A DNA stretch of 64,000 bases, taken from positions 14,661,051-14,725,050 of the forward strand of contig NC_041060.1 in NCBI RefSeq assembly GCF_900634775.1, in the 5' to 3' direction. The translations under genes and the position numbers were made by a program. The stretch comes from Gouania willdenowi. Taxonomy: Eukaryota. This document shows positions 1 through 64,000 of this stretch, piece by piece. The number at the start of each line of letters is the position of its first letter. Position 1 is the first letter of the stretch. The notes below the pieces were generated by a model. It was not told the origin of the DNA. It searched no databases and saw only the letters and a program-made list of their open reading frames with translations.

Positions 1-578
1 GAAATACAGTAATTTGTTACATTTCGACACCCCAACCCTTATTGAGTAAATAATTTTTTGTTTTAAAATGATCAACGGACATTGTGGAACTAGAAAAAAT
101 GAAATGACCACAATCAAATGCATCACATCACAACCAGATTAAATGTAATGCATGGAACCAAAACAGCATTGAATGCTGGTAATTTTCTCAGTTTTAGAGT
201 TCATAAATGTAGCTGTACTTAGAGCCTGAGAATGTTTATTTTTTATTATTTTGGACTGAATTCATTAGTGTTATTTATTTATTTATTTTTTTAAATAATA
301 GTACATTTAAATATATATATATAGTACTAATTAATTGAGCTACTTTTTACTTGGCCTTGAGTATTTTATGTATGACTTACTTGTACTTGTACGTGAGTAC
401 AATATCAATCAAGTAACAGTACTTATACTTAGTATGATATACTGTACCAGTACTCTTTACACCTCTGACATAAAGTGGGTCCCATGGTAGAACAGTTGAC
501 AACCCCTGACCTAAATCATGCAAATAAGAACATAAAACAATAAGCTTTATATCATCTAGAAATGAGAATTGTACAAAA

Positions 579-803
579 CAAAAGAGTTAGACAAGACTTT
601 CCGCTGTATTGATTGATCCATTGACAGTGTTGTTGCACACAAGGCGTGCGTAGCTTCGCTGCCCACCTCAGGGACCCCTACCCCTGTTATCAAAGCCTGA
701 AGGACGGGCCCCCCTTCGGGGAGATTGTTGACTAACGACCTTTCGTATTACCCTGGAAGAAGCCGACATATTGAAAGGCTTTCATCAGTCCTGGCTAATA
801 TCT
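579..803 (-). ncRNA. Candidate Pol III-type structured ncRNA of about 225 nt, RNase P/MRP RNA-like
   Basis: The - strand sequence starts about 25 bp downstream of TTTATAAA and ends at CUCUUUUGUUUUG. It contains GAAAGGUCGUUAG (CR-I-like GAAAGNUC), a CCCC-GAAG-GGGG hairpin next to GGCCCGUCC (compare human H1 CCCUUCGGGGAGGGGCCCGG), GGCAGCGAAGCUACG (compare H1 GGCCAGCGAAGUGAG), UCAAUGG (compare H1 UUCAAUGG) and CUGAUGAAAGCC (compare H1 GAAGCUCAUCAGUGG). It is much shorter than mammalian H1 (about 340 nt), so the assignment is tentative. Confidence 0.3.
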
Positions 804-826
804 TACCTTTGTATGAGTGAATGTTG

Positions 827-834
827 TTTATAAA
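827..834 (-). promoter_or_regulatory. TTTATAAA TATA box about 25 bp upstream (on the - strand) of the candidate ncRNA start. The octamer lies about 170-200 bp further upstream.
   Basis: The geometry is consistent with a type-3 Pol III (or snRNA-type) promoter: DSE octamer at about -200, TATA at about -28. Confidence 0.4.
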
Positions 835-939
835 CAGCAAAAAGCAGCAGCTGGCACAACAACACATCGAAAAGAACGGAGAAATGACAATGTCCGGGGT
901 GATGGCATCACTGGACAGCCATTGGTCAAAGAAGTGAAG

Positions 940-1165
940 CCAGCCGCCGCCATATTGGTAAGTGAATAGCTGTGTCATATTTGGCTCTTCGTATTCTGAA
1001 TTTGCATAGATAGCGTTTCTGTTTGTTGTTTAGACCTAGCACGAACAATGTTGTGTTGTACAAATAAACACATATATAAATATGCAAATAGCATATGCAA
1101 CAGCAACCCGTTATTATTTACGTCACGCCAGGCAGTTATTCGGTATGCCAAGATGGCGGCCGATG
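940..1165. promoter_or_regulatory. Compact promoter module with an inverted pair of YY1-like sites (GCCGCCATATTGG at 945-957; CCAAGATGGCGGC at 1148-1160), octamer motifs (ATTTGCAT at 1000-1007; ATGCAAAT twice at 1081-1098), a CRE (TTACGTCA at about 1119-1126), a CCAAT box and a TATA-like TATATAAATA at 1066-1075
   Basis: The motifs were read directly from the sequence. Their density and arrangement resemble snRNA-type or housekeeping bidirectional promoters. Confidence 0.5.
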
Positions 1166-1196
1166 ACTTCAACTCATTGGTATCGGTTTGTTTTGG

Positions 1197-1231
1197 GTTT
1201 TTTTTTTTTTTTTTTTTTTTTTCTACCAAAT
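1197..1231 (+). repeat. Poly(T) tract of about 33 nt
   Basis: Read directly from the sequence. Confidence 0.95.
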
Positions 1232-1589
1232 AACTTTATTAAAACATTTACAATACCGGTACATGACAGGGAAACTTTAACAAAATGTAGAAAGTTATGA
1301 ATGACGTACACATAAAAGTAGGGGCAAAATAAGTAAGTACATTTACTTATTAACACTTTTGTCAATTTAAAGTTATTTTAGTGACATTTTGGGTTTTTGC
1401 TTTCATTAATGGACAACATTGGCCACGTGTGTAAAAAAATAGAACCCCATTCCCGCCACGAAAAAAAACAAACTAAGGAAAGTAAAATAGTTTTAAAAAA
1501 AAAAAAAAAAATCTAAGTTATGTGATACTATCTCATAATTCTGACTTAAGATTTTTTTTTTCTTTCACTATTATCATTTTACTTTTTCA

Positions 1590-1590
<1 letters not shown>

Positions 1591-1628
<38 letters not shown>

Positions 1629-1640
1629 CATATATATTTA
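1591..1640. repeat. (TA)n microsatellite
   Basis: Read directly from the sequence. Confidence 0.95.
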
Positions 1641-4600
1641 CTGGCGGAAATGGGTTTCCATTATAAAGTGACCCTCTCTACTGATCTGTAATAATGTTAA
1701 ATGTATTGTACAATAAGGATAAAGCACCTTTACCTATTGTATGAAAGAATCAGCTGGATGGAGTGTTTGCACATTTTGCTTCAAAAGGTTTACTTTTAGA
1801 TTTTTATTTTTATTAAATAAAATAGAACTTTAAAAAAAAAGAAAAGAATGAGAAAATCGACAAGCACCAGATGGTTTCTCACACATATTTATTGTAAAAA
1901 ATACATATAAAAACAATTTCTGAGACATACAAAAGAGTGGAGCTTAGAAACAGTATATTGAACAGACAAGGACCCAGCGATTTTCTTGAATTGCATTACA
2001 TATTTACAATTTAATAAATAAGAACTCGATTTTTGCTTTCATACCAGTGTGAAGGCGGATTGTCCGTATCTTAGTAATGCAAATACCTCTGTGGTGACAC
2101 TTTTTAAAGCATTCTCTTCTGATGCAGATTTGTGCCCCTTCCCATGTTTTAAAGCAAATATTTAGGGACAAACACCATCCTTGGTTGAACAGGAGCTAGT
2201 TTACACTGAGTGTTCAGCTAGCATTGGTAGAAATTGAGGTATTGCACCACATAGCAAGGGGCAAAGAAATTAAATGAGAGTAATAAGAGTAAACCCCCAA
2301 TTCTCTGCCTCGTTAAAAACCAAAGACCACTACATCGTAACTAATCACCACAACAAATGTAACATCTAATCACCAATGTACCTCATCTTCTGCACTCACA
2401 CACACACACACACACTTTAAACCATATTCTGAGCCATTCTTCTGAAAAGCACAGAAAAACTGTTGGGTTCAAGTTTCTTTTCTTAATACAGAACATCAGA
2501 AACATGCACAGGACTGCCCCCTACTGCTGAAAACCGTTGTGGCCCCACAAATGGCAGAAAACCAAGGATTTAAGACAAAAACAAATGATGGAGTGACACA
2601 TTGGCCTGTACGGAAAGCTCAACTCCTCCTAAATGGATCCATTGCACTAAGAGTTAAACACTTTGCTGGGACACAGCTTTTTAACAGACGGCAAACACAA
2701 TCAATCCATTTATTGCTGCTTCCACAAGAGTTTCCACATGCTCTGTGCACCACATCTGCTGATCTGTCGGGGCCTTGCATCCCAAATCTGCCCTAAAAAC
2801 ACCACAAAAACCTGCTTGCACAACAATCCTTTCACCAGGCCAAGGCAATCGACACACGCGCACACCCAGAAAGGCCAAGAAAAGCAAGGTAACACATCTA
2901 GCATCATCAGTATAAATGTGATTATTATCTTAAAACAACAATAGGAGAGAGGCAATCCAAGTCTTATGTAATAATTAAACAACAGCTGTCAATAGCCCCC
3001 AGGGTTACAGAGAGAGGCCGATAACACATGGTGAGAAGCATGTCCCCAAAGCATTTTGCCTCAATATGCCCGACCCTATAATCCTCCCCCGATCTGGCAC
3101 TAATGTAACCAGATGGCAACATTGTTGCTCAAATTGTTTCACCCAAGAGTGAGTTTAAAAGAATAAGGGGTGATGGTTAGCAGATCAGAACCCCAAACTG
3201 AACTCTGGGTAAAACTTAACCTAGCGTACCAAATGCCACATGTGAAAGGGTTTTAACCAGCTTCAATAAGGTTTTATTAAAAAAAGAAACAAAAGCTTTG
3301 ATAATTAAAAAGCAATAACTTCATGACTAAGCAGTTTTCTGAGCATTCGACAGACTAAACAAGCACCCATACACATTCTATCATCATATAATACACACAA
3401 ACACACAGCATACACACTTCTACCAGACTTATGTTGGAGGAAAACAAAATAAAAGTCAGCCTTAAGGGACAAAAGTGCACAAATTGGTGTCAAAACTGGC
3501 ATTAATTCATTACTATGGCCCAAAAAACACCAGAAACCATCCCACAAACTGTCCATGTAGCAGCACATAAAATTCAGCGCTAACTAACAATCCCCAATAA
3601 AACTCTGATCTATCAAAAAAAAAAAGCACCCAGGCTTCCCCTGAAATGTTTACAGATGATTTAAAAAAAAAATTAAATAAAAAAAAAAAAAAAAAACAGA
3701 AATCCTGTAGCAGCTCCAGTCCCAATGACCCAAAAACAAGCCCTCGTTTGAAGTTCAAAGTAAAGCCCAGTTCCTGTGGTAACAGCTCACCATTTCAATG
3801 TAGCATTGGTTGGTTTAGGGTAAGCCTATGGCAAGAAAAACATTCATCCCATGAACACTTTTTTTTGGAAAATACTATAAAAATGAACACGTCTGTTCAG
3901 AGGGAGAAAAATAAACAGGTGAGCATCCAGAGTCGCAGTTAAGACAACATTTATCTCTCTTTATTTTTCTTTTGTACTCCTCTGTGGGACGTTGACCTCC
4001 CCGGGCTGATTATATTTCTAATGATCCAGAGTTTCAGGCGCCAAAAAAACAAAACACCGTCATCTCATTCCAACAAGGGGTGTGAGCTCAGATTTGTACA
4101 AAGTAGTTGCTTTTACAGTCTCAAGCTTGCCAAATAGAGGTCCAAACAGCTCGCTGAAATGGACCAATCAACAGAGAGCGTCAGCCGTAATCAACCGATG
4201 ATTCCTCTGGGGGATCATCTATTCTCCACGCAAAAGGTTGCAGTTTATTTTTGATGGAGACCGTGGGCTTTTTTTTTTTTGTTCTTCTTTCTTCAACTAC
4301 ACACTTTTGCTTGGTTTAATTAGAAGTTGTTTGTAGTCTCCTGTGAAAGATAGAGACAATTAGACAAGTCACACAATACATTACCAAAAATGAAGGGGAA
4401 CATAAGTTGTTAATATGATGTACTCAATGTGTGTCATTGTAAGATGAACAGTGTTTTAGCTTTCACATTGATTTCTGGAGTGGTTTAAAAATGCTTGCAG
4501 GATTGCACAATTAATTCTCATTCGATGAATTCATAATGCATACCTCTTAGATCTGTGAATCAAACAGAATTTTCTCCAAAAAGAAAAGGAAAAAGGCCAA

Positions 4601-6519
4601 AATTGGCAGTTAAAAGTTTGTTTTCATCTCCACCATAAACACTCAGTTTAACATTTTCACGCATTGCATTGTGGGATGTGGAGTCCTGTAAACAAATACA
4701 AAACAAAGTGTTTTTCCTTTATTCTTACAGTGATTCCTTGTGTTTCTTCACGGGATTTTTGTTCTAGTTTGTTCCCAGTGAAATCACAATGAAGTAATAA
4801 TACTTTTATGCACCCGTCTCCTGGACTTCACATCCCACAATGCAATGTGCAAAAATATCAACAAACGGAGTGTTTGGAGTGGCGACAAAAACAAAAATTT
4901 GAGAGGTAATTTCAGCCTTTTTCCTTTTCTTTTTGGAGTAAATGATGTTCAAGTTATTGGTGGAGGCATGATTTTCATCTTAATAAAAAATGATCTGGGG
5001 AAGCAGCTTTAAATAATGGAAGAAAAACTAGTCATCTTCTCTTCTCTGGTCAAGTTTACGGGCCGTTACATTATCGTTCTGAGGCACAACCTTCGTAAGG
5101 TCGATAAAGTTGTAACTACATGCAAAATGCAACAAAAGTGATGGAAAGAATTTAATTAAAAGAAGATAGGGCTGCATACATTGACTAAACCATTTGAGTC
5201 CTGTATTCAGATCATTACATACCTGAGTCGAGTTTGTCACTGGGAGGGAACCATGTGACCTGTGAGTCAATCAAAGGGATGTTCAGGGCAGCAGGGCTTC
5301 ACCTTTGACCAGGAATCAATGCAGCTGTGGGGAGACATTTGCGCCATTTTATTATAATAATAATTCATTTCATTTAAAAGTGCCTTTCAGGCTACCCAAA
5401 GACACTTTGCAATAAAAACAGAATAATAAAAACAGTGCAATGCATTATAAAACAGAATAATATTTTTTTTTTTTTTTTTTTTTTTTAAATAAAAAAAAAT
5501 AATAATGTAGGAGAAATTATGGTTTGTGAATGAGCAGATTGGTAGAGATGGCTTTTGACCATAATCTGCATTATATTTTACATTCACTTTTAAGACCTGT
5601 TTAAATCTGCATTAAGTTTTATTTGCACTATTTTTGCAAATGTTTTTGTAATTGCTGCACTACTAGCTTGATATATGCCACTTGTGGAATTTCTTAAAAA
5701 AAAAAAAAATTGAATTTGGCTATACTCGAATATATATATATTTATATATATATATATATATATCACAAACCTCTTCTGTTTTTCTTTTTATATTTTTCAG
5801 ATTAAATGATAAACCGCAGCCAAATAGGAAAAATAAGTAGGGCAAATAAGTTAAATAGCAGCACAGCTGTGTTTTATTTCTATACATTACTGCATATGTC
5901 AATGTAAAGGAAAGTAACCGTGTTCATGTAAGATTCAAAGTGTTTATTGTCATGTGCACAGTAAAGAAACATGTTTCCCTGTACAATGAAAATTCTATTT
6001 TGCTCACTACACTGGATGCCACACAAAACAAAAACAAACAAAGAAAACAAATAAAGAGAAAAGTATAGTAACAATGATTGTAATAATTTAAAAAAGTGAT
6101 CAATATAAATATGTACAAGGTAAAAAAAATGTAATGCATGAACACTGTGAAAAATACAAGGCTTTCCCAAATCTCATGTGCTCTACTGGGTGGTTTTTTA
6201 ATGTCAGTAAGACGCAGCTGTAATATGCAGTCGAACAGCCACAACTATCGACTGGGGCAAAATTACAAGTCTAACATTGTGCTGACACACACTGTTTATT
6301 AAAGAACTTCTGCTTCGGCGCAATGCGATAGCGACAATTTCCACTGAAGTCGGTTAGTCATTGATATGCTGCAGCCAAATTTAGATTTCAAACTTAGTCC
6401 GACAATTATTGCACAACGTTGGAAAAAATATACAAGCATCAGCATGAAGGATGTGCCAATGTTGGTCAATCTTGTGAGTTACATAGAGGGTGGAAAACCA
6501 GTGGATTCACAAAATGCAA

Positions 6520-7020
6520 GGAATAGGCAACCGGTGGCCCAGGAGCCACATGGGGCACTTGGTCCAATTATGTGGCCCCCAAAACCAAAACAAATAACCA
6601 AAGTGACTTAAAAAAAAACACAGAAAATGACAATACAATACATAAATTGATAACAAAACTATATAACACAACATGATTCTAAAAAACACCAAATTAGAAC
6701 ATGAACACTGACAACAATAATACACAAAATGGATTTAAAAACACAAAATACATTAACATAAATACAAATAAATAATTATTTTTAAAATACAAAAAACTAC
6801 ATAAAATGACTTTTGAATCACACAAAAGGACAACAAATAATACACAAAAAGAATGAAAAATGCATAAAAAGGCAACAAAAACACACAAAATGAGTGACAA
6901 CAAAAAGGGTGAAAACCCTCTATTGTGTCCTGTGTTAATGCTCAGATTGGTCATTATTCTAAATGCTTGGATCAAACAATCACATTTTTGTGGCCCCTGC
7001 TGTGATAAAAGTTGCCCATC
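6520..7020 (-). repeat. Copy of the minisatellite-bearing element in reverse orientation
   Basis: Shares ..TTTTGTGGCCCCTGCTGTGATAAAAGTTGCC.. and the ACACAAAATGACAA units with 52240-52570 and 28270-28870. Confidence 0.8.
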
Positions 7021-7799
7021 TCTGCAATAAACCATTGTGGCATTTTTATATATTTTTATATAGGTGAAAATGTCATAATTACATGGCTTCCTCTAATAAC
7101 AATAATTAATTTACATTAAAAAAAAATTAAAAAAAACATCCACCAGCTACACATTCATTTACTGTGTGAGCTTAAACTATTCTTAACGTAATATCACAGA
7201 ATAACTTCAAGTTTTACCTTCTGAGGTGATTTTTTTTTGTGTGCATGCTTTTTAAAATCTCCTCCTCTAAACAATTTACTCAGGCTTTACTGGAACACCA
7301 ACGTGAATATGCATTGTTACATGACGGGAAAGGGCAACTGGTCTTCGTCTTATGAGAAGTGTGTGGTGATGCGTGCATGAGAGCAGAGCACCTGATTTTT
7401 CTGTGTGAAACCACAACCCAGCACCCGCTTTCACAAACCACACAAAGCACAAACCTTCCATTAAATGTCACCTTTACTCATCTGACTTACAAACGCTTCT
7501 TCTCAGTTTTATCCACCATGTGTTTTACAGCTACAGGACTACAAAGCTTGAATTGGTGATATTGGACCAAGGCTGATTGAGGTGTAAGCCTCTCAAATAG
7601 TTTCTGTATGAGTTGAGTCATGTTGAGATGTTTTAAGCAGGGCTGAATTATAGACAATATAGCAGATTCTGAGAGTGCCAGTTGTATGACAGGGGCTCAA
7701 ACCTTAAATATTGGGGATAAAAAGTTTACCTTCACTAAAATTCTAAACTAAAATAGCTGCTATTATTATTTCCTAAAAGGTAAAATAGGCTCAAATTAA

Positions 7800-8160
7800 C
7801 AATAATTAATAACATTTTTTTTGATCGTGGCCCCATTTTGACATCAAGAATTTCTGGCAACCCCAAAGACAACTTTTTTCATCTTCTAGAATCAGTATTT
7901 GATGAAGTTTGTTCTACTGTAATACAAATACAGAGTTGCCAGTATTATAAACAAGTTGTGCCACCTCAGATAATTCTATACTGTACTTTATTATTTTTAA
8001 CTAGATTTATACTTGACAAAGTGAAAGTATAGAATACAGTTGTTTAAGATTGTGTGGTGTTTTAATTTGTAAAAGAATAACAATAATAATAAAAAAGTAT
8101 CAGTCATTCTTTTACTAGGCATTTCAGACGACCCCAAAGTTAAAAAAAAAAACACTTGAT
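7800..8160 (+). repeat. Dispersed repeat (..GATCGTGGCCCCATTTTGACATCAAGAATTTCTGG..CAAAGTGAAAGTATAGAAT..) with a second copy at 17780-18075
   Basis: About 250 bp shared at roughly 80% identity between the two sites. Confidence 0.7.
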
Positions 8161-8662
8161 TAATTGTTGTGTTCCCGCTCTCTGGTGTCCAGTTTAAAAT
8201 GACGAGGGAAAAATGCATCAATACCAGAGATCATCTACTTTAGCATTAAATGTAAAGAAGCTGCAACAGGTATTGAAACCAATGATCACCAACTGAAAGT
8301 ACATTACCATAATAATTATGTACGGTATGTGATGAAAGGTTTCATTAAAAAGGAGGAAGACGAGCTATCCTGCGAGAACTTAGGATTTTGAAGGTAGTTT
8401 GTGCTCAGTAATGTTTTTTTACACAATCCATGTTGTTCCATTTAAGTCTTTTAAATACCTTAGACAGAATGCTTTCATTGATTTATATATTTAAAAAAAT
8501 ATATATGTTTAATCTTCTTTTACGCTTTGTAGGGTTAGCGAATAGAAAAAGAGAAACGGTGAAATCTGAAACAGGAATAAGGCTGATTTAAGTTGAACCA
8601 AAAGATCACGTTCTTCTTTTGACATTTCCTTTAATTATATAACAGTAACTCAACACAGTTAC

Positions 8663-8768
8663 CTCTTGTGGTAGACGCAGAGGCAGGCAAGTCTAGCAAT
8701 GGTTTCCCCCTGGACAAGATCCTCCAAACAGATGGAGCACTCTCCGCTGTCTTTACTGAGCACATCCG
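8663..8768 (-). CDS. RING-H2 exon of the ZNRF-like gene
   Basis: The - strand translation TADVLSKDSGECSICLEDLVQGETIARLACLCVYHKR matches ZNRF1/2 NDDVLTKDAGECVICLEELLQGDTIARLPCLCIYHKSC. Acceptor tttttacag, donor AG|gtaact. The phase (1 to 2) is compatible with a direct splice from exon 1. The terminal exon (CIDxWFEVNRSCPEHP) was not found. Confidence 0.65.
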
Positions 8769-10794
8769 CTGTAAAAACACACCAACATTTTATTAATGTC
8801 TACATTAAAACATATTTCACATAAATACTGACCCCAAACCATTATGCACAGTATCAGCTCTAAAACTCGTGGTCTTAAAAACATGGCTGGGACAGTTGAA
8901 AGAATTAGGTGTGGCTCACCACTTGGACCATCTTTTATTTTTATTGTATTACACGAGTTTACAAATATGAGTGAATGATAATTAGGATACTAACACAGAA
9001 GTGAGACCAGGCAGGACATACCCACAATGCACTTCCCTCCCACTACTACATTACCCATAAGACACCACGTTTTAGATAGCAGGCTCAGGCACAGCTCACG
9101 AGTTCCACGAGTGGTATTTTCTCATTTTTGGTCATCCAGAACATCACAAAAAGCTGACTCAGCATAATGTACACGCCATATTGCCCGATGTTTTTGTTCT
9201 CTCTTTGTACGATTGGTTTTCAGCATGTTAACGTCCACAGGCTTATTTAGAACAAGCAATGTCAAACATGTTCTAATGTTCTACTATACCAGTGTCATCA
9301 ATGTCAAAATTTTACAGACGTTCCACAGTGTGGATGGGAAAATGAATGGGATATATATCTATATATTTTATTTTGGTAGTCAGAACATGTCCCATTTATC
9401 AATTTTCCTTAAAATTTCATCCAAATCCTTTCATAGCTATTCAAGTTATTTTGCTAACAGATAAACGCAGACAGATAAATAGAGGGTAAAACACAACTTT
9501 TCGCTCTGCACTTCGCGCTGCTGCTGCGCTTCGCGGAAGTAATAAATATCAAGGATGAATATATACATATATACAAGTACTTTTTCATTCTGTAATTTGT
9601 CACTTTACGTTTGTAATTCTGACCATGAACATCTTTATAAGGACTTGATGGGGAAGAGCTGGAAAGGGAGTGGAATAGGTACCTAAGAATATTTGGGTCA
9701 ATGACGTGACACCTAAATAGTCTGTCCAGCTGCATTTATTTCAGTTAAAAAAAAAAAGGTTTAAATGTATAAAAAGATAACGAGTATGTAGTAACTTGGT
9801 ATAAATGCACTCACTTTGATTTTTTAAATGTCACTTACTAAATTACTTCTGTAATTTATTCTGTTATTCAAAGTGGCAAAAATATCATGTGGGTGTGACT
9901 GTCTGACCATAACTGCTGTATAAGATTTCAAAATATTTTCTTTTTATTTCCATCATAATATTCATGCAAACCTTGCCGATAATGCCCATTTTATGAAATA
10001 TCATGCAGTGAAATCCTTATACGTCATTGACCCATTTGTACAATGCAGTCATTATTTATTTTGTGTAAACTCTTTTATTCCATAAATCTGGCTACAAGAT
10101 ATGGACGATTTCAATTGATTGTTGTTCAGTATATTTAAAAAAAACAAAAAGAAAACAGTTACAAAATTAGATAATGTGGATTTTTTTTTAAATCAAACCA
10201 GCTTCTCTGTCATTTCTCTAATGCAATAAATGTGACTTACTGTTGTATGGGAGGGGAGGAGATGTGAGGCAGCTCAACAGGTGATCTTCAATCCGACCCC
10301 CCGGGAAATCCTTTGAGCAGAAAGGACAGCGGATATCTAGGAAGGGCGGAGACAGCGACAGAGCTGAGATTAGCGCACTGTGTCAGAGGGAGATATAAAT
10401 GATAGATGATGCTCACATCCCACTGAGGAATGAGACTGTGTTTGGACGTGCAGGCCACAAAGGCTGCCAACACAATGAAGAGCAGACGAAAAAAAACCAA
10501 GTCAGCCTGTCAGAATGCAGTGCTCACCATCCACAGAGAATAAAGTGTAAACCAACCTGGGACTGTTTTTGATTCCAGGAAGTTCATTTTGTCTTTTTTT
10601 TTTTAAATAATATAATATGTTACGGTTTCATTTATTCTGTCAACTTTTTTTCAACTCTCTCGTAAGAAGTCATTAGGACACATAAAAGTGATCAGTTGGT
10701 GCTTTGATGCTTATCTTGTGAAATAACTCATAGGGATACATCAAAGTAATCACTCGATGCCACTGAGGAAGACTGACAGTTTGCAATCAAAACA

Positions 10795-11720
10795 TGTCAG
10801 AGTAGGCCCTGGCAATATATCAAAATTCAAGATTTATCTAGATTTCTATTTTGGCGATATGGACCAAAACTCATATCTTGATTTTTTTTCTCAAAATGGC
10901 GATATACGATACTAATCTCAATATTTTTTAACTCAATAAAGTCTTACCAGAAAGACAATTCTGGGTTAAATTTGCTGATGCAAAATGCCACATAGGCACA
11001 TTAATAACAAACAGCTGCACAATGTGTTCCACTTTTGGCTTTTTCTCCTATAAGGGACAGCATGTGTGAGTGTGGCTTGTTTAGGGGAAGGTCTGGGTTT
11101 GGACGCACACGGAAAAACATCTGTGCTTTTCCTGCTGTTCTGAGAACTAACAAAAGCAGCGAATCCTGAAACGAGTACTTTAATACAAAATAAGCTATAA
11201 AATATATATATATATTTAAGAAATATGGAAAAATTGTAAAGGATATTGTTTGACTGTACTCTACAATAATATGAAATACTTGATGTGATTTATACTGGAA
11301 TTGTATGAATAAAAACAAGTTAAAAATAAAAGATAGACATATCTTGATATAGGCGATATTGTCATTTTCTATATCGTCAAAATAGAAAACTCGATATATC
11401 TTGAATCACGATATATTGTCCAGCCCTACTCTAACGATATATTTTTTATTTCTGAGTGCGTCCTAACCCAGACCTTCCCTTAAACAAGCCACATCATAGA
11501 TCTCACTCACACATGCTGTCCCTTATAGGATAAAAAGACAAAAGTGACACATATTGTGAAGCTGTTTGTTAATAAATGTGCCTGTGTGGCATTTTGCAAC
11601 AGCAAATCTAACCCTGAATTGTATTTCTGATGAGACTTTATTGAATTAAAATATCTAGATTTATATTGAATATCGCCATTTTGACAAAGACAATTTTTTC
11701 TATATCGCCCAGCCCTAGTC
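10795..11720. repeat. Two copies of an approximately 310-bp dispersed repeat in inverted orientation (arms 10795-11105 and 11400-11720) separated by about 300 bp
   Basis: The arm sequences are reverse-complementary over roughly 300 bp with small indels (AGTAGGCCCTGGCAATATATC... / ...CAGCCCTAGTC). GATAT-rich fragments of the same family also occur at 24960-25070 in a tep1 intron. The pair could fold into a long hairpin. Confidence 0.75.
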
Positions 11721-13699
11721 AGGAGATCAAATTTCCTGCAAAAAAGTTGTCTAATTAAATTAACCGTTAACATATTGGGACTGTTTTATTTGACTGCATG
11801 CAGCACCAGATAAAACAATGACTCAGGGCTGCTGCAGGAGATCCACGGGAACAACATCAATGCATGGTTCAGACGGACGGACCAAAACTGACTTTCTGCC
11901 CTACGACCTGATGCTAGCGGTAAACAGACTTGTTGACTAGTGACCCATTTCTCCAACGCTGATGGTCCGATTATCCAGCACAGCTCAAGGGTCAAAATAC
12001 ACGACCACTTTTTTTTTTAACGCCACCCCTGATAACCTCTTAGAAAAGGCTTGTATATCACAGATTATAGTTTGTAAAAAAAATAATTTAAAAAATCCAA
12101 ACCACCCTCTAAGCATGGGAAAAGAGATTATCTGTTGAGGAATGTAAATTCCTCAAATAATCCATTTTACTTTCAGATTTAACAGGCTGATGACTGCATC
12201 ACTGTAGAACACAGTGATGCAATTACATCCTGAAAGAGGAGAGAGAAGATTGCTTTAGGGTAAAAGATTTTAATCTATATAGTAGAAGAGACAAACAGCC
12301 TGTATGAAGACCTAGAGGAGGATCCACTTCCATCAATGTTGTTACATTATAAATATCAGTACCTATTATATCATTAAGTGATTCCAGCAAGACTATTTTT
12401 GTCTTCTTTTTTGAATAATATATTAAAGTTTAATTTATTCAGACAACAGTTCCTTAGGAAATTCACTTTGATCTCCTGACAACTGCCAGTCTTCGTCAGA
12501 GGCGTCTGCTGATCGCTTCAGGAAAATCAGTAAAATATTCAACTAAATTTAACTAAAATTATATTTTTTCCATATTTGTATATGAAGCTCTAATATGCAT
12601 GTAACACTTATTCAAGCTGTCTGAATAAATGAAACCTTAACATAATATCGATAACTGTTACATGCATATTAGTGCTTCATATACAAAGATGGAAAATCTC
12701 ATTTTAGTTTGAAAAATTATCTAAATTTTAATGGCTTTTGGTCAAATATTTTACTGATTTTCTTTAGGGATTATTAATAGTATTAATAACAATCCTTTTT
12801 TTAGGGGCAAAACACTGTGCTACCTTGTAAATCTATTGGATCTTGAAAATTGAACATTACTTATTATAATACAGCGCTACATAAATGTCTATTTGCATTG
12901 AAGTAAAAACAAACATGTATTGGTGATTAATCAAGTAATGAGTTTGAGATCTGATCTTCAAATTTGACATTTATTTGTTTCCTTTTCCCTGTCATCTGCC
13001 AATAAAATTTCATAATTACTGCTTGACGGCCCTATGACCGGTTTAATAATCTAAAGCAGACAATGGCAACTGGCGGCCCGGGGGCCACATGCGGACCTAA
13101 GTCTAATTTGTGTGGCTCCCAAAAAGGAGATTGTCCACGAAAAAATAAACAAAGAAAATTAAAAAAAATATATAAATAAAATAAAATAAGATAGATCAGT
13201 CTAGGTTAAAGAGGTTATAAGGCAGTCAGAATTGTAATCGATAAGTAAATCATTTATCAAATTGAATGTGTGAATAGACATTGATTATCGATTAATTTGA
13301 TGGATTCTATGTAATATTTTTATTCAATGCTGAATACTGTAAAGTGTGGGTTCTTTTTTTGGAATTTCAATTGATAGATGTGGAACTTACCAAGCAGTGT
13401 TGTAGTTTCAATATAACAAAATTACATCTTTTGCTGTCAGACTAATGCTAACTTTTAAAAGTATTCATCAAAAAGTGTTCCATATCCTTCAAGAACAGGT
13501 AAATTACTGGACATTTGTAAAATAAGTGTTCAGTTGTTTTGCAAAAATCACAAATGTTACTTATCTCAGCAAACTTTGAAATATAAGAATTAGTGGGCTA
13601 TATATTATGTATTAGTTTATATTGCATTGATTCTTTATCTCATTTGTCATATAAAATGTGTAGGCTAAAAGCCATATATTTTTCCTCTTGGACTTATCA

Positions 13700-14650
13700 T
13701 ACGTTGACTGTACTGTATAAGTAGCTTTTAGACCATCTCTGATCTAAAGTGTGTAATCTTACTGCCGTGGCGGTTGTTAACACGATAGAGGCCGATCCAA
13801 GCCTCTGACATCGGCCGTTGGTGTGTGCCTCGGACTCGGGCGGATCTCGCTCCAACGCTGTGGGAGGACGAGTGTCGGTTCCCGGGCAGCCGCTCGGAAA
13901 AGGTGCGGTGCGGTGTGCGGCCTGTCTCCTCCCCGGGCTGGTGTTCCGATTCAACGGGAGCCTCTGGGCTTGTGTTGCCGTCCTCGTCGGGCTTCCCCTC
14001 GCTGTTGTTGTCGTCCACGGGTGACGCTCGGTGAATGCTGTGGTGGTCAGCGGGGCTTCCGTCAGCACTAGCCCCATGCTGTCCTAGGTCAGAGTCGCTG
14101 CCCTCCTCTGATCGGCTCCGGTTAGCCTCAGTGTCCTCGAAGCTTCCCGAGAAGTCAACGACGAAGCTGGTAGGCCTGGTACACCGGGGCCGCCGGTATG
14201 AGTCTCTTTTTGTGCCGTCTTTTCCAAACGCTGGGGCCACTACTGGGTCTTCTTGGAGACGGCTGGCTCTGGTCCCCATCCTGGACTGGCTCCTGGGTTG
14301 AACAGGCTAGCCGCGTAGCGTCCTCAAAGCGAACCTCCACGGAACAAGAGGACAGTGTTTCCTCAAAGCGACGAAAGATCGCTTTGGTCACAAGACAAGG
14401 CTCAAAGCAACCGAAGATCACCTGAGTTTGATCACAAAACAATGCTCGGTCTTGTACTTTCAAACATCACCCGGTACCGGGACTCTGGCAGTGCTTCGTC
14501 CTAACCGTCCACATTTCCCTTTCTTTTTCGCCCTGAACCTCTCGCTGCTGCAGCGGAAATACCGCATTTCGCTTCCTCTTTGCGGCGCATTCAAACCTTT
14601 ACGGTAATCTCACTTTGTTAACCAACTAATCCACTCAACGATTACATTAA
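13700..14650. promoter_or_regulatory. CpG island with divergent promoter region, lying between the znrf-like first exon and the tep1 upstream region
   Basis: CG dinucleotide density is much higher than in the rest of the window. It contains the 5'UTR and ATG of the - strand gene. The tep1 ATG lies 2.2 kb away on the opposite strand. Confidence 0.5.
13763..14279 (-). CDS. First coding exon of a ZNRF1/2-like RING E3 ligase, with an N-myristoylation-type start MGTRAS
   Basis: 172-codon ORF on the - strand starting at ATG 14279 (MGTRASRLQEDP...), inside a CpG-rich block at 13700-14600. It is S/D/E-rich and disordered, like the ZNRF1/2 N-termini. The donor CA|gtaaga is at 13762, phase 1. The MG-x3-S motif matches myristoylated ZNRF proteins. 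Confidence 0.6.
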
Positions 14651-16534
14651 TCAACTTCAACAAAAACGTGATTTGTTTGTATACATGCAAATAGCCTTTT
14701 ATAAACACGAATCGTTATTACTCAAGCTTAATCGGTTGATTTGTGAATGCGCTCCTATTAGTAATATTATGGTAAAAAAGTACACAATAATACTAACCAA
14801 TCAGCGGCGTCTGACGCCATCGCTTATGTTGGGTGGTTTACCGAAAGTGAGCAGGCACAGACCTCCTCTTTACCTGGATTCAGTTGCGTAAACTACCAAC
14901 AATGTGCAACACTGCACACCGGTAGATTAATTATTATACGGTAATAGTGTATTAGGTGATGCTAAACTGCAAAGTCAACATTTCGGTGAGTTAAAATGAT
15001 CTAACCTTGGTGTTCAATTTCAACCGGTGATTGTTCCAAATGGTGATCAACTTCCTGTTGGATTTTTGCTTGGAATGAGACTTACATTTCCAAATTCATT
15101 GTTTACTGATATCTTACTAACAGCCCAGACCAGTATGAGTATTGACATTAAAGCCTCGCCCCTGCGTTTGTTAAACATTTGGAAGACGGTGGTGATAAAT
15201 GCAGTTGTGTGTCGAAAAGCCGTCACCAATTAAAAGGGTTCCCATTTCATCCATGACAGTAACCCGAGCTCCTCCACGCCTATGTAAAAACTCAGGAGTC
15301 ACCCAAAGCAAGGAAGCGTTGACGCAGCTGAAATACTAGCTACCTAATTAAGTAATCAAGATTTAAAAACATGTCTATTTTGAAACAATTGGGAAGGAAA
15401 TTTGATTTCCTATCCCAGATTTTTTTTTTTTTTTTTTAACTCTAATCGGGGTTTACGTATCGTATGTACACCTCTAGATAACCTCCTTACGAACATATAT
15501 GCTTCACAAAAAAATATTTTACTGAAGCCACTGAAATATAAGGAATGTAAGAATGCAAAAAAAAAACGTATGGAAAAAGTACTGTTCATAACGTTGGACA
15601 TTTTTTTTTTTTTTTTTTTTAGTGTACTGCATTATGTTTATTATAAGAAGGAAAAGACATAATTGTTGTCAGTGTATGTCTCTTATTTATGTAGTTTATA
15701 CAACCAGATATCTGTTCTCACCATATCGAGTAACTGTCTATAGTCTACATTCATACAAAATACAATGTTCATATTTGTTTAAACTTGACATTATGAGCTG
15801 ACCTGTATATGTAGTATTTATTTATTCAAAGACACTGAACTCTCTCTGATATGCCTTAAAACATTTAAAAAGTACAATTCTAAGTTACCAAGTTTGATGT
15901 GGAGGAGCAACAACTCTACTTTGAGCTCCTGATCCCATCATTTAGGGTCAGACCCATATATGCTAATGGAAACTCATTTTCACTGCTTTGTACTGGGATG
16001 TTATTTTGTATTTTCCCTCAAAGAAGATTAATCTTTCTTTTATTTTATTTTCAAATGAAAGAAAATGTAACCCAAGCAAAACTTTGTTTATTATGGACCT
16101 CGTTTCTCGATTCTGTGTTGATTTATATTCATTTTATACCTGTTTTAGGGAAATTACTTTTTCAAAAATGTAAGGTTTTTAAGTGACAATAACTTTAGGT
16201 CCCAGCGATGAAATTATATTGGCTCATGAACTTTTTCTGTTGAGCTTGTTGTGCAATAAATAAATGATGAATGCCTCTATTTTAGCATTTTATTTGAAGG
16301 GTTTTTTTGTGAAACTCCTTTTTGCTCCTTTCTTGAGGTGCTGACTGTTTGCAAACTTTGTCCCCGTGTCATGTATGCCTTTATCAGGCAACACACCTTT
16401 GAGTACAATAGTGCAAAGCTTCTTTTAAACCGGAGCCCTGCTGAGCTGCAAATCACAGTGCTTAGTCACGCCTTAACTTGTGTGCTTTTAAACTGGCTTG
16501 TAATCATACATGACATTCCGGTCATTGTATTTTA

Positions 16535-17042
16535 TTTCACAGAAATGAAGGCTTTGACTTTACAACTGACAAACGTGGCTTCTGGAGCGCAGCAGCAGCA
16601 GCAGCAGCAGCAGCAGGCTTCATGTGGGAGAAGTCTGACCTCCAACTATGCTCCTCTGAATCTGGAGAATAAGATTTTAACCCAGTCGTCCACGATGAAA
16701 CCTCTGACTCGCTCTCCGATGATGAACTTAGCGGCTTCCCCTTCTGCTTGCTCCGCTCTCCAACCTTCCAGACTATCTTCAACCAAATCCTCCCTTTTTC
16801 TCTCCCCCGCTTCCTTCGCCTGCACCTCCAGCTCCCACCTTCTCAGCACAGAGAACAAGCTCCTAACTTCCGACTCGTCTTTTCTCAAAAGCTCGTTGAC
16901 CTCCACTTCCTTTTCCAGTCATGCCCTGTTTAGTCACCTGACTCCACCTTCTTCATCCCTAAAGCCTAGTACGGAGCTGAAAAAGGCTGAGGAAGAGGGA
17001 GAGGAGATATTGATGAAGTCCTTCTCTGACGAAACATGTACG
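16535..17042 (+). CDS. tep1: TEP1 exon 1 (first coding exon). It is low complexity with a polyQ tract and is S/T-rich.
   Basis: ATG at 16535 sits just after the acceptor-like sequence tttatttcacag. The donor is ACG|gtaagt at 17043. The ORF extends upstream but the in-frame M at 16535 is preferred. Confidence 0.6.
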
Positions 17043-18257
17043 GTAAGTTAGAACACAGGTTCTCAAACTATTTTGGCTCAAGTACCCCCTTTCTTTTATT
17101 TTTGAATCCAAGTACCCCCTTTGTCTGACTACAACATTTTGCTAAGAAAACTATTTAAAGGTCTCATCTTCTAAGAACCCCAAAACATAGTATTTGAGGT
17201 TTATTTTCCCAAACTCGCCTGTTTTCCAGAGTTTTTGCCTCTGACTAGTCACTTTCTGAGCAGCTCTACACAAACAGGCTGATTTGCGTCCTACTTATGC
17301 ATATTCATGGTGGGACGTGTCTATAGACGGACACTGAATTCCTCCTCCCCACACGGTGATGTAGGGCCAGAGGACGGCCCCGCCCTCCTCCCACCCACTC
17401 CTTAGCCGAGCTCATGCTGCTTTATAAACACGAGACAGAGCGTGGGGGGGGGGGGCGTTCACCAGTACATACATAGACTGTAGAAAATACATACATAGCA
17501 CTTCTCACCTTCGTGGGCGTGTCTGTTTACTTCCTGGAGGCACGGCTTCTCCAGCTCAAGTAACGATTGAGGGAGTCAATGAAAAAAACACTTTGGGTAT
17601 GTGTATGAAGCCCCATTAGCATTTTTATGATGTTAAAAGCACAGAAAAGTTGATTTAGCGTAACCTGGGCCTTTTAAAAACCACTGTCGATCATAATGAT
17701 GGAATGAATGAGTAATGACACACATTTTAAATAATCTAATTTATTAAATAAGTGGAAAAAAAACGGTTTTTAGTGCAGTGCTTCACAACCTTTTTTGGAT
17801 CGTGACCCCATTTTGATATCAAGAATTTCTGGTGACCCTAGAATTAGTTTTTGATCATGTTTGAGCTCAGATATTTATTTGTCTTTACTGCATTTTAGTT
17901 GAACTAGATTTACGTTTCACAAAGTGAAAGTATAGAATTGTTTACAATTAATTTAAAAAAAAGAACAATGACTAAAAAATGTCAAATCTATTTTAATTTT
18001 TTAGAAATCTCAGGCGACCCTATTTAAACGACTTAACAGACTCCACATGGGGTCCCGACCCCAAGGTTGAAAAACACTAATTTATTAGCTCCTGAATAGA
18101 TTTATTTCTTTAGTTTTTATCATTTCCACTCATCTCGCGCCTGGGTTTGGACCAAGACTAACACTTTATTTGTTAATTTTCCATTCTCTTTCTCTCTCTT
18201 TCTGTCTGTCTCTCTCTCAAGTACCCCCTGTAGTGCCCTCGTGTACCCCTAAGGGTA

Positions 18258-18950
18258 CATATTAGAGGTCGACCGATATGGGATTTTCAAAGGCTGAAGC
18301 GATACAGATTAAAAAAAAAAAAATTCAGCCGATGGTCGATATCTGAAGTCGATATTTGAGGCCGATATATATATTTTTTAAAGCACATTGATTATGAAAG
18401 ACAATTGAAACACTTATATGACATAAATGTATATACTAGAAATTAAATTAAATACACCAATAGAACTCTTAACATTTATTGAACTTTAAATATACCTGTA
18501 CACAACCAAGTAAAACGAAAAGTACAGGACTGGTAAGTAGCAGTAACAATATGCAATATACAATGTGCAAGTAGTCGGTTTAAACTAAATACCTGTTTTT
18601 GGTATTACCACTCACTCCTTCCCTCTGTTCACAGACACCACCATACCTAAGCTTCACACTTGTCACCATATTCACAACTTCACTTCACTCTCGCTTTAAA
18701 ATGATCAATCCTTCCCCACCCATTCCATTTCCTCCCTTGCATCTCTCCTCCCTGTTCCCTTCCCCCCATTTAGGTGTAAAACTGCCCTCTCTCTTTATAT
18801 GCTCCCTTTAATAAAGTGTTTTTTACCCTTCCTTCTTTAAGGAGGGGCTGGGGATGGTAAAAAAAAATTAAATAAATACATTTATTTTTAATTTTTTGGC
18901 TGATGGCCAAAAAAAGTCCATATCGGCCCGATATATCGGTCGACCACTAG
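18258..18950. mobile_element. TIR-bounded element in tep1 intron 1 (GAGGTCGACCGATATGGG ... CCGATATATCGGTCGACCAC)
   Basis: Terminal 16-20 bp inverted repeats; the interior is AT-rich. Confidence 0.55.
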
Positions 18951-19109
18951 TACACATACCCCCATTTGAGAAGCACTGCATTAGAAAACACTTAAAAAAT
19001 GGAGTCAAATAGAACTGGCAGCAAATCTTAGTTCAACAGTTTGACTAAAACAATATTTAAGCGTTTAATGTGTGTTGTTATCTTGTTTGGATTTCTTTGG
19101 GTTAAACAG

Positions 19110-19301
19110 CGTTGTTCAGAAAGTGACGAGTACTCCAACGAGGAAACTTCAGTGGAGGAGACGGATTCCGTGGAGTCATCAGTCACACAAACGGATGATG
19201 GAATTCAGGATGTGGATGAAACTATGGTGGTCACCGAGGAGGAATTTCCAGAGCTTGACAGAGAAAACAACAAGACTGAGGAAGAACTGAAAGAAAAAAA
19301 A
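19110..19301 (+). CDS. tep1: TEP1 exon 2, acidic region
   Basis: Acceptor aaacag, donor gtaaga, phase 0-0. The SESDEYSNEE..EELKEKK sequence resembles the human acidic pre-TROVE segment. Confidence 0.75.
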
Positions 19302-19400
19302 GTAAGAAATGAAATAAATCCAAATTAAATTGTCATCATTTTAGTTATTGCATCTGTGTAAAGGTTAATCTAACTTATCCTTTCTCTAATATTTCTTCAG

Positions 19401-19550
19401 TACCTCCTGCTGAATGCTGTTTGCTGCTCTTTGGTTATGAAAAGCAAAACTCCAGGCCAGAAAGGCTGGAAGTCAAAGGACAGCATTTGGCTCAGGATTA
19501 AAAAGTTTGCAAATGAAATCTCTGAAAGTGACCCGGAATTTATTTTGAAG
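19401..19550 (+). CDS. tep1: TEP1 exon 3, start of TROVE domain
   Basis: ..ISESDPEFILK compared with human LALLEPEFILK. Acceptor cttcag, donor gtttgt. Confidence 0.85.
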
Positions 19551-20451
19551 GTTTGTGTGGTTCACTCTCTTAAGTCTAAGTTAGGTAAAAGTTTATCAAA
19601 ATTAGTTAAAGTGTGGGTTTAAAAAGAATAATACAGTAAATACATTCCAAAATGTATTTAAAAACAAATATGTATGTGCTACACTGAAAACATTCACTGT
19701 ACATTTTTTTTTTTAATCACACTGTTGTTAAATCTAAATTTTATTTATATATTTACCTTTATTTTACCAGATAAGGTCAGGTACCAACCAGTTCTCAATT
19801 ACAATGACGACCTGGGCCGGAGGCAGTGGGGTTACACACGAAACATACAAACAAGTTAAAATACACTTTTAAAACATTGAGACGGATAAAAGACAGTGTA
19901 GAAATACATCAACATGCCCATCCATAATAAATATCTATCAATATAAATATATTTCATGCAATAAACCTTGTGTGTAAAGACTTGTTATCAATATAAGCAA
20001 AATGCTTACATTTACTACATGCTTTTTATTCTTTTGTTTTATTTATGTTATACTGTATTTTAATGTTTAGGGATTAATGATTGTAAATACCAAAAACTAA
20101 CAACATATTCTACAGAAAATGTTTAATAATATTGGAAAGCTGTTTTCAAATAAATCTTCAATGTTTTTTGGGGTTTTTTTGTACATTAATCAAAGCGATT
20201 TGTATTGCCAAGCAAGCCAAATCTCTAAAGATGGACTTTGTGTAGCTGGCTAATGGTTTTCATACAAAATAATGTGATAGTACAGGCCTTTATTTTCACA
20301 TTGGACATTTTTAATAATACTAACATTTGCTAAGGAGGCATACATTTCTGAACAGAGCTGCACTGAAACAAGACATCACCGTTCTCATGGTTTCTGATCA
20401 TGTGTATTTACTATTTTGACATGTTATTGTGTACATTTGTGTCCAATTCAG

Positions 20452-20616
20452 GTTGCAGTCTACACTCGACAGAAGCTCAACATCCGGATCACTGCAAACT
20501 TTCTATTGGCCCTCGCTGCCAATATACACACCACGAAGCCACATCTCCGCAGATACTTCTGTGCAGCCGTGCAGTTGCCCTCTGATTGGCTGGAAGTGAT
20601 CCGAATTTACACCGCT
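20452..20616 (+). CDS. tep1: TEP1 exon 4, TROVE
   Basis: VAVYTRQKLNIRITANFLLALAA..HLRRYFCAAVQLPSDWLEV matches the human sequence closely. Confidence 0.9.
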
Positions 20617-20694
20617 GTGAGTTTAATGGAGTGTTTGCAGAAGAGGGCGGTCATTTCTGTTTTGGTTCTGTCTCACTGATTCTTTTCTTTAAAG

Positions 20695-20832
20695 TGCTTC
20701 AAGCGCTCCCTGCCCATGTGCCTGAAGAAAGCCATGGCCGACAAGTTCAAGGACTTCAATGAGTATCAGCTGGCCAAATACAACACGCGCAAACAGCGCT
20801 GTAAGCATAACAGCAAGAAGCCAGAAAAAAAG
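20695..20832 (+). CDS. tep1: TEP1 exon 5, TROVE
   Basis: AMADKFKDFNEYQLAKYNTRKQR compared with human TAMTDKFAQFDEYQLAKYNPRKHR. Confidence 0.9.
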
Positions 20833-20899
20833 GTACAGTTGCAGGTGATAGGTTGGTTTTTAGTTCTTCTATAGGCAAACTATCATCACAGTCTGATCA

Positions 20900-21238
20900 C
20901 TGGGCTTACTAGGTCTGGGCCTGGTTTGTAGTTGGATGGAAAACCACTGAGAATTCCAGGTGCCACAGTGGGGGACAGTCACTGGAGTGATATCTGTCAT
21001 TGTGTCCTTGGGCAAGACACTTCACCCACATTGCCTAGTATGAATGTAGTGCGTGAGTGAGTGTTGGTGGTGGTAGGAGGGGCTGATGGTGCACTATGGC
21101 AGCCTCACTTCTGTCAGTCTGCCCCAGGGCAGCTGTGGCTGCAATAGTAGCTTACCACCACTAAGTGTGGAGTGAAAGAATATTGCTTTAATTCTGTAAA
21201 GTGCTTTGAGTGTCAAATAAAGTGCTATGTAAAATTTA

Positions 21239-21278
<40 letters not shown>

Positions 21279-21280
21279 AA
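20900..21280 (+). mobile_element. Teleost SINE (tail ..GTAAAGTGCTTTGAGTG..AAAGTGCTATGTAAA) followed by an (ATT)n microsatellite, in a tep1 intron
   Basis: Characteristic fish SINE core GTCCTTGGGCAAGACACTTCACCC..CAGTCTGCCCCAGGGCAGCTGTGGCTGCAAT. The same family occurs in the opposite orientation at 63790-64000 and in part at 32460-32540. Confidence 0.75.
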
Positions 21281-21499
21281 AACAAAAAAAATCTGGAAAT
21301 TTGAATTTGATATTCGTTTTCAGGCTAATATCAAACAGATATCAATATCCGATTGGAACACCCCTACCGTCAATAGGTGCTTTTATTTATTTCTTTGTTA
21401 CAGCTTCAGTTTCGTGTGATTTTTGTTTAATTTCCTTCTACAAAACACATTCTGCATCAATCCCTATGTGAATTTTCTTCAATGTTTTTATCTTATTAG

Positions 21500-21571
21500 A
21501 AACCAAGTCCCAAACAACTGAAAGATTGGGCATCAAAGGTCAGATCAGATGCATCTACGCTGAGGAAGTTT
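21500..21571 (+). CDS. tep1: TEP1 exon 6
   Basis: 24 aa in phase 0, KPSPKQLKDWASKVRSDASTLRKF. Acceptor ttattag, donor gtaagt. Confidence 0.7.
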
Positions 21572-21749
21572 GTAAGTCAACGCCACTTTCCTTCTTCTGG
21601 GGCTAACTGAACAAAATGTTTGTTACTAAATTATTTAATAATTGAGTTTTCTGTTGGTTGCTGCATATGAAGGAGTAAAATACTTCATGCTAAATGCTTG
21701 CAAACTCATGCAGTGCAGTTGTCTAACTCTAGTGTGTGTCTGTGTGCAG

Positions 21750-21883
21750 TTGGAGTCCGCTGGCAAAAAGTCATCGGTTTCAGTGGTGGATAAAAAGCAG
21801 AGTGAGTTTAGCATTAAGAAGATGATCAAGAGGTTTCACATTAAAGAACCGGCTGAAAACATCATGGCTCTCCTGGGGAAAAA
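21750..21883 (+). CDS. tep1: TEP1 exon 7
   Basis: KKMIKRFHIKEPAENIMALLGK compared with human KKLVQRLHIHKPAQHVQALLG. Confidence 0.85.
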
Positions 21884-23011
21884 GTAAGAAGAGAGAAAAC
21901 CAACAGATGAACGAGCCATTCCTCAACACAGTCCTGACGTTACACTAACATGATATGCGAATGCTGATTGCCTAAAATCTCCAAAATGGCGATGCCAACA
22001 TATAAAGAGATATTACTTGTATTTAAAGGCTTAAAGCTGTTATAAATGACTCAAAAGATATTTCTTACACAAATAAGTAACAACGTTTCATTCAGCTTTA
22101 AACAAACATCTAAAGTGCATTCATGTGATGGGTGGTGTTATACTTTCATGATATGTTTGTTTGTTTTTTTTTTACTTTTAGTTAGATAATTTAAATTTGT
22201 GCCTGGTAATTACAAGACATTATAAATAGATGTTTTTGAAATGTGCCTGTAGGTACATGACTATGAGAGAGTTTAGAAATGCAAAATGTAGATTTTATGC
22301 TTGTTTGTTTTTTTGCAAGCGAACATACTATATTTATTTTTTTACTTTGTTTATGTATTTTACAAAAGTACAGTGGTCGTCATTTGGGGGGGTGGGGACT
22401 TGCATTCAGTGCAAAGAAGATAGAGGGAGGGACAGAACACTTATTCACTCAATCTTTTCCTATAAGTAGAAAAAGATATACTATTTTTTATATACTGTAT
22501 ATGCATCACAAGGATGTAATCACAGCATTTGATTTATTTTATCACCATGTTGAGATATAATTTGGTATTTTTTCACTTGTTCACCCTTATTCAGTCGTGT
22601 GTCTTAAAGAAAATTGAGGACATATTTATTACAAATATTTCCTGCTTTATAAGTTTATACGTTTCCAACATATTTAGCATTAAAGTTAAAATCCAGTGTT
22701 ATACTGACAATTTTTTTTTTTTCTTAATTTTGTTTAAGCTAAAACATAGATTATGTGGCGATCATGACTAAACCACTACTGTCTTTTGATCTGTATTAAA
22801 AGGGCTTATGGGGCGGTGTGTAGCTCAGTGGGTAGAGCCAAAAAAATCTTTAAAAAAAAAAAAAAAAAAAAAGGGCTTATTGCATATAATATTTTTACTA
22901 AGGGTTCATTTCATAATTTTATTCTTTTTAACTGTAAAAGCAAATGAGATTGATATGTACGACAGTCCCCACTTGCCCACAACTTGAAACTCAAGTGTTT
23001 GATGTTGACAG

Positions 23012-23169
23012 GTATCCTGCAAACCAGAAATCCTTCACCTACAGTGGATTAAAGGGCGAGTGGGACAGGGAAAGAGCCGGGCAACGGATGAAACTCAAAG
23101 AGCCACAAACATGGGAACGGCTGCTCAGTCAGGAGGGCAACAAGGCGGCCACCTGGGAGAAGCTCATAG
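23012..23169 (+). CDS. tep1: TEP1 exon 8
   Basis: YPANQKS..RAGQRMKLKEPQTWERLLSQEGNKAATWEKLI compared with human YPSNLQL..RAGKRMKLSRPETWERELSLRGNKASVWEELI. Confidence 0.9.
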
Positions 23170-23299
23170 GTCTGAGATCCAGCTTTTTATCAAGCAAGAA
23201 AGATATATTGTGTACATTGAATATGCAGAAAATAAGAATTATTGTTGCGTGAAATAAGGTTAAATGTAACATCAAAGATATTATTTTTCCAATATTTAG

Positions 23300-23409
23300 A
23301 TGAGAAGTCCCTTCCATTCATGGCCATGCTAAGGAATCTGAGGAACATGATCATTAAAGGGATCAGTGAGAAACATCACAACAAGATCCTCAAGAGACTG
23401 ACAGATAAG
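23300..23409 (+). CDS. tep1: TEP1 exon 9, TROVE
   Basis: DEKSLPFMAMLRNLRNMIIKGISEKHHNKILKRL compared with human NGKLPFMAMLRNLCNLLRVGISSRHHELILQRL. Confidence 0.92.
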
Positions 23410-23490
23410 GTGAATTACACTAAAACTCAGGATTACACCCTCGCATCGTGCAAATGTTTCCTTTCCAAACTTGGATTTGTTGTTTTACAG

Positions 23491-23569
23491 AAAGCAGTCA
23501 TCGAAAGCCGACAGTTTCCATTCAGATTTCTTGCGGCCTATAAAGTCATAATGGAGATCCGCAAATTGG
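23491..23569 (+). CDS. tep1: TEP1 exon 10
   Basis: KAVIESRQFPFRFLAAYKVIMEIRKL compared with human KSVIHSRQFPFRFLNAHDAIDALEAQL. Confidence 0.9.
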
Positions 23570-24219
23570 GTGAGAAACAGGAAGTGGCTCTTTAAAAAAA
23601 AAAAAGAAAAGGTCAATAAAATCCAAGTATTTGCTTTGGTAACGGTACTTTTTTCGCAACAAGACTTGGCGCAAAAATGATGAATGTAAATGTGAAAATT
23701 TTTAAGCTGATTTTTATAAATGTTTATTTCATTTACTCGCTGCAGTTCAGCAGTTTATGTTTCGACTGAGCCATCCACCTATTACATATTTAATTCTGTC
23801 CGTCAGCTCATCCATTTATGACATTGTCACTCAACATGTTTTTAGTGATTCCTAAACTTCCTATAATATAGATGTGCTGTTAGTGATATGTAATCATCTG
23901 TCAAAGCTGCTGTAATGTGTGCTAAATGATTTGAATTGGCTGTTTTGGGAGATATTCAGTATTTGGTTGTCTGGTTTAACTGGTCTTTGGAGGAAAGCTG
24001 TCCTAGTCATTGAGAAACAAGATTATATGGATAACTTCAGGCCTTCAGTGCTGTCAGATTCAAATGATCAGCCTGTGACTAGTGTCAATATGTCCTTTAA
24101 GCATCTTCAAACACACGTTAAATACTAAGAAAAACTCAAAAATAATTCGTTTATTTATTGTTATATTAATCCACATTTTGTTCCTTTGCTTTTTTCCCTT
24201 TTTATTTATTGTCTTTTAG

Positions 24220-24412
24220 CTTCCGCAGCTCAGGTTGCGCTGCCCACTACGCAGGAGACCCTGAAGGAGATTCTGTCAAAGATTCCTCAGAGCAAGCGCT
24301 TCAGCAGTCAGGAGTGGGCGACGACGAAGAAGAGCAGGATAAAGGTGGCACTTGGCGTGCCGTATGTCTACCGAATGTATAAAATGAAAAGAGCCCAGCT
24401 CCAAAAAGCAAA
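24220..24412 (+). CDS. tep1: TEP1 exon 11
   Basis: Phase 1 to 2. The basic stretch KRFSSQEW..VPYVYRMYKMKRAQLQKAK parallels human RRRFLCHL..IPVLYEQLKREKLRVHKAR. Confidence 0.8.
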
Positions 24413-25236
24413 GTACGAGTTTACCTGTTCTCTCTGCAATCATGTCAGATGTGGGTTCTGTCAAACTGGTGCCGGTACATGGATGGGATGTTAATGGATG
24501 TGTTAAAAAGTAATGTCTTCATTAAGGATGTAAGAAAAAATAAATTTTACCGCACGATTATCGTATCAATCCATAAAATGTCCAGATGGATTTTTTTTAA
24601 TCATGTGTTTTCAGGAAAAAACATTAAATTGCGCTAACATGCATAGCACGTAAACGCCCGGTCACTAGGTGTCAGTGAACTACATCAAACCTTGTTAAAC
24701 TACCTCACTACTCTGCATTTTATTTTCATTAAACATACTAGGCACTTTTATAGATGTACAGTATGTGGTTACTTTAAAAAAAATAATAATAATAACTTGG
24801 AAGCAAAGGTTAAACTTTTTTTTGAAAAAAAAATGTAATTTGACAGTTTGATTAACAAACTACTTGAATTACATTTAGTTACCATTTACTTGTTCTCCCA
24901 AGTTTAAAAAGAAAATGCCTTTTATTTCAAACAATTTTGTACTTGTAAAGGTGAAATTTGTAATTATTGATATTATGATGTATCACAATGTATATCACAT
25001 TGTGTAGTATCGCGATATATTGTATCGTGACATGCAAATCATGAATCGTATCGTCAGATTCAAGGCAATGCACACCCCTAGTCTTCATACAAGCCGACAC
25101 TGGTAATACCTGAGATGCTCATCTTAGTCAAAAAGCAGGGCAGCTAGTGGTGAAATGCAAAAATATAAAATATTTTAAAGAAGCAATGACTGAAGTGTAA
25201 GCATTTAAGTGGTTTTTCATTTTCCTCTGCATTTAG

Positions 25237-25504
25237 CCAAAGGCTCTACACTATGGATCTGCTGGACCGATACTGTAAAGCTCTGGAGACGTCAGTTCAG
25301 ATCTCCTGTCGCTACAACTTGCCTCCACTCCCTGGACGAACTGTCATCCTGCTCACCTCTTGTAGGTCATATTACACATCTAAGGCAGAGAAACATGATT
25401 TCTGTCTCCCTCCTGACCCAGAGAAAACCGACAAAGAGGAGAAAAAACCACGCAGAAGAAGGAGGAGAATGAGTGATGAAGAACCTGATGACCTCAGTCC
25501 TTCT
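25237..25504 (+). CDS. tep1: TEP1 exon 12, VWA-like region
   Basis: LLDRYCKALETSVQISCRYNLPPLPGRTVILLT compared with human MLNRYRQALETAVNLSVKHSLPLLPGRTVLVYLT. Confidence 0.9.
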
Positions 25505-25584
25505 GTAGGTGTCTTTTTTTTAAAGCAATAAAGTACTGTAAAACGGGTAACTAATATCTCTTTGTATCCTTAAACATGATACAG

Positions 25585-25737
25585 ATGCAAGAGATCGGAG
25601 TTTTGCTCTCCCTGATGATCCACAGCAGTGCTGAAGATTGTATGTTCTGCTTGACCAACAATTATCACTGCGAAGAAGTCAAGCTGAAGTCTGATGTCCT
25701 TTTGGATAACGTCAGGGCTGTGGTCAAACAGTCAAAG
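25585..25737 (+). CDS. tep1: TEP1 exon 13
   Basis: GVLLSLMIHSSAEDCMFCL..LLDNVRAVVKQSK compared with human YALLLIGMMITRAEQVDVVLCGGDTLKTAVLKAEE. Confidence 0.85.
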
Positions 25738-26516
25738 GTTTCCACATCTCTTTGTTTACAGCATTTTATCATGAAGTGCAATAAAAACTTAAATAGTAAC
25801 TAAACTCCCAGGTTTCTGCTAACCTGCCACGAGGGGGGAGTTAAAACCTTGATTATGTGCGTGGCTCCTGGAGCACTTAAGATACACCCACTCTATACTA
25901 TAAAATATCCTAAGAACAATTTATGCTATGTTAACTAGCTACTCATTACTCAATATAACTCTCGATTCACGATTCTCTCAGTCAAACCTACTCACCACAG
26001 ATTGCAGAGTCCACAGGTGGTAGTTTATATAGAAGGGGCGGAGCCAAAAGTGAAGCATGATGGTCCAATGACGTCGCAGAATCTTGTTCTCAGACAATAG
26101 CAAAATTCAATTGTAATAGCCAGGTTTTAGCCCATAGAGGGCAGTCACGCTGGCATCTGTCACTGCTTCAGGACAGACAATAAAGTCCATCTATTCTATT
26201 GTATCTATTTTATAACAAAATATGCCAAATTAAAATACTTTAAGTAAAATGTTGAGTTGGACCAGGATCAACCAACAACACTACTTTATACCCAAATACA
26301 TTTGTATTTATCAGAAAAAATTGGTTTTGGGGTTTTGTTCCACTTTAATTCAACATTTTCAGGTTAAAAATGTTTTGTTACCATTTATGTCTTTAATCTA
26401 CTACCTTCAGAAACTTGGTAGACTAACATTAGACACCTATAGACTCCTAAATGGCTTTACTAAAGTATTTTTAAAAAAGGGTTTTAGTTTTAACATTGTG
26501 TTCTTCTCTTTAAAAG

Positions 26517-26588
26517 GAATTTCAGAATGTGGATTATAACAAGAGAAACACAAATTACTTTCACACGACATTCACCAAGAAAAACAAG
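26517..26588 (+). CDS. tep1: TEP1 exon 14
   Basis: 24 aa phase-0 exon between acceptor ctttaaaag and donor gtaagt. The acceptor choice (26517 or 26525) is uncertain. Confidence 0.55.
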
Positions 26589-26667
26589 GTAAGTTATTGT
26601 TTAATTAATGTGGTTATGATGTGGTTACTTTCTGCTTTATTTAAAGTCTCCTTTCTTAAAATCTCAG

Positions 26668-26789
26668 GTGGACAACATCATCGTGCTGAATGACTCTTGG
26701 TTAGACAATGATATCACGTGGGCCATCAGTAGCTACAAGAAAGATATAAACAGCGAAGTCCTGGTGGTGCAAATTGATTTAGTGGATTG
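26668..26789 (+). CDS. tep1: TEP1 exon 15
   Basis: Acceptor atctcag, donor gtaaga. Phase is compatible with its neighbours. Confidence 0.6.
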
Positions 26790-26883
26790 GTAAGAATCAT
26801 GTGTTATTTCTCCATGTAGAATAAAGATAATGGAGCGATTGATCCTTTTGTCTGTAACTCATCTTCAATATTTATGTTATTAG

Positions 26884-26955
26884 TGGTCACGTAGACGTAC
26901 TCCCCCCAGGTCCAAACTTTGTCAAGCTGACCGGCTTCAGTGATCAGATGTTGAG
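26884..26955 (+). CDS. tep1: TEP1 exon 16
   Basis: Acceptor ttattag, donor gtaaat, phase 2 to 2. The intervening acceptor at 26894 is excluded because it gives TGA. Confidence 0.5.
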
Positions 26956-28111
26956 GTAAATTTCACCATCCATTAAAGCTAAACCCACCTCACTGTTTCT
27001 CTTATTGAATGAACTTTGGGTAACTTACTTTTATAAGAATAGACCACGGTTGAGGTCACTTTCATTTTAAGTCACAATTAAATTCATTCAGTTATGGTGA
27101 CCGGTATTTTTTCCACTTAAAATTACAATTATTGTTTTCCCCCTGAAACTCAATTACAATTACGTTCTCAATTACTAAAGTTCAATTACAACTAATCACA
27201 ATTACTGAGTCTGAAATAAATAATCCCAAAAAACATAACCTTCCTCTTGTGTTAGCTTTCTGTTAGCGTGGAATGATAACAGGATAGTTTTGACCCATGT
27301 CTTAAATCAGCTGTAAAATACACTAATAACATATTATCTATCGTCTACTTTGTTTCTCATCTCTTGGTTACTTTATTAGGCTTCATAATCAATGAAAATA
27401 TTGGTTTTAATATTTTTGGTGCGGGTGTCTGAGCCTTTTTTTCTGTCAGTATACCCCTAGATTATTATTTTTTTTTAAATGGTAAGAGAACTGACAGGTG
27501 AACTTGATCTGAAACATATTTCAATAAATATTAACTACGAATGTGTAAGATGTAAGACATAAAATGGTTCCAAATGTTTAACTTGAATTAAATTGAAAGT
27601 GACAGTTTTTATAGAATTTCCAAGACAATTACAATGACATTCAATTGTTTGAACTCAATTACAATTTCATTGTGATTACAACAGCAACAGATTTTTAAAA
27701 TTATCATTACAACTATAATTGTTTCATAATTGTGATTAATTACCAATCACGCAATTGCAATTATAATTGACACCGATCCTGGAAAAGACTAATACATACA
27801 TTAATTTCAGGAGTACAATACTTTTTTCTATTTAATATTGAGTGCGCAAATTCATGCATTGATGCAACTTATTGGCTGTTTTCTATTCAAAAGCATGCGC
27901 GCATCTAGAAAACAAATACAGTTTTAATCATAAGAGTGAAAATGTATGTGCAAGTGACGTGAACGGAGTCTGGAAATTACAGCATGTAGAATTGTAATTA
28001 TTTTTGCGATTGGGTTTATATAAACTTATATAGTTTTGAAATAATGATGGATAGTAATGGATTTGTTATTCTGAAAGCATGTGTTGCACTTTTCTCATAC
28101 TGCACAACTAG

Positions 28112-28255
28112 ATTTGTGGCAGAGCGAGGATCGTCCAGGCTGCTGGATCACGTGGAGCAAATGGATAAACTATTCAACGTCCCTGCACCAAAGGGAGAAA
28201 AACAGGCTCAGAAGACAGACAGCGTTTTGGCAATACCAGCAAGTCCCAAGTTAAG
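28112..28255 (+). CDS. tep1: TEP1 exon 17
   Basis: FVAERGSSRLLDHVEQMDKLFNVPAPKGEK compared with human FIAEHGASHLLEHVGQMDKIFKIPPPPGK. Confidence 0.9.
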
Positions 28256-28269
28256 GTAAAGTTCTGACC

Positions 28270-28870
28270 CGTCTTTTTGTAACAAACCAGGGATGGGCAA
28301 CTCTATCACAATTGGGGGCCACAAAAATGTGATTGTATCTGATTTGAGGGCCACGTTATCAACATTTATGTCAGCATAATAATAACTGATCTGAGCATTA
28401 ATCTCTGTCTATGGCTTTGTTGTTTTGTAAATTTTTAGTCATTTTGTGTTTTTTTTTTAGAGTCATTGTGTGTTTTTGTTGTTTTTTGTGCGCTTGTTGT
28501 AGTTTAGCGTATTTTTTTTGTCATTTCACGTATTTATGTTGTCAATTTGTGCATTTTTGGGGTCACTTTCTGTGTTTTTCGTTGTTTTTTGTATTGTCTT
28601 GTCATTTTGTGTAATTTTGTTGACAGTTTGTGTGTCTTTGGAGCTATTCTGTAATGTGTAGTTGTTTTTTGTGTTTTCGTAGTAATTTTGTTAGTTTAAG
28701 TGGTTTTTGTGTCTGTCTTTTTTGTCATTTTGTGTTTTATGACTCATTTTGTATATTTTTGATATTTTTTGTGTGTTTTTGTGTACTTTGTGGATTTTGC
28801 TGTCAATTTGTGTGTTTTGGGAGTTACTATGTGTATATTATGTTGGGCTTTATATTCCTTCCAACTTCCT
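28270..28870 (+). repeat. Interspersed element with a head (GGGCCACAAAAATGTGATTG...) followed by an approximately 20-bp minisatellite (TTTGTGTGTTTTTGTCATT)n in tep1 intron 17
   Basis: More than 20 tandem degenerate units. The same family occurs inverted at 6520-7020, 52240-52570 and 13050-13200, and in part at 63650-63790. Confidence 0.85.
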
Positions 28871-29028
28871 GAAATACAATTTTTGGGAATTTTTTGGGGG
28901 TGGGGGCGCACAATTGACCGCCAGTTGCCTATGTCTGTATTACACCATTTAAAATTATTTTTTCATCAGCTGCCAAAGCCCTTCAAATTCATATTAATTT
29001 CCATTGCGTTTCTCATTGAACTCCTCAG

Positions 29029-29320
29029 ATGGCGAGGTGTGCGAGTATTTATCTCTTCCACATTCAGAGACATGCACTCAGAACGAGACGTCTTGGTACG
29101 GAATGTCTTTCCCGAGCTTCGCCGGCGTGCTGCGCAGCACTGCCTTTATCTGCAGGAGGTTGAGCTGCGCTGGGGTGTGACGGAGGAGGAGTCGGAGCGA
29201 GCCACAGAGCTGTGCCTGTCGGAGGTGTGCCGCAGTGACATGCTTGTGGGACTCCTGGGAGAGCGATACGGCATGGTGCCCCACAAGCCTGTCCTACCTG
29301 ACCTGCCACAGTATCGCTGG
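29029..29320 (+). CDS. tep1: TEP1 exon 18, TEP1-specific domain upstream of NACHT
   Basis: [53 protein letters not shown] compared with human [55 protein letters not shown]. Confidence 0.95.
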
Positions 29321-29532
29321 GTAAGAATTTAAAAACAAATTGAAACCATAGGACATCAGAACTCTTTTTTTTTATTAGGCAATTAGTGTTATCCAAAATT
29401 AATTATAATGTGATTTAATTTAGAATTATGCTTTGGTCAGTGTTTTTTTCTCATATTTTTTTATTTTCAATTTTTTCCAAAATCAAATCAGTGCCAAAGA
29501 TGTGAAGAAACAAAATGAAAATCTTTGAAGTG

Positions 29533-29650
29533 CAGGCATCGGCTCAGTTGGTAGAGGGAGTTGCCTTCTTTTCGGAAGGTTGGGGGTTTAATCTCAAACT
29601 ATGCCTGTTGCATGTGCATAAGTGTCCTTAAGCAAGACACTGAATTCTAG
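29533..29650 (+). mobile_element. tRNA-derived SINE fragment (GGCTCAGTTGGTAGAG A-box ... GGTTGGGGGTTTAATCTC B-box-like)
   Basis: tRNA-like box A and box B spacing, followed by ..GTCCTTAAGCAAGACAC.. as in the SINE family above. Confidence 0.6.
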
Positions 29651-30194
29651 TTTCTAAATAATTGTTAATTTAATGTACATAAAAGACAAATATTTTAAGT
29701 GCTACAAAATACAGTTACTGTACAAAATATATATGAACTCATTTGTTGTTGTTTTTAAAATACAAGTAATTTTTGGTGCTCGAGTCATATGACTATCGTC
29801 TTCCTTTCAAGGCTGCAGCAGAGCCTACATTACTCTGTAGCTCTCATTCTGATACTCATTAAAACATGAATATGATAAGGTTTTTGAAACATCCTGATCC
29901 CAAGGATTTAGAAAAAAAAACCAAGCCAACTTTTAACATTTATTTACAACATTAAACGATGCCGCTGCATTGACGCACATTTTTGTAGCCAACATTATCA
30001 ATTATGTTGCTAATCATTTTTGCCTTATTGTATATGTTGCACACATTGTGTAACCCCCAACCCCCCCCGCTCACCCCTTCCCTGGCAAGGATTCCAAACT
30101 CTGCCCATGGACTACACGTGTAGTTTAAAGCTCCATGTAAGTGATGTCCATTTGTAATTTAAAAAGTTCAATAATTCCTTTCCTTTTTCTCTAG

Positions 30195-30316
30195 TTGGAT
30201 TCGGCCCCGGACGGTTTGTCCATCACAGAGATGGAAGTGTGTCAGTTTCAGGCGCTTCACCCTGACGTGGCACACCAGCGAATGTTCTGCTACTTTAGAG
30301 ATCCAAACATCTTCAG
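30195..30316 (+). CDS. tep1: TEP1 exon 19
   Basis: SITEMEVCQF...MFCYFRDPNIF compared with human SVTEMEVMQF...ALIYFRDSSF. Confidence 0.9.
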
Positions 30317-30483
30317 GTACGCTCTTCAACCTCAATATGCAAAAACCTCAGTCTTTGATGGCACAATAAAGCGGTTTCAGTTGTTTAACTTTCTTTCTTG
30401 CTCCAAAGTCCTTAACTTGTCTACATTGTATTATATCATCGACATTTTATCAGCTTGTAAGCATGTTATTATCTATTTCTCAG

Positions 30484-30597
30484 CTCTATCCCTGCTGCCT
30501 GGAAATCTGATTTCTCACCTGAATCAAAAGAGGCTCAGGAAAAAATGAGTGCTTTTAAGAAAAGACTCATTGACAGTGGAGTGAAGGTCACAGAGAA
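30484..30597 (+). CDS. tep1: TEP1 exon 20
   Basis: PAAWKSDFSPESKEAQEKMSAFKKRL compared with human [26 protein letters not shown]. Confidence 0.88.
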
Positions 30598-30757
30598 GTG
30601 AGTCAGCTCTTCATAAGTCTGAACGTGCACTATTTATTAAACACAACTGATATTTTAAGTACTAGTTTTAAAGAACTTCCCTAGTTTTCCCAGATCCTTT
30701 TCTAACAAGCCACCACAGCATTATCCTTAATATTTACCACATCCCTAATACTTGCAG

Positions 30758-30875
30758 TTATTCATGTGAATGGGGAGGCATTGTGGATGGAAAGCCACAC
30801 CTGAAAAACCTGGAAAAGTTCAGCAATGCCGTTCTGGAGGATCTTTGGCTCGCTGTTAGGAAGATGTTTGTGGAT
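30758..30875 (+). CDS. tep1: TEP1 exon 21
   Basis: YSCEWGG..LEKFSNAVLEDLWLAVRKMF compared with human [27 protein letters not shown]. Confidence 0.9.
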
Positions 30876-31519
30876 GTAAGTAAGAAAACATTCTATCCAT
30901 CTGAGGCCTCTGGCTGAAATACATTCGTCTGCGGGTTTTTGTTTTTTTTTTTTAGCTCATAGCAAGCTATTTAATGAAAATAATACATACAACAATAGCA
31001 GGGGTTAAATTATGGAACTTTTTAAAGGATGAAATATAACAAAGCACTAACATAAACCAGTTTAAAAAGCTTTTCACATCATATATTGTTAGTAAGTATA
31101 AGAAAGAAGAGCAATAATTTCACCTTGGACAGCAATAATATATAACATGTATATAATGGTATAAAATACATTAATACTTAATAAACATAATAAAACATAT
31201 ATATTGAGATAGAGAATATTATTTTAAATATTGACACACTATATTTAAAATTTAATTGATGAAAATTGTGCAGTAAATATTAAATAGTGTATTATTATTA
31301 CGTACATGCATGTGTGTAAATGTGTGAACGTATATACCTTTTATGTATTTGTGTGATGTGCATGTATAAATAGAACTTTGTGCAGAATGTGTATTGTAAA
31401 ACTAGTAACATAAGTCTCCTAATTATATCATGCCAGTGTTGTTTGTTCTGTTTTCTTTTTTTTTTTAGTTTTTATGAAGAATGCCGAAATAAAATTAAAA
31501 TTTCTCCATCATCTTGTAG

Positions 31520-31708
31520 GAAGCAGAGAACTTAGAGGCTGCGACAGAGGTGCGCGAGCAGGAGGCTCACCAGGAGGCGCTGAGGAAGCAGTTCATCGGC
31601 AGGTCAAAGTTGCTCTCCGAAGCAATCGACAGAGTGGAGCGTTCACAGGACAAAGGATGGATCACTGTAGTAAAGGGAGGATCTGGCCACGGCAAGACTG
31701 TTTTCATG
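31520..31708 (+). CDS. tep1: TEP1 exon 22, NACHT Walker A / P-loop
   Basis: WITVVKGGSGHGKTVFM compared with human LSLVTGQSGQGKTAFL. Acceptor cttgtag, donor gtaaat, 63 codons. Confidence 0.9.
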
Positions 31709-31900
31709 GTAAATTGAATTTCCCACCAGTAGTAAACAAAGAATGACTGTAAAATTATTGTCTTGCTAGCTATATATTTACTGATGGAAATCTGCCCTTT
31801 GATCCACTCTACATAGCACGATGAGACAGTCCAGTACACTCAGGGTCTAACCCACCATCGACCTTAGTGTTGAAAGTTGTTTCTTCTTCCTAATACACAG

Positions 31901-32079
31901 GCTGCTCTTGCAGAAGCTCTTAAATCTGGTGTTAAATCAAAGAAACATTCAGTCATCTCCTACTCTACTGCTGCCAGCCAATCAGCTCGATCCGTTCAGA
32001 ACCTTCTCCGATGCCTCGTCTTGTGTCTTAAAGATATGAACGGCACAAAGGAGCAAACTCCATTGGCCTGCTCCTACAA
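31901..32079 (+). CDS. tep1: TEP1 exon 23, NACHT
   Basis: Follows the P-loop exon. LLRCLVLCLKD compared with human LLRRLCTYLRG. Confidence 0.8.
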
Positions 32080-32161
32080 GTGGGTTGCTGGCATTTTTTT
32101 TTTCTCCCAACCGAAAACAACCTACCAACTCTTTATGATTAAAATGTCTTTATTATCACAG

Positions 32162-32303
32162 GGAGATGCTGGCAGAATTTCACTCATTGTTGAATGATGA
32201 GAAAAGCTGTAAGCCTCTGGTGGTGTTGGTTGATGGAGTGGATCTAGTCCAGGATGGCAGAGGTCAGCTTAGCTGTGATTGGATCCCACAGCAGCTTCCA
32301 CAG
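32162..32303 (+). CDS. tep1: TEP1 exon 24, NACHT Walker B region
   Basis: KPLVVLVDGVDLVQDGRGQLSCDWIPQQLPQ compared with human TQVLIIDGADRLVDQNGQLISDWIPKKLPR. Confidence 0.92.
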
Positions 32304-33533
32304 GTAGGTGTGACAGATGAGGATAAAGGAAGCTTGATGGCTCTAAAGTGTAAGATTGGAAACAAAAGTCTGTCTCAGTTTTACACTCCAAATATTTTAC
32401 TCTTTATTTATTTTGTGAAATGTAATTTGACTGTTGGAGAGCTCCAATATTTGTGAATAAAACTTTTTGTAGCGCCACTGTCTAGGCAAATTTATTTGTA
32501 TAGCGCATTTCATACACAAGGCAACTCAATGTGCTTTACATGATAAAACATTCTACAGCTTAAAATCAATAAGAACATTCAAAGTCATCAGTAAAATCCA
32601 TTAAAATCATCAACAAACACATAACATCAACAGCATGACCAAAAATCTCTCTCTCAATCATACGCATTAGAGAAAAATGTGCCTTTAACTTAGAGGCTGC
32701 GACAGATGTATAACAAGTCTTGTAACAAGTGTAACAAGTCTTTTTTTTTTGTTTTTGATGGAAATAATATCTGATTAAAAAAGGGGTTAATAAAAAATGT
32801 TGTGCTGTTAGATTACTTTCTATAACAAATGAACAAAGTTGCCTGATTTTCATGGTATGCATCAGTGTTGTATTTACACTGTTGTTAAAATATTCTGTTC
32901 TAAAAAAAATTATAAATAATTAATTACCTGGCAATGATCCCCCTACCAAGCATTCGTTAGAACAAGTAACAATGACCTATTGAATGCATACATTTCAATT
33001 AAAAACAAGTACCATACCACCCAGAACAGAAACAGTTATTCCAGTGTTTATCCAATTTAAAATAAAAGTTAAAAACACAATAAAAGGGTCATTACCATTA
33101 TTTGAAATTGTAATACTTAGCAATAGTAAATTGCAAAGTTCAATGGACATTATGACAGTTAATTTTTCAGCTTGGGGCTTTAATGAAAACAAGGTTTTTT
33201 TTTTAATTGTTGTTCTGAAGACATAAAGGCTTTATCATATCTGCAATTGGGAATGTAATATTATAGTATAATGATGCTATTGATAGGGCTGTGTCTTAGG
33301 TCGAGAATGGATTGTTGCTTTTATTGATTTTTAAAATCTAAGTCCAACACAAAGATTCTCTTTCAGGTTCTGATTTTTTTTTTTTTCTTCTTTTTTTTTT
33401 TTTTTGCATTTAATCTAAATTCAAATTATTTGGACAAAGTTATTTCTCCTTTGATTTGATGTTTATGAGAGTAGGAGGAGCTAATGTGTGTTTCCTGAGA
33501 ACTTGCTATAACACTGACTTTTTCTGTCACCAG

Positions 33534-33713
33534 GGTGTGTGTTTGGTTGTGAGTGCCAATCCAAAATCACCTTTGCTACAAACGTTGCTGGAAAAGCAAA
33601 ACACCATCCCTGTTTACCTCGGACTTCTTAATGTGCCAGAACGAAGGGACATCATTCAGAACAAGCTGGCTGCTTTTGGGAAGAAACTCAGTGACTCTGC
33701 TTTCAACAACCAG
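33534..33713 (+). CDS. tep1: TEP1 exon 25
   Basis: GVCLVVSAN..RRDIIQNKLAAFGKKLSDSAFNNQ compared with human CVHLVLSVSSD..ARLVREELALYGKRLEESPFNNQ. Confidence 0.92.
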
Positions 33714-33818
33714 GTTCTTCTGCTTTTTTTTTTTTTTTTTTTTTTTTTACCTCAAGGACGTGACAATCTTTCTAATCAAGTGAACATTCTAAAATGATGC
33801 ATTGGGTGTGCTTGTCCA

Positions 33819-33911
33819 GCTCCACACATTGATGATGAAGAAAGGGGCAGTCAGTCCTTTCTATCTACACTTGGCCTGTGAGGACCTGAAAAACTTTGCT
33901 TCCTTTGACAA
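33819..33911 (+). CDS. tep1: TEP1 exon 26
   Basis: LHTLMMKKGAVSPFYLHLACEDLKNF compared with human MRLLLVKRESGRPLYLRLVTDHLRLF. Confidence 0.88.
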
Positions 33912-34139
33912 GGTTGGTCCAACTTTGTAATCTAGGTAATCCTTTTATCAACTAATTTGACACAACTATCATGTAATCCTTTCCTGTAGGCCGACATTTC
34001 TAAATGTAACACATGGTTGAACCTTTTTTTTTTTTTTTTTTTTTTTTTGGTTGAACCTTTTTAACACTCAGACACTAAATCCAGTGGTTGGATTCCAGTG
34101 CACTGATTTGGTCTGCATACTTTGGTCTCTGTGTCTTAG

Positions 34140-34275
34140 TTGAAAGATAATGTCCAGGATTTGCCACAGTCTCTGATCCAGCTCGTGCAACACAGTCTGG
34201 AGAGGCTGTGTTGGAACTACAGAGGCATACGTGGACTCCGCTGGGCTCTGGCAGTCCTCACCGTCAGCACCACTG
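34140..34275 (+). CDS. tep1: TEP1 exon 27
   Basis: LPQSLIQLVQHSLERL compared with human LPATVPLLLQHILSTL. Confidence 0.85.
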
Positions 34276-34378
34276 GTAGAAACTTTCATTATTACAGGCA
34301 AAAATCCAACACATTTTAAGTATTCAGGCTTATTCTTGCATTCAATGTTTCAATGGTGTTTTCTGCCAATATTCCCAG

Positions 34379-34538
34379 GCCTTAAGGAGATGGACTTTTA
34401 CTCAGTGCTGAACACTTGCAACACTTTGAGCTCTAAGAGTGAAGTGATCACCTGGGACAATGTGCTGCAGCTGTCCAAGAAGCCTGAAGGACGTGTTCCA
34501 ATGGCGATTTTTACTCGTATAGTGCAAATTTTGCAAAG
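34379..34538 (+). CDS. tep1: TEP1 exon 28
   Basis: Phase 1 to 2, lying between flanking exons that are conserved. Similarity to human is modest. Confidence 0.65.
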
Positions 34539-34920
34539 GTGATTCTCTCAAACCCATCGATTGTTGTCAGTTTTCCCAAACCAATACTTGGCTATGTGTA
34601 CTTGTCAAACCTGATTACCAATACCATACTAATACCACAAACACAAAAACCTATTAAGCAAAGTGCCATTAATTTGAAGACGTATTACATTTTTTTCTCT
34701 GCTTGTTATTATTGTGTATAAATTGAAAAAAGTAATTTAAAAAAATGACGTTTCAAGTGCATTTTCTTTAAAAATTGGACACCCCAGCGGCCAATCCCTA
34801 AAAATACAACAGAAATGAATGGCTGCCATTCAAAGCCATTGGATGCAATGGGGATCGGTTCCTGGTATGGGTGGACTTAATTGAGTATGACATATTGGTG
34901 TTGTATGGGACCCTAGTAAT

Positions 34921-34962
34921 CAGTGTGTGTGTGTGTGTGTGCGTGTGCGTGCGCGTGCGCGT
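34921..34962. repeat. (GT)n/(GCGT)n microsatellite
   Basis: Read directly from the sequence. Confidence 0.9.
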
Positions 34963-35754
34963 CTGGTCTTGTTTATAAATTACATGGTCGAAATAGTTTT
35001 TTCTTTTTATTTAGAGAGACAGTCTATGTTCTTTGATTTTATGTAATCTTCTTTTAACCAGGAAGGTCCCTGGTAGTGAGATTTAAAACATAAGTGAATC
35101 CTATGGCATCAACTTACAATACACACAGTACAAAAGATTTACAGACAAATATAACAATGATCTTATTAGGATCAGTAAAACAGTGACATCTTTTTTATAG
35201 TCTGATTAAATGTTTAAAGCGATTTAGTTGGATCAGCACAGCAAGTTGTTTGACAAAAACACAATATATGAACTTTAAAATGACTTTCCAAAGAAGAAAG
35301 CTCTTCCTTCTTATTTTCTTCTAACAAGTCGACTCATTTTTTCAAGTTATTAGATGTTTTACGATAAAATACGTTTAGAATTGACTCAAGACTTTTAAAT
35401 CTGTCAGACTACGTTGTGACGGATAGATACTTAACTTAAAACAAGTGTTTGCTCTCAGCAAATGTTTCTGAGATCTTCATGGGGAACAATGAAATGAAAA
35501 ATGAAATTGTCAAAAAGAAATATTCGAAAACACCCCCATGGAACACCATGACTCTCAGTATTATCAGATCTTAAATAGAATCTTTAACGTGTTTTAGTTT
35601 TTTCATTATTGAATCATGAGCCCCACTAACAAAAGTGAACCCTAGGAGAACAAGAACAGAGACACAAATGTCCATCTTGTCATAAAAAGTATATTTAAGT
35701 GCGGTTTCCTAAAATCTCTCACTTAATAATTTGAACCTGTCTTGTTCCCTGCAG

Positions 35755-35888
35755 TCTCATTGGTTCATCTCACTGCTACAACACGGATGACCTGTTGACT
35801 CAAACCCACACTGAGGTGAAACAAGCTTTTGAAAACTTCCTCCTCCACGTTGAGAGCGACCGAAAGAAAGCGCATCTAGTCCTAGCAG
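35755..35888 (+). CDS. tep1: TEP1 exon 29
   Basis: Acceptor ccctgcag, donor gtaaaa. Phase is compatible. Similarity is weak. Confidence 0.55.
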
Positions 35889-35958
35889 GTAAAATACAAT
35901 CGGCTTTATATTTTCACTCAAAATGTGGATTTAAATATTTTTTTCCTTTGTGCTTCAG

Positions 35959-36047
35959 CCCATCTGTGGACCCGAGCAGACCCTCAGGGACGAGACACAT
36001 TTCTTCACAGTGAAATGAACTCTCTCATGCATCTTCCACTCAGCCTG
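35959..36047 (+). CDS. tep1: TEP1 exon 30
   Basis: Acceptor gcttcag, donor gtaaga, phase 1 to 0. Confidence 0.55.
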
Positions 36048-36210
36048 GTAAGATGTCAGCCTAATTACTGAAAAACAGTAAAATGGAGTCTGAGTCTGTG
36101 CTCTTTTTGGTTTGTGATCTAAATAAAATTTACCAGTAATAAAATGAATGTAGAAATTTGTTTTTAATGAAATTTACCTTCTGAGTTTCTTTGTTTTATT
36201 TTTTTTCTAG

Positions 36211-36325
36211 GATTATATTGGACAAAGGGATGCTCTTAAGTTTCTACTTTCCAGCTACTACTTCCTGTACGCTAATGTCAGACATGGCCTCCTTCAGCAC
36301 CTCATGGAGACTTACAAATTATATG
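36211..36325 (+). CDS. tep1: TEP1 exon 31
   Basis: Acceptor ttttctag, donor gtgagt. LLQHLMETYKLY. Confidence 0.6.
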
Positions 36326-36515
36326 GTGAGTATTTCCACTTCATAGTTACACTCTATGGCTTTTATAGCGTACCATACGCTACAGGAACACTGCCCCTGT
36401 GCAAATGCAGGAATTTGGATTGGAAAAGGTTTTTGTACCCTGGTTTCCACCCAAAGCCCAAAACCATCTAAAAGTAAAACCTATGGGTCTCATTTCACTT
36501 TCTTATGTCTTGTAG

Positions 36516-36726
36516 GTTGCCTTGACAACCAGCTTGAGGATTGTCATGACTTCCTGCGGCGGCATGCTGTTACACTTTCCTCCTGGCCGGGTCTTTTCAT
36601 TCAGGAGGCTCTCAGAGAGCCGCCGGTGTCTCCTGTTTACGCCTGGGCACAGGGTATGGTGAAGATCGGACGAACCCGACTTGTTCAGTGTCAAAACAAA
36701 AATGTCTGGGATGTTCAGGAGATAAG
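36516..36726 (+). CDS. tep1: TEP1 exon 32
   Basis: DFLRRHAVTLSSWPGLF compared with human TFLRQQASILSQYPRLL. Confidence 0.8.
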
Positions 36727-36872
36727 GTTGGTTTCTTATGGCATGAAGGAATTATTAGAATAATAATTATTAAAAATCAATGAATAAATATGTATAGATT
36801 TGCATTGCTTGATGAATAAACATGATAGCTTAAAATTAACTGCATTTCTTCTCCTTGTGTATTTCACCTCAG

Positions 36873-48764: not shown

Positions 48765-48876
48765 TTGGGTATGTTTGTGTGTGGAGGTCCTGTCCTGGTT
48801 TTGGAGGTGAACCCCAGAAAACCCACTGAGCTACTGTGTGGTGATGGAGACGGCATGGTATACGTCCTAAACTGGA
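48765..48876 (+). CDS. tep1: TEP1 terminal exon with stop codon TAA
   Basis: LGMFVCGGPVLVLEV..LLCGDGDGMVYVLNWRE* compared with human LGLFRCEGSVSCLEP..LQLAVGDVQGNVYFLNWE*. AATAAA signals lie at about 49115 and 49186. Confidence 0.93.
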
Positions 48877-50929
48877 GAGAGTAACTCACCAAATGAAGAT
48901 TTGGGGTTATTGTGTATTTGGTAAACTAACAGAAAAGAGGAAACTTTACTTTATATTTGCTTATAACAAGGGGAATGTGCTAATAACAGATTAATCTGCC
49001 TTATGTTTACATGTGCCTTTATGATAATCAGAAACTTGCAATTGTAACAAGCAAGTGTAAAAAAAAAAAGAGAGAAAGATTGAAGTATATTACCAGTAAG
49101 AGATGTGTGGCTCAATAAATCAATATTTGTTTAATTTTCATGTTGCACAATGGAACAGAAAAGTTCATTAATTTTTTCTTTTAAATAAACTCTTAAATCA
49201 GCAACTAATTGTTCTTGTTTTTCATTACAAACCTTAAATATACAATGTTTACTTATGTTTTTTTTTTTTTTTACTTCTGGATTGAGATCATTTTTGGTTG
49301 TAATACTCATCTAGAAGGAGGATAAGATACCTTTTATGCTAGACCCTAGGTTACCAAAGTGGGGTACGGGTACCCTCAGGGGTACGCAAACTGCCATAGG
49401 GGGTACGTGAATAGAAATCAAAAAGCATTGATTAATGTACCCAAGTTTGTACTTTATGTATAATTTATACATTGTGTAAAGTATGTAAGGCGCCAACAAT
49501 ATCCAACCTATAAGTGACATATCAGACCCTGCAGAATTTAATCTGTCAAATTTTGTTATTTTTTAGACCAATTTTTATTGAATTTGTGGAAATTATGTTA
49601 AATAATTGCAGGAAAATTGACTTCTTTGAAAATTTGAAATTTAAAATGACTGCAGTCTTGGGAAAAAAAACATGGAAAAATTGCAATTCTCCAAATATTG
49701 TGGAATATACATTGAATTTGTGTATTTAGATATCTGAGATATCTGAGCTGATTTATCTACAACTGAAATATTTGGTATTCCAGCCATTAATTTATGTTTT
49801 TTCTGTCTTTTTAAACTTTCTCCTGCAGGCCAAATTTGATGGTCTAAAGGGCCAGATTTGTGCTGAAGGGCTACTTTGTATGTGACATTACATTATTATG
49901 TTTTTAAGTGTGCAGGAGTAGGGGGTACATGGCTTCAGGTTAAATGTCTGAAGGGGTAACGGTAGTGTGAAAAGTTTGTGCTAAACGATATGACGCTTAG
50001 ATGGTACCACCAATGTAACTCATTGAACATTACACCATGTTACAATTTGATACTGTGACTGCTTTGATAATTCTGCAAAGGGACCACTAAATCTCATTAC
50101 TCATCACATGACACTTTTAGGGACTTCTGATGTGTGTATGTCTGGTGATACTATGTGACTGATATGTAGTGTATGAGAAAACACGTCTATCTACATTTAT
50201 TCTGATAAGCTATTGTGTTTTTATATACCATCTGTATAATGTAAAAAAGAAAATCATATATTATAGTGACTTGAAGTTTACTATATTTTGCAAAATAGCA
50301 TAACTAGCGATTCTCTTTTTTTTTTTTTCATTGTTACACAAAAACAGAATTTTCCTTGATGCCAAATGTACATAATCTTTGTTTCTCAGCACAGTGTGTT
50401 GCCAAATGCTGATCTATTAATAATATAATGTTGGATAAGGCAGACTTATTTTAGTTCAACAGCAAGTTTTACATACTGTAAATAGCCTTTGCTTTTTCTT
50501 TTGTTTTCTTTTTGCAATTTTCACTTTCACCAAATTGTATGGTCCCACATGTTTCCATGTCCACGTGTTTCCTTGTTCTAAATTAAAAAAAGCCAAAAAA
50601 AAAAAAAAAAAAAAACCGAAATAAACAAACAACAATAGGTTGGTTAAATATTAGGAGAAGTGCTACCTTCCTCCTGTTCATGTGTATCATTGTATGGAGA
50701 TATATTTGTGTTTTTATTATTCAATCAAAAACAACCGTTTCAATAATAATAAATTAAAAAAAAAAAATGTTTACTTCAATCAAAAATAAACATTTTCAGT
50801 CAAAAAAAAAAAAAGTGTTCACATGCAAAAAATATATTTGAGACACAAATAATTATGGGAGGCCTTTTAGGAAAAAACACAACGAAAACCATGGGTTTAC
50901 ACATTAGATTGCGCACTTGTACATTGAAA

Positions 50930-50970
<41 letters not shown>

Positions 50971-50981
50971 GAAGTAAACTT
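50930..50981. repeat. (ATT)n microsatellite
   Basis: Read directly from the sequence. Confidence 0.95.
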
Positions 50982-51552
50982 TTTTTTTTAATTAAAAAAG
51001 TTTTAGTTTTTTTAATTGAATAAGACAAATCTACCTCCATACATGTGGAGGCATAAACACAATACCTGTAGCCGAAGCTCTGAATCATTCAATCCTTCCA
51101 ATTTTATTTAAATTAATCTGGTAAAATACACTGCTTTACATTGCACATTTAATGGTCTATTATAGGACTTTGTCATGGTTCAGTGATAAAACCTCCACTG
51201 TGGTTGAGGAGGGAGGGAAAATCCACTGAATTCCAAGACGACTCTGTAATGTCCGAGCAGCACCTGAACGCAACCCTAGACTCATCCTCAGTCCCAGGTG
51301 AGCGGCCACGCCCTCCCCCTGGGCCTCAGGTAGAACTGGCTCCTCCAGTTTCAGCCTCTTTCACAGGTGTGGGAACTCTACGGTTAAACCACCTCCCTTT
51401 ACTCTTGTCTTTTCTTTTCTCTTTTTTTCTGTTTTTTAAGCAGAGCAGGGAGGGTCTTAGACTTTACTGAGTGTAAACAGTTCAGCTCAGGAAAGAAAAC
51501 TGTTTCCATAGTCACGGTTAGTCTGGAATAACTCCTCACCAATAAGCTACTA

Positions 51553-51555
51553 ATG
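51553..51555 (+). CDS. Candidate initiator ATG placed as the last three bases of a 5' exon (ATG|gtaagt)
   Basis: ctactaATGgtaagt, phase 0 into the exon at 51663. The alternative ATG at 51248 is out of frame with downstream exons. Confidence 0.35.
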
Positions 51556-51662
51556 GTAAGTTTGCTAACAGGACTGAGTCACAACATGCTATTTGTTTTA
51601 GTAAACATGTCGTCTGTGAGGGTTAGTGTGTGCTTATTATAACCGTGGACGGTGTTTGACAG

Positions 51663-51722
51663 GATCGCTACGATGACCTTGATTTGGATTTGGAATGTGA
51701 GGAAGGAGGAGGAAACGTGTCG
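51663..51722 (+). CDS. Repeat-gene exon DRYDDLDLDLECEEGGGNVS
   Basis: Acceptor tttgacag (preceded by an in-frame TGA), donor gtgagt, 20 codons. Confidence 0.55.
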
Positions 51723-52239
51723 GTGAGTTTTTTTTGTTTTTTTTGTTTTGTTTTTAAAGCTTGTTTTCTCCTGAAAGTCCTTCATGACGTCACTCAACGC
51801 TGACCCTGAACAGTTCTGTACAAAGTGTTACTTTAGAAACACATGTAGTTTTTATAGAAACAAATGCAAAGTTTGGCATAGAAATCCTATTTTACTGTGG
51901 CCTATTTTGAGTTTTGTTTACATCAGTGGTTCTCAAACAGAGGTACGTGTACCCCTGTGGGTACAGGAGAAAATTGCAGGAGGTACTCGGAAAAAAATAG
52001 CAATTGATTTAAAAAAATATTTGGAAATGTTCCTAGTTCTTTTTTTAGGCTTTTTTTTTGGACAAATTAACAGTAGTATCGCTCAATAAAATACTATATT
52101 TTCTTGTGATTTATTGGAAAAGGATTATTTTATCACACTTCTTATAATTGGAGACAATAATGAGCTACATTTTACTAATGAGATTGTATTTACTTACTAA
52201 TGAAGTGATCAATAAAAGTTGTAGTTTAACTGACTCCAA

Positions 52240-52570
52240 CATACAAAATTATATTAATCCAAAAATGCAAAATGACTCCAAGTGCACAGCAGGACAACAA
52301 ATATGTACGAAATTACTTGCAAAAACACACAATATAAATCCCAAAACACCTAAAATAATATCAAAACAACAGAAAAACAAACAGAATGACAACAATAATA
52401 CACAAAACAAATCAATAAAGCATAATAAAAATAACATAAAATTGCACATAATGCTACCATCATCACACAAAACCTTTTGTTTTTCCTGTATTAATGCTCA
52501 AATCACAGTTTGTGGCCCCCGCTGTAATAAAAGTTGCCTATATCTGCGCTATATCTGCCTTTATTATTTG
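52240..52570 (-). repeat. Copy of the minisatellite-bearing element
   Basis: Near-identical terminal block GTTTGTGGCCCCCGCTGTAATAAAAGTTGCCTATATCTGC. Confidence 0.8.
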
Positions 52571-52813
52571 TTTACTGGGTGGGATTAGCGCCTTAGATAA
52601 GAACCTGCATTAGCCATTTATGCAATGGAGCTAAAGCACTTAATACATTTTTAAAAATTGATACCAATGTCCATAGAAGCACTTAGAAATTAACAAATAT
52701 AATTTATAGGATTGATTGTTGTTAACAACAAGCATTCTATGGGGTGTGAGACTTTGTTTTCCAAATGCGTCTGACTTGCATTCATTTTACATGGCTTTGT
52801 GTTTCTCACTCAG

Positions 52814-52885
52814 CAAAAAGCAGCATTATTTGGTGGAATGTTCAAGAAACCCAAGTCCTCAGAGGCATCAGACCACCAGACCCAG
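52814..52885 (+). CDS. Repeat-gene exon QKAALFGGMFKKPKSSEASDHQTQ
   Basis: Acceptor ctcactcag, donor gtgaga, 24 codons. Confidence 0.65.
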
Positions 52886-53585
52886 GTGAGAATGAATTTA
52901 AAATTAAATAACTGTTTTTATTTATTACCTCCGCCAAGCGCAGAGCAGTAAGGTTATGTTTTACCCTCCGTTTTAATTAACTATTTGACAATTAATAATA
53001 TCATCCTTAGTTCAAATGTTAAATGTATGTTTTGATTAATAGTGTTTATAAAAACAATGTAGGGTGCTTTTCTAGTTTATTTATTTTATCATAGTCAATG
53101 TACATACTGTATGTTGCATCGCATTTTTTGGTTTGCATATTTCAGGAATTTTCATATTTTCGGAATGGTATTGCCTGCTTTCACCAATTCATTGACTTTA
53201 TCCATTATGGTGGCCTTAAATTGTAATTATTCACATAATTTACTCTCTGTATTTATAAATCCATGGCCTTTTTTATGACAAATACTCACATTTTAGGGGT
53301 TTTTCACTCTTAAGAATTTAAATCTAAAGAAACATATCCTGCACTTATATATATTTTGTTAAACAATGCATTTTTTTAGTGTTTAATTTGAAATGTTGTG
53401 TGTGAGTCAATGTCATTTTTAACAGATATTGTTTTTTAATGTTCAGTGTTGTATTTTTTGTATATAATTTATATGTCTTATTGTGCAGCATTTTGGTCAA
53501 ACCTTGTTTGTGTTTAAACGTGCTTTATAAATAAATTGGATTTGGATTTTTATGTTTTCAACCAGTGGCTTGTTGTTATTTTACA

Positions 53586-53651
53586 GGACGTTTTATCAAC
53601 CAGCAGAGACATTTCAAAGAGCAATGACAGTCTGACAGACAGCAACAGCAA
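53586..53651 (+). CDS. Repeat-gene exon DVLSTSRDISKSNDSLTDSNSK
   Basis: ag/gt, 22 codons. Confidence 0.65.
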
Positions 53652-53746
53652 GGTGAGCCCCACGGCTAATATGTTGAATAATAATTATTGGTAAATATTG
53701 GGTTATTTTGTTTTCATTTATTTATTTATTTTTTTACGTGTGTTTC

Positions 53747-53812
53747 AGGACAAAGGGACATTTAAAGGAAAGTTTAAAAAAACTACCAAATCAGACAAAG
53801 AGGGTTCTTCTC
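53747..53812 (+). CDS. Repeat-gene exon DKGTFKGKFKKTTKSDKEGSSQ
   Basis: ag/gt, 22 codons. Confidence 0.65.
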
Positions 53813-54454
53813 AGGTTTGTAGTGACATCTGAAATTTGATGTCTTGTCTGAACCGTTTGGTCTTTAAAGCCCAATTTAATCACAAAATTTACAGATTAAT
53901 TAGTATTATTTTATCTTGCCCCATTACAGGCTATAAAATGTTTGTTTTTTTTAATGTAACTTTTGTACAGATTGGGTTTTCCATATTAAACTGCCTAGCC
54001 TAATCCTCTTAATATTTAATAGGTGAAAGTGGTTTTTATATTACAAACCAAGCTCTTAAGGCAGAAATTTACAGATTAAACAGTGGAAAATCAACTAATT
54101 AACACTATTCTAATACGATTGTTTTCAACTTAATTTTATTGCTGTTTCTTTGAAAAATATGTATTACCGGTAATAAAATCTATTTGCTAAAGTAATATTT
54201 TAGGCTATTGAGTCCACTTAAAAAAAAAAAGAGAGAGAGACTGAGAAAGATTTGAATTACATATTTTATTTTTGGATGAATATTTAATTTATGTGGAAAT
54301 CCTCTAACACTTCTTTTTATTGATTTAGTTTTGTTCTGTACTAATGTTCATATTGTTAAAATCAGGAGTCTAAATTGAGTGTTTGGCACTTTGGTTCGAG
54401 AGTTAGGTTCAATATTCAATTTAAATTTAGTGTTTTATTTTCCATGTCTACACA

Positions 54455-54526
54455 GGCCTCTCTGGCTTTACCAAATCCTGAAATGTCTGCGAGCTGTGAA
54501 AGCTTAGAAAACAACAAGCCACAAAA
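54455..54526 (+). CDS. Repeat-gene exon ASLALPNPEMSASCESLENNKPQN
   Basis: ag/gt, 24 codons. Confidence 0.6.
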
Positions 54527-54617
54527 TGTGAGACTTCTTCAGCTTTCTAATATTATTAACTATTTTACTAAATAGTTTCCAGGTTTCTGATGTTTCTGAG
54601 CTTTCATTTATTTTTAG

Positions 54618-54680
54618 GAGAAGTTGGTTGGGAAACCGAAACGATCCCCGAGACCAGGACACGTTCGGAGGCACTCGCAG
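54618..54680 (+). CDS. Repeat-gene exon EKLVGKPKRSPRPGHVRRHSQ
   Basis: ag/gt, 21 codons. Confidence 0.6.
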
Positions 54681-54784
54681 GTAAAATTTATATTAATTTG
54701 TGGCTTTATTTTTTTTTATTGGACAGAAGAAAGAATAAACTCTGAATTTAAGTCTGTTTGATGATGAATTATCTTATGCTTTAG

Positions 54785-54841
54785 GATCTTTTGGATTTCT
54801 CTCCCAGTAATGACGGCGTGTCTGAGGGTTCTCACTCAAAG
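54785..54841 (+). CDS. Repeat-gene exon DLLDFSPSNDGVSEGSHSK
   Basis: ag/gt, 19 codons. Confidence 0.6.
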
Positions 54842-55646
54842 GTAGGTTTTACCACAAGAACAAGCTTTTTGTTAAAAAAAAAAAAGTTTGTTTTATTAAA
54901 GTTATTTAGGGAATTTAGATTAAAACACTGATTGATTTTTGGAAAAATAATGAAATAGGGAATTGAGCTGTTGTATACCTCTTAGTCAGAGCTTGGTTGC
55001 ACGAAATAAATCTAATGGTAAACACTTTGTTAATTGTTGGGCCTTGTCTTTTCTGGTTGTTTCAGCCTTTGTAAAAGCAACACACCATATCGCTAAGCCT
55101 TTATCATTCTGCAAATTTAACCAGACTGTTATTAGCATAATGATTTGAAAAAAATTGTACTGTGAAATTGTGAAATGTGAGTTAAAGAATATATTTAGTG
55201 GGGGAAAAAACACAAAAAAAATACAAACAAATTAGGATTAACCTTTTAGAAATGCAAATATAATATATATATATATATATATAAGTGAATAAATGTGTGA
55301 TCTACTGGCATGTGTCACATGGATCTCCAACATTTATAGGGTTTGACCTGTGAGACAGCATTTTACATTGTATACTAGTTTTACTTTACTGTACACTTAT
55401 AGCAGCAGCTGATGGAATGCTGTTGCTGTTGTCCAGTATTTGTCACAGAGCTGTTGACTCGTTGAATGGAGAGTCTTTGTTTTGTGTGTGTGCATGGAAA
55501 CTGTGTGCATCAGCTGTTTGAAACAAGCACTCGTGTGAAACAATGGATTGATGCATGGTGTGATCAGTTTTTTGTATTGGTTTGTAATGTTCTAATAACT
55601 GTATTTCTTTAAGTAATTTTAATGTGACTTTGTGTGGGATCTGTAG

Positions 55647-55718
55647 GGATCTGGAGGAATGTTCAGTGGGATTTTTAAGAAGTCTCCAAAACCGCCCGAA
55701 GTGAAGACACAGTCTCAG
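55647..55718 (+). CDS. Repeat-gene exon GSGGMFSGIFKKSPKPPEVKTQSQ
   Basis: ag/gt, 24 codons, A-type repeat. Confidence 0.7.
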
Positions 55719-55785
55719 GTATAGAGTGAACAGTCCTGCTCATACTTTTATCTTTTGTTGATTCTATAACACGGATGTGTTTCAG

Positions 55786-55854
55786 GAGGATTTGTCTGCT
55801 GCCGTTAAGCCCTCGAACAGTAATGATAATCTATCTGAGAATGGCAACAGTAAG
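55786..55854 (+). CDS. Repeat-gene exon EDLSAAVKPSNSNDNLSENGNSK
   Basis: ag/gt, 23 codons, B-type repeat. Confidence 0.7.
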
Positions 55855-56238
55855 GTGAGTTTTGTAAATAGCAACCAATCAGCAGCATTTTCATTGTTGG
55901 CAGGTGCAAGACTTTTCTTTCAAAACTCTTTTTATTACACATTTTTGGCACTCAATTAACAAAGATTTCCACATTTTGTGCAGTAAATACGTGCATTAAA
56001 AAAACAAAACAAAAAACAAGAAAACAACAGGAACAAGGATAAACTTGAAAAGTCAATAATAATATTAGCAATGATCGTAATAGTAGGAATAATAGCAACA
56101 ATAATGTTAAACAAATAATCATGCAAAGCAATAGATAATTGATACCCGTGAAATTAAAAAGAAGAGAAAACACAAAATTAGAATGAAAGCAAAACATTTT
56201 TAAAAACATTTGCTAATGGTAAAATCCTGGGTTAACAG

Positions 56239-56310
56239 GAGCACGGAGGGATGTTCAGTGGGATGTTTAAAAAAGCCTCCAAACCTCTTGGCGCGAGGAC
56301 CAAATCTCAG
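56239..56310 (+). CDS. Repeat-gene exon EHGGMFSGMFKKASKPLGARTKSQ
   Basis: A-type repeat. Confidence 0.7.
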
Positions 56311-56399
56311 GTATTTGGGATATTATAAAGGCCAAGAATAACCAGAGGAAGGATTAATGTCTCTATTTACAAAATCTGCTGCTTTTCTGTTATATTCAG

Positions 56400-56468
56400 G
56401 AAGATTTATTGGCATCAAATGAGAAATTAGGCAGTAGTGACAATCTTTCAGTGAACACCAACAATAAG
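56400..56468 (+). CDS. Repeat-gene exon EDLLASNEKLGSSDNLSVNTNNK
   Basis: B-type repeat. Confidence 0.7.
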
Positions 56469-56906
56469 GTGAGCTATGTTCAAGGTTATTACCATTGTAT
56501 TTCTGTATGGGATGCATTACTTTACGTTTTGAACAACCATAAATGATAAAAAAGAAAATATTCTGGTTTATTTTTCCATTACTTTTGTTGCAAATGAACA
56601 TAAACAATAAAAAGATGTATGTATATGCACTGTATATGTTTGTATAGTATTCTTACATAATTAAAAACCAAATGTGAAGTTTAAAATGTTATTTTGTGAA
56701 GAAGGGGTAGGCATCTTTAAGTTCCTTGAACTTCTGCCTACTCCTTTTGAGCACTTTCTCCATTGAATACGTGTTACGTATTGTACATAAAATGTGTTTT
56801 TTATGTTGCTCAAATAAATAAATAAACAACAAACAACAATGACTCAAAGCAACAAGTCTTCACTGTAACTGCTGTATTTTCAAATGGATTTATTGTGATT
56901 TTTCAG

Positions 56907-56978
56907 GAGTCAGGAGGAATGTTCAGTGGGATTTTTAAAAAGTCCCCGAAAAACTATGGAGCCAGGGCAGAGTCCAAG
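56907..56978 (+). CDS. Repeat-gene exon ESGGMFSGIFKKSPKNYGARAESK
   Basis: A-type repeat. Confidence 0.7.
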
Positions 56979-57072
56979 GTTTTTATTTTACATTTTACTT
57001 CAATCACTCTTTTTGCCTTTATTATTTTTTCATCATAAATCATTTTCTTAAACTTTTGTTGCTTGCTTTCAG

Positions 57073-57141
57073 GAGGATTTGTCTGCACCCGGTGAGCTTT
57101 CTGGCAGCAAAGAAAATCTTTCGGGGAATTCCAACACCAAG
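57073..57141 (+). CDS. Repeat-gene exon EDLSAPGELSGSKENLSGNSNTK
   Basis: B-type repeat. Confidence 0.7.
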
Positions 57142-57304
57142 GTGACCTTTGTTTAGCTTTATCATTTATTGATTATCAACATTTATCTGCAAACACCAAA
57201 AACTATGATTAGGATTCTCTTAATGTAAAAGCATCATGTATTTTTGTGTGTACAATGTAAGATTTATTCAAATATGTGTTTAATATAATTATTCAATCCT
57301 TCAG

Positions 57305-57376
57305 GAATCTGGTGGGATGTTTGGTGGGATGTTTAAAAAAGCCTCCAAACCGTATGGAGCGAGAGCACAGTCACAG
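57305..57376 (+). CDS. Repeat-gene exon ESGGMFGGMFKKASKPYGARAQSQ
   Basis: A-type repeat. Confidence 0.7.
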
Positions 57377-57499
57377 GTACACAGCTTGATTCTGTATGTT
57401 GTATATTGTCATTTCTGCAGTATATAAAACTACTCGTTGCTCACTTTTATACTTATAACTTAAGAATTCATTGCTCACTTCCTTTTCACTAACATTCAG

Positions 57500-57568
57500 G
57501 AGGATTTGTCCGCTCCCAGTGAGCTTTCTGGCAGCAAAGAAAATCTTTCGGGGAATTCCAACACCAAG
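57500..57568 (+). CDS. Repeat-gene exon EDLSAPSELSGSKENLSGNSNTK. It is nearly identical to the exon at 57073.
   Basis: B-type repeat. The flanking introns are also duplicated. Confidence 0.7.
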
Positions 57569-57737
57569 GTGACCTTTGTTAAGCTTTATTATTCTTTGAT
57601 TATCAACGTTTATCTGCACATGCCAAAAACTTCCTAACATGACGAGATCAAAGAGCGTGCATTATGTGTAATTAGGGAACGGGTTCTCTTCACATTAATG
57701 TATCACAGATATTTTTGTGTTGTATTTTGGCCTTTAG

Positions 57738-57809
57738 GAATCTGGTGGGATGTTCAGTGGGATGTTTAAAAAAGCCTCCAAACCCTATGGAGCGAGAGCA
57801 CAGTCACAG
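57738..57809 (+). CDS. Repeat-gene exon ESGGMFSGMFKKASKPYGARAQSQ. It is nearly identical to the exon at 57305.
   Basis: A-type repeat. Confidence 0.7.
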
Positions 57810-57895
57810 GTACACAGCTTGATTCTGTATATTGTATATTGTCATTTCTGCAGTATATAAAGCATAGTAAGTATTCATTACTCACTGTCTTTTCA

Positions 57896-57961
57896 GGAGG
57901 ATTTATCTGCAGACACTGAGCTTTCAGGCAGCAAAGAGAGTTTGTCTGAGAATCGCACCAA
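57896..57961 (+). CDS. Repeat-gene exon EDLSADTELSGSKESLSENRTK
   Basis: B-type repeat. Confidence 0.65.
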
Positions 57962-58038
57962 AGTAACTTCAAATCCAACAAATTGAATCCAAAAAAATTT
58001 CAATATAGAAATCCCTGACATTATAGAATTTTCCTCAG

Positions 58039-58098
58039 GAAAAAGGAGGAATCTTCAGCGGTGTGTTCAGGAAGAAAGTTCCCAGATCTCAGTCTCAG
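58039..58098 (+). CDS. Repeat-gene exon EKGGIFSGVFRKKVPRSQSQ
   Basis: Degenerate A-type repeat. Confidence 0.65.
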
Positions 58099-58679
58099 GT
58101 GACGAAACTGTGACGTATGCAACGATTGTGTTCAAGGAAAAAAAGAGGAGAACCAGAGGAACTTGATTTGCAACATAAGTCAAACCATGGATGAAGTGGT
58201 TATCAAGACTGAGCTGAAATTATTTTGTCTTACAGGTTCTCCAAAGCATTTATAAACGCTTTGTCATAAGAATTGCTCAAACACCCAAACATGCCTTTGT
58301 TGGCTTTAGACTTATTACTAATGACTTAAATATGTTTGGTTACATAGTTTCTCAATATGTTTATTGATACTGTGAGCAGAAGAAACAGTCTGCTTATATT
58401 AGTGGGTGTTACCGTTAACCACATGGGTCTGTTACGGCCTGCGTTTTCACAAGCATGCATGTTTACGTCACTAAGATCGATACCAGTAGGTCGGGATGAC
58501 TCGTCAAAAATACTCGACACTATCATGCATTATGTCACATGGTTGAGCTGTCATCAGGGAACAGTTTGTCATTTATAATCTTCAGCTCAGATCTTCTGTT
58601 GCAAACTGGATTGATGAGATGTTTATTTACTAATACAAACAGCCAATGTGTTACTGTGTCCCTGCGAGGATGTAGACCA

Positions 58680-59165
58680 GGGGTGTCAAACTCATTTTAG
58701 TTCAGGGGCCAAATACGGAGCAGTTTCATCTCAAGACTGCTACAGATTTTATGCGGGGAAAAAACAAGTAATTTCAACATTATTGTGCCCTATTTGCACT
58801 TGTACGTATACATAGAATACAAAATATATAAGAAACAGGCAATATCCAAGCAATAAGTGACAGACATCAGTCCCAACAGGGTCTTCACTTTAACTTTAGA
58901 TTTGTGACCAATTTGTATTTAATTAGAGAAAATGTTCTGTAATAATTTCAGGAAAATGAAAAGATTTTGTAGAAAAGTTAATAGTTGATAGATGTAATAT
59001 AAGCACCGGGAAAACTGTGACCTCCTGCAAATATTGTTGAGTTTAATTTACAGAATTTTTCACGTTTTCTTTGTCATTTTTACTTTCTCCTGCGGGACAA
59101 ATTGGATGCTCCAAAGGGCCAGATTTGGCCCCCGGGGCCCTCAGTTTGACACCTGTGATGTAGAC
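58680..59165. mobile_element. MITE of about 480 bp with terminal inverted repeats GGGTGTCAAACTCATTTTAGTTCAGGGGCCAAAT ... GGCCAGATTTGGCCCCCGGGGCCCTCAGTTTGACACCTG
   Basis: The TIRs are reverse-complementary. A second full copy lies at 38040-38480 (tep1 intron) and a partial copy at 49795-49875. Confidence 0.75.
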
Positions 59166-59222
59166 ATACAAACTGCTTGTTCTTTCTGTAAAAATAAATT
59201 CATTGTGTTTGTTTCCCTAAAG

Positions 59223-59285
59223 GATTATTTGAATGCAGATGGGGAACTGTCTGTAGACACAGACCATTTTGAGAAGTCCTCAAAG
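59223..59285 (+). CDS. Repeat-gene exon DYLNADGELSVDTDHFEKSSK
   Basis: ag/gt, 21 codons. Confidence 0.6.
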
Positions 59286-60100
59286 GTAAACGATTAAGTA
59301 GTTTTTGTTCTCATACATCACTTTTTAAACATGGATATAATATACACTAGAGATGTTTGGGTTAGGGTTACTGTCAAAGGTGCTTTTAACTGCTAAACTT
59401 ATCATATGACTTTTAATGTTACAATGGCTCTTAAAACTTTCATTATTACATGTACGCTATTATCTGTACTTTGTAAAGTTTCTTTGAGTTTTTCGAAAAA
59501 AGCACTGTATAAAATAAAGATTATTATTATTATTAATAATAATAATCACAATGTGTGGATTTTATTCCTGTAGACACAAATCCGACACGATAAATTACTG
59601 TTAAAATTACGGCACAAACTAAATAACTACAATGCAAATGCTGCATTTTAAATTTCAACCAGAGTTAGAAGAATAAATAAGCATGTTAATTCACTTCTGT
59701 ACAAACACTATAATATTGTGCAAAAACCATGTAAACACAATAGAGCAGATTAACTTAACCTGATTTTGTCCGCTTGCTGTGCTATGTGACCTTTTGGTGT
59801 AATGACCCAATTCTTCTTGTACATCTTGTGTTAAACATAAGTTAGCATCCAGCATTTGGTTGCATTACCGCCACCTCTGTTTGAAACTTAAAACGCAGCC
59901 TTTGCATTGCAGTTCTTTAATCGACACAAAATGCCTGTGATCTAGTGATGATATGTTGACAGTAATTTATCGTGGCGAATTCGTATCCTCGATAGTAATA
60001 TTTTAATGTGTCTGCCAGGGCGTGGCATCAAAGATCAAATTCATAAATGTGTTGAGAACTCAACCAATCTCATCGGTGCTGTTCAATATCTTTATGTAGG

Positions 60101-60175
60101 AAAAGAAAAAGAGTGAACACCCAGGAGACTTGAATGAGGATAGCGCCAGTGCTGAGAAAGCTAAAGTCAAAGAGG
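60101..60175 (+). CDS. Repeat-gene exon EKKKSEHPGDLNEDSASAEKAKVKE
   Basis: ag/gt, 25 codons. Confidence 0.6.
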
Positions 60176-60292
60176 TATTTTACTGAACTGCAATAATCTA
60201 AACTCTTCAGTATCGTTTGTTGTACTGACAATTTTGCCCCTAATCAGATTTAAATGTATGCAATGTACACTAACACGTTTGTCTTATTTCAG

Positions 60293-60340
60293 AATGGTTT
60301 CGGTGCAAAGATGAAGAGCACATTTCACGCCGTCAAACAG
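60293..60340 (+). CDS. Repeat-gene exon NGFGAKMKSTFHAVKQ
   Basis: ag/gt, 16 codons. Confidence 0.6.
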
Positions 60341-60485
60341 GTGAGACGATGGCAAATGTTAACAAAAAGTCAACCAAGACTATTTAGAAATTTGAACCAA
60401 TCTTTTCTTTTGCGTAGAAAAATGCACTGAACCTTTTTGCTACTATTAGTTAATAAGGTATCATAACACCTGAATTTATTTCCAG

Positions 60486-60551
60486 GAGAAGAATGCTACC
60501 ACTGACGATGAGTTATCAGATAATGACGAGAACCAGCCACCTCAAAAACAG
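60486..60551 (+). CDS. Repeat-gene exon EKNATTDDELSDNDENQPPQKQ
   Basis: ag/gt, 22 codons. Confidence 0.6.
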
Positions 60552-60573
60552 GTTTTTGCACTTGGTTTTGCTC

Positions 60574-60608
<35 letters not shown>

Positions 60609-60641
60609 GTAAAAACTTTTGTATTCTTTGCTCTCATTCAG

Positions 60642-60695
60642 AGCAAACTGGCCGGAGCAATGAGCAAGCTGAACCCATTTCGAACTGCACATAAA
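60642..60695 (+). CDS. Repeat-gene exon SKLAGAMSKLNPFRTAHK
   Basis: ag/gt, 18 codons, KLNPFR motif. Confidence 0.65.
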
Positions 60696-60999
60696 GTAAG
60701 TTAATTAGGTCCGTACATAAATACATTTGATTTAACTTTAAATGGCTTCTATAGTGAAAAATAAATGTTTGCCAGTGCTAACTTCCTGCCATAAAACTCA
60801 TATTTGCCAAATCACACACATGGCTTGCAGATTTTAACGAATGATGTGAATTAACAGCTGCAGCCTACATTCATTCACTCAAACAGGAAATTTCAGCTAA
60901 TCAACATAGCATACTGTACATGTTTTTAGATCGTGGGAAGAAGCCAGATTATCCAGGGATATAATGTAATTTGTTCCTTTAATGCATACAGACAAAATA

Positions 61000-61400
61000 C
61001 CTTAGTTATTAACCAGAACAAAGAGATCAAAGCACATTAGGCCAGTCTTAGTCTTTACACTGGCTCCCAGTCAGCCTCAGAATAGACTTTAAAGTTCTGC
61101 TGCTAGTTTATAAAGGTGTGAATGGGTTTGGTCCAGAATACATCAGTGAGATGTTAGTCAGGTATGAACCCAGCAGTTCTCTCAGATCTATGGACACGGG
61201 TCAGATAATGGAGCCCAGAGCTCACAGTAAACACGGTGTAGCTGCTTTTAGTTGTTATGCTGCCAAGAAGTGGAACAAACTGCCAGCAGAGCTGAAGTCA
61301 GCATCTAATGTGAACATTTTTAAATCAAAGTTGAAGGAACTCATGTTTTTTTTTTTCTTTTCTACTGCCTCTGAAAAAGAGGGAGGTTTTTAGTCATTTT
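61000..61400 (+). mobile_element. SINE-like dispersed repeat. A second copy lies inverted at 46040-46330.
   Basis: GGCTCCCAGTCAGCCTCAGAATAGACTTTAAAGTTCTGCTGCTAGTTTATAAAGGTGTGAATGGGTTTGGTCC... is reverse-complementary to 46060-46330. Both copies produce spurious ORFs (..NGFGPE.ISE.LVRYEP..). Confidence 0.75.
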
Positions 61401-61565
61401 ATTGTTGAATACAGACTGTTTAACATTTTTATTTATGGAAAAGCACATTGAAATGCCTTGTCTATGAAATGTGCTATACAAATAAATTTTTCGGGCCCTT
61501 TGTTGTTTTGTTGAATAGTAGCCACAACTTCTTCTGTAAAAACAACTTTTGTGCTTTATTTACAG

Positions 61566-61637
61566 CATGAGAAGCAGCAGAGTTCAGACGAGGAGGAAAC
61601 AGTTCCTTACAAGGAGAAACCATCCGGTCACAAACAG
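61566..61637 (+). CDS. Repeat-gene exon HEKQQSSDEEETVPYKEKPSGHKQ
   Basis: ag/gt, 24 codons. Confidence 0.6.
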
Positions 61638-62093
61638 GTGCTTTGGGGTTTGTCTGTTCTTTAGATTTTCTTTTTTTTTTTTTTTTTAGGTTTGGTGAAT
61701 TATTTTAGTTCAATGTGAAAGGAAATCACTTGATGTTTTCTGCTTTTTATTCATACAGTCACACCTTAGGACTGCTTAGACATCTATAGTACATATTTTA
61801 AATCAAGCATAATAATTATTGTAGAGATATAAATAAAATAAAGGTATAAAGTAATTGAGATGATTTTAATAAGGTCGTATAATAAATGTGTCACACGCAA
61901 AAGTCTTTGACACAAGTTTTTTGCAAGTGTATTTACAGTTACAAAGAATTGAAACGTATTGTGCCTTTTAACCATTTATATGAATATAGTCACCATCCTC
62001 ATAGTTACTATAAACATGTATCTTAACTTTAGCGTGGCATGTCTGCTCTCATGGAGTCAAAGTGTGAATCTGATGATGTTTGCTCCCTCATAG

Positions 62094-62147
62094 AACGCCA
62101 TGGTTGAAGCTATGGCCAAACTGAATCCATTTCGATCGGCACATAAA
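62094..62147 (+). CDS. Repeat-gene exon NAMVEAMAKLNPFRSAHK
   Basis: Second copy of the KLNPFR.AHK exon type. Confidence 0.65.
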
Positions 62148-62548
62148 GTAACTACGATACGGATAAACTTTCTGTGTGGAGGTGATGGGCTAGCTCTGAT
62201 AGCTTTACTCCAGACGACTTTACTTCAAATCTGTAAAAAGGCACCAGAACAAAGCCTGACTAACCCATTTCTACACTTTGTTGGGTTTATTACTTTTTTA
62301 AGCAGCCATTGATTTGAAATCATTCCAACATTTTTGAATATTTCCGCTGATGTGTTATTCTAACACATACTGTATGTACAGTAATTTAATATCAGCGGCA
62401 GATGTATTTATTTGAAATCAATGGCTTGATGTTTTACATGGCCCTAAAACTCTAACAAATAACATTTTCACACCTAAAAAATCAGTTGGGTTTTTTTTTT
62501 TTTTTTTTTAACTCAGTTCAAGGCTCGTTTCCCATTCTATTTGTGCAG

Positions 62549-62608
62549 AAAGATTCTGAAGCTGTAGAGACGCTCGCCGAGAAGGAAGTGAAAGAGAAAC
62601 CCAAACCG
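62549..62608 (+). CDS. Repeat-gene exon KDSEAVETLAEKEVKEKPKP
   Basis: ag/gt, 20 codons. Confidence 0.55.
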
Positions 62609-62823
62609 GTCAGTCTGTATTTTTGTATTTCTGCTCATTAAATAGCGACCACACACACACGCACACACACAGCTATTCTGTCCTGATTTAATAATGCACA
62701 CCTCCTTATCTTCCTTATAATGATCACATCTTCATCACTTTAATTATTCTCTGCTCACTGTTAATTTCACCGTCTGTTTACTGAGTGATTTTAATTGTGT
62801 GTTATGGCGCATTTGTTTGTCAG

Positions 62824-62901
62824 ATGAAAAGGAACATGATCCAGTCGGAAAACAAGGAGAGAAGTGAAACGCCACCAGTCCCACGCAGAACTACTTCAAA
62901 G
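62824..62901 (+). CDS. Repeat-gene exon MKRNMIQSENKERSETPPVPRRTTSK
   Basis: ag/gt, 26 codons. Confidence 0.55.
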
Positions 62902-62984
62902 GTCTGAATGCAGGCAGATACGGTTCCTGTTTGATGTTTCACAGCCCTTTTGTGTTCTAACTTTTCTGTTGTTGTTGTATTACA

Positions 62985-63044
62985 GGAGAATACAGGGATG
63001 GCCACTGAGGACAGAGTGAAACCAAGAAGAACCAAATATGAGAA
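62985..63044 (+). CDS. Repeat-gene exon ENTGMATEDRVKPRRTKYEK
   Basis: ag/gt, 20 codons. Confidence 0.55.
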
Positions 63045-63395
63045 GGTACAGCGAGTAATGCAGCTTTTATTCTGGCTTTTTGATTACACCGGTTTACTTA
63101 CAAGTGAAGTCTTTGATCTCTTAATCGGCCAAGTCTCACCTTTGAAGCTGAGAATCAAATTAATTTAACTTACTGATATTTATTTATTAAAAAGATTTTT
63201 TTCTGATTAATTGTCCATAGTAAGAGGCTGAGATATTGGGTGTCTAGCACTGGCTTTGATTGCTGGATTTCTTTCCATTCGTATCCGCTAAAACGCATCT
63301 TTTAAAAACATTACATTATTCAAATTATGTTTAGCTGCTTTTATCTTGCAAAATTACAAAATTGATGGTTAAGTCAGTCGTTTAATTTTTTGCAG

Positions 63396-63476
63396 AACAA
63401 GTCTGATGATGAAGGCATCGACGCAGGTGAATTGCCCCTGAGCGAGGAGCTCCAGAAAGATGCTGAAAACAAACCC
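63396..63476 (+). CDS. Repeat-gene exon NKSDDEGIDAGELPLSEELQKDAENKP
   Basis: ag/gt, 27 codons. The gene continues beyond the window. Confidence 0.55.
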
Positions 63477-64000
63477 GTAAGTGTGTCCGGCTTTCATTTT
63501 GGTCAAAGGATTCCGTTTTATGGCTAAAGTTCAGTACAAACAAGAAAGGAAGGAAGCTATTTAACCATGCCACATTACTAACATTCATGTCAGTGTTTCG
63601 GATAACCCATCTGAACATTAATACAGGAAAGAACAAAGTTTTTGTTGTCATTTTGGATATTTTCTAGTTATTTTGATGTATTTTTGTTTGTTTCTATTGT
63701 CATTTTGTGTGTTTTTAGAGTATATTGGTTTATTTTTGTTGTTGTTTGGTATATGTTTGTATTGTGTGTATTTTTAGCCGTTTTGTAAATGGTAAATGGT
63801 AAATGGACTTGATTTATATAGCGCTTTATCACCACACTGAAGCAGTCTCAAAGCGCTTTACAGATCAGCTCATTCACCCAAACACTCTCACATCCACACA
63901 CCAATGGGGCAAGACTGCCATGCAAGGCGCTAGTCGACTACTGGGAGCAACTTAGGGTTCAGTGTCTTGCCCAAGGACACTTCGACACATAGTCAGGTAC

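What the first reader, a model, noticed from the sequence alone, without database searches (positions are those of the whole stretch)
8663..14279. ZNRF1/2-like myristoylated RING E3 ligase gene head-to-head with tep1; gene model incomplete
Exon 1 (MGTRAS.., disordered and acidic) and a RING-H2 exon (ECSICLEDLVQGETIARLACLCVYHK) are clear. However, the UBZ-type zinc-finger exon (FKCP.CSK...MC..KPR) and the terminal exon (CIDxWFEVNRSCPEHP) typical of ZNRF1/2 could not be found anywhere on the - strand between 1300 and 13700. Exon 1 (phase 1) can splice directly to the RING exon, giving ...RHG-T-DVLSKD. Either this is a lineage-specific shortened ZNRF paralog, the missing exons lie outside the window, or their sequence has diverged. 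Without splicing, the read-through after YHKR hits TAA immediately.
Basis: partly seen in the sequence, partly recalled or inferred. Interest (0 to 1): 0.5.

Follow-up and report, generated by a model that had tools for sequence, protein, structure and literature searches.

The report
Complete clingfish ZNRF-family ligase gene

Summary
The claim that the zinc-finger and terminal exons are missing is wrong. They lie on the minus strand at 10336-10241 (IRCPFCSKDF..HLLSCL..PYN) and 5324-5267 (CIDSWSKVKPCCPEHPFD-stop).

All four exons have GT-AG borders and compatible phases, giving a 258-aa protein. That protein is identical to RefSeq XP_028328144.1 of the clingfish Gouania willdenowi. It is collinear with full-length orthologues across ray-finned fishes, and transcript contigs from related fishes join the exons at exactly these junctions.

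Residues 171-258 align end to end with the solved ZNRF1 ZnF-RING structure (E 5e-34). All zinc ligands, the Ube2N-contact residues and the N-myristoylation motif are conserved. The tep1 neighbour is confirmed, but that adjacency is recent: I found it only in percomorphs.

The gene is neither ZNRF1 nor ZNRF2. It falls in a third clade (89-96% bootstrap) with gar, bowfin, sturgeon, reedfish, lungfish and coelacanth, and no tetrapod or shark member was found. Databases label it inconsistently.

Verdict: ordinary, already annotated, low interest.

The parts
13763..14279 (-). Exon 1 coding part (517 nt, residues 1-172 plus the first base of codon 173). It carries the MGTRAS N-myristoylation motif, a basic N-terminal stretch, an acidic low-complexity core and a basic C-terminal stretch. 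The donor is GGCA|gtaaga, phase 1.
   Evidence: A blastn block 14372-13752 is 78% identical to Anabas. Transcript contigs L003-L005 end this block at 13760.
10241..10336 (-). Exon 2 (96 nt, phase 1 to 1): C2HC zinc finger C176-x2-C179-x11-H191-x3-C195 (NIRCPFCSKDFPGGRIEDHLLSCLTSPPLPYN).
   Evidence: tblastn (E 4e-4). Acceptor ccttcctag| and donor |gtaagt. Conserved in Anabas and gar. Transcript junctions. Aligns to the ZnF of the ZNRF1 structure 5YWR.
8663..8768 (-). Exon 3 (106 nt, phase 1 to 2): first part of the RING, TDVLSKDSGECSICLEDLVQGETIARLACLCVYHK. It includes zinc ligands C215, C218, C233, C235 and H238, and the E2-contact equivalents E214, L219 and E220.
   Evidence: (E 7e-15).
5267..5324 (-). 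Exon 4 coding part (58 nt including the TGA): (S)CIDSWSKVKPCCPEHPFD*. It carries zinc ligands C241, C252 and H255.
   Evidence: tblastn (E 8e-4). Acceptor tctccccacag|. 94.5% identical to Anabas at the DNA level. Transcript junction 8663|5326. The C-terminus is identical to orthologues P0002 and P0005.
1877..5266 (-). Putative long 3'UTR (about 3.4 kb). Collinear conserved blocks from 3952 to 1877 end just after an AATAAA at 1893-1888.
   Evidence: blastn against Anabas L001:14659-16798, 66-79% identity. Sequence. The 3'UTR of transcript contig L003 aligns to 3625-3553. The extent is inferred, not shown by RNA from this species.
14280..14581 (.). Short divergent intergenic and 5'UTR region shared with tep1. 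It includes a 75-bp block (14507-14581) homologous to the annotated first exon of Anabas tep1.
   Evidence: Transcription start sites were not determined.
16533..41391 (+). Neighbouring tep1 gene (divergent orientation). Its exons are collinear with Anabas tep1 and include TROVE (about 23299-23580), DUF4062 (about 29018-29326) and WD40 / TEP1 beta-propeller exons (39328-39552, 41158-41391).
   Evidence: The true 3' end of tep1 was not mapped.
12111..12177 (-). Conserved non-coding element inside intron 1, 92.5% identical to Anabas while the flanking intron does not align. It contains the palindrome GAGGAAT-TTA-CATTCCTC.
   Evidence: No Rfam match. Function unknown; a candidate enhancer.

Best explanation
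The locus is a complete, intact four-exon protein-coding gene on the minus strand. The coding exons are 14279-13763, 10336-10241, 8768-8663 and 5324-5267, followed by a probable 3.4-kb 3'UTR. The window comes from the blunt-snouted clingfish Gouania willdenowi.

The gene encodes a 258-aa member of the ZNRF family of membrane-associated RING ubiquitin ligases. By homology, the initiator Met is removed and Gly2 is N-myristoylated, which tethers the protein to endosomal, lysosomal or plasma membranes. A low-complexity N-terminal half carries conserved Ser/Arg-rich islands that are probably regulatory phosphorylation or docking sites. The C-terminal C2HC zinc finger stabilises a C4HC2H RING, which recruits ubiquitin-loaded E2 enzymes (Ube2N/Ube2V1 for K63 chains, Ube2D for others) and transfers ubiquitin to membrane-proximal substrates.

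Shown here: gene structure, identity to the RefSeq model, domain content, conservation of ligands and E2-contact residues, and a phylogenetic position in a third ZNRF lineage separate from ZNRF1 and ZNRF2.

Inferred from ZNRF1/2 and Drosophila detour: myristoylation, membrane localisation, E2 choice and ligase activity.
For: Gene structure and annotation:
- Four exons with GT-AG borders and compatible phases give a 777-nt ORF.
- The product is an exact match to XP_028328144.1 of Gouania willdenowi, in a 231-member 90% cluster.
- Orthologues up to 89-91% identical cover 100% of it and are collinear across all three junctions.
- The same four blocks occur in the Anabas and gar genomes.
- Three short transcript-like contigs from related fishes carry the CDS uninterrupted and map to the window with breaks at the predicted junctions.

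Family membership:
- Pfam zf-RING_2 scores 31.9 bits, above its 27.3 cutoff.
- Residues 171-258 align to chain residues 2-89 of the ZNRF1 CTD structure 5YWR, E 5e-34.
- Counts in full-length third-clade proteins: ZnF spacing 69 of 71, RING spacing 71 of 71, myristoylation pattern 71 of 71.
- ZNRF1 Glu183/Leu188/Glu189, which contact Ube2N (PMC5941314), correspond to E214/L219/E220 here. E214 is invariant in 43 family members.
- N-myristoylation localises ZNRF1/2 to vesicle membranes (PMC10869362).

Third lineage:
- NJ bootstrap is 89% for the clade and 96% with coelacanth; ZNRF1 gets 94% and ZNRF2 99-100%.
- Gouania has a separate znrf1, XP_028305751.1.
Against: - There are no RNA data from Gouania itself. 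Splice evidence is cross-species, plus a RefSeq computational model.
- No biochemical data exist for any member of this third lineage.
- The E2-binding loop differs from ZNRF1/2: ARLPCLC becomes ARLACLC, and WFEVNRSC becomes WSKVKPCC. E2 preference could therefore differ.
- Pfam gave no zinc-finger (UBZ/C2HC) hit for the ZnF at E<=1.
- The tree uses only 87 columns and neighbour-joining. The third clade evolves faster (within-clade identity 0.77 against 0.94-0.95), so long-branch effects are not excluded.
Confidence: 0.93

Rival explanations
1. A lineage-specific shortened ZNRF paralogue in which exon 1 splices directly to the RING exon, lacking the zinc finger and ending soon after YHK.
For: Exon 1 (phase 1) and exon 3 (phase 1) are frame-compatible, so skipping the 96-nt exon 2 would keep the frame.
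Against: Both 'missing' exons are present with good splice sites. They are conserved at 81-95% DNA identity with Anabas and are included in all 71 full-length orthologues and in three transcript contigs. Without exon 4 the RING would lose three of its eight zinc ligands.
Confidence: 0.01
2. The gene is simply the clingfish orthologue of ZNRF1 or of ZNRF2, as public databases variously label it.
For: RefSeq calls the identical protein 'znrf2' and UniRef calls it 'ZNRF1'. The domain architecture is the same.
Against: - Gouania has a separate bona fide znrf1, 57% identical in the ZnF-RING domain.
- Sturgeon has ZNRF1, ZNRF2 and this gene. Sardine and Polymixia have ZNRF2 plus this gene. Lungfish, bowfin, sablefish and Hemibagrus have ZNRF1 plus this gene.
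- The tree separates three clades.
- Eight diagnostic residues distinguish the third clade; K249 and F257 are in 14 of 14 members and never in ZNRF1/2.
- Naming is inconsistent from species to species.
Confidence: 0.05
3. A decaying or non-functional gene copy (pseudogenised RING fragment).
For: The clade evolves faster than ZNRF1/2. In the reedfish protein the first CxxC of the zinc finger is missing.
Against: The ORF is intact and all eight RING ligands and four ZnF ligands are kept. There are 83 invariant positions across 20 orthologues from gar to percomorphs. The UTR and an intronic element are conserved. Transcripts exist in relatives.
Confidence: 0.02

Closest known systems
ZNRF1 (human Q8ND25; structure 5YWR of its ZnF-RING with Ube2N)
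   Same: - Gly2 myristoylation motif followed by a low-complexity N-terminal half.
- C2HC zinc finger followed by a C4HC2H RING with identical ligand spacing.
- The C-terminal 88 residues align without gaps (E 5e-34).
- The Ube2N-contact residues E183/L188/E189 are conserved.
   Different: - Only about 58% identical in the ZnF-RING domain, whereas ZNRF1 itself is 94% conserved from shark to mammal.
- The N-terminal half is unrelated in sequence.
- Diagnostic changes: F178, R187, L193, S212, S216, K249, P250, F257, and Pro to Ala in ARL(P/A)CLC.
- Gouania has its own separate znrf1 gene.
ZNRF2 (human Q8NHG8)
   Same: Same architecture and family. RefSeq even names this gene 'znrf2'.
   Different: The ZNRF2 clade (99-100% bootstrap) excludes it. 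Domain identity is about 58%. Sturgeon, sardine and Polymixia carry ZNRF2 as well as this gene.
Orthologues of this gene in other fishes (e.g. XP_028328144.1 itself; 'zgc:66427'-named protein in Hemibagrus; LOC122790906 in the lungfish Protopterus; XP_064416480.1 in the coelacanth Latimeria)
   Same: Full-length collinearity, the same four exons and the same diagnostic residues. The downstream Bax1-I and PARP neighbours are shared by Anabas, pike and a cyprinid.
   Different: The head-to-head tep1 neighbour was seen only in Anabas and the window. Gouania has Asp182 where nearly all orthologues have Pro, and a 4-residue deletion in exon 1. Its introns are about three times longer than in Anabas.
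Drosophila detour (CG14435), the invertebrate ZNRF1/2 homologue
   Same: A myristoylation-motif RING E3 of the same family, acting at endolysosomal membranes (PMC10869362).
   Different: It is a single pre-duplication gene. Invertebrate sequences fall outside all three vertebrate clades in the tree.

Membership tests
ZNRF family (ZNRF1/ZNRF2/detour-type membrane-associated RING E3) | N-terminal Met-Gly with an N-myristoylation consensus (G-{EDRKHPFYW}-x2-[STAGCN]-{P}) | tested here: met
   MGTRASR matches. The pattern holds in 71 of 71 full-length orthologues, and G2 is invariant in 43 family members. Actual lipidation was not tested.
ZNRF family (ZNRF1/ZNRF2/detour-type membrane-associated RING E3) | C2HC zinc finger immediately upstream of the RING | tested here: met
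   C176-x2-C179-x11-H191-x3-C195. It aligns to the ZnF of 5YWR.
ZNRF family (ZNRF1/ZNRF2/detour-type membrane-associated RING E3) | C-terminal modified RING with C4HC2H ligands and ZNRF spacing, ending ..CPEHPxD | tested here: met
   C215..H255 matches C-x2-C-x14-C-x-C-x2-H-x2-C-x10-C-x2-H. Pfam zf-RING_2 is above its cutoff. The top orthologue's NCBI record is named for an mRING-CH-C4HC2H_ZNRF domain.
ZNRF family (ZNRF1/ZNRF2/detour-type membrane-associated RING E3) | E2-contact residues of the ZNRF1:Ube2N interface (E183, L188, E189) | tested here: met
   E214, L219 and E220, by the gap-free alignment. The residues are taken from PMC5941314.
ZNRF family (ZNRF1/ZNRF2/detour-type membrane-associated RING E3) | E3 ligase activity and membrane localisation | not testable with these tools
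   Needs biochemistry or cell biology.
ZNRF1 orthologue group | Groups with ZNRF1 in a phylogeny and is the only such copy in the genome | tested here: not met
   The ZNRF1 clade (94% bootstrap) excludes it. Gouania has a separate znrf1, XP_028305751.1.
ZNRF2 orthologue group | Groups with ZNRF2 in a phylogeny | tested here: not met
   The ZNRF2 clade (99-100% bootstrap) excludes it. A Gouania znrf2 was not retrieved, so co-occurrence with ZNRF2 was shown only in other species.
Canonical RING-H2 (C3H2C3) | His at ligand positions 4 and 5, Cys at position 8 | tested here: not met
Ligand 4 is Cys235 and ligand 8 is His255.
UBZ-type ubiquitin-binding zinc finger | Match to a UBZ/C2HC profile and ubiquitin binding | tested here: inconclusive
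   No Pfam zinc-finger hit at E<=1 for this protein. One bird ZNRF1 protein, which carries a duplicated zinc-finger segment, has precomputed PF18439/PF13913 hits. In ZNRF1 the ZnF mainly stabilises the RING.
TEP1 (the neighbouring gene) | TROVE domain plus NACHT-region and WD40 / TEP1 beta-propellers in one large gene | tested here: met
   TROVE 58.9 bits, DUF4062 50.7 bits, WD40, and Beta-prop_TEP1_2nd at E 2.7e-11 (43.6 bits, a partial match below that model's 89-bit cutoff) on plus-strand exons. Exons are collinear with the Anabas 2603-residue gene.

The most novel reading that the evidence does not exclude
This gene represents an unnamed third vertebrate ZNRF lineage at least as old as the common ancestor of bony vertebrates. 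It is retained in ray-finned fishes, coelacanth and lungfish, and has been lost in tetrapods. It evolves several times faster than ZNRF1/2 and has an altered RING surface (ARLACLC, WSKVKPCC, HPFD) that could change E2 or substrate preference. Public databases currently mislabel it as ZNRF1, ZNRF2, RNF6 or 'uncharacterized'.
Probability: 0.7. Interest if true: 0.3.

Novelty: already known. Interest (0 to 1): 0.13.

Why it matters
For the scan, it closes an apparent anomaly. There is no truncated ligase here, only two short diverged exons that are hard to spot by eye.

More broadly, the modest value lies in annotation and evolution. Fishes carry a third ZNRF gene that databases name inconsistently. 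Transferring ZNRF1 or ZNRF2 functions to it (axon degeneration, mTORC1 and Na/K-ATPase regulation) would be unsafe. Fish knock-outs of znrf1 or znrf2 may also be buffered by this extra paralogue.

Tried and rejected
- Literature searches for the zebrafish-style name 'zgc:66427' failed or found nothing. Searches for ZNRF paralogues in fish found no paper describing a third lineage.
- Biopython bootstrapping timed out and was replaced by a numpy NJ.
- I looked for the next downstream gene (Bax1-I family in Anabas) in 1-5266. Only non-coding, multi-frame conservation was found, consistent with a 3'UTR.
- An Rfam scan of 1-16000 gave only a sub-threshold mir-1277 hit at 1581-1657 (25.6 bits against a gathering score of 81), taken as chance.
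- Short amphibian 'ZNRF1' proteins were checked as possible tetrapod members of the third clade. All carry the ZNRF1 signature.
- The idea that the tep1 head-to-head arrangement is an ancient, constrained bidirectional pair was rejected. Cyprinid, pike, gar, bowfin and sturgeon have other upstream neighbours or none within 10 kb.
Full report
OBSERVATION

The window is eukaryotic DNA with GT-AG introns and teleost-type repeats. On the minus strand the ATG sits at 14279. Exon 1 runs to 13763 (donor GGCA|gtaaga, phase 1). The RING exon runs 8768-8663 (donor AAGAG|gtaact), and unspliced read-through gives K-R-TAA.

It said no zinc-finger exon and no terminal exon exist on the minus strand between 1300 and 13700.
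- 8775-8665, E 7e-15
- 10334-10242, E 4e-4: IRCPFCSKDFPGGRIEDHLLSCLTSPPLPYN
- 5326-5270, E 8e-4: SCIDSWSKVKPCCPEHPFD

The next best hit anywhere has E 0.75. The two exons are only 42% and 61-68% identical to the human proteins, which explains why they were missed by eye.

GENE MODEL

The four exons are 14279-13763, 10336-10241, 8768-8663 and 5324-5267. They have canonical acceptors (…ccttcctag|, …tttttacag|, …tctccccacag|) and GT donors. The phases are 1, 1 and 2, and the exons join into a 777-nt ORF of 258 codons plus TGA.

Four independent lines confirm this model.
(i) The 258-aa product is, residue for residue, RefSeq XP_028328144.1 / UniRef A0A8C5I224 of Gouania willdenowi. This identifies the source species and shows the complete model is already annotated.
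(ii) A database search returns 152 homologues. The best cover 100% of the query at up to 89-91% identity and are collinear across all three junctions, with an identical C-terminus.
(iii) The same four blocks are found in the genomes of Anabas and of the spotted gar. A DNA comparison with Anabas shows collinear conserved blocks for each exon.
(iv) Three short contigs from sequencing runs of related fishes (1.1-2.2 kb) carry the whole CDS as one uninterrupted ORF. They map to the window as four abutting blocks whose ends fall at 13760|10336, 10241-3|8768 and 8663|5326, i.e. the predicted junctions within alignment slack.

Downstream of the stop codon, collinear conserved blocks run from 3952 to 1877 and stop just after an AATAAA at 1893-1888. 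One transcript contig's 3'UTR aligns at 3625-3553. I infer a 3'UTR of about 3.4 kb.

WHAT THE PROTEIN IS

Pfam finds zf-RING_2 at residues 214-253 above the curated cutoff. Residues 171-258 align without gaps to the whole crystallised C-terminal domain of human ZNRF1 (5YWR chain B, E 5e-34).

The zinc finger is C176-x2-C179-x11-H191-x3-C195. The RING is C215-x2-C218-x14-C233-x-C235-x2-H238-x2-C241-x10-C252-x2-H255. The same spacings hold in 69 of 71 (ZnF) and 71 of 71 (RING) full-length orthologues.

In the ZNRF1:Ube2N structure the RING alone binds the E2. Glu183, Leu188 and Glu189 make the key contacts, and E183A lowers affinity about tenfold. The zinc finger mainly stabilises the RING (PMC5941314). 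By the gap-free alignment these residues are E214, L219 and E220 here, and all are conserved. E214 is invariant in 43 family members.

The N-terminus MGTRASR fits the N-myristoylation consensus, as do 71 of 71 orthologues. [quoted passage not shown]

Exon 1 encodes a hydrophilic, low-complexity region (GRAVY -1.28). It has an acidic core (residues 44-125: 20 D/E against 6 K/R) between basic flanks. Islands such as RSRSEEGSDSD, HRTFSERLP and RPxSEAWIGLYRV are conserved from gar to percomorphs.

MECHANISM

The mechanism is inferred by homology and was not tested. The protein would be a myristoyl-anchored E3 whose RING recruits Ub-loaded Ube2N/Ube2V1 or Ube2D to ubiquitinate membrane-proximal substrates, with regulation through the N-terminal region.

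WHICH ZNRF?

Public names for this gene alternate between ZNRF1, znrf2, zgc:66427, RNF6 and 'uncharacterized'. Gouania has a separate, typical znrf1 on another chromosome-scale contig (XP_028305751.1).

An exhaustive profile search of 1.84 billion representative proteins found 64 hits below 1e-30. Among them, sequences sharing this gene's signatures come from sturgeon, reedfish, lungfish and coelacanth.

I built a neighbour-joining tree on the 87-column ZnF-RING alignment with 1000 bootstraps. It gives ZNRF1 94%, ZNRF2 99-100%, and a third clade at 89%, or 96% once coelacanth is added. The third clade contains the window gene, teleosts, bowfin, gar, sturgeon, reedfish and lungfish.

Eight residues are diagnostic of the third clade. 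K249 and F257 occur in 14 of 14 members and never in ZNRF1/2. Sturgeon carries all three genes, and several other species carry two. The clade evolves faster: within-clade identity is 0.77 against 0.94-0.95.

No tetrapod or cartilaginous-fish member was found in the exhaustive search or in a search seeded with the coelacanth protein. Suspiciously short amphibian 'ZNRF1' entries proved to be genuine ZNRF1.

The best reading is a third ZNRF lineage at least as old as bony vertebrates and lost in tetrapods. There are caveats: the alignment is short, the method is distance-based, the clade sits on a long branch, and 50% clustering could hide members.

NEIGHBOURHOOD

Plus-strand exons from about 16.5 kb to at least 41.4 kb carry TROVE, DUF4062, WD40 and TEP1 beta-propeller signatures. 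They are collinear with a 2603-residue gene that lies divergently 253 bp from the Anabas orthologue. A 75-bp conserved block at 14507-14581 corresponds to the annotated first exon of Anabas tep1. The head-to-head tep1 claim therefore holds, with 5' ends a few hundred bp apart, although start sites are unknown.

The arrangement is not ancient. A cyprinid has C1q and collectin genes upstream, pike has ApoL, gar a GPCR, sturgeon histones, and bowfin nothing within 10 kb. The downstream Bax1-I and PARP genes, by contrast, are shared by Anabas, pike and the cyprinid. That downstream gene lies beyond the window's edge.

VERDICT

The gene is complete, intact, conserved and already in RefSeq. It is a member of the ZNRF family by every sequence-testable criterion, but it is not an orthologue of ZNRF1 or ZNRF2. 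Interest is low. The only point with some value is the unnamed, inconsistently annotated third lineage.

Noticed in passing
window 12111-12177 (- strand), intron 1: A 67-bp element is 92.5% identical to the Anabas intron while the surrounding intron does not align. It contains the palindrome GAGGAAT-TTA-CATTCCTC (two CATTCC half-sites, which from memory resemble TEAD/MCAT sites). There is no Rfam match, and blastn did not detect it in gar. It is a candidate intronic enhancer.
   Followed up: partly
window 10881-11694, intron 1; also 12566-12696: Intron 1 holds a large imperfect palindrome: about 235-nt arms (10881-11115 and 11449-11694), 81-91% complementary, around a spacer of about 330 nt. 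A smaller 46-nt-arm hairpin lies at 12566-12696. These are probably inverted copies of a fish repeat or a foldback element. They help explain why this gene spans about 9 kb from start to stop codon, against 3.2 kb in Anabas.
   Followed up: partly
window 1877-3952 (- strand): A series of collinear blocks 66-79% identical to Anabas lies 1.3-3.4 kb past the stop codon, ending at an AATAAA (1893-1888). This implies a long, conserved 3'UTR, possibly dense in regulatory sites.
   Followed up: partly
window 14507-14581: This conserved block matches the annotated first coding exon of Anabas tep1 (ATGGAACATTTCGCTTCC...). Gouania has no ATG at the homologous position (..CCGCATTTCGCTTCC..). Either the exon is non-coding here or the Anabas start codon is mis-annotated.
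   Followed up: partly
window about 10310 (codon 182) and exon 1 near residue 85: Gouania has Asp182 inside the zinc finger (SKDFPGG), where most aligned orthologues have Pro (others have Thr or Met). It also lacks four residues (IPSS-like) that relatives have in exon 1.
   Followed up: no
window 46931-47461 (+ strand) and overlapping frames: A long, extremely Glu-rich low-complexity ORF (EEEKGSEHEESEQEEEEGE...) sits in a purine-skewed stretch (GC skew +0.21 at 46-48 kb). It was not assigned to tep1 or to any other gene.
   Followed up: no
database entries: Orthologues of this one gene are named ZNRF1, znrf2, ZNRF2-like, zgc:66427, RNF6 (reedfish) or uncharacterized, sometimes differently in RefSeq and UniRef for the same protein. 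The reedfish model lacks the first CxxC of the zinc finger, through mis-prediction or degeneration.
   Followed up: partly
   Followed up: no

Follow-up and report, generated by a model that had tools for sequence, protein, structure and literature searches.

Small phase-0 exons are characteristic of SCPP-type genes, which have a role in biomineralisation. The titin PEVK region and the tau/MAP repeats have in common with the locus described here a design of one short module per symmetric exon, tandem exon duplication and cassette splicing, whereas sequence homology is absent and the motif chemistry is different. Mammalian ApoL proteins are short and are not known to have a mini-exon tail, and the kinship of the locus with human APOL1-6 and APOLD1 (PF05461) rests on the C-terminal domain of its fish orthologs. 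An APOLD1-like gene was placed at the root of the ApoL family in an MBE 2021 study (PMC8557400), and the published zebrafish apol1 (NP_001025309, a 2.6-kb locus) is much shorter (PMC4492502) than the Gnomon/Ensembl teleost models called 'apolipoprotein L1' (P0001 of Dissostichus, P0002 of Ophioblennius and P0012 of Stegastes), which are by name its orthologs. These models share the N-terminus, the order of the motifs and the arrangement of one motif to each phase-0 exon with a gene in a 64,000-nucleotide stretch of Gouania willdenowi (GCF_900634775.1 NC_041060.1:14661051-14725050; hereafter the window, positions counted from its first letter). They differ from it in the number of paired A and B exons (0-7) and in exon 6, whose Phe pair is lost in the window; some species also have an optional '..KNPF..' exon between exons 19 and 20, which the window lacks. 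With a probability of roughly 85%, the region is the 5' two-thirds of a teleost ApoL-domain gene, named apolipoprotein L1 by NCBI, with a disordered tail derived from duplicated A/B exon cassettes. The gene is an ordinary member of a known family; its exon-modular disordered region is uncharacterised, and no description of the module was found in the literature.

Exon architecture and motifs

A script searching the window for open frames bordered by AG and GT recovered 29 exons of 16-27 codons on the + strand, spanning 51663-63476 (Table 1). All of them are divisible by 3 in length, read in frame 0 and are of phase 0-0, with a polypyrimidine tract and AG ahead and GT behind. Together with the exon bearing the split ATG, they give 30 coding exons, in agreement with the sequence-only reading, which had counted at least 30 tiny phase-0 exons from 51553 to 63476. 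Given the usual mix of phases, 29 symmetric phase-0 exons in a row would be extremely unlikely by chance. Since all exons are phase 0-0, any one of them can be duplicated, lost or skipped without a change of frame, as had been proposed in stating that any exon subset could be spliced in frame.

Table 1 Coding features of the Gouania willdenowi locus (positions within the window)
Feature	Position	Strand	Codons	Character	Remark
Start codon ATG	51553..51555	+		last 3 nt of first (5'UTR) exon, ctaATG/gtaagt	read directly; donor gtaagt
Exon 1	51663..51722	+	20	DRYDDLDLDLECEEGGGNVS, conserved acidic N-terminus	matches ortholog N-terminus MDRYD.LDLDLECE
Exon 2	52814..52885	+	24	A-type (LFGGMFKK)	
Exon 3	53587..53652	+	22	B-type (SKSNDSLTDSNSK)	
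Exon 4	53749..53814	+	22	degenerate A-type (GTFKGKFKK)	duplicate family D5
Exon 5	54456..54527	+	24	B-type (NPEMSASCESLENNK)	
Exon 6	54618..54680	+	21	basic (KPKRSPRPGHVRRHSQ), A-type with Phe pair lost	ortholog consensus EKSGVFGGILKRSPKPGH
Exon 7	54785..54841	+	19	acidic B-type (DLLDFSPSNDGVSEGSHSK)	
Exon 8	55647..55718	+	24	canonical A (GGMFSGIFKKSPKP)	duplicate family D1
Exon 9	55786..55854	+	23	canonical B	duplicate family D2
Exon 10	56239..56310	+	24	canonical A	
Exon 11	56400..56468	+	23	canonical B	
Exon 12	56907..56978	+	24	canonical A	
Exon 13	57073..57141	+	23	canonical B (EDLSAPGELSGSKENLSGNSNTK)	
Exon 14	57305..57376	+	24	canonical A	
Exon 15	57500..57568	+	23	canonical B	
Exon 16	57738..57809	+	24	canonical A	
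Exon 17	57897..57962	+	22	canonical B	
Exon 18	58039..58098	+	20	A-type (EKGGIFSGVFRKK)	distinct last A exon, conserved in orthologs
Exon 19	59223..59285	+	21	B-type (DYLNADGELSVDTDHFEKSSK)	
Exon 20	60100..60174	+	25	charged linker	
Exon 21	60293..60340	+	16	NGFGAKMKSTFHAVKQ	its ortholog is a cassette exon among isoforms of Syngnathus typhle
Exon 22	60486..60551	+	22	acidic	
Exon 23	60642..60695	+	18	SKLAGAMSKLNPFRTAHK, first NPF motif	duplicate family D6
Exon 24	61566..61637	+	24	acidic (SSDEEET)	
Exon 25	62094..62147	+	18	NAMVEAMAKLNPFRSAHK, second NPF motif	family D6; orthologous exon is a cassette in several species
Exon 26	62549..62608	+	20		
Exon 27	62824..62901	+	26	…RSETPPVPRR…	
Exon 28	62986..63045	+	20		
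Exon 29	63396..63476	+	27	SDDEGI…	last exon within the window

The motifs first noticed from the sequence alone (GGMFSGMFKK, EDLSA..SGSKENLS and KLNPFR.AHK) were all found in the exons. The canonical A motif, GG[MI]F[SG]G[MIV]F[KR]K, occurs six times (exons 8, 10, 12, 14, 16 and 18), the B motif EDLSA..ELSGSKENLS in exons 9, 11, 13, 15 and 17, and KLNPFR[TS]AHK in exons 23 and 25. A exons are basic and hydrophobic, and B exons are acidic and Ser-rich. Their alternation, claimed to be strict over at least five exon pairs, is so in exons 8-19 and takes a degenerate form (LFGGMFKK, GTFKGKFKK) in exons 2-7, while the sign of the net charge flips exon by exon throughout exons 1-19. A motif logo was built from 390 copies, and the consensus reads K-E-x-G-G-[VMI]-F-S-G-[MV]-F-K-K-x-P-K-P for A and EDLSA.SELSGS.DNLS.N for B; the number of A motifs ranges from 0 to 7 across the database proteins.

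Assignment to the teleost ApoL family

The 643-aa concatenation of the exons matched 207 teleost proteins of ~1000-1100 aa (best E=2e-245, 100% query coverage), and a Pfam search with the same 643 aa matched no family. The protein search, which the sequence-only reading had recommended after failing to assign the gene to a known family, thereby places it among the teleost ApoL proteins through more than 200 teleost matches. The matched proteins have in common the N-terminus MDRYD.LDLDLECE, an ApoL domain (PF05461) at the C-terminal end and the NCBI name 'apolipoprotein L1'; PF05461 is carried by 113 of the 120 homologs listed, which are the best 120 of the 207 matches. Aligned over the whole 644 aa, identity to the orthologs is 52-65%, and the tblastn matches are collinear. 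Collinear full-length N-terminal similarity, the MDRYD.LDLDLECE start and the KLNPFR exons all identify the gene as the apol1-like type (type 1), and so do the exon-for-exon map, the split ATG and the neighbouring TEP1. In the ortholog of Ophioblennius macclurei (L002), an uninterrupted series of 34 phase-0 mini-exons, each carrying one motif, precedes a last exon of 317 codons that encodes the ApoL domain; its annotated CDS start, at position 10001, is split ATG/gtaag as in the window, and TEP1 is the upstream neighbour in both genomes. Orthology can be traced exon by exon across teleosts, from eels to percomorphs. Moreover, a Logan contig from a relative (L001) represents a spliced mRNA with an unbroken 2979-nt ORF encoding a 992-aa ortholog. 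The exon map, the orthology and this transcript bear out the claim of a real multi-exon gene.

The window stops short of any ApoL exon, and a few entries of 480-555 aa are without the domain (P0010, P0063, P0066, P0083 and P0103), both of which would fit a mini-exon array that in this species stands as a gene of its own or as a truncated copy, unlinked from the ApoL domain. These short entries, however, look like partial models or contigs (P0010, for example, lies on a 1747-nt contig), exon 29 ends in a normal donor with no stop codon, and its ortholog in O. macclurei is followed by eight more exons and then the ApoL exon, so that an unlinked array is very improbable. The ortholog exon map predicts that about eight more exons and the one for the ApoL domain lie beyond base 64000, and the orthologs together with the synteny suggest that the domain is joined to the mini-exons in Gouania willdenowi as well.

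Several orthologs were automatically named 'starmaker-like' or 'dentin sialophosphoprotein' by NCBI, and the Ser-rich acidic blocks and all-phase-0 mini-exons also recall the secreted acidic phosphoproteins of SCPP, starmaker or dentin-sialophosphoprotein type, which act in biomineralisation. Such a membership is nevertheless scarcely credible: a signal peptide is absent, the N-terminus MDRYDDLDLDLECEEGGG being acidic rather than hydrophobic; the net charge is ~+4 over about 644 aa, with Lys making up 13% of the residues, which is not acidic overall; the C-terminal end of the orthologs is a membrane-type ApoL domain; and no SCPP family was matched in Pfam.

Within the ApoL family, the module appears to be confined to two tandem teleost paralogs, apol1-like and apold1a-like. 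Among 1.84 billion proteins, 66 representative clusters match it, in every long one of which the ApoL domain is of type 1 or 2, and the clusters looked up were teleost in 10 of 10 cases; phmmer with the module matched only ApoL proteins, and beyond teleost ApoL proteins this search gave no homolog of the mini-exon tail. The apold1a-like paralog (type 2; P0114, P0089, and P0124 'apold1a' of Sardina) lies in tandem with the type-1 gene and has the same A/B motifs on separate phase-0 mini-exons N-terminal to the ApoL domain, but differs in its N-terminus MEACMMKPEVKKKPKPPKPPPKP, the lack of NPF exons, a distinct ApoL-domain subtype and an often greater length (1300-1700 aa).

Duplication, selection and isoforms

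A recent tandem duplication at 57068..57861 (+) has a unit of 427-433 bp in which an intron separates a B exon from an A exon (families D3 and D4). Its copies are exons 13/14 and 15/16, with introns 92-96% identical and a pS of only 0.13 between the exon copies, against 0.5-0.9 for older copies. The motif exons are under purifying selection: dN/dS between paralogous exons is 0.09-0.39, with synonymous sites saturated, pN is 0.03-0.14 in the motif core versus 0.15-0.38 in the exon tail, and 74% of exon bases align to the ortholog compared with 7.7% of intron bases. The region is repetitive and its introns contain transposable-element fragments, as might be found in a non-functional array of decaying pseudogene or transposon-derived repeats that keeps open frames. 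That possibility is practically negligible and is refuted by the selection and transcript evidence, since dN/dS is well under 1, exons are conserved and introns are not, and spliced mRNA exists in a relative; in addition, canonical splice sites and an open frame are retained in 29 of 29 exons, and their orthology extends from eels to percomorphs.

NCBI isoforms of the orthologs differ by one or two whole mini-exons (47, 93, 18, 16 and 43 aa), with 0 mismatches elsewhere. Motif number thus differs from species to species (0-7 A motifs) and from one annotated isoform to another, because phase 0-0 in every exon keeps the frame. Where an isoform lacks one of several near-identical A+B pairs, the difference could stem from read mapping during gene prediction, an artefact to which the 16- and 18-aa skips of unique exons are less prone. 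What was first suggested to be exon shuffling at the locus is better described as serial tandem duplication of the A+B exon pair. As an analogy of architecture, not as homology, the comparison of the array with titin PEVK is justified in view of the phase 0-0 exons, the duplicated 427-433 bp unit and the whole-exon isoform differences in relatives. Repeated tandem duplication of the two-exon A+B cassette probably built the disordered tail, and later copies then probably diverged, the two KLNPFR exons being an example.

Predicted disorder and possible roles of the tail

The about 644 residues encoded in the window are predicted to form an N-terminal intrinsically disordered region, as the AlphaFold2 model of ortholog P0002 has no secondary structure over residues 1-711 (pLDDT 30-45). 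The MARCKS effector domain, which is highly basic with five Phe, is likewise an unstructured segment with Lys and Phe, and the A motif had been compared with it as a basic amphipathic membrane- or calmodulin-binding segment. This comparison gained no support. The helical hydrophobic moment of the A motif (0.51-0.54) is under the shuffled-sequence maximum of 0.67 +/- 0.06, no helix is predicted in the motif in the P0002 model, and each motif has 2 Phe and ~3 basic residues (Lys); moreover, the protein begins MDRY, without the myristoylation Gly2 and hence without an N-myristoylation signal, and the two segments are not homologous.

The tail could be a cohesive condensate domain, resembling FG-nucleoporins or block polyampholytes, in which Phe pairs act as stickers and charge blocks as spacers, rather than an array of docking motifs or membrane binders. 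The 6-9 regularly spaced G-G-x-F-x-G-x-F units, the strict alternation of positive and negative charge blocks and the complete predicted disorder are consistent with this. We nonetheless regard it as unlikely, because conservation covers the whole 15-residue A motif, with K-E and K-K-x-P-K-P on its flanks, and so goes further than a sticker model needs, and because phmmer matched the sequence to ApoL proteins only, with no relationship to nucleoporins.

The window has two NPF motifs, and 105 of the 120 proteins listed have 3-5 apiece; the motifs lie within the predicted disordered region, and the alignment of orthologs shows almost no variation at their N, P and F. EH domains of the EHD class favour acidic flanks around NPF, and the flanks in the window are basic. 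We tentatively propose, at somewhat less than even odds, that the protein is cytosolic, because it is without a signal peptide, that it would be anchored through hydrophobic helices in the C-terminal ApoL domain, and that its tail would present many short linear motifs in a multivalent array tunable by splicing. The Phe/Met-Lys motifs could make weak contacts with membranes or proteins, the Ser/acidic blocks may serve as spacers that balance charge and are possibly phosphorylated, and the NPF motifs would be putative EH-domain ligands. More speculatively, the A/B array may be a teleost-specific module, tunable by splicing and copy number, that controls where and how the ApoL membrane protein acts, for example through avidity-based binding to membranes or to an EH-domain network, or through condensation; we consider this doubtful at present. 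If it is true, the array would matter for the function of fish apol1 and apold1a and would be a part that the zebrafish apol1 kidney studies left out of account.

Identity and exon architecture of the gene

The mini-exon array belongs to an ordinary member of the ApoL family, orthologous to gene models that are annotated across many fishes. The 643-residue concatenation of its exons returned 207 protein matches at E<=1e-3 (best E=2e-245, query coverage 100%), in which all the named matches were teleost proteins of about 900-1100 aa, the commonest NCBI name was 'apolipoprotein L1 isoform X…', and the ApoL family PF05461 was present in 113 of the 120 matches listed. The sequence-only reading had found no known family for the gene, and this search now places it in ApoL. 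The concatenation itself contained no Pfam family, giving only sub-threshold noise in the Pfam scan, and matched no PDB chain at E<=1 in the PDB sequence search. Automatic NCBI names suggesting SCPP/starmaker, piccolo, titin, neurofilament or dentin sialophosphoprotein identities were rejected as composition-driven, since PF05461 is present in all of these proteins, and a secreted SCPP-type phosphoprotein is a very improbable identity for the product.

Scanning 50-64 kb for AG/GT-bounded open segments with a length multiple of three, and curating the matches against the repeated peptide motifs, recovered 29 exons, each preceded by a pyrimidine-rich tract and AG, followed by GT, and in identical reading phase (0-0). 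Read directly from the sequence, the start ATG closes an upstream exon as its final codon, and the homolog start MDRYD(N/D)LDLDLECE… corresponds exactly to this ATG plus exon 1; with the split-ATG exon included, the window has exactly the 30 coding exons that the earlier reading gave as a minimum. Exons 8-19 alternate strictly between basic/hydrophobic A exons (24 codons, (E/G)xGGMF(S/G)G(M/I)FKK(A/S)(S/P)KP…SQ) and acidic, Ser-rich B exons (22-23 codons, EDLSA..ELSGSKENLS.NSNTK). Exons 2-7 are degenerate copies of the A/B pair (LFGGMFKK; SKSNDSLTDSNSK; GTFKGKFKK; …), and exons 23 and 25, the NPF exons, form a diverged duplicate pair (…AM(S/A)KLNPFR(T/S)AHK, repeat family D6). From exon 1 to exon 19 the net charge changes sign at every single step (-7, +2, -1, +4, -2, +6, -3, +3, -2, …). 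The motif pattern first described was accurate and, if anything, understated in its regularity.

The ortholog of Ophioblennius macclurei (protein P0002) was mapped back onto its retrieved genomic locus, L002. As in the window, its start is split (ATG followed by gtaag) and its motifs come one per exon and in the same order, here on an unbroken run of 34 phase-0 mini-exons (13-31 codons); its 3' part consists of three short exons of other phases and a final 317-codon exon encoding the ApoL domain. The gene upstream is TEP1 (TROVE/NACHT/WD40), with which a forward-strand part of the window is collinear in tblastx, and the synteny from TEP1 to the apol1-like gene is kept between the two fishes. 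The shared start, exon order and TEP1 synteny therefore identify the array as the first ~two-thirds of the orthologous gene, and about eight more exons and the ApoL exon would be expected beyond base 64000. A stand-alone truncated gene, ending with the array, is highly unlikely.

The window is AT-rich (GC about 0.33-0.40) and, as is typical in teleost fish, contains introns, interspersed repeats and microsatellites (Table). The acidic open frame within the TEP1 region, matched by charged parts of ApoL proteins through composition only, could be an exon of TEP1 or else a simple repeat rich in GA. Two interspersed-repeat copies share an ORF-like segment (…VNGFGPE.IS..LVRYEP…SKHG.AAFSCYAA.KWN…), and a 25-mer from one of them occurs 2 times in the window against 0 expected. 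The element in intron 18 looks like a small DNA-transposon remnant.

Table. Coordinates of features in the window and at the O. macclurei locus L002
Feature	Sequence	Position	Strand	Remarks
Region collinear with O. macclurei TEP1	Window	34400-48900	+	
Interspersed-repeat copy	Window	46048-46236	-	
Acidic open frame	Window	46931-47461	+	176 aa, almost wholly Glu/Asp (…EEEEDDEEEEDDEKEEEDEEEEEEEDDEK…)
Split start codon	Window	51553	+	ctaATG followed by gtaagt
Exons 1-29	Window	51663-63476	+	16-27 codons each
Microsatellites (TA)n and (TG)n/(TA)n	Window	55255-55285; 60575-60612		Introns 7 and 22; repeat family D8
Inverted-repeat element	Window	58673-59162		Intron 18; roughly 490 bp; 20-nt imperfect inverted repeats at ends (…GGGGTGTCAAACT / AGTTTGACACCTG…)
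Interspersed-repeat copy	Window	61052-61309	+	Intron 23
Type-2 paralog	L002	25904-32090		Directly downstream of type-1 gene
Type-2 mini-exon	L002	30506-30568		DSLSVPSELSASSDSLSENSK
Type-2 mini-exon	L002	30716-30781		EKGSIFSGMFKKK…

Duplication, selection and spread of the exon pair

The tail, predicted to be disordered, arose by serial tandem duplication of the A+B exon pair, and its phase-0 symmetry makes every exon gain, loss or skip frame-neutral. One duplication of a unit of B exon, intron and A exon is recent, with copies 427-433 bp apart and 92-96% identical, introns included (repeat families D3/D4). Its period (about 430-670 bp) and the divergence between its copies put the exon-pair repeat out of reach of Tandem Repeats Finder; a second repeat search of the window recovered it. 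Among paralogous A exons within the window, synonymous differences are saturated (pS 0.55-0.74), pN is 0.10-0.22 and dN/dS 0.09-0.24, and paralogous B exons give a dN/dS of 0.14-0.39. In the A exon, the motif lies in the first 12 codons, where pN is 0.03-0.14; in the other 12 codons it is 0.15-0.38. Aligned to the O. macclurei gene were 74% of exon bases versus 7.7% of intron bases. Selection targets the short motifs, not the linkers or introns. A pseudogene or transposable-element array, which the earlier reading had named as what would undo it, hardly comes into consideration, with dN/dS well below 1 and exons but not introns conserved.

The spread of the module was searched by phmmer with the 517-aa homolog P0010, which is N-terminal only and without the ApoL domain, against 1.84 billion representative proteins, and only 66 clusters were found at E<=1e-3. 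Every long match carries an ApoL domain, which falls into either of two subtypes; Pfam ApoL was reached by 30 of the 48 scanned matches, the remainder being short fragments. Type 1, to which the window's gene belongs, starts with MDRYDNLDLDLECE and has NPF exons; type 2 starts with MEACMMKPEVKKKPKPPKPPPKP and is without NPF. All ten matches looked up were from teleosts (catfish, moray eel, smelt, salmon, sardine, cods, hake, goby, seahorse), and the type-2 protein of sardine (Sardina) is named apold1a. On this search and the ten look-ups, the cassette array appears confined to teleost ApoL genes. In O. macclurei, the next gene downstream is the type-2 paralog, with each A or B motif on a phase-0 mini-exon of its own. 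Since both tandem genes contain cassette exons, the array is older than the tandem duplication by which the two paralogs arose.

Isoforms and character of the encoded tail

Transcript support, the lack of which would likewise have counted against the earlier reading, comes from a relative: a 4159-nt Logan assembly contig (L001, SRR27393481) contains an unbroken 2979-nt ORF for the 992-aa ortholog P0085 and is a spliced mRNA with the mini-exons joined as predicted. Between NCBI isoforms of orthologs within one species, the differences are confined exactly to whole exons: one A+B pair of 47 aa in Trematomus and Hippoglossus; two such pairs, 93 aa, in Epinephelus and Labrus; the KLNPFR-type exon of 18 aa in Chaetodon, Syngnathus and Epinephelus; the 16-aa NGFSAMMK exon; and, farther downstream in the gene, 43, 48 or 85 aa. 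Skips of single units among near-identical ones could be alignment artefacts, and those of unique exons are more trustworthy. The proposal that any exon subset stays in frame thus holds, both in the uniform 0-0 phase and in the whole-exon differences between isoforms. Beside these cassettes, the isoform pairs P0016/P0019 (Acanthopagrus latus) and P0021/P0047 (Chaetodon trifascialis) differ by one Gln at an exon start, which resembles NAGNAG-type alternative acceptor use.

The tail of about 644 residues contains 14% Ser, 13% Lys, 10% Glu and 8% Gly, nearly lacks Ile, Cys and Trp, and has a net charge of about +4. AlphaFold2, given full-length P0002 with a 46-sequence alignment, placed zero secondary structure in residues 1-711 (pLDDT 30-45) and confined helices, at modest confidence, to the C-terminal ApoL part; on this prediction the mini-exon region is intrinsically disordered. 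In the 120 listed homologs, 390 copies of the A motif give the consensus K-E-[KST]-G-G-[VMI]-F-S-G-[MV]-F-K-K-x-P-K-P, with G, G, F, G, F, K and K each in 86-100% of copies and 0 to 7 copies per protein. Most of these proteins have 3-5 NPF tripeptides, and the alignments show hardly any variation at these three residues in the NPF exons. With a helical hydrophobic moment of 0.51-0.54, the A motif does not rise above what shuffled sequences attain (0.67 +/- 0.06), and the suggested likeness to an amphipathic, MARCKS-type segment therefore stays a resemblance, unsupported as an analogy.

Taken jointly, these features could describe a cytosolic, ApoL-anchored protein with a multivalent motif tail tuned by splicing and copy number, a reading to which we give a probability of about 0.35. 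The protein would be cytosolic, as it is without a signal peptide, and would be anchored via the hydrophobic helices of the ApoL domain, and the tail would present short linear motifs in a multivalent array, with splicing and copy number setting the valency. The Phe/Met-Lys motifs are candidates for weak membrane or partner contacts, the B blocks for charge-balancing and possibly phosphorylated spacers, and the NPF motifs for EH-domain docking. An FG-like, condensate-forming domain would be a different role for the same tail, and we consider it unlikely.

Relation to fish APOL1 and APOLD1 models

Knock-down and CRISPR studies of zebrafish apol1 (NP_001025309, 2.6-kb locus) have dealt with glomerular filtration and the integrity of podocytes (PMC4492502, PMC4854397), and these papers mention no N-terminal repeat array. 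Their translation-blocking morpholinos imply the protein start MEWLDD…, of which the start of the long herring and sardine orthologs, MEWTLDLECEE…, is reminiscent; because of this resemblance, the zebrafish gene serving as APOL1 model may be an ortholog of the long mini-exon gene. According to an evolutionary study, the ApoL family is rooted in an APOLD1-like gene (PMC8557400). Searches on teleost APOL evolution, apold1a and zebrafish apold1 found nothing on the N-terminal module, and those on phase-0 microexons and tandem exon duplication found general papers only. The conserved mini-exon tail, seemingly without earlier description or study in the searchable literature, is the sole new element here.

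The main gain is clarification, in that the supposed unknown modular gene is the ortholog of a model found in well over a hundred fish genomes. Its tail of 650-700 residues, under strong motif-level constraint and common to two tandem paralogs, is a clean natural case of a disordered region, with charge-alternating blocks, grown by two-exon cassette duplication, and may matter for reading fish models of APOL1/APOLD1 biology.

Follow-up and report, generated by a model that had tools for sequence, protein, structure and literature searches.

In the window analysed here, a stretch of 64,000 nucleotides from Gouania willdenowi, an array of alternating micro-exons contains a tandem duplication of an exon pair together with both of its introns. 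The two copies lie side by side on the forward strand: copy 1 (57068..57494) consists of the last 5 nt of an acceptor, exon B3, an intron, exon A4 and the junction intron; copy 2 (57495..57891) consists of exon B4, an intron, exon A5 and the intron that runs up to the acceptor of exon B5. We favour, at a probability of about three in four, a single tandem duplication of one full unit followed by neutral divergence under coding constraint. The preliminary description of this DNA had already recognised the duplication of the B and A exons with their introns, and both its block coordinates and the peptides it quoted prove exact; its view of the age of the event does not survive, and its view of the mechanism survives only in part.

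The duplicated unit and its junction

Each copy comprises one B and one A exon, all four of them in phase 0. In the first copy these are B3 (57073..57141, 69 nt), encoding EDLSAPGELSGSKENLSGNSNTK, and A4 (57305..57376, 72 nt), encoding ESGGMFGGMFKKASKPYGARAQSQ; in the second they are B4 (57500..57568, 69 nt), encoding EDLSAPSELSGSKENLSGNSNTK, and A5 (57738..57809, 72 nt), encoding ESGGMFSGMFKKASKPYGARAQSQ. Every one of the four has an open frame, a length that is a multiple of three, a pyrimidine tract and flanking AG and GT dinucleotides, and orthologous B exons are annotated in Synchiropus. The adjacency of the repeats, the retained frame, the splice signals and the constraint described below are those of an intragenic tandem exon duplication, and inclusion of both copies in the mRNA appears probable.

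The tandem repeat has a period of 427–433 nt. Homology between the copies sets in at 57068 and 57495, respectively, and spans the whole period; upstream of 57068 similarity is gone, and at exon B5 it becomes ∼73%. Two stretches align without gaps: 57068–57204 with 57495–57631 (92% over 137 nt) and 57298–57428 with 57731–57861 (96% over 131 nt). When the entire period is aligned with gaps, the B exons are identical at 66 of 69 positions and the A exons at 69 of 72; the introns leading from B to A agree in 87% of aligned columns (94 gap columns) and those leading from A to B in 91% (36 gap columns). At the level of the array, A4/A5 and B3/B4 are each 96% identical, and all other A–A or B–B pairs share 79% or less.

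The introns were examined by comparing all 120 pairs among the 16 introns of the array, with scores set against shuffles. Only two pairs rise above noise: A4>B4 with A5>B5 (z=33) and B3>A4 with B4>A5 (z=26); the next of the 120 pairs reaches z=3.1. The preliminary description called these introns highly similar, which is true of their first 52–62 nt; the remainder can be aligned only through ∼10 indels. Even these indel-ridden remainders are still alike (z=4.5, 1/500 shuffles, and z=6.4, 0/500), and since this holds for both introns the entire period must have been copied, the exon-proximal parts together with the rest. A transposable element was considered as the origin of the intron likeness and rejected: the likeness does not extend beyond one period, and none of the other introns has these segments.

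The intron after exon B also aligns over its first ∼40 nt (57142–57182) with positions 1100–1137 of a Logan contig from another fish (L005), to which other intron sequence does not align. This intron start may be a conserved intronic splicing element.

Homology starts 5 nt before B3 and B4 and stops just before the B5 acceptor; a unit thus comprises, in order, a B exon with the intron after it and an A exon with the intron after it. The junction intron between A4 and B4 (57377..57499, 123 nt) is homologous to the intron between A5 and B5 almost to its end, where a filler, CTAACA (57489–57494), precedes TTCAG. The junction thus reads ...CCTTTTCA-CTAACA-TTCAG, followed directly by B4, with between 6 and 10 extra bases. 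The acceptors and exon starts of B3 and B5 have only TTTCAGGAGGATTT (14 nt) in common, and it is there that the breakpoints fall. From exon position 9 onwards B4 agrees with B3 and not with B5, which puts the exchange point within those 14 nt.

Unequal crossing-over had been put forward as the mechanism. The junction would fit an exchange in which B exons paired one period out of register; it would fit a microhomology-mediated template switch, or replication error, at least as well. Given the short homology and the extra bases, classical homologous unequal crossing-over is no likelier than a replication-based event, and it stands as a plausible route rather than an established one. It is possible that the filler bases are a later small insertion. 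A hybrid B4 was considered as proof of a crossover inside the exon and rejected: the two private synonymous changes of B4 are derived, and not B5-like.

The junction also gave rise to CACTAACATTCAG (57485–57499), where a consensus-like branch point, CTAAC, lies unusually near the splice site, ∼10 nt before the B4 acceptor.

The host gene and its relatives in other fish

The duplicated pair lies in an array of 17 alternating micro-exons (52814..58098, forward strand). A exons begin at 52814, 53749, 54618, 55647, 56239, 56907, 57305, 57738 and 58039; B exons begin at 53587, 54456, 54785, 55786, 56400, 57073, 57500 and 57897. The A exons, of the GGMFSGMFKK type, are basic with a hydrophobic core (xGGMFSGMFKKxxKP...QSQ) and a net charge of +2 to +6; the B exons are acidic and Ser/Asn-rich (EDLSAxxELSGSxENLSxNxxK), with a net charge of −1 to −3.

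Our own model of the host gene, built from splice sites and homology, covers its 5′ part (51555..64000, forward strand) and runs off the end of the window. It opens with a start codon (ATG/gtaagt) at 51555–51557, continues with exon 2 at 51663–51722, which encodes DRYDDLDLDLECEEGGGNVS, and after the array includes at least 11 more exons, all in phase 0, between 59223 and 63476, two KLNPFR exons among them. All 29 predicted coding exons (51663–63476) are 48–81 nt in length, multiples of three and in phase 0; skipping or duplicating any subset of them would thus leave the frame intact. The predicted protein finds its best match in three RefSeq proteins of Synchiropus splendidus (P0177, P0179 and P0129; E ∼1e-102), and in the RefSeq exon map of that species each A or B unit is one exon and the initiator Met sits on a separate upstream exon. 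In Pfam scans of the 644-aa predicted product, of the Lampris homolog P0128 and of P0001, the array matched no domain. For the repeat part of P0128, a single-sequence AlphaFold model shows low-confidence coil (pLDDT 39–49), which is consistent with, if weak evidence for, the predicted disorder of this N-terminal region.

A sensitive search with P0128 recovered 48 relatives, and all of those with a source name are teleost. The eight long homologs that were scanned all end in an ApoL domain (PF05461; 8/8). The family falls into two paralogs. Type 1 has the N-terminus MEQC...PKPPKPPPKP, is without NPF motifs and is named apold1a in Osmerus and Sardina; type 2 has the N-terminus MDRYDxLDLDLECE and NPF exons. 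RefSeq names for type 2 are varied: ‘apolipoprotein L1 isoform X’ (Poecilia, Alosa and Hypomesus), ‘titin homolog’ (Synchiropus), ‘HDGFRP2-like’ and ‘DMP1-like’. Judged by its sequence, the window gene is type 2, a teleost TEP1-linked ApoL-domain gene: the N-terminal motif is followed by the A/B repeat and then by KLNPFR exons, and the gene lies directly downstream of TEP1 on the same strand. TEP1 itself occupies approximately 19000..45000 of the forward strand, where Pfam finds TROVE, DUF4062/NACHT and the TEP1 beta-propellers; one conserved TEP1 exon has its best match in the protein collection at only 89%. These features (N-terminus, A/B array, KLNPFR exons and adjacency to TEP1) are held in common with the teleost ApoL-domain genes; the differences are that the window ends before the ApoL exons, which are expected downstream of it, and that the variable zone of the array has five A–B pairs as opposed to two or three in the relatives compared. 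The order TEP1, array gene, ApoL exons recurs in Oryzias melastigma (L002) and Stigmatopora nigra (L008), and ApoL exons are also found downstream of the array in Odontesthes, Lampris and Synchiropus. The alternative that this is a secreted gene of the SCPP type was dismissed: the orthologs have no signal peptide and the ApoL context misfits. Literature searches on apold1a, apold1b and apol1 in zebrafish found nothing, and a search on TEP1 together with apolipoprotein L found nothing relevant.

Several further features of the locus deserve mention in their own right. An older exon-pair duplication is present in the same gene, at 60486–60695 and 61566–62147: an acidic exon is followed by a KLNPFR exon (SKLAGAMSKLNPFRTAHK), and the pair recurs as HEKQQSSDEEE... 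with NAMVEAMAKLNPFRSAHK; the KLNPFR exons of O. melastigma number three to four (L002 at 15498, 16181, 17896, with a stop, and 19682). Two related open frames, at 61052–61390 on the forward strand and 46051–46290 on the reverse strand, resemble transposon tails (..LPVSLRIDFKVLLLVYKGVNGFGPEYIS..) and have no Pfam match; one of them is intronic to the array gene. The interval that separates this gene from TEP1 contains a forward open frame of 190 codons (46889–47458), nearly all Glu, Asp and Lys and with no match in Pfam; it is set in a GA-rich stretch (GC skew +0.21) and may be an exon or a simple repeat. A reverse-strand open frame of 192 codons (13731–14306), likewise without a Pfam match, falls where the G+C content of the window peaks (0.41) and could belong, as an exon, to a gene lying upstream of TEP1. 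Outside Gouania, two loci of the snake pipefish Entelurus aequoreus (LOC133631130 and LOC133631141) encode near-identical type-2 proteins (P0142 and P0207), and P0142 has an internal repeat of 44/45 identical residues at an offset of 294 aa.

Repetition of whole units is widespread among the relatives. Internal 45-aa blocks with at least 80% identity were found in 12 homologs, in at least 10 of them within the A/B array, and the offsets of the A/B blocks correspond either to one pair (43–47 aa) or to several units (86–201 aa). Examples are Scomber (45/45 at offset 43), Sardina (41/45 at 44), Aldrovandia (40/45 at 46) and Boreogadus (45/45 at 148). On these protein comparisons unit duplication, or concerted evolution, appears to be recurrent in both paralogs. 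Predicted isoforms of other fish skip units in frame: in Osmerus, X1 as compared with X3 lacks exactly one B–A pair (45 aa) and X4 is without an A–B pair; one isoform of Pseudoliparis is without one B exon and one of Hypomesus is without one KLNPFR exon. This supports cassette behaviour of the units.

One A-type exon of two atherinomorph fish carries an in-frame stop in the same place (L001 12267–12320, ..KKIPKAL*; L002 13865–13920, ..KKSSKAL*). This exon, omitted from the protein model of O. melastigma, may have been conserved as a poison exon, or it may be decaying.

Age and origin of the second copy

Coding differences between the copies are few and mostly silent. B3 and B4 differ at three positions, as do A4 and A5, and in each case two changes are synonymous and one exchanges Gly and Ser; four of the six exon differences are accordingly synonymous, and both of the nonsynonymous ones are Gly/Ser. 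A4 has a derived Phe codon (TTT) and a derived Gly (GGT) when set against all the other A exons. The resulting estimates (dS 0.14, from 4/31 synonymous sites; dN 0.018; dN/dS ∼0.13; Fisher p=0.02, on small counts) suggest that both copies are still constrained and are apparently used as coding exons. In the ungapped intron blocks 10/126 sites differ (JC 0.084), and the gapped intron alignment gives ∼11%; intron divergence, at 0.08–0.11, is thus in line with dS. Such agreement between synonymous and intron sites is what one event would leave behind if drift was neutral thereafter and purifying selection acted on the protein. In addition, ∼10 indels of 2–32 nt separate the copies, among them indels of 32, 25 and 24 nt.

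The preliminary description regarded the duplication as very recent, and with these figures (10/126 differences in the ungapped introns, dS 0.14 and the indels) that claim is not supported. With assumed neutral rates for teleosts of 1e-9 to 1e-8 per site per year, the divergence implies an age of ∼4–70 Myr; it is at least 10x typical allelic divergence. The duplication is the youngest event in the exon array; it would nevertheless be millions of years old, and it is probably fixed. Comparison with other fish sets an outer limit. Both copies are equally distant from the Synchiropus units (65–72% at the nucleotide level), which puts the duplication, or a homogenisation, after the two lineages separated. 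Eight loci were compared at the DNA level (Odontesthes, O. melastigma, Lampris, three Logan contigs, Synchiropus and Stigmatopora): alignment is confined to exons, at 70–88%, and introns fail to align, so that the phylogenetic bracket on the age is no tighter than this.

We propose that, in the lineage leading to G. willdenowi, one segment of 427 nt – beginning 5 nt before a B exon and taking in the next A exon and the whole of the intron after it – was probably duplicated in tandem. This would have added one B–A exon pair (47 codons) to a pre-existing array of alternating A and B micro-exons. Because all exons of the array are in phase 0 and multiples of three, the extra pair would have stayed in frame, and splicing could include or omit it as a cassette. 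Introns and synonymous sites would afterwards have diverged neutrally (∼8–14%, with the ∼10 indels), and nonsynonymous sites would have been conserved. The likely effect is one more basic-hydrophobic A motif, with an acidic spacer, in a multivalent disordered region.

The strongest competitor, which we nonetheless hold to be unlikely, is that two old paralogous units were homogenised by gene conversion over about one period, without a new duplication. Synchiropus, too, has two consecutive ‘EDLSAP...’ B exons, and the two-unit arrangement may predate the split; near-identical adjacent units recur in many homologs, as concerted evolution would also give; and divergence is slightly uneven along the unit. 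In the 62 nt after exon B there are 8 mismatches (12.9%) as compared with a single one in the 52 nt after exon A (1.9%; Fisher p=0.04, uncorrected), a pattern that could reflect partial gene conversion or, equally, a constrained intron element. However, the likeness amounts to exactly one full period, takes in both introns end to end and terminates at the unit borders. Counting from the conserved RSPRPGHVRR-type A exon and its partner B exon to the short terminal A exon, moreover, the array has five A–B pairs in the window, three in Synchiropus and two each in Odontesthes and O. melastigma: a net gain has occurred. The agreement of dS with intron divergence also points to a single time point. 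Although a conversion tract of one period and a duplication are inseparable from a single genome, conversion is disfavoured.

Returning to a single tandem duplication of one unit, it might be supposed that the event is so recent as to be segregating still, and the preliminary description did envisage that copy number varies between individuals. B3–A4/B4–A5 is indeed the youngest unit pair of the array, direct repeats of ∼430 nt at ∼90% identity could in principle permit further unequal exchange, and array copy number changes between species in this gene family. Against this, neutral divergence of ∼8–14% together with the indels is far above allelic variation and implies millions of years, and there are just two copies, which are not near-identical as in known copy-variable exon arrays. 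A segregating copy-number polymorphism is on this basis very improbable. An assembly artefact, whether an expanded repeat or two haplotypes set in tandem, which the preliminary description named as the finding that would overturn it, deserves almost no credence. Nothing speaks for it beyond the risk common to all repeats: the copies differ at ∼8% of sites, at 29 positions of the gapped alignment, and by many indels, which excludes an artefact of identical copies, there are no Ns within 55000–59000, the unit borders match the periodicity of the exon array with frame and splice sites kept, and an artefact would not yield substitutions biased towards synonymous sites.

Comparison with known systems and wider meaning

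Alternation of acidic Ser-rich and basic blocks is known from the repeat exons of Treacle (TCOF1) and Nopp140 (NOLC1). As in the array described here, the alternation is carried by successive small exons and the protein is disordered; there is, however, no sequence relationship, the basic unit in the window has a hydrophobic GGMFSGMF core and its relatives end in an ApoL domain. Copy-variable arrays of two-exon units occur in human LPA (kringle IV-2) and in NBPF (Olduvai). Here again the unit is an exon pair with its introns and growth is by unit duplication. In contrast to those arrays, with their many near-identical units (about 99%) and proven variation between individuals, the window has two copies at ∼90–92% identity plus indels; beyond these two similar units the remainder share 79% or less and have unrelated introns, which is unlike the several near-identical units of LPA KIV-2. 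Nor does the array look like a cluster of mutually exclusive exons: annotated orthologs join successive A and B units in series in one protein.

The A-exon core GGMFSGMFKKSPK combines Phe and Met with a cluster of Lys. In this it resembles basic-hydrophobic membrane-binding motifs of the MARCKS effector-domain type (FSFKKSFKLSGFSFKK); there is no homology, and the resemblance is offered only as a lead. It is tempting to go further. The A/B array might be an undescribed, fast-evolving multivalent module, in which a basic-hydrophobic GGMFSGMFKK element, possibly membrane-binding, alternates with a phosphorylatable acidic Ser-rich spacer, placed N-terminal to ApoL in two teleost paralogs and tuned in valency by recurrent lineage-specific exon-pair duplication and cassette splicing. 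We regard this as speculative and rather doubtful; if it were true, the duplication in the window would be one snapshot of valency tuning. In any event the GGMFSGMFKK motif is flagged as worth a biochemical test.

As an evolutionary event the duplication is in keeping with an established principle, namely that exon-phase symmetry and disorder favour modular evolution (PMC3632108). Whole exons with their introns have been repeated in tandem, in phase 0, in low-complexity sequence that is predicted to be unstructured. There is no difference in kind: the window adds one more example, this time from a fish gene that is uncharacterised. In this sense it is textbook gene growth by tandem duplication of symmetric exons, and little changes. 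The host is nonetheless a teleost gene that goes under contradictory RefSeq names and whose repeat is without a Pfam model. With exon pairs duplicated independently across many lineages of fish, and for both paralogs, the family offers a natural series on the evolution of repeat number and splicing in a disordered region.
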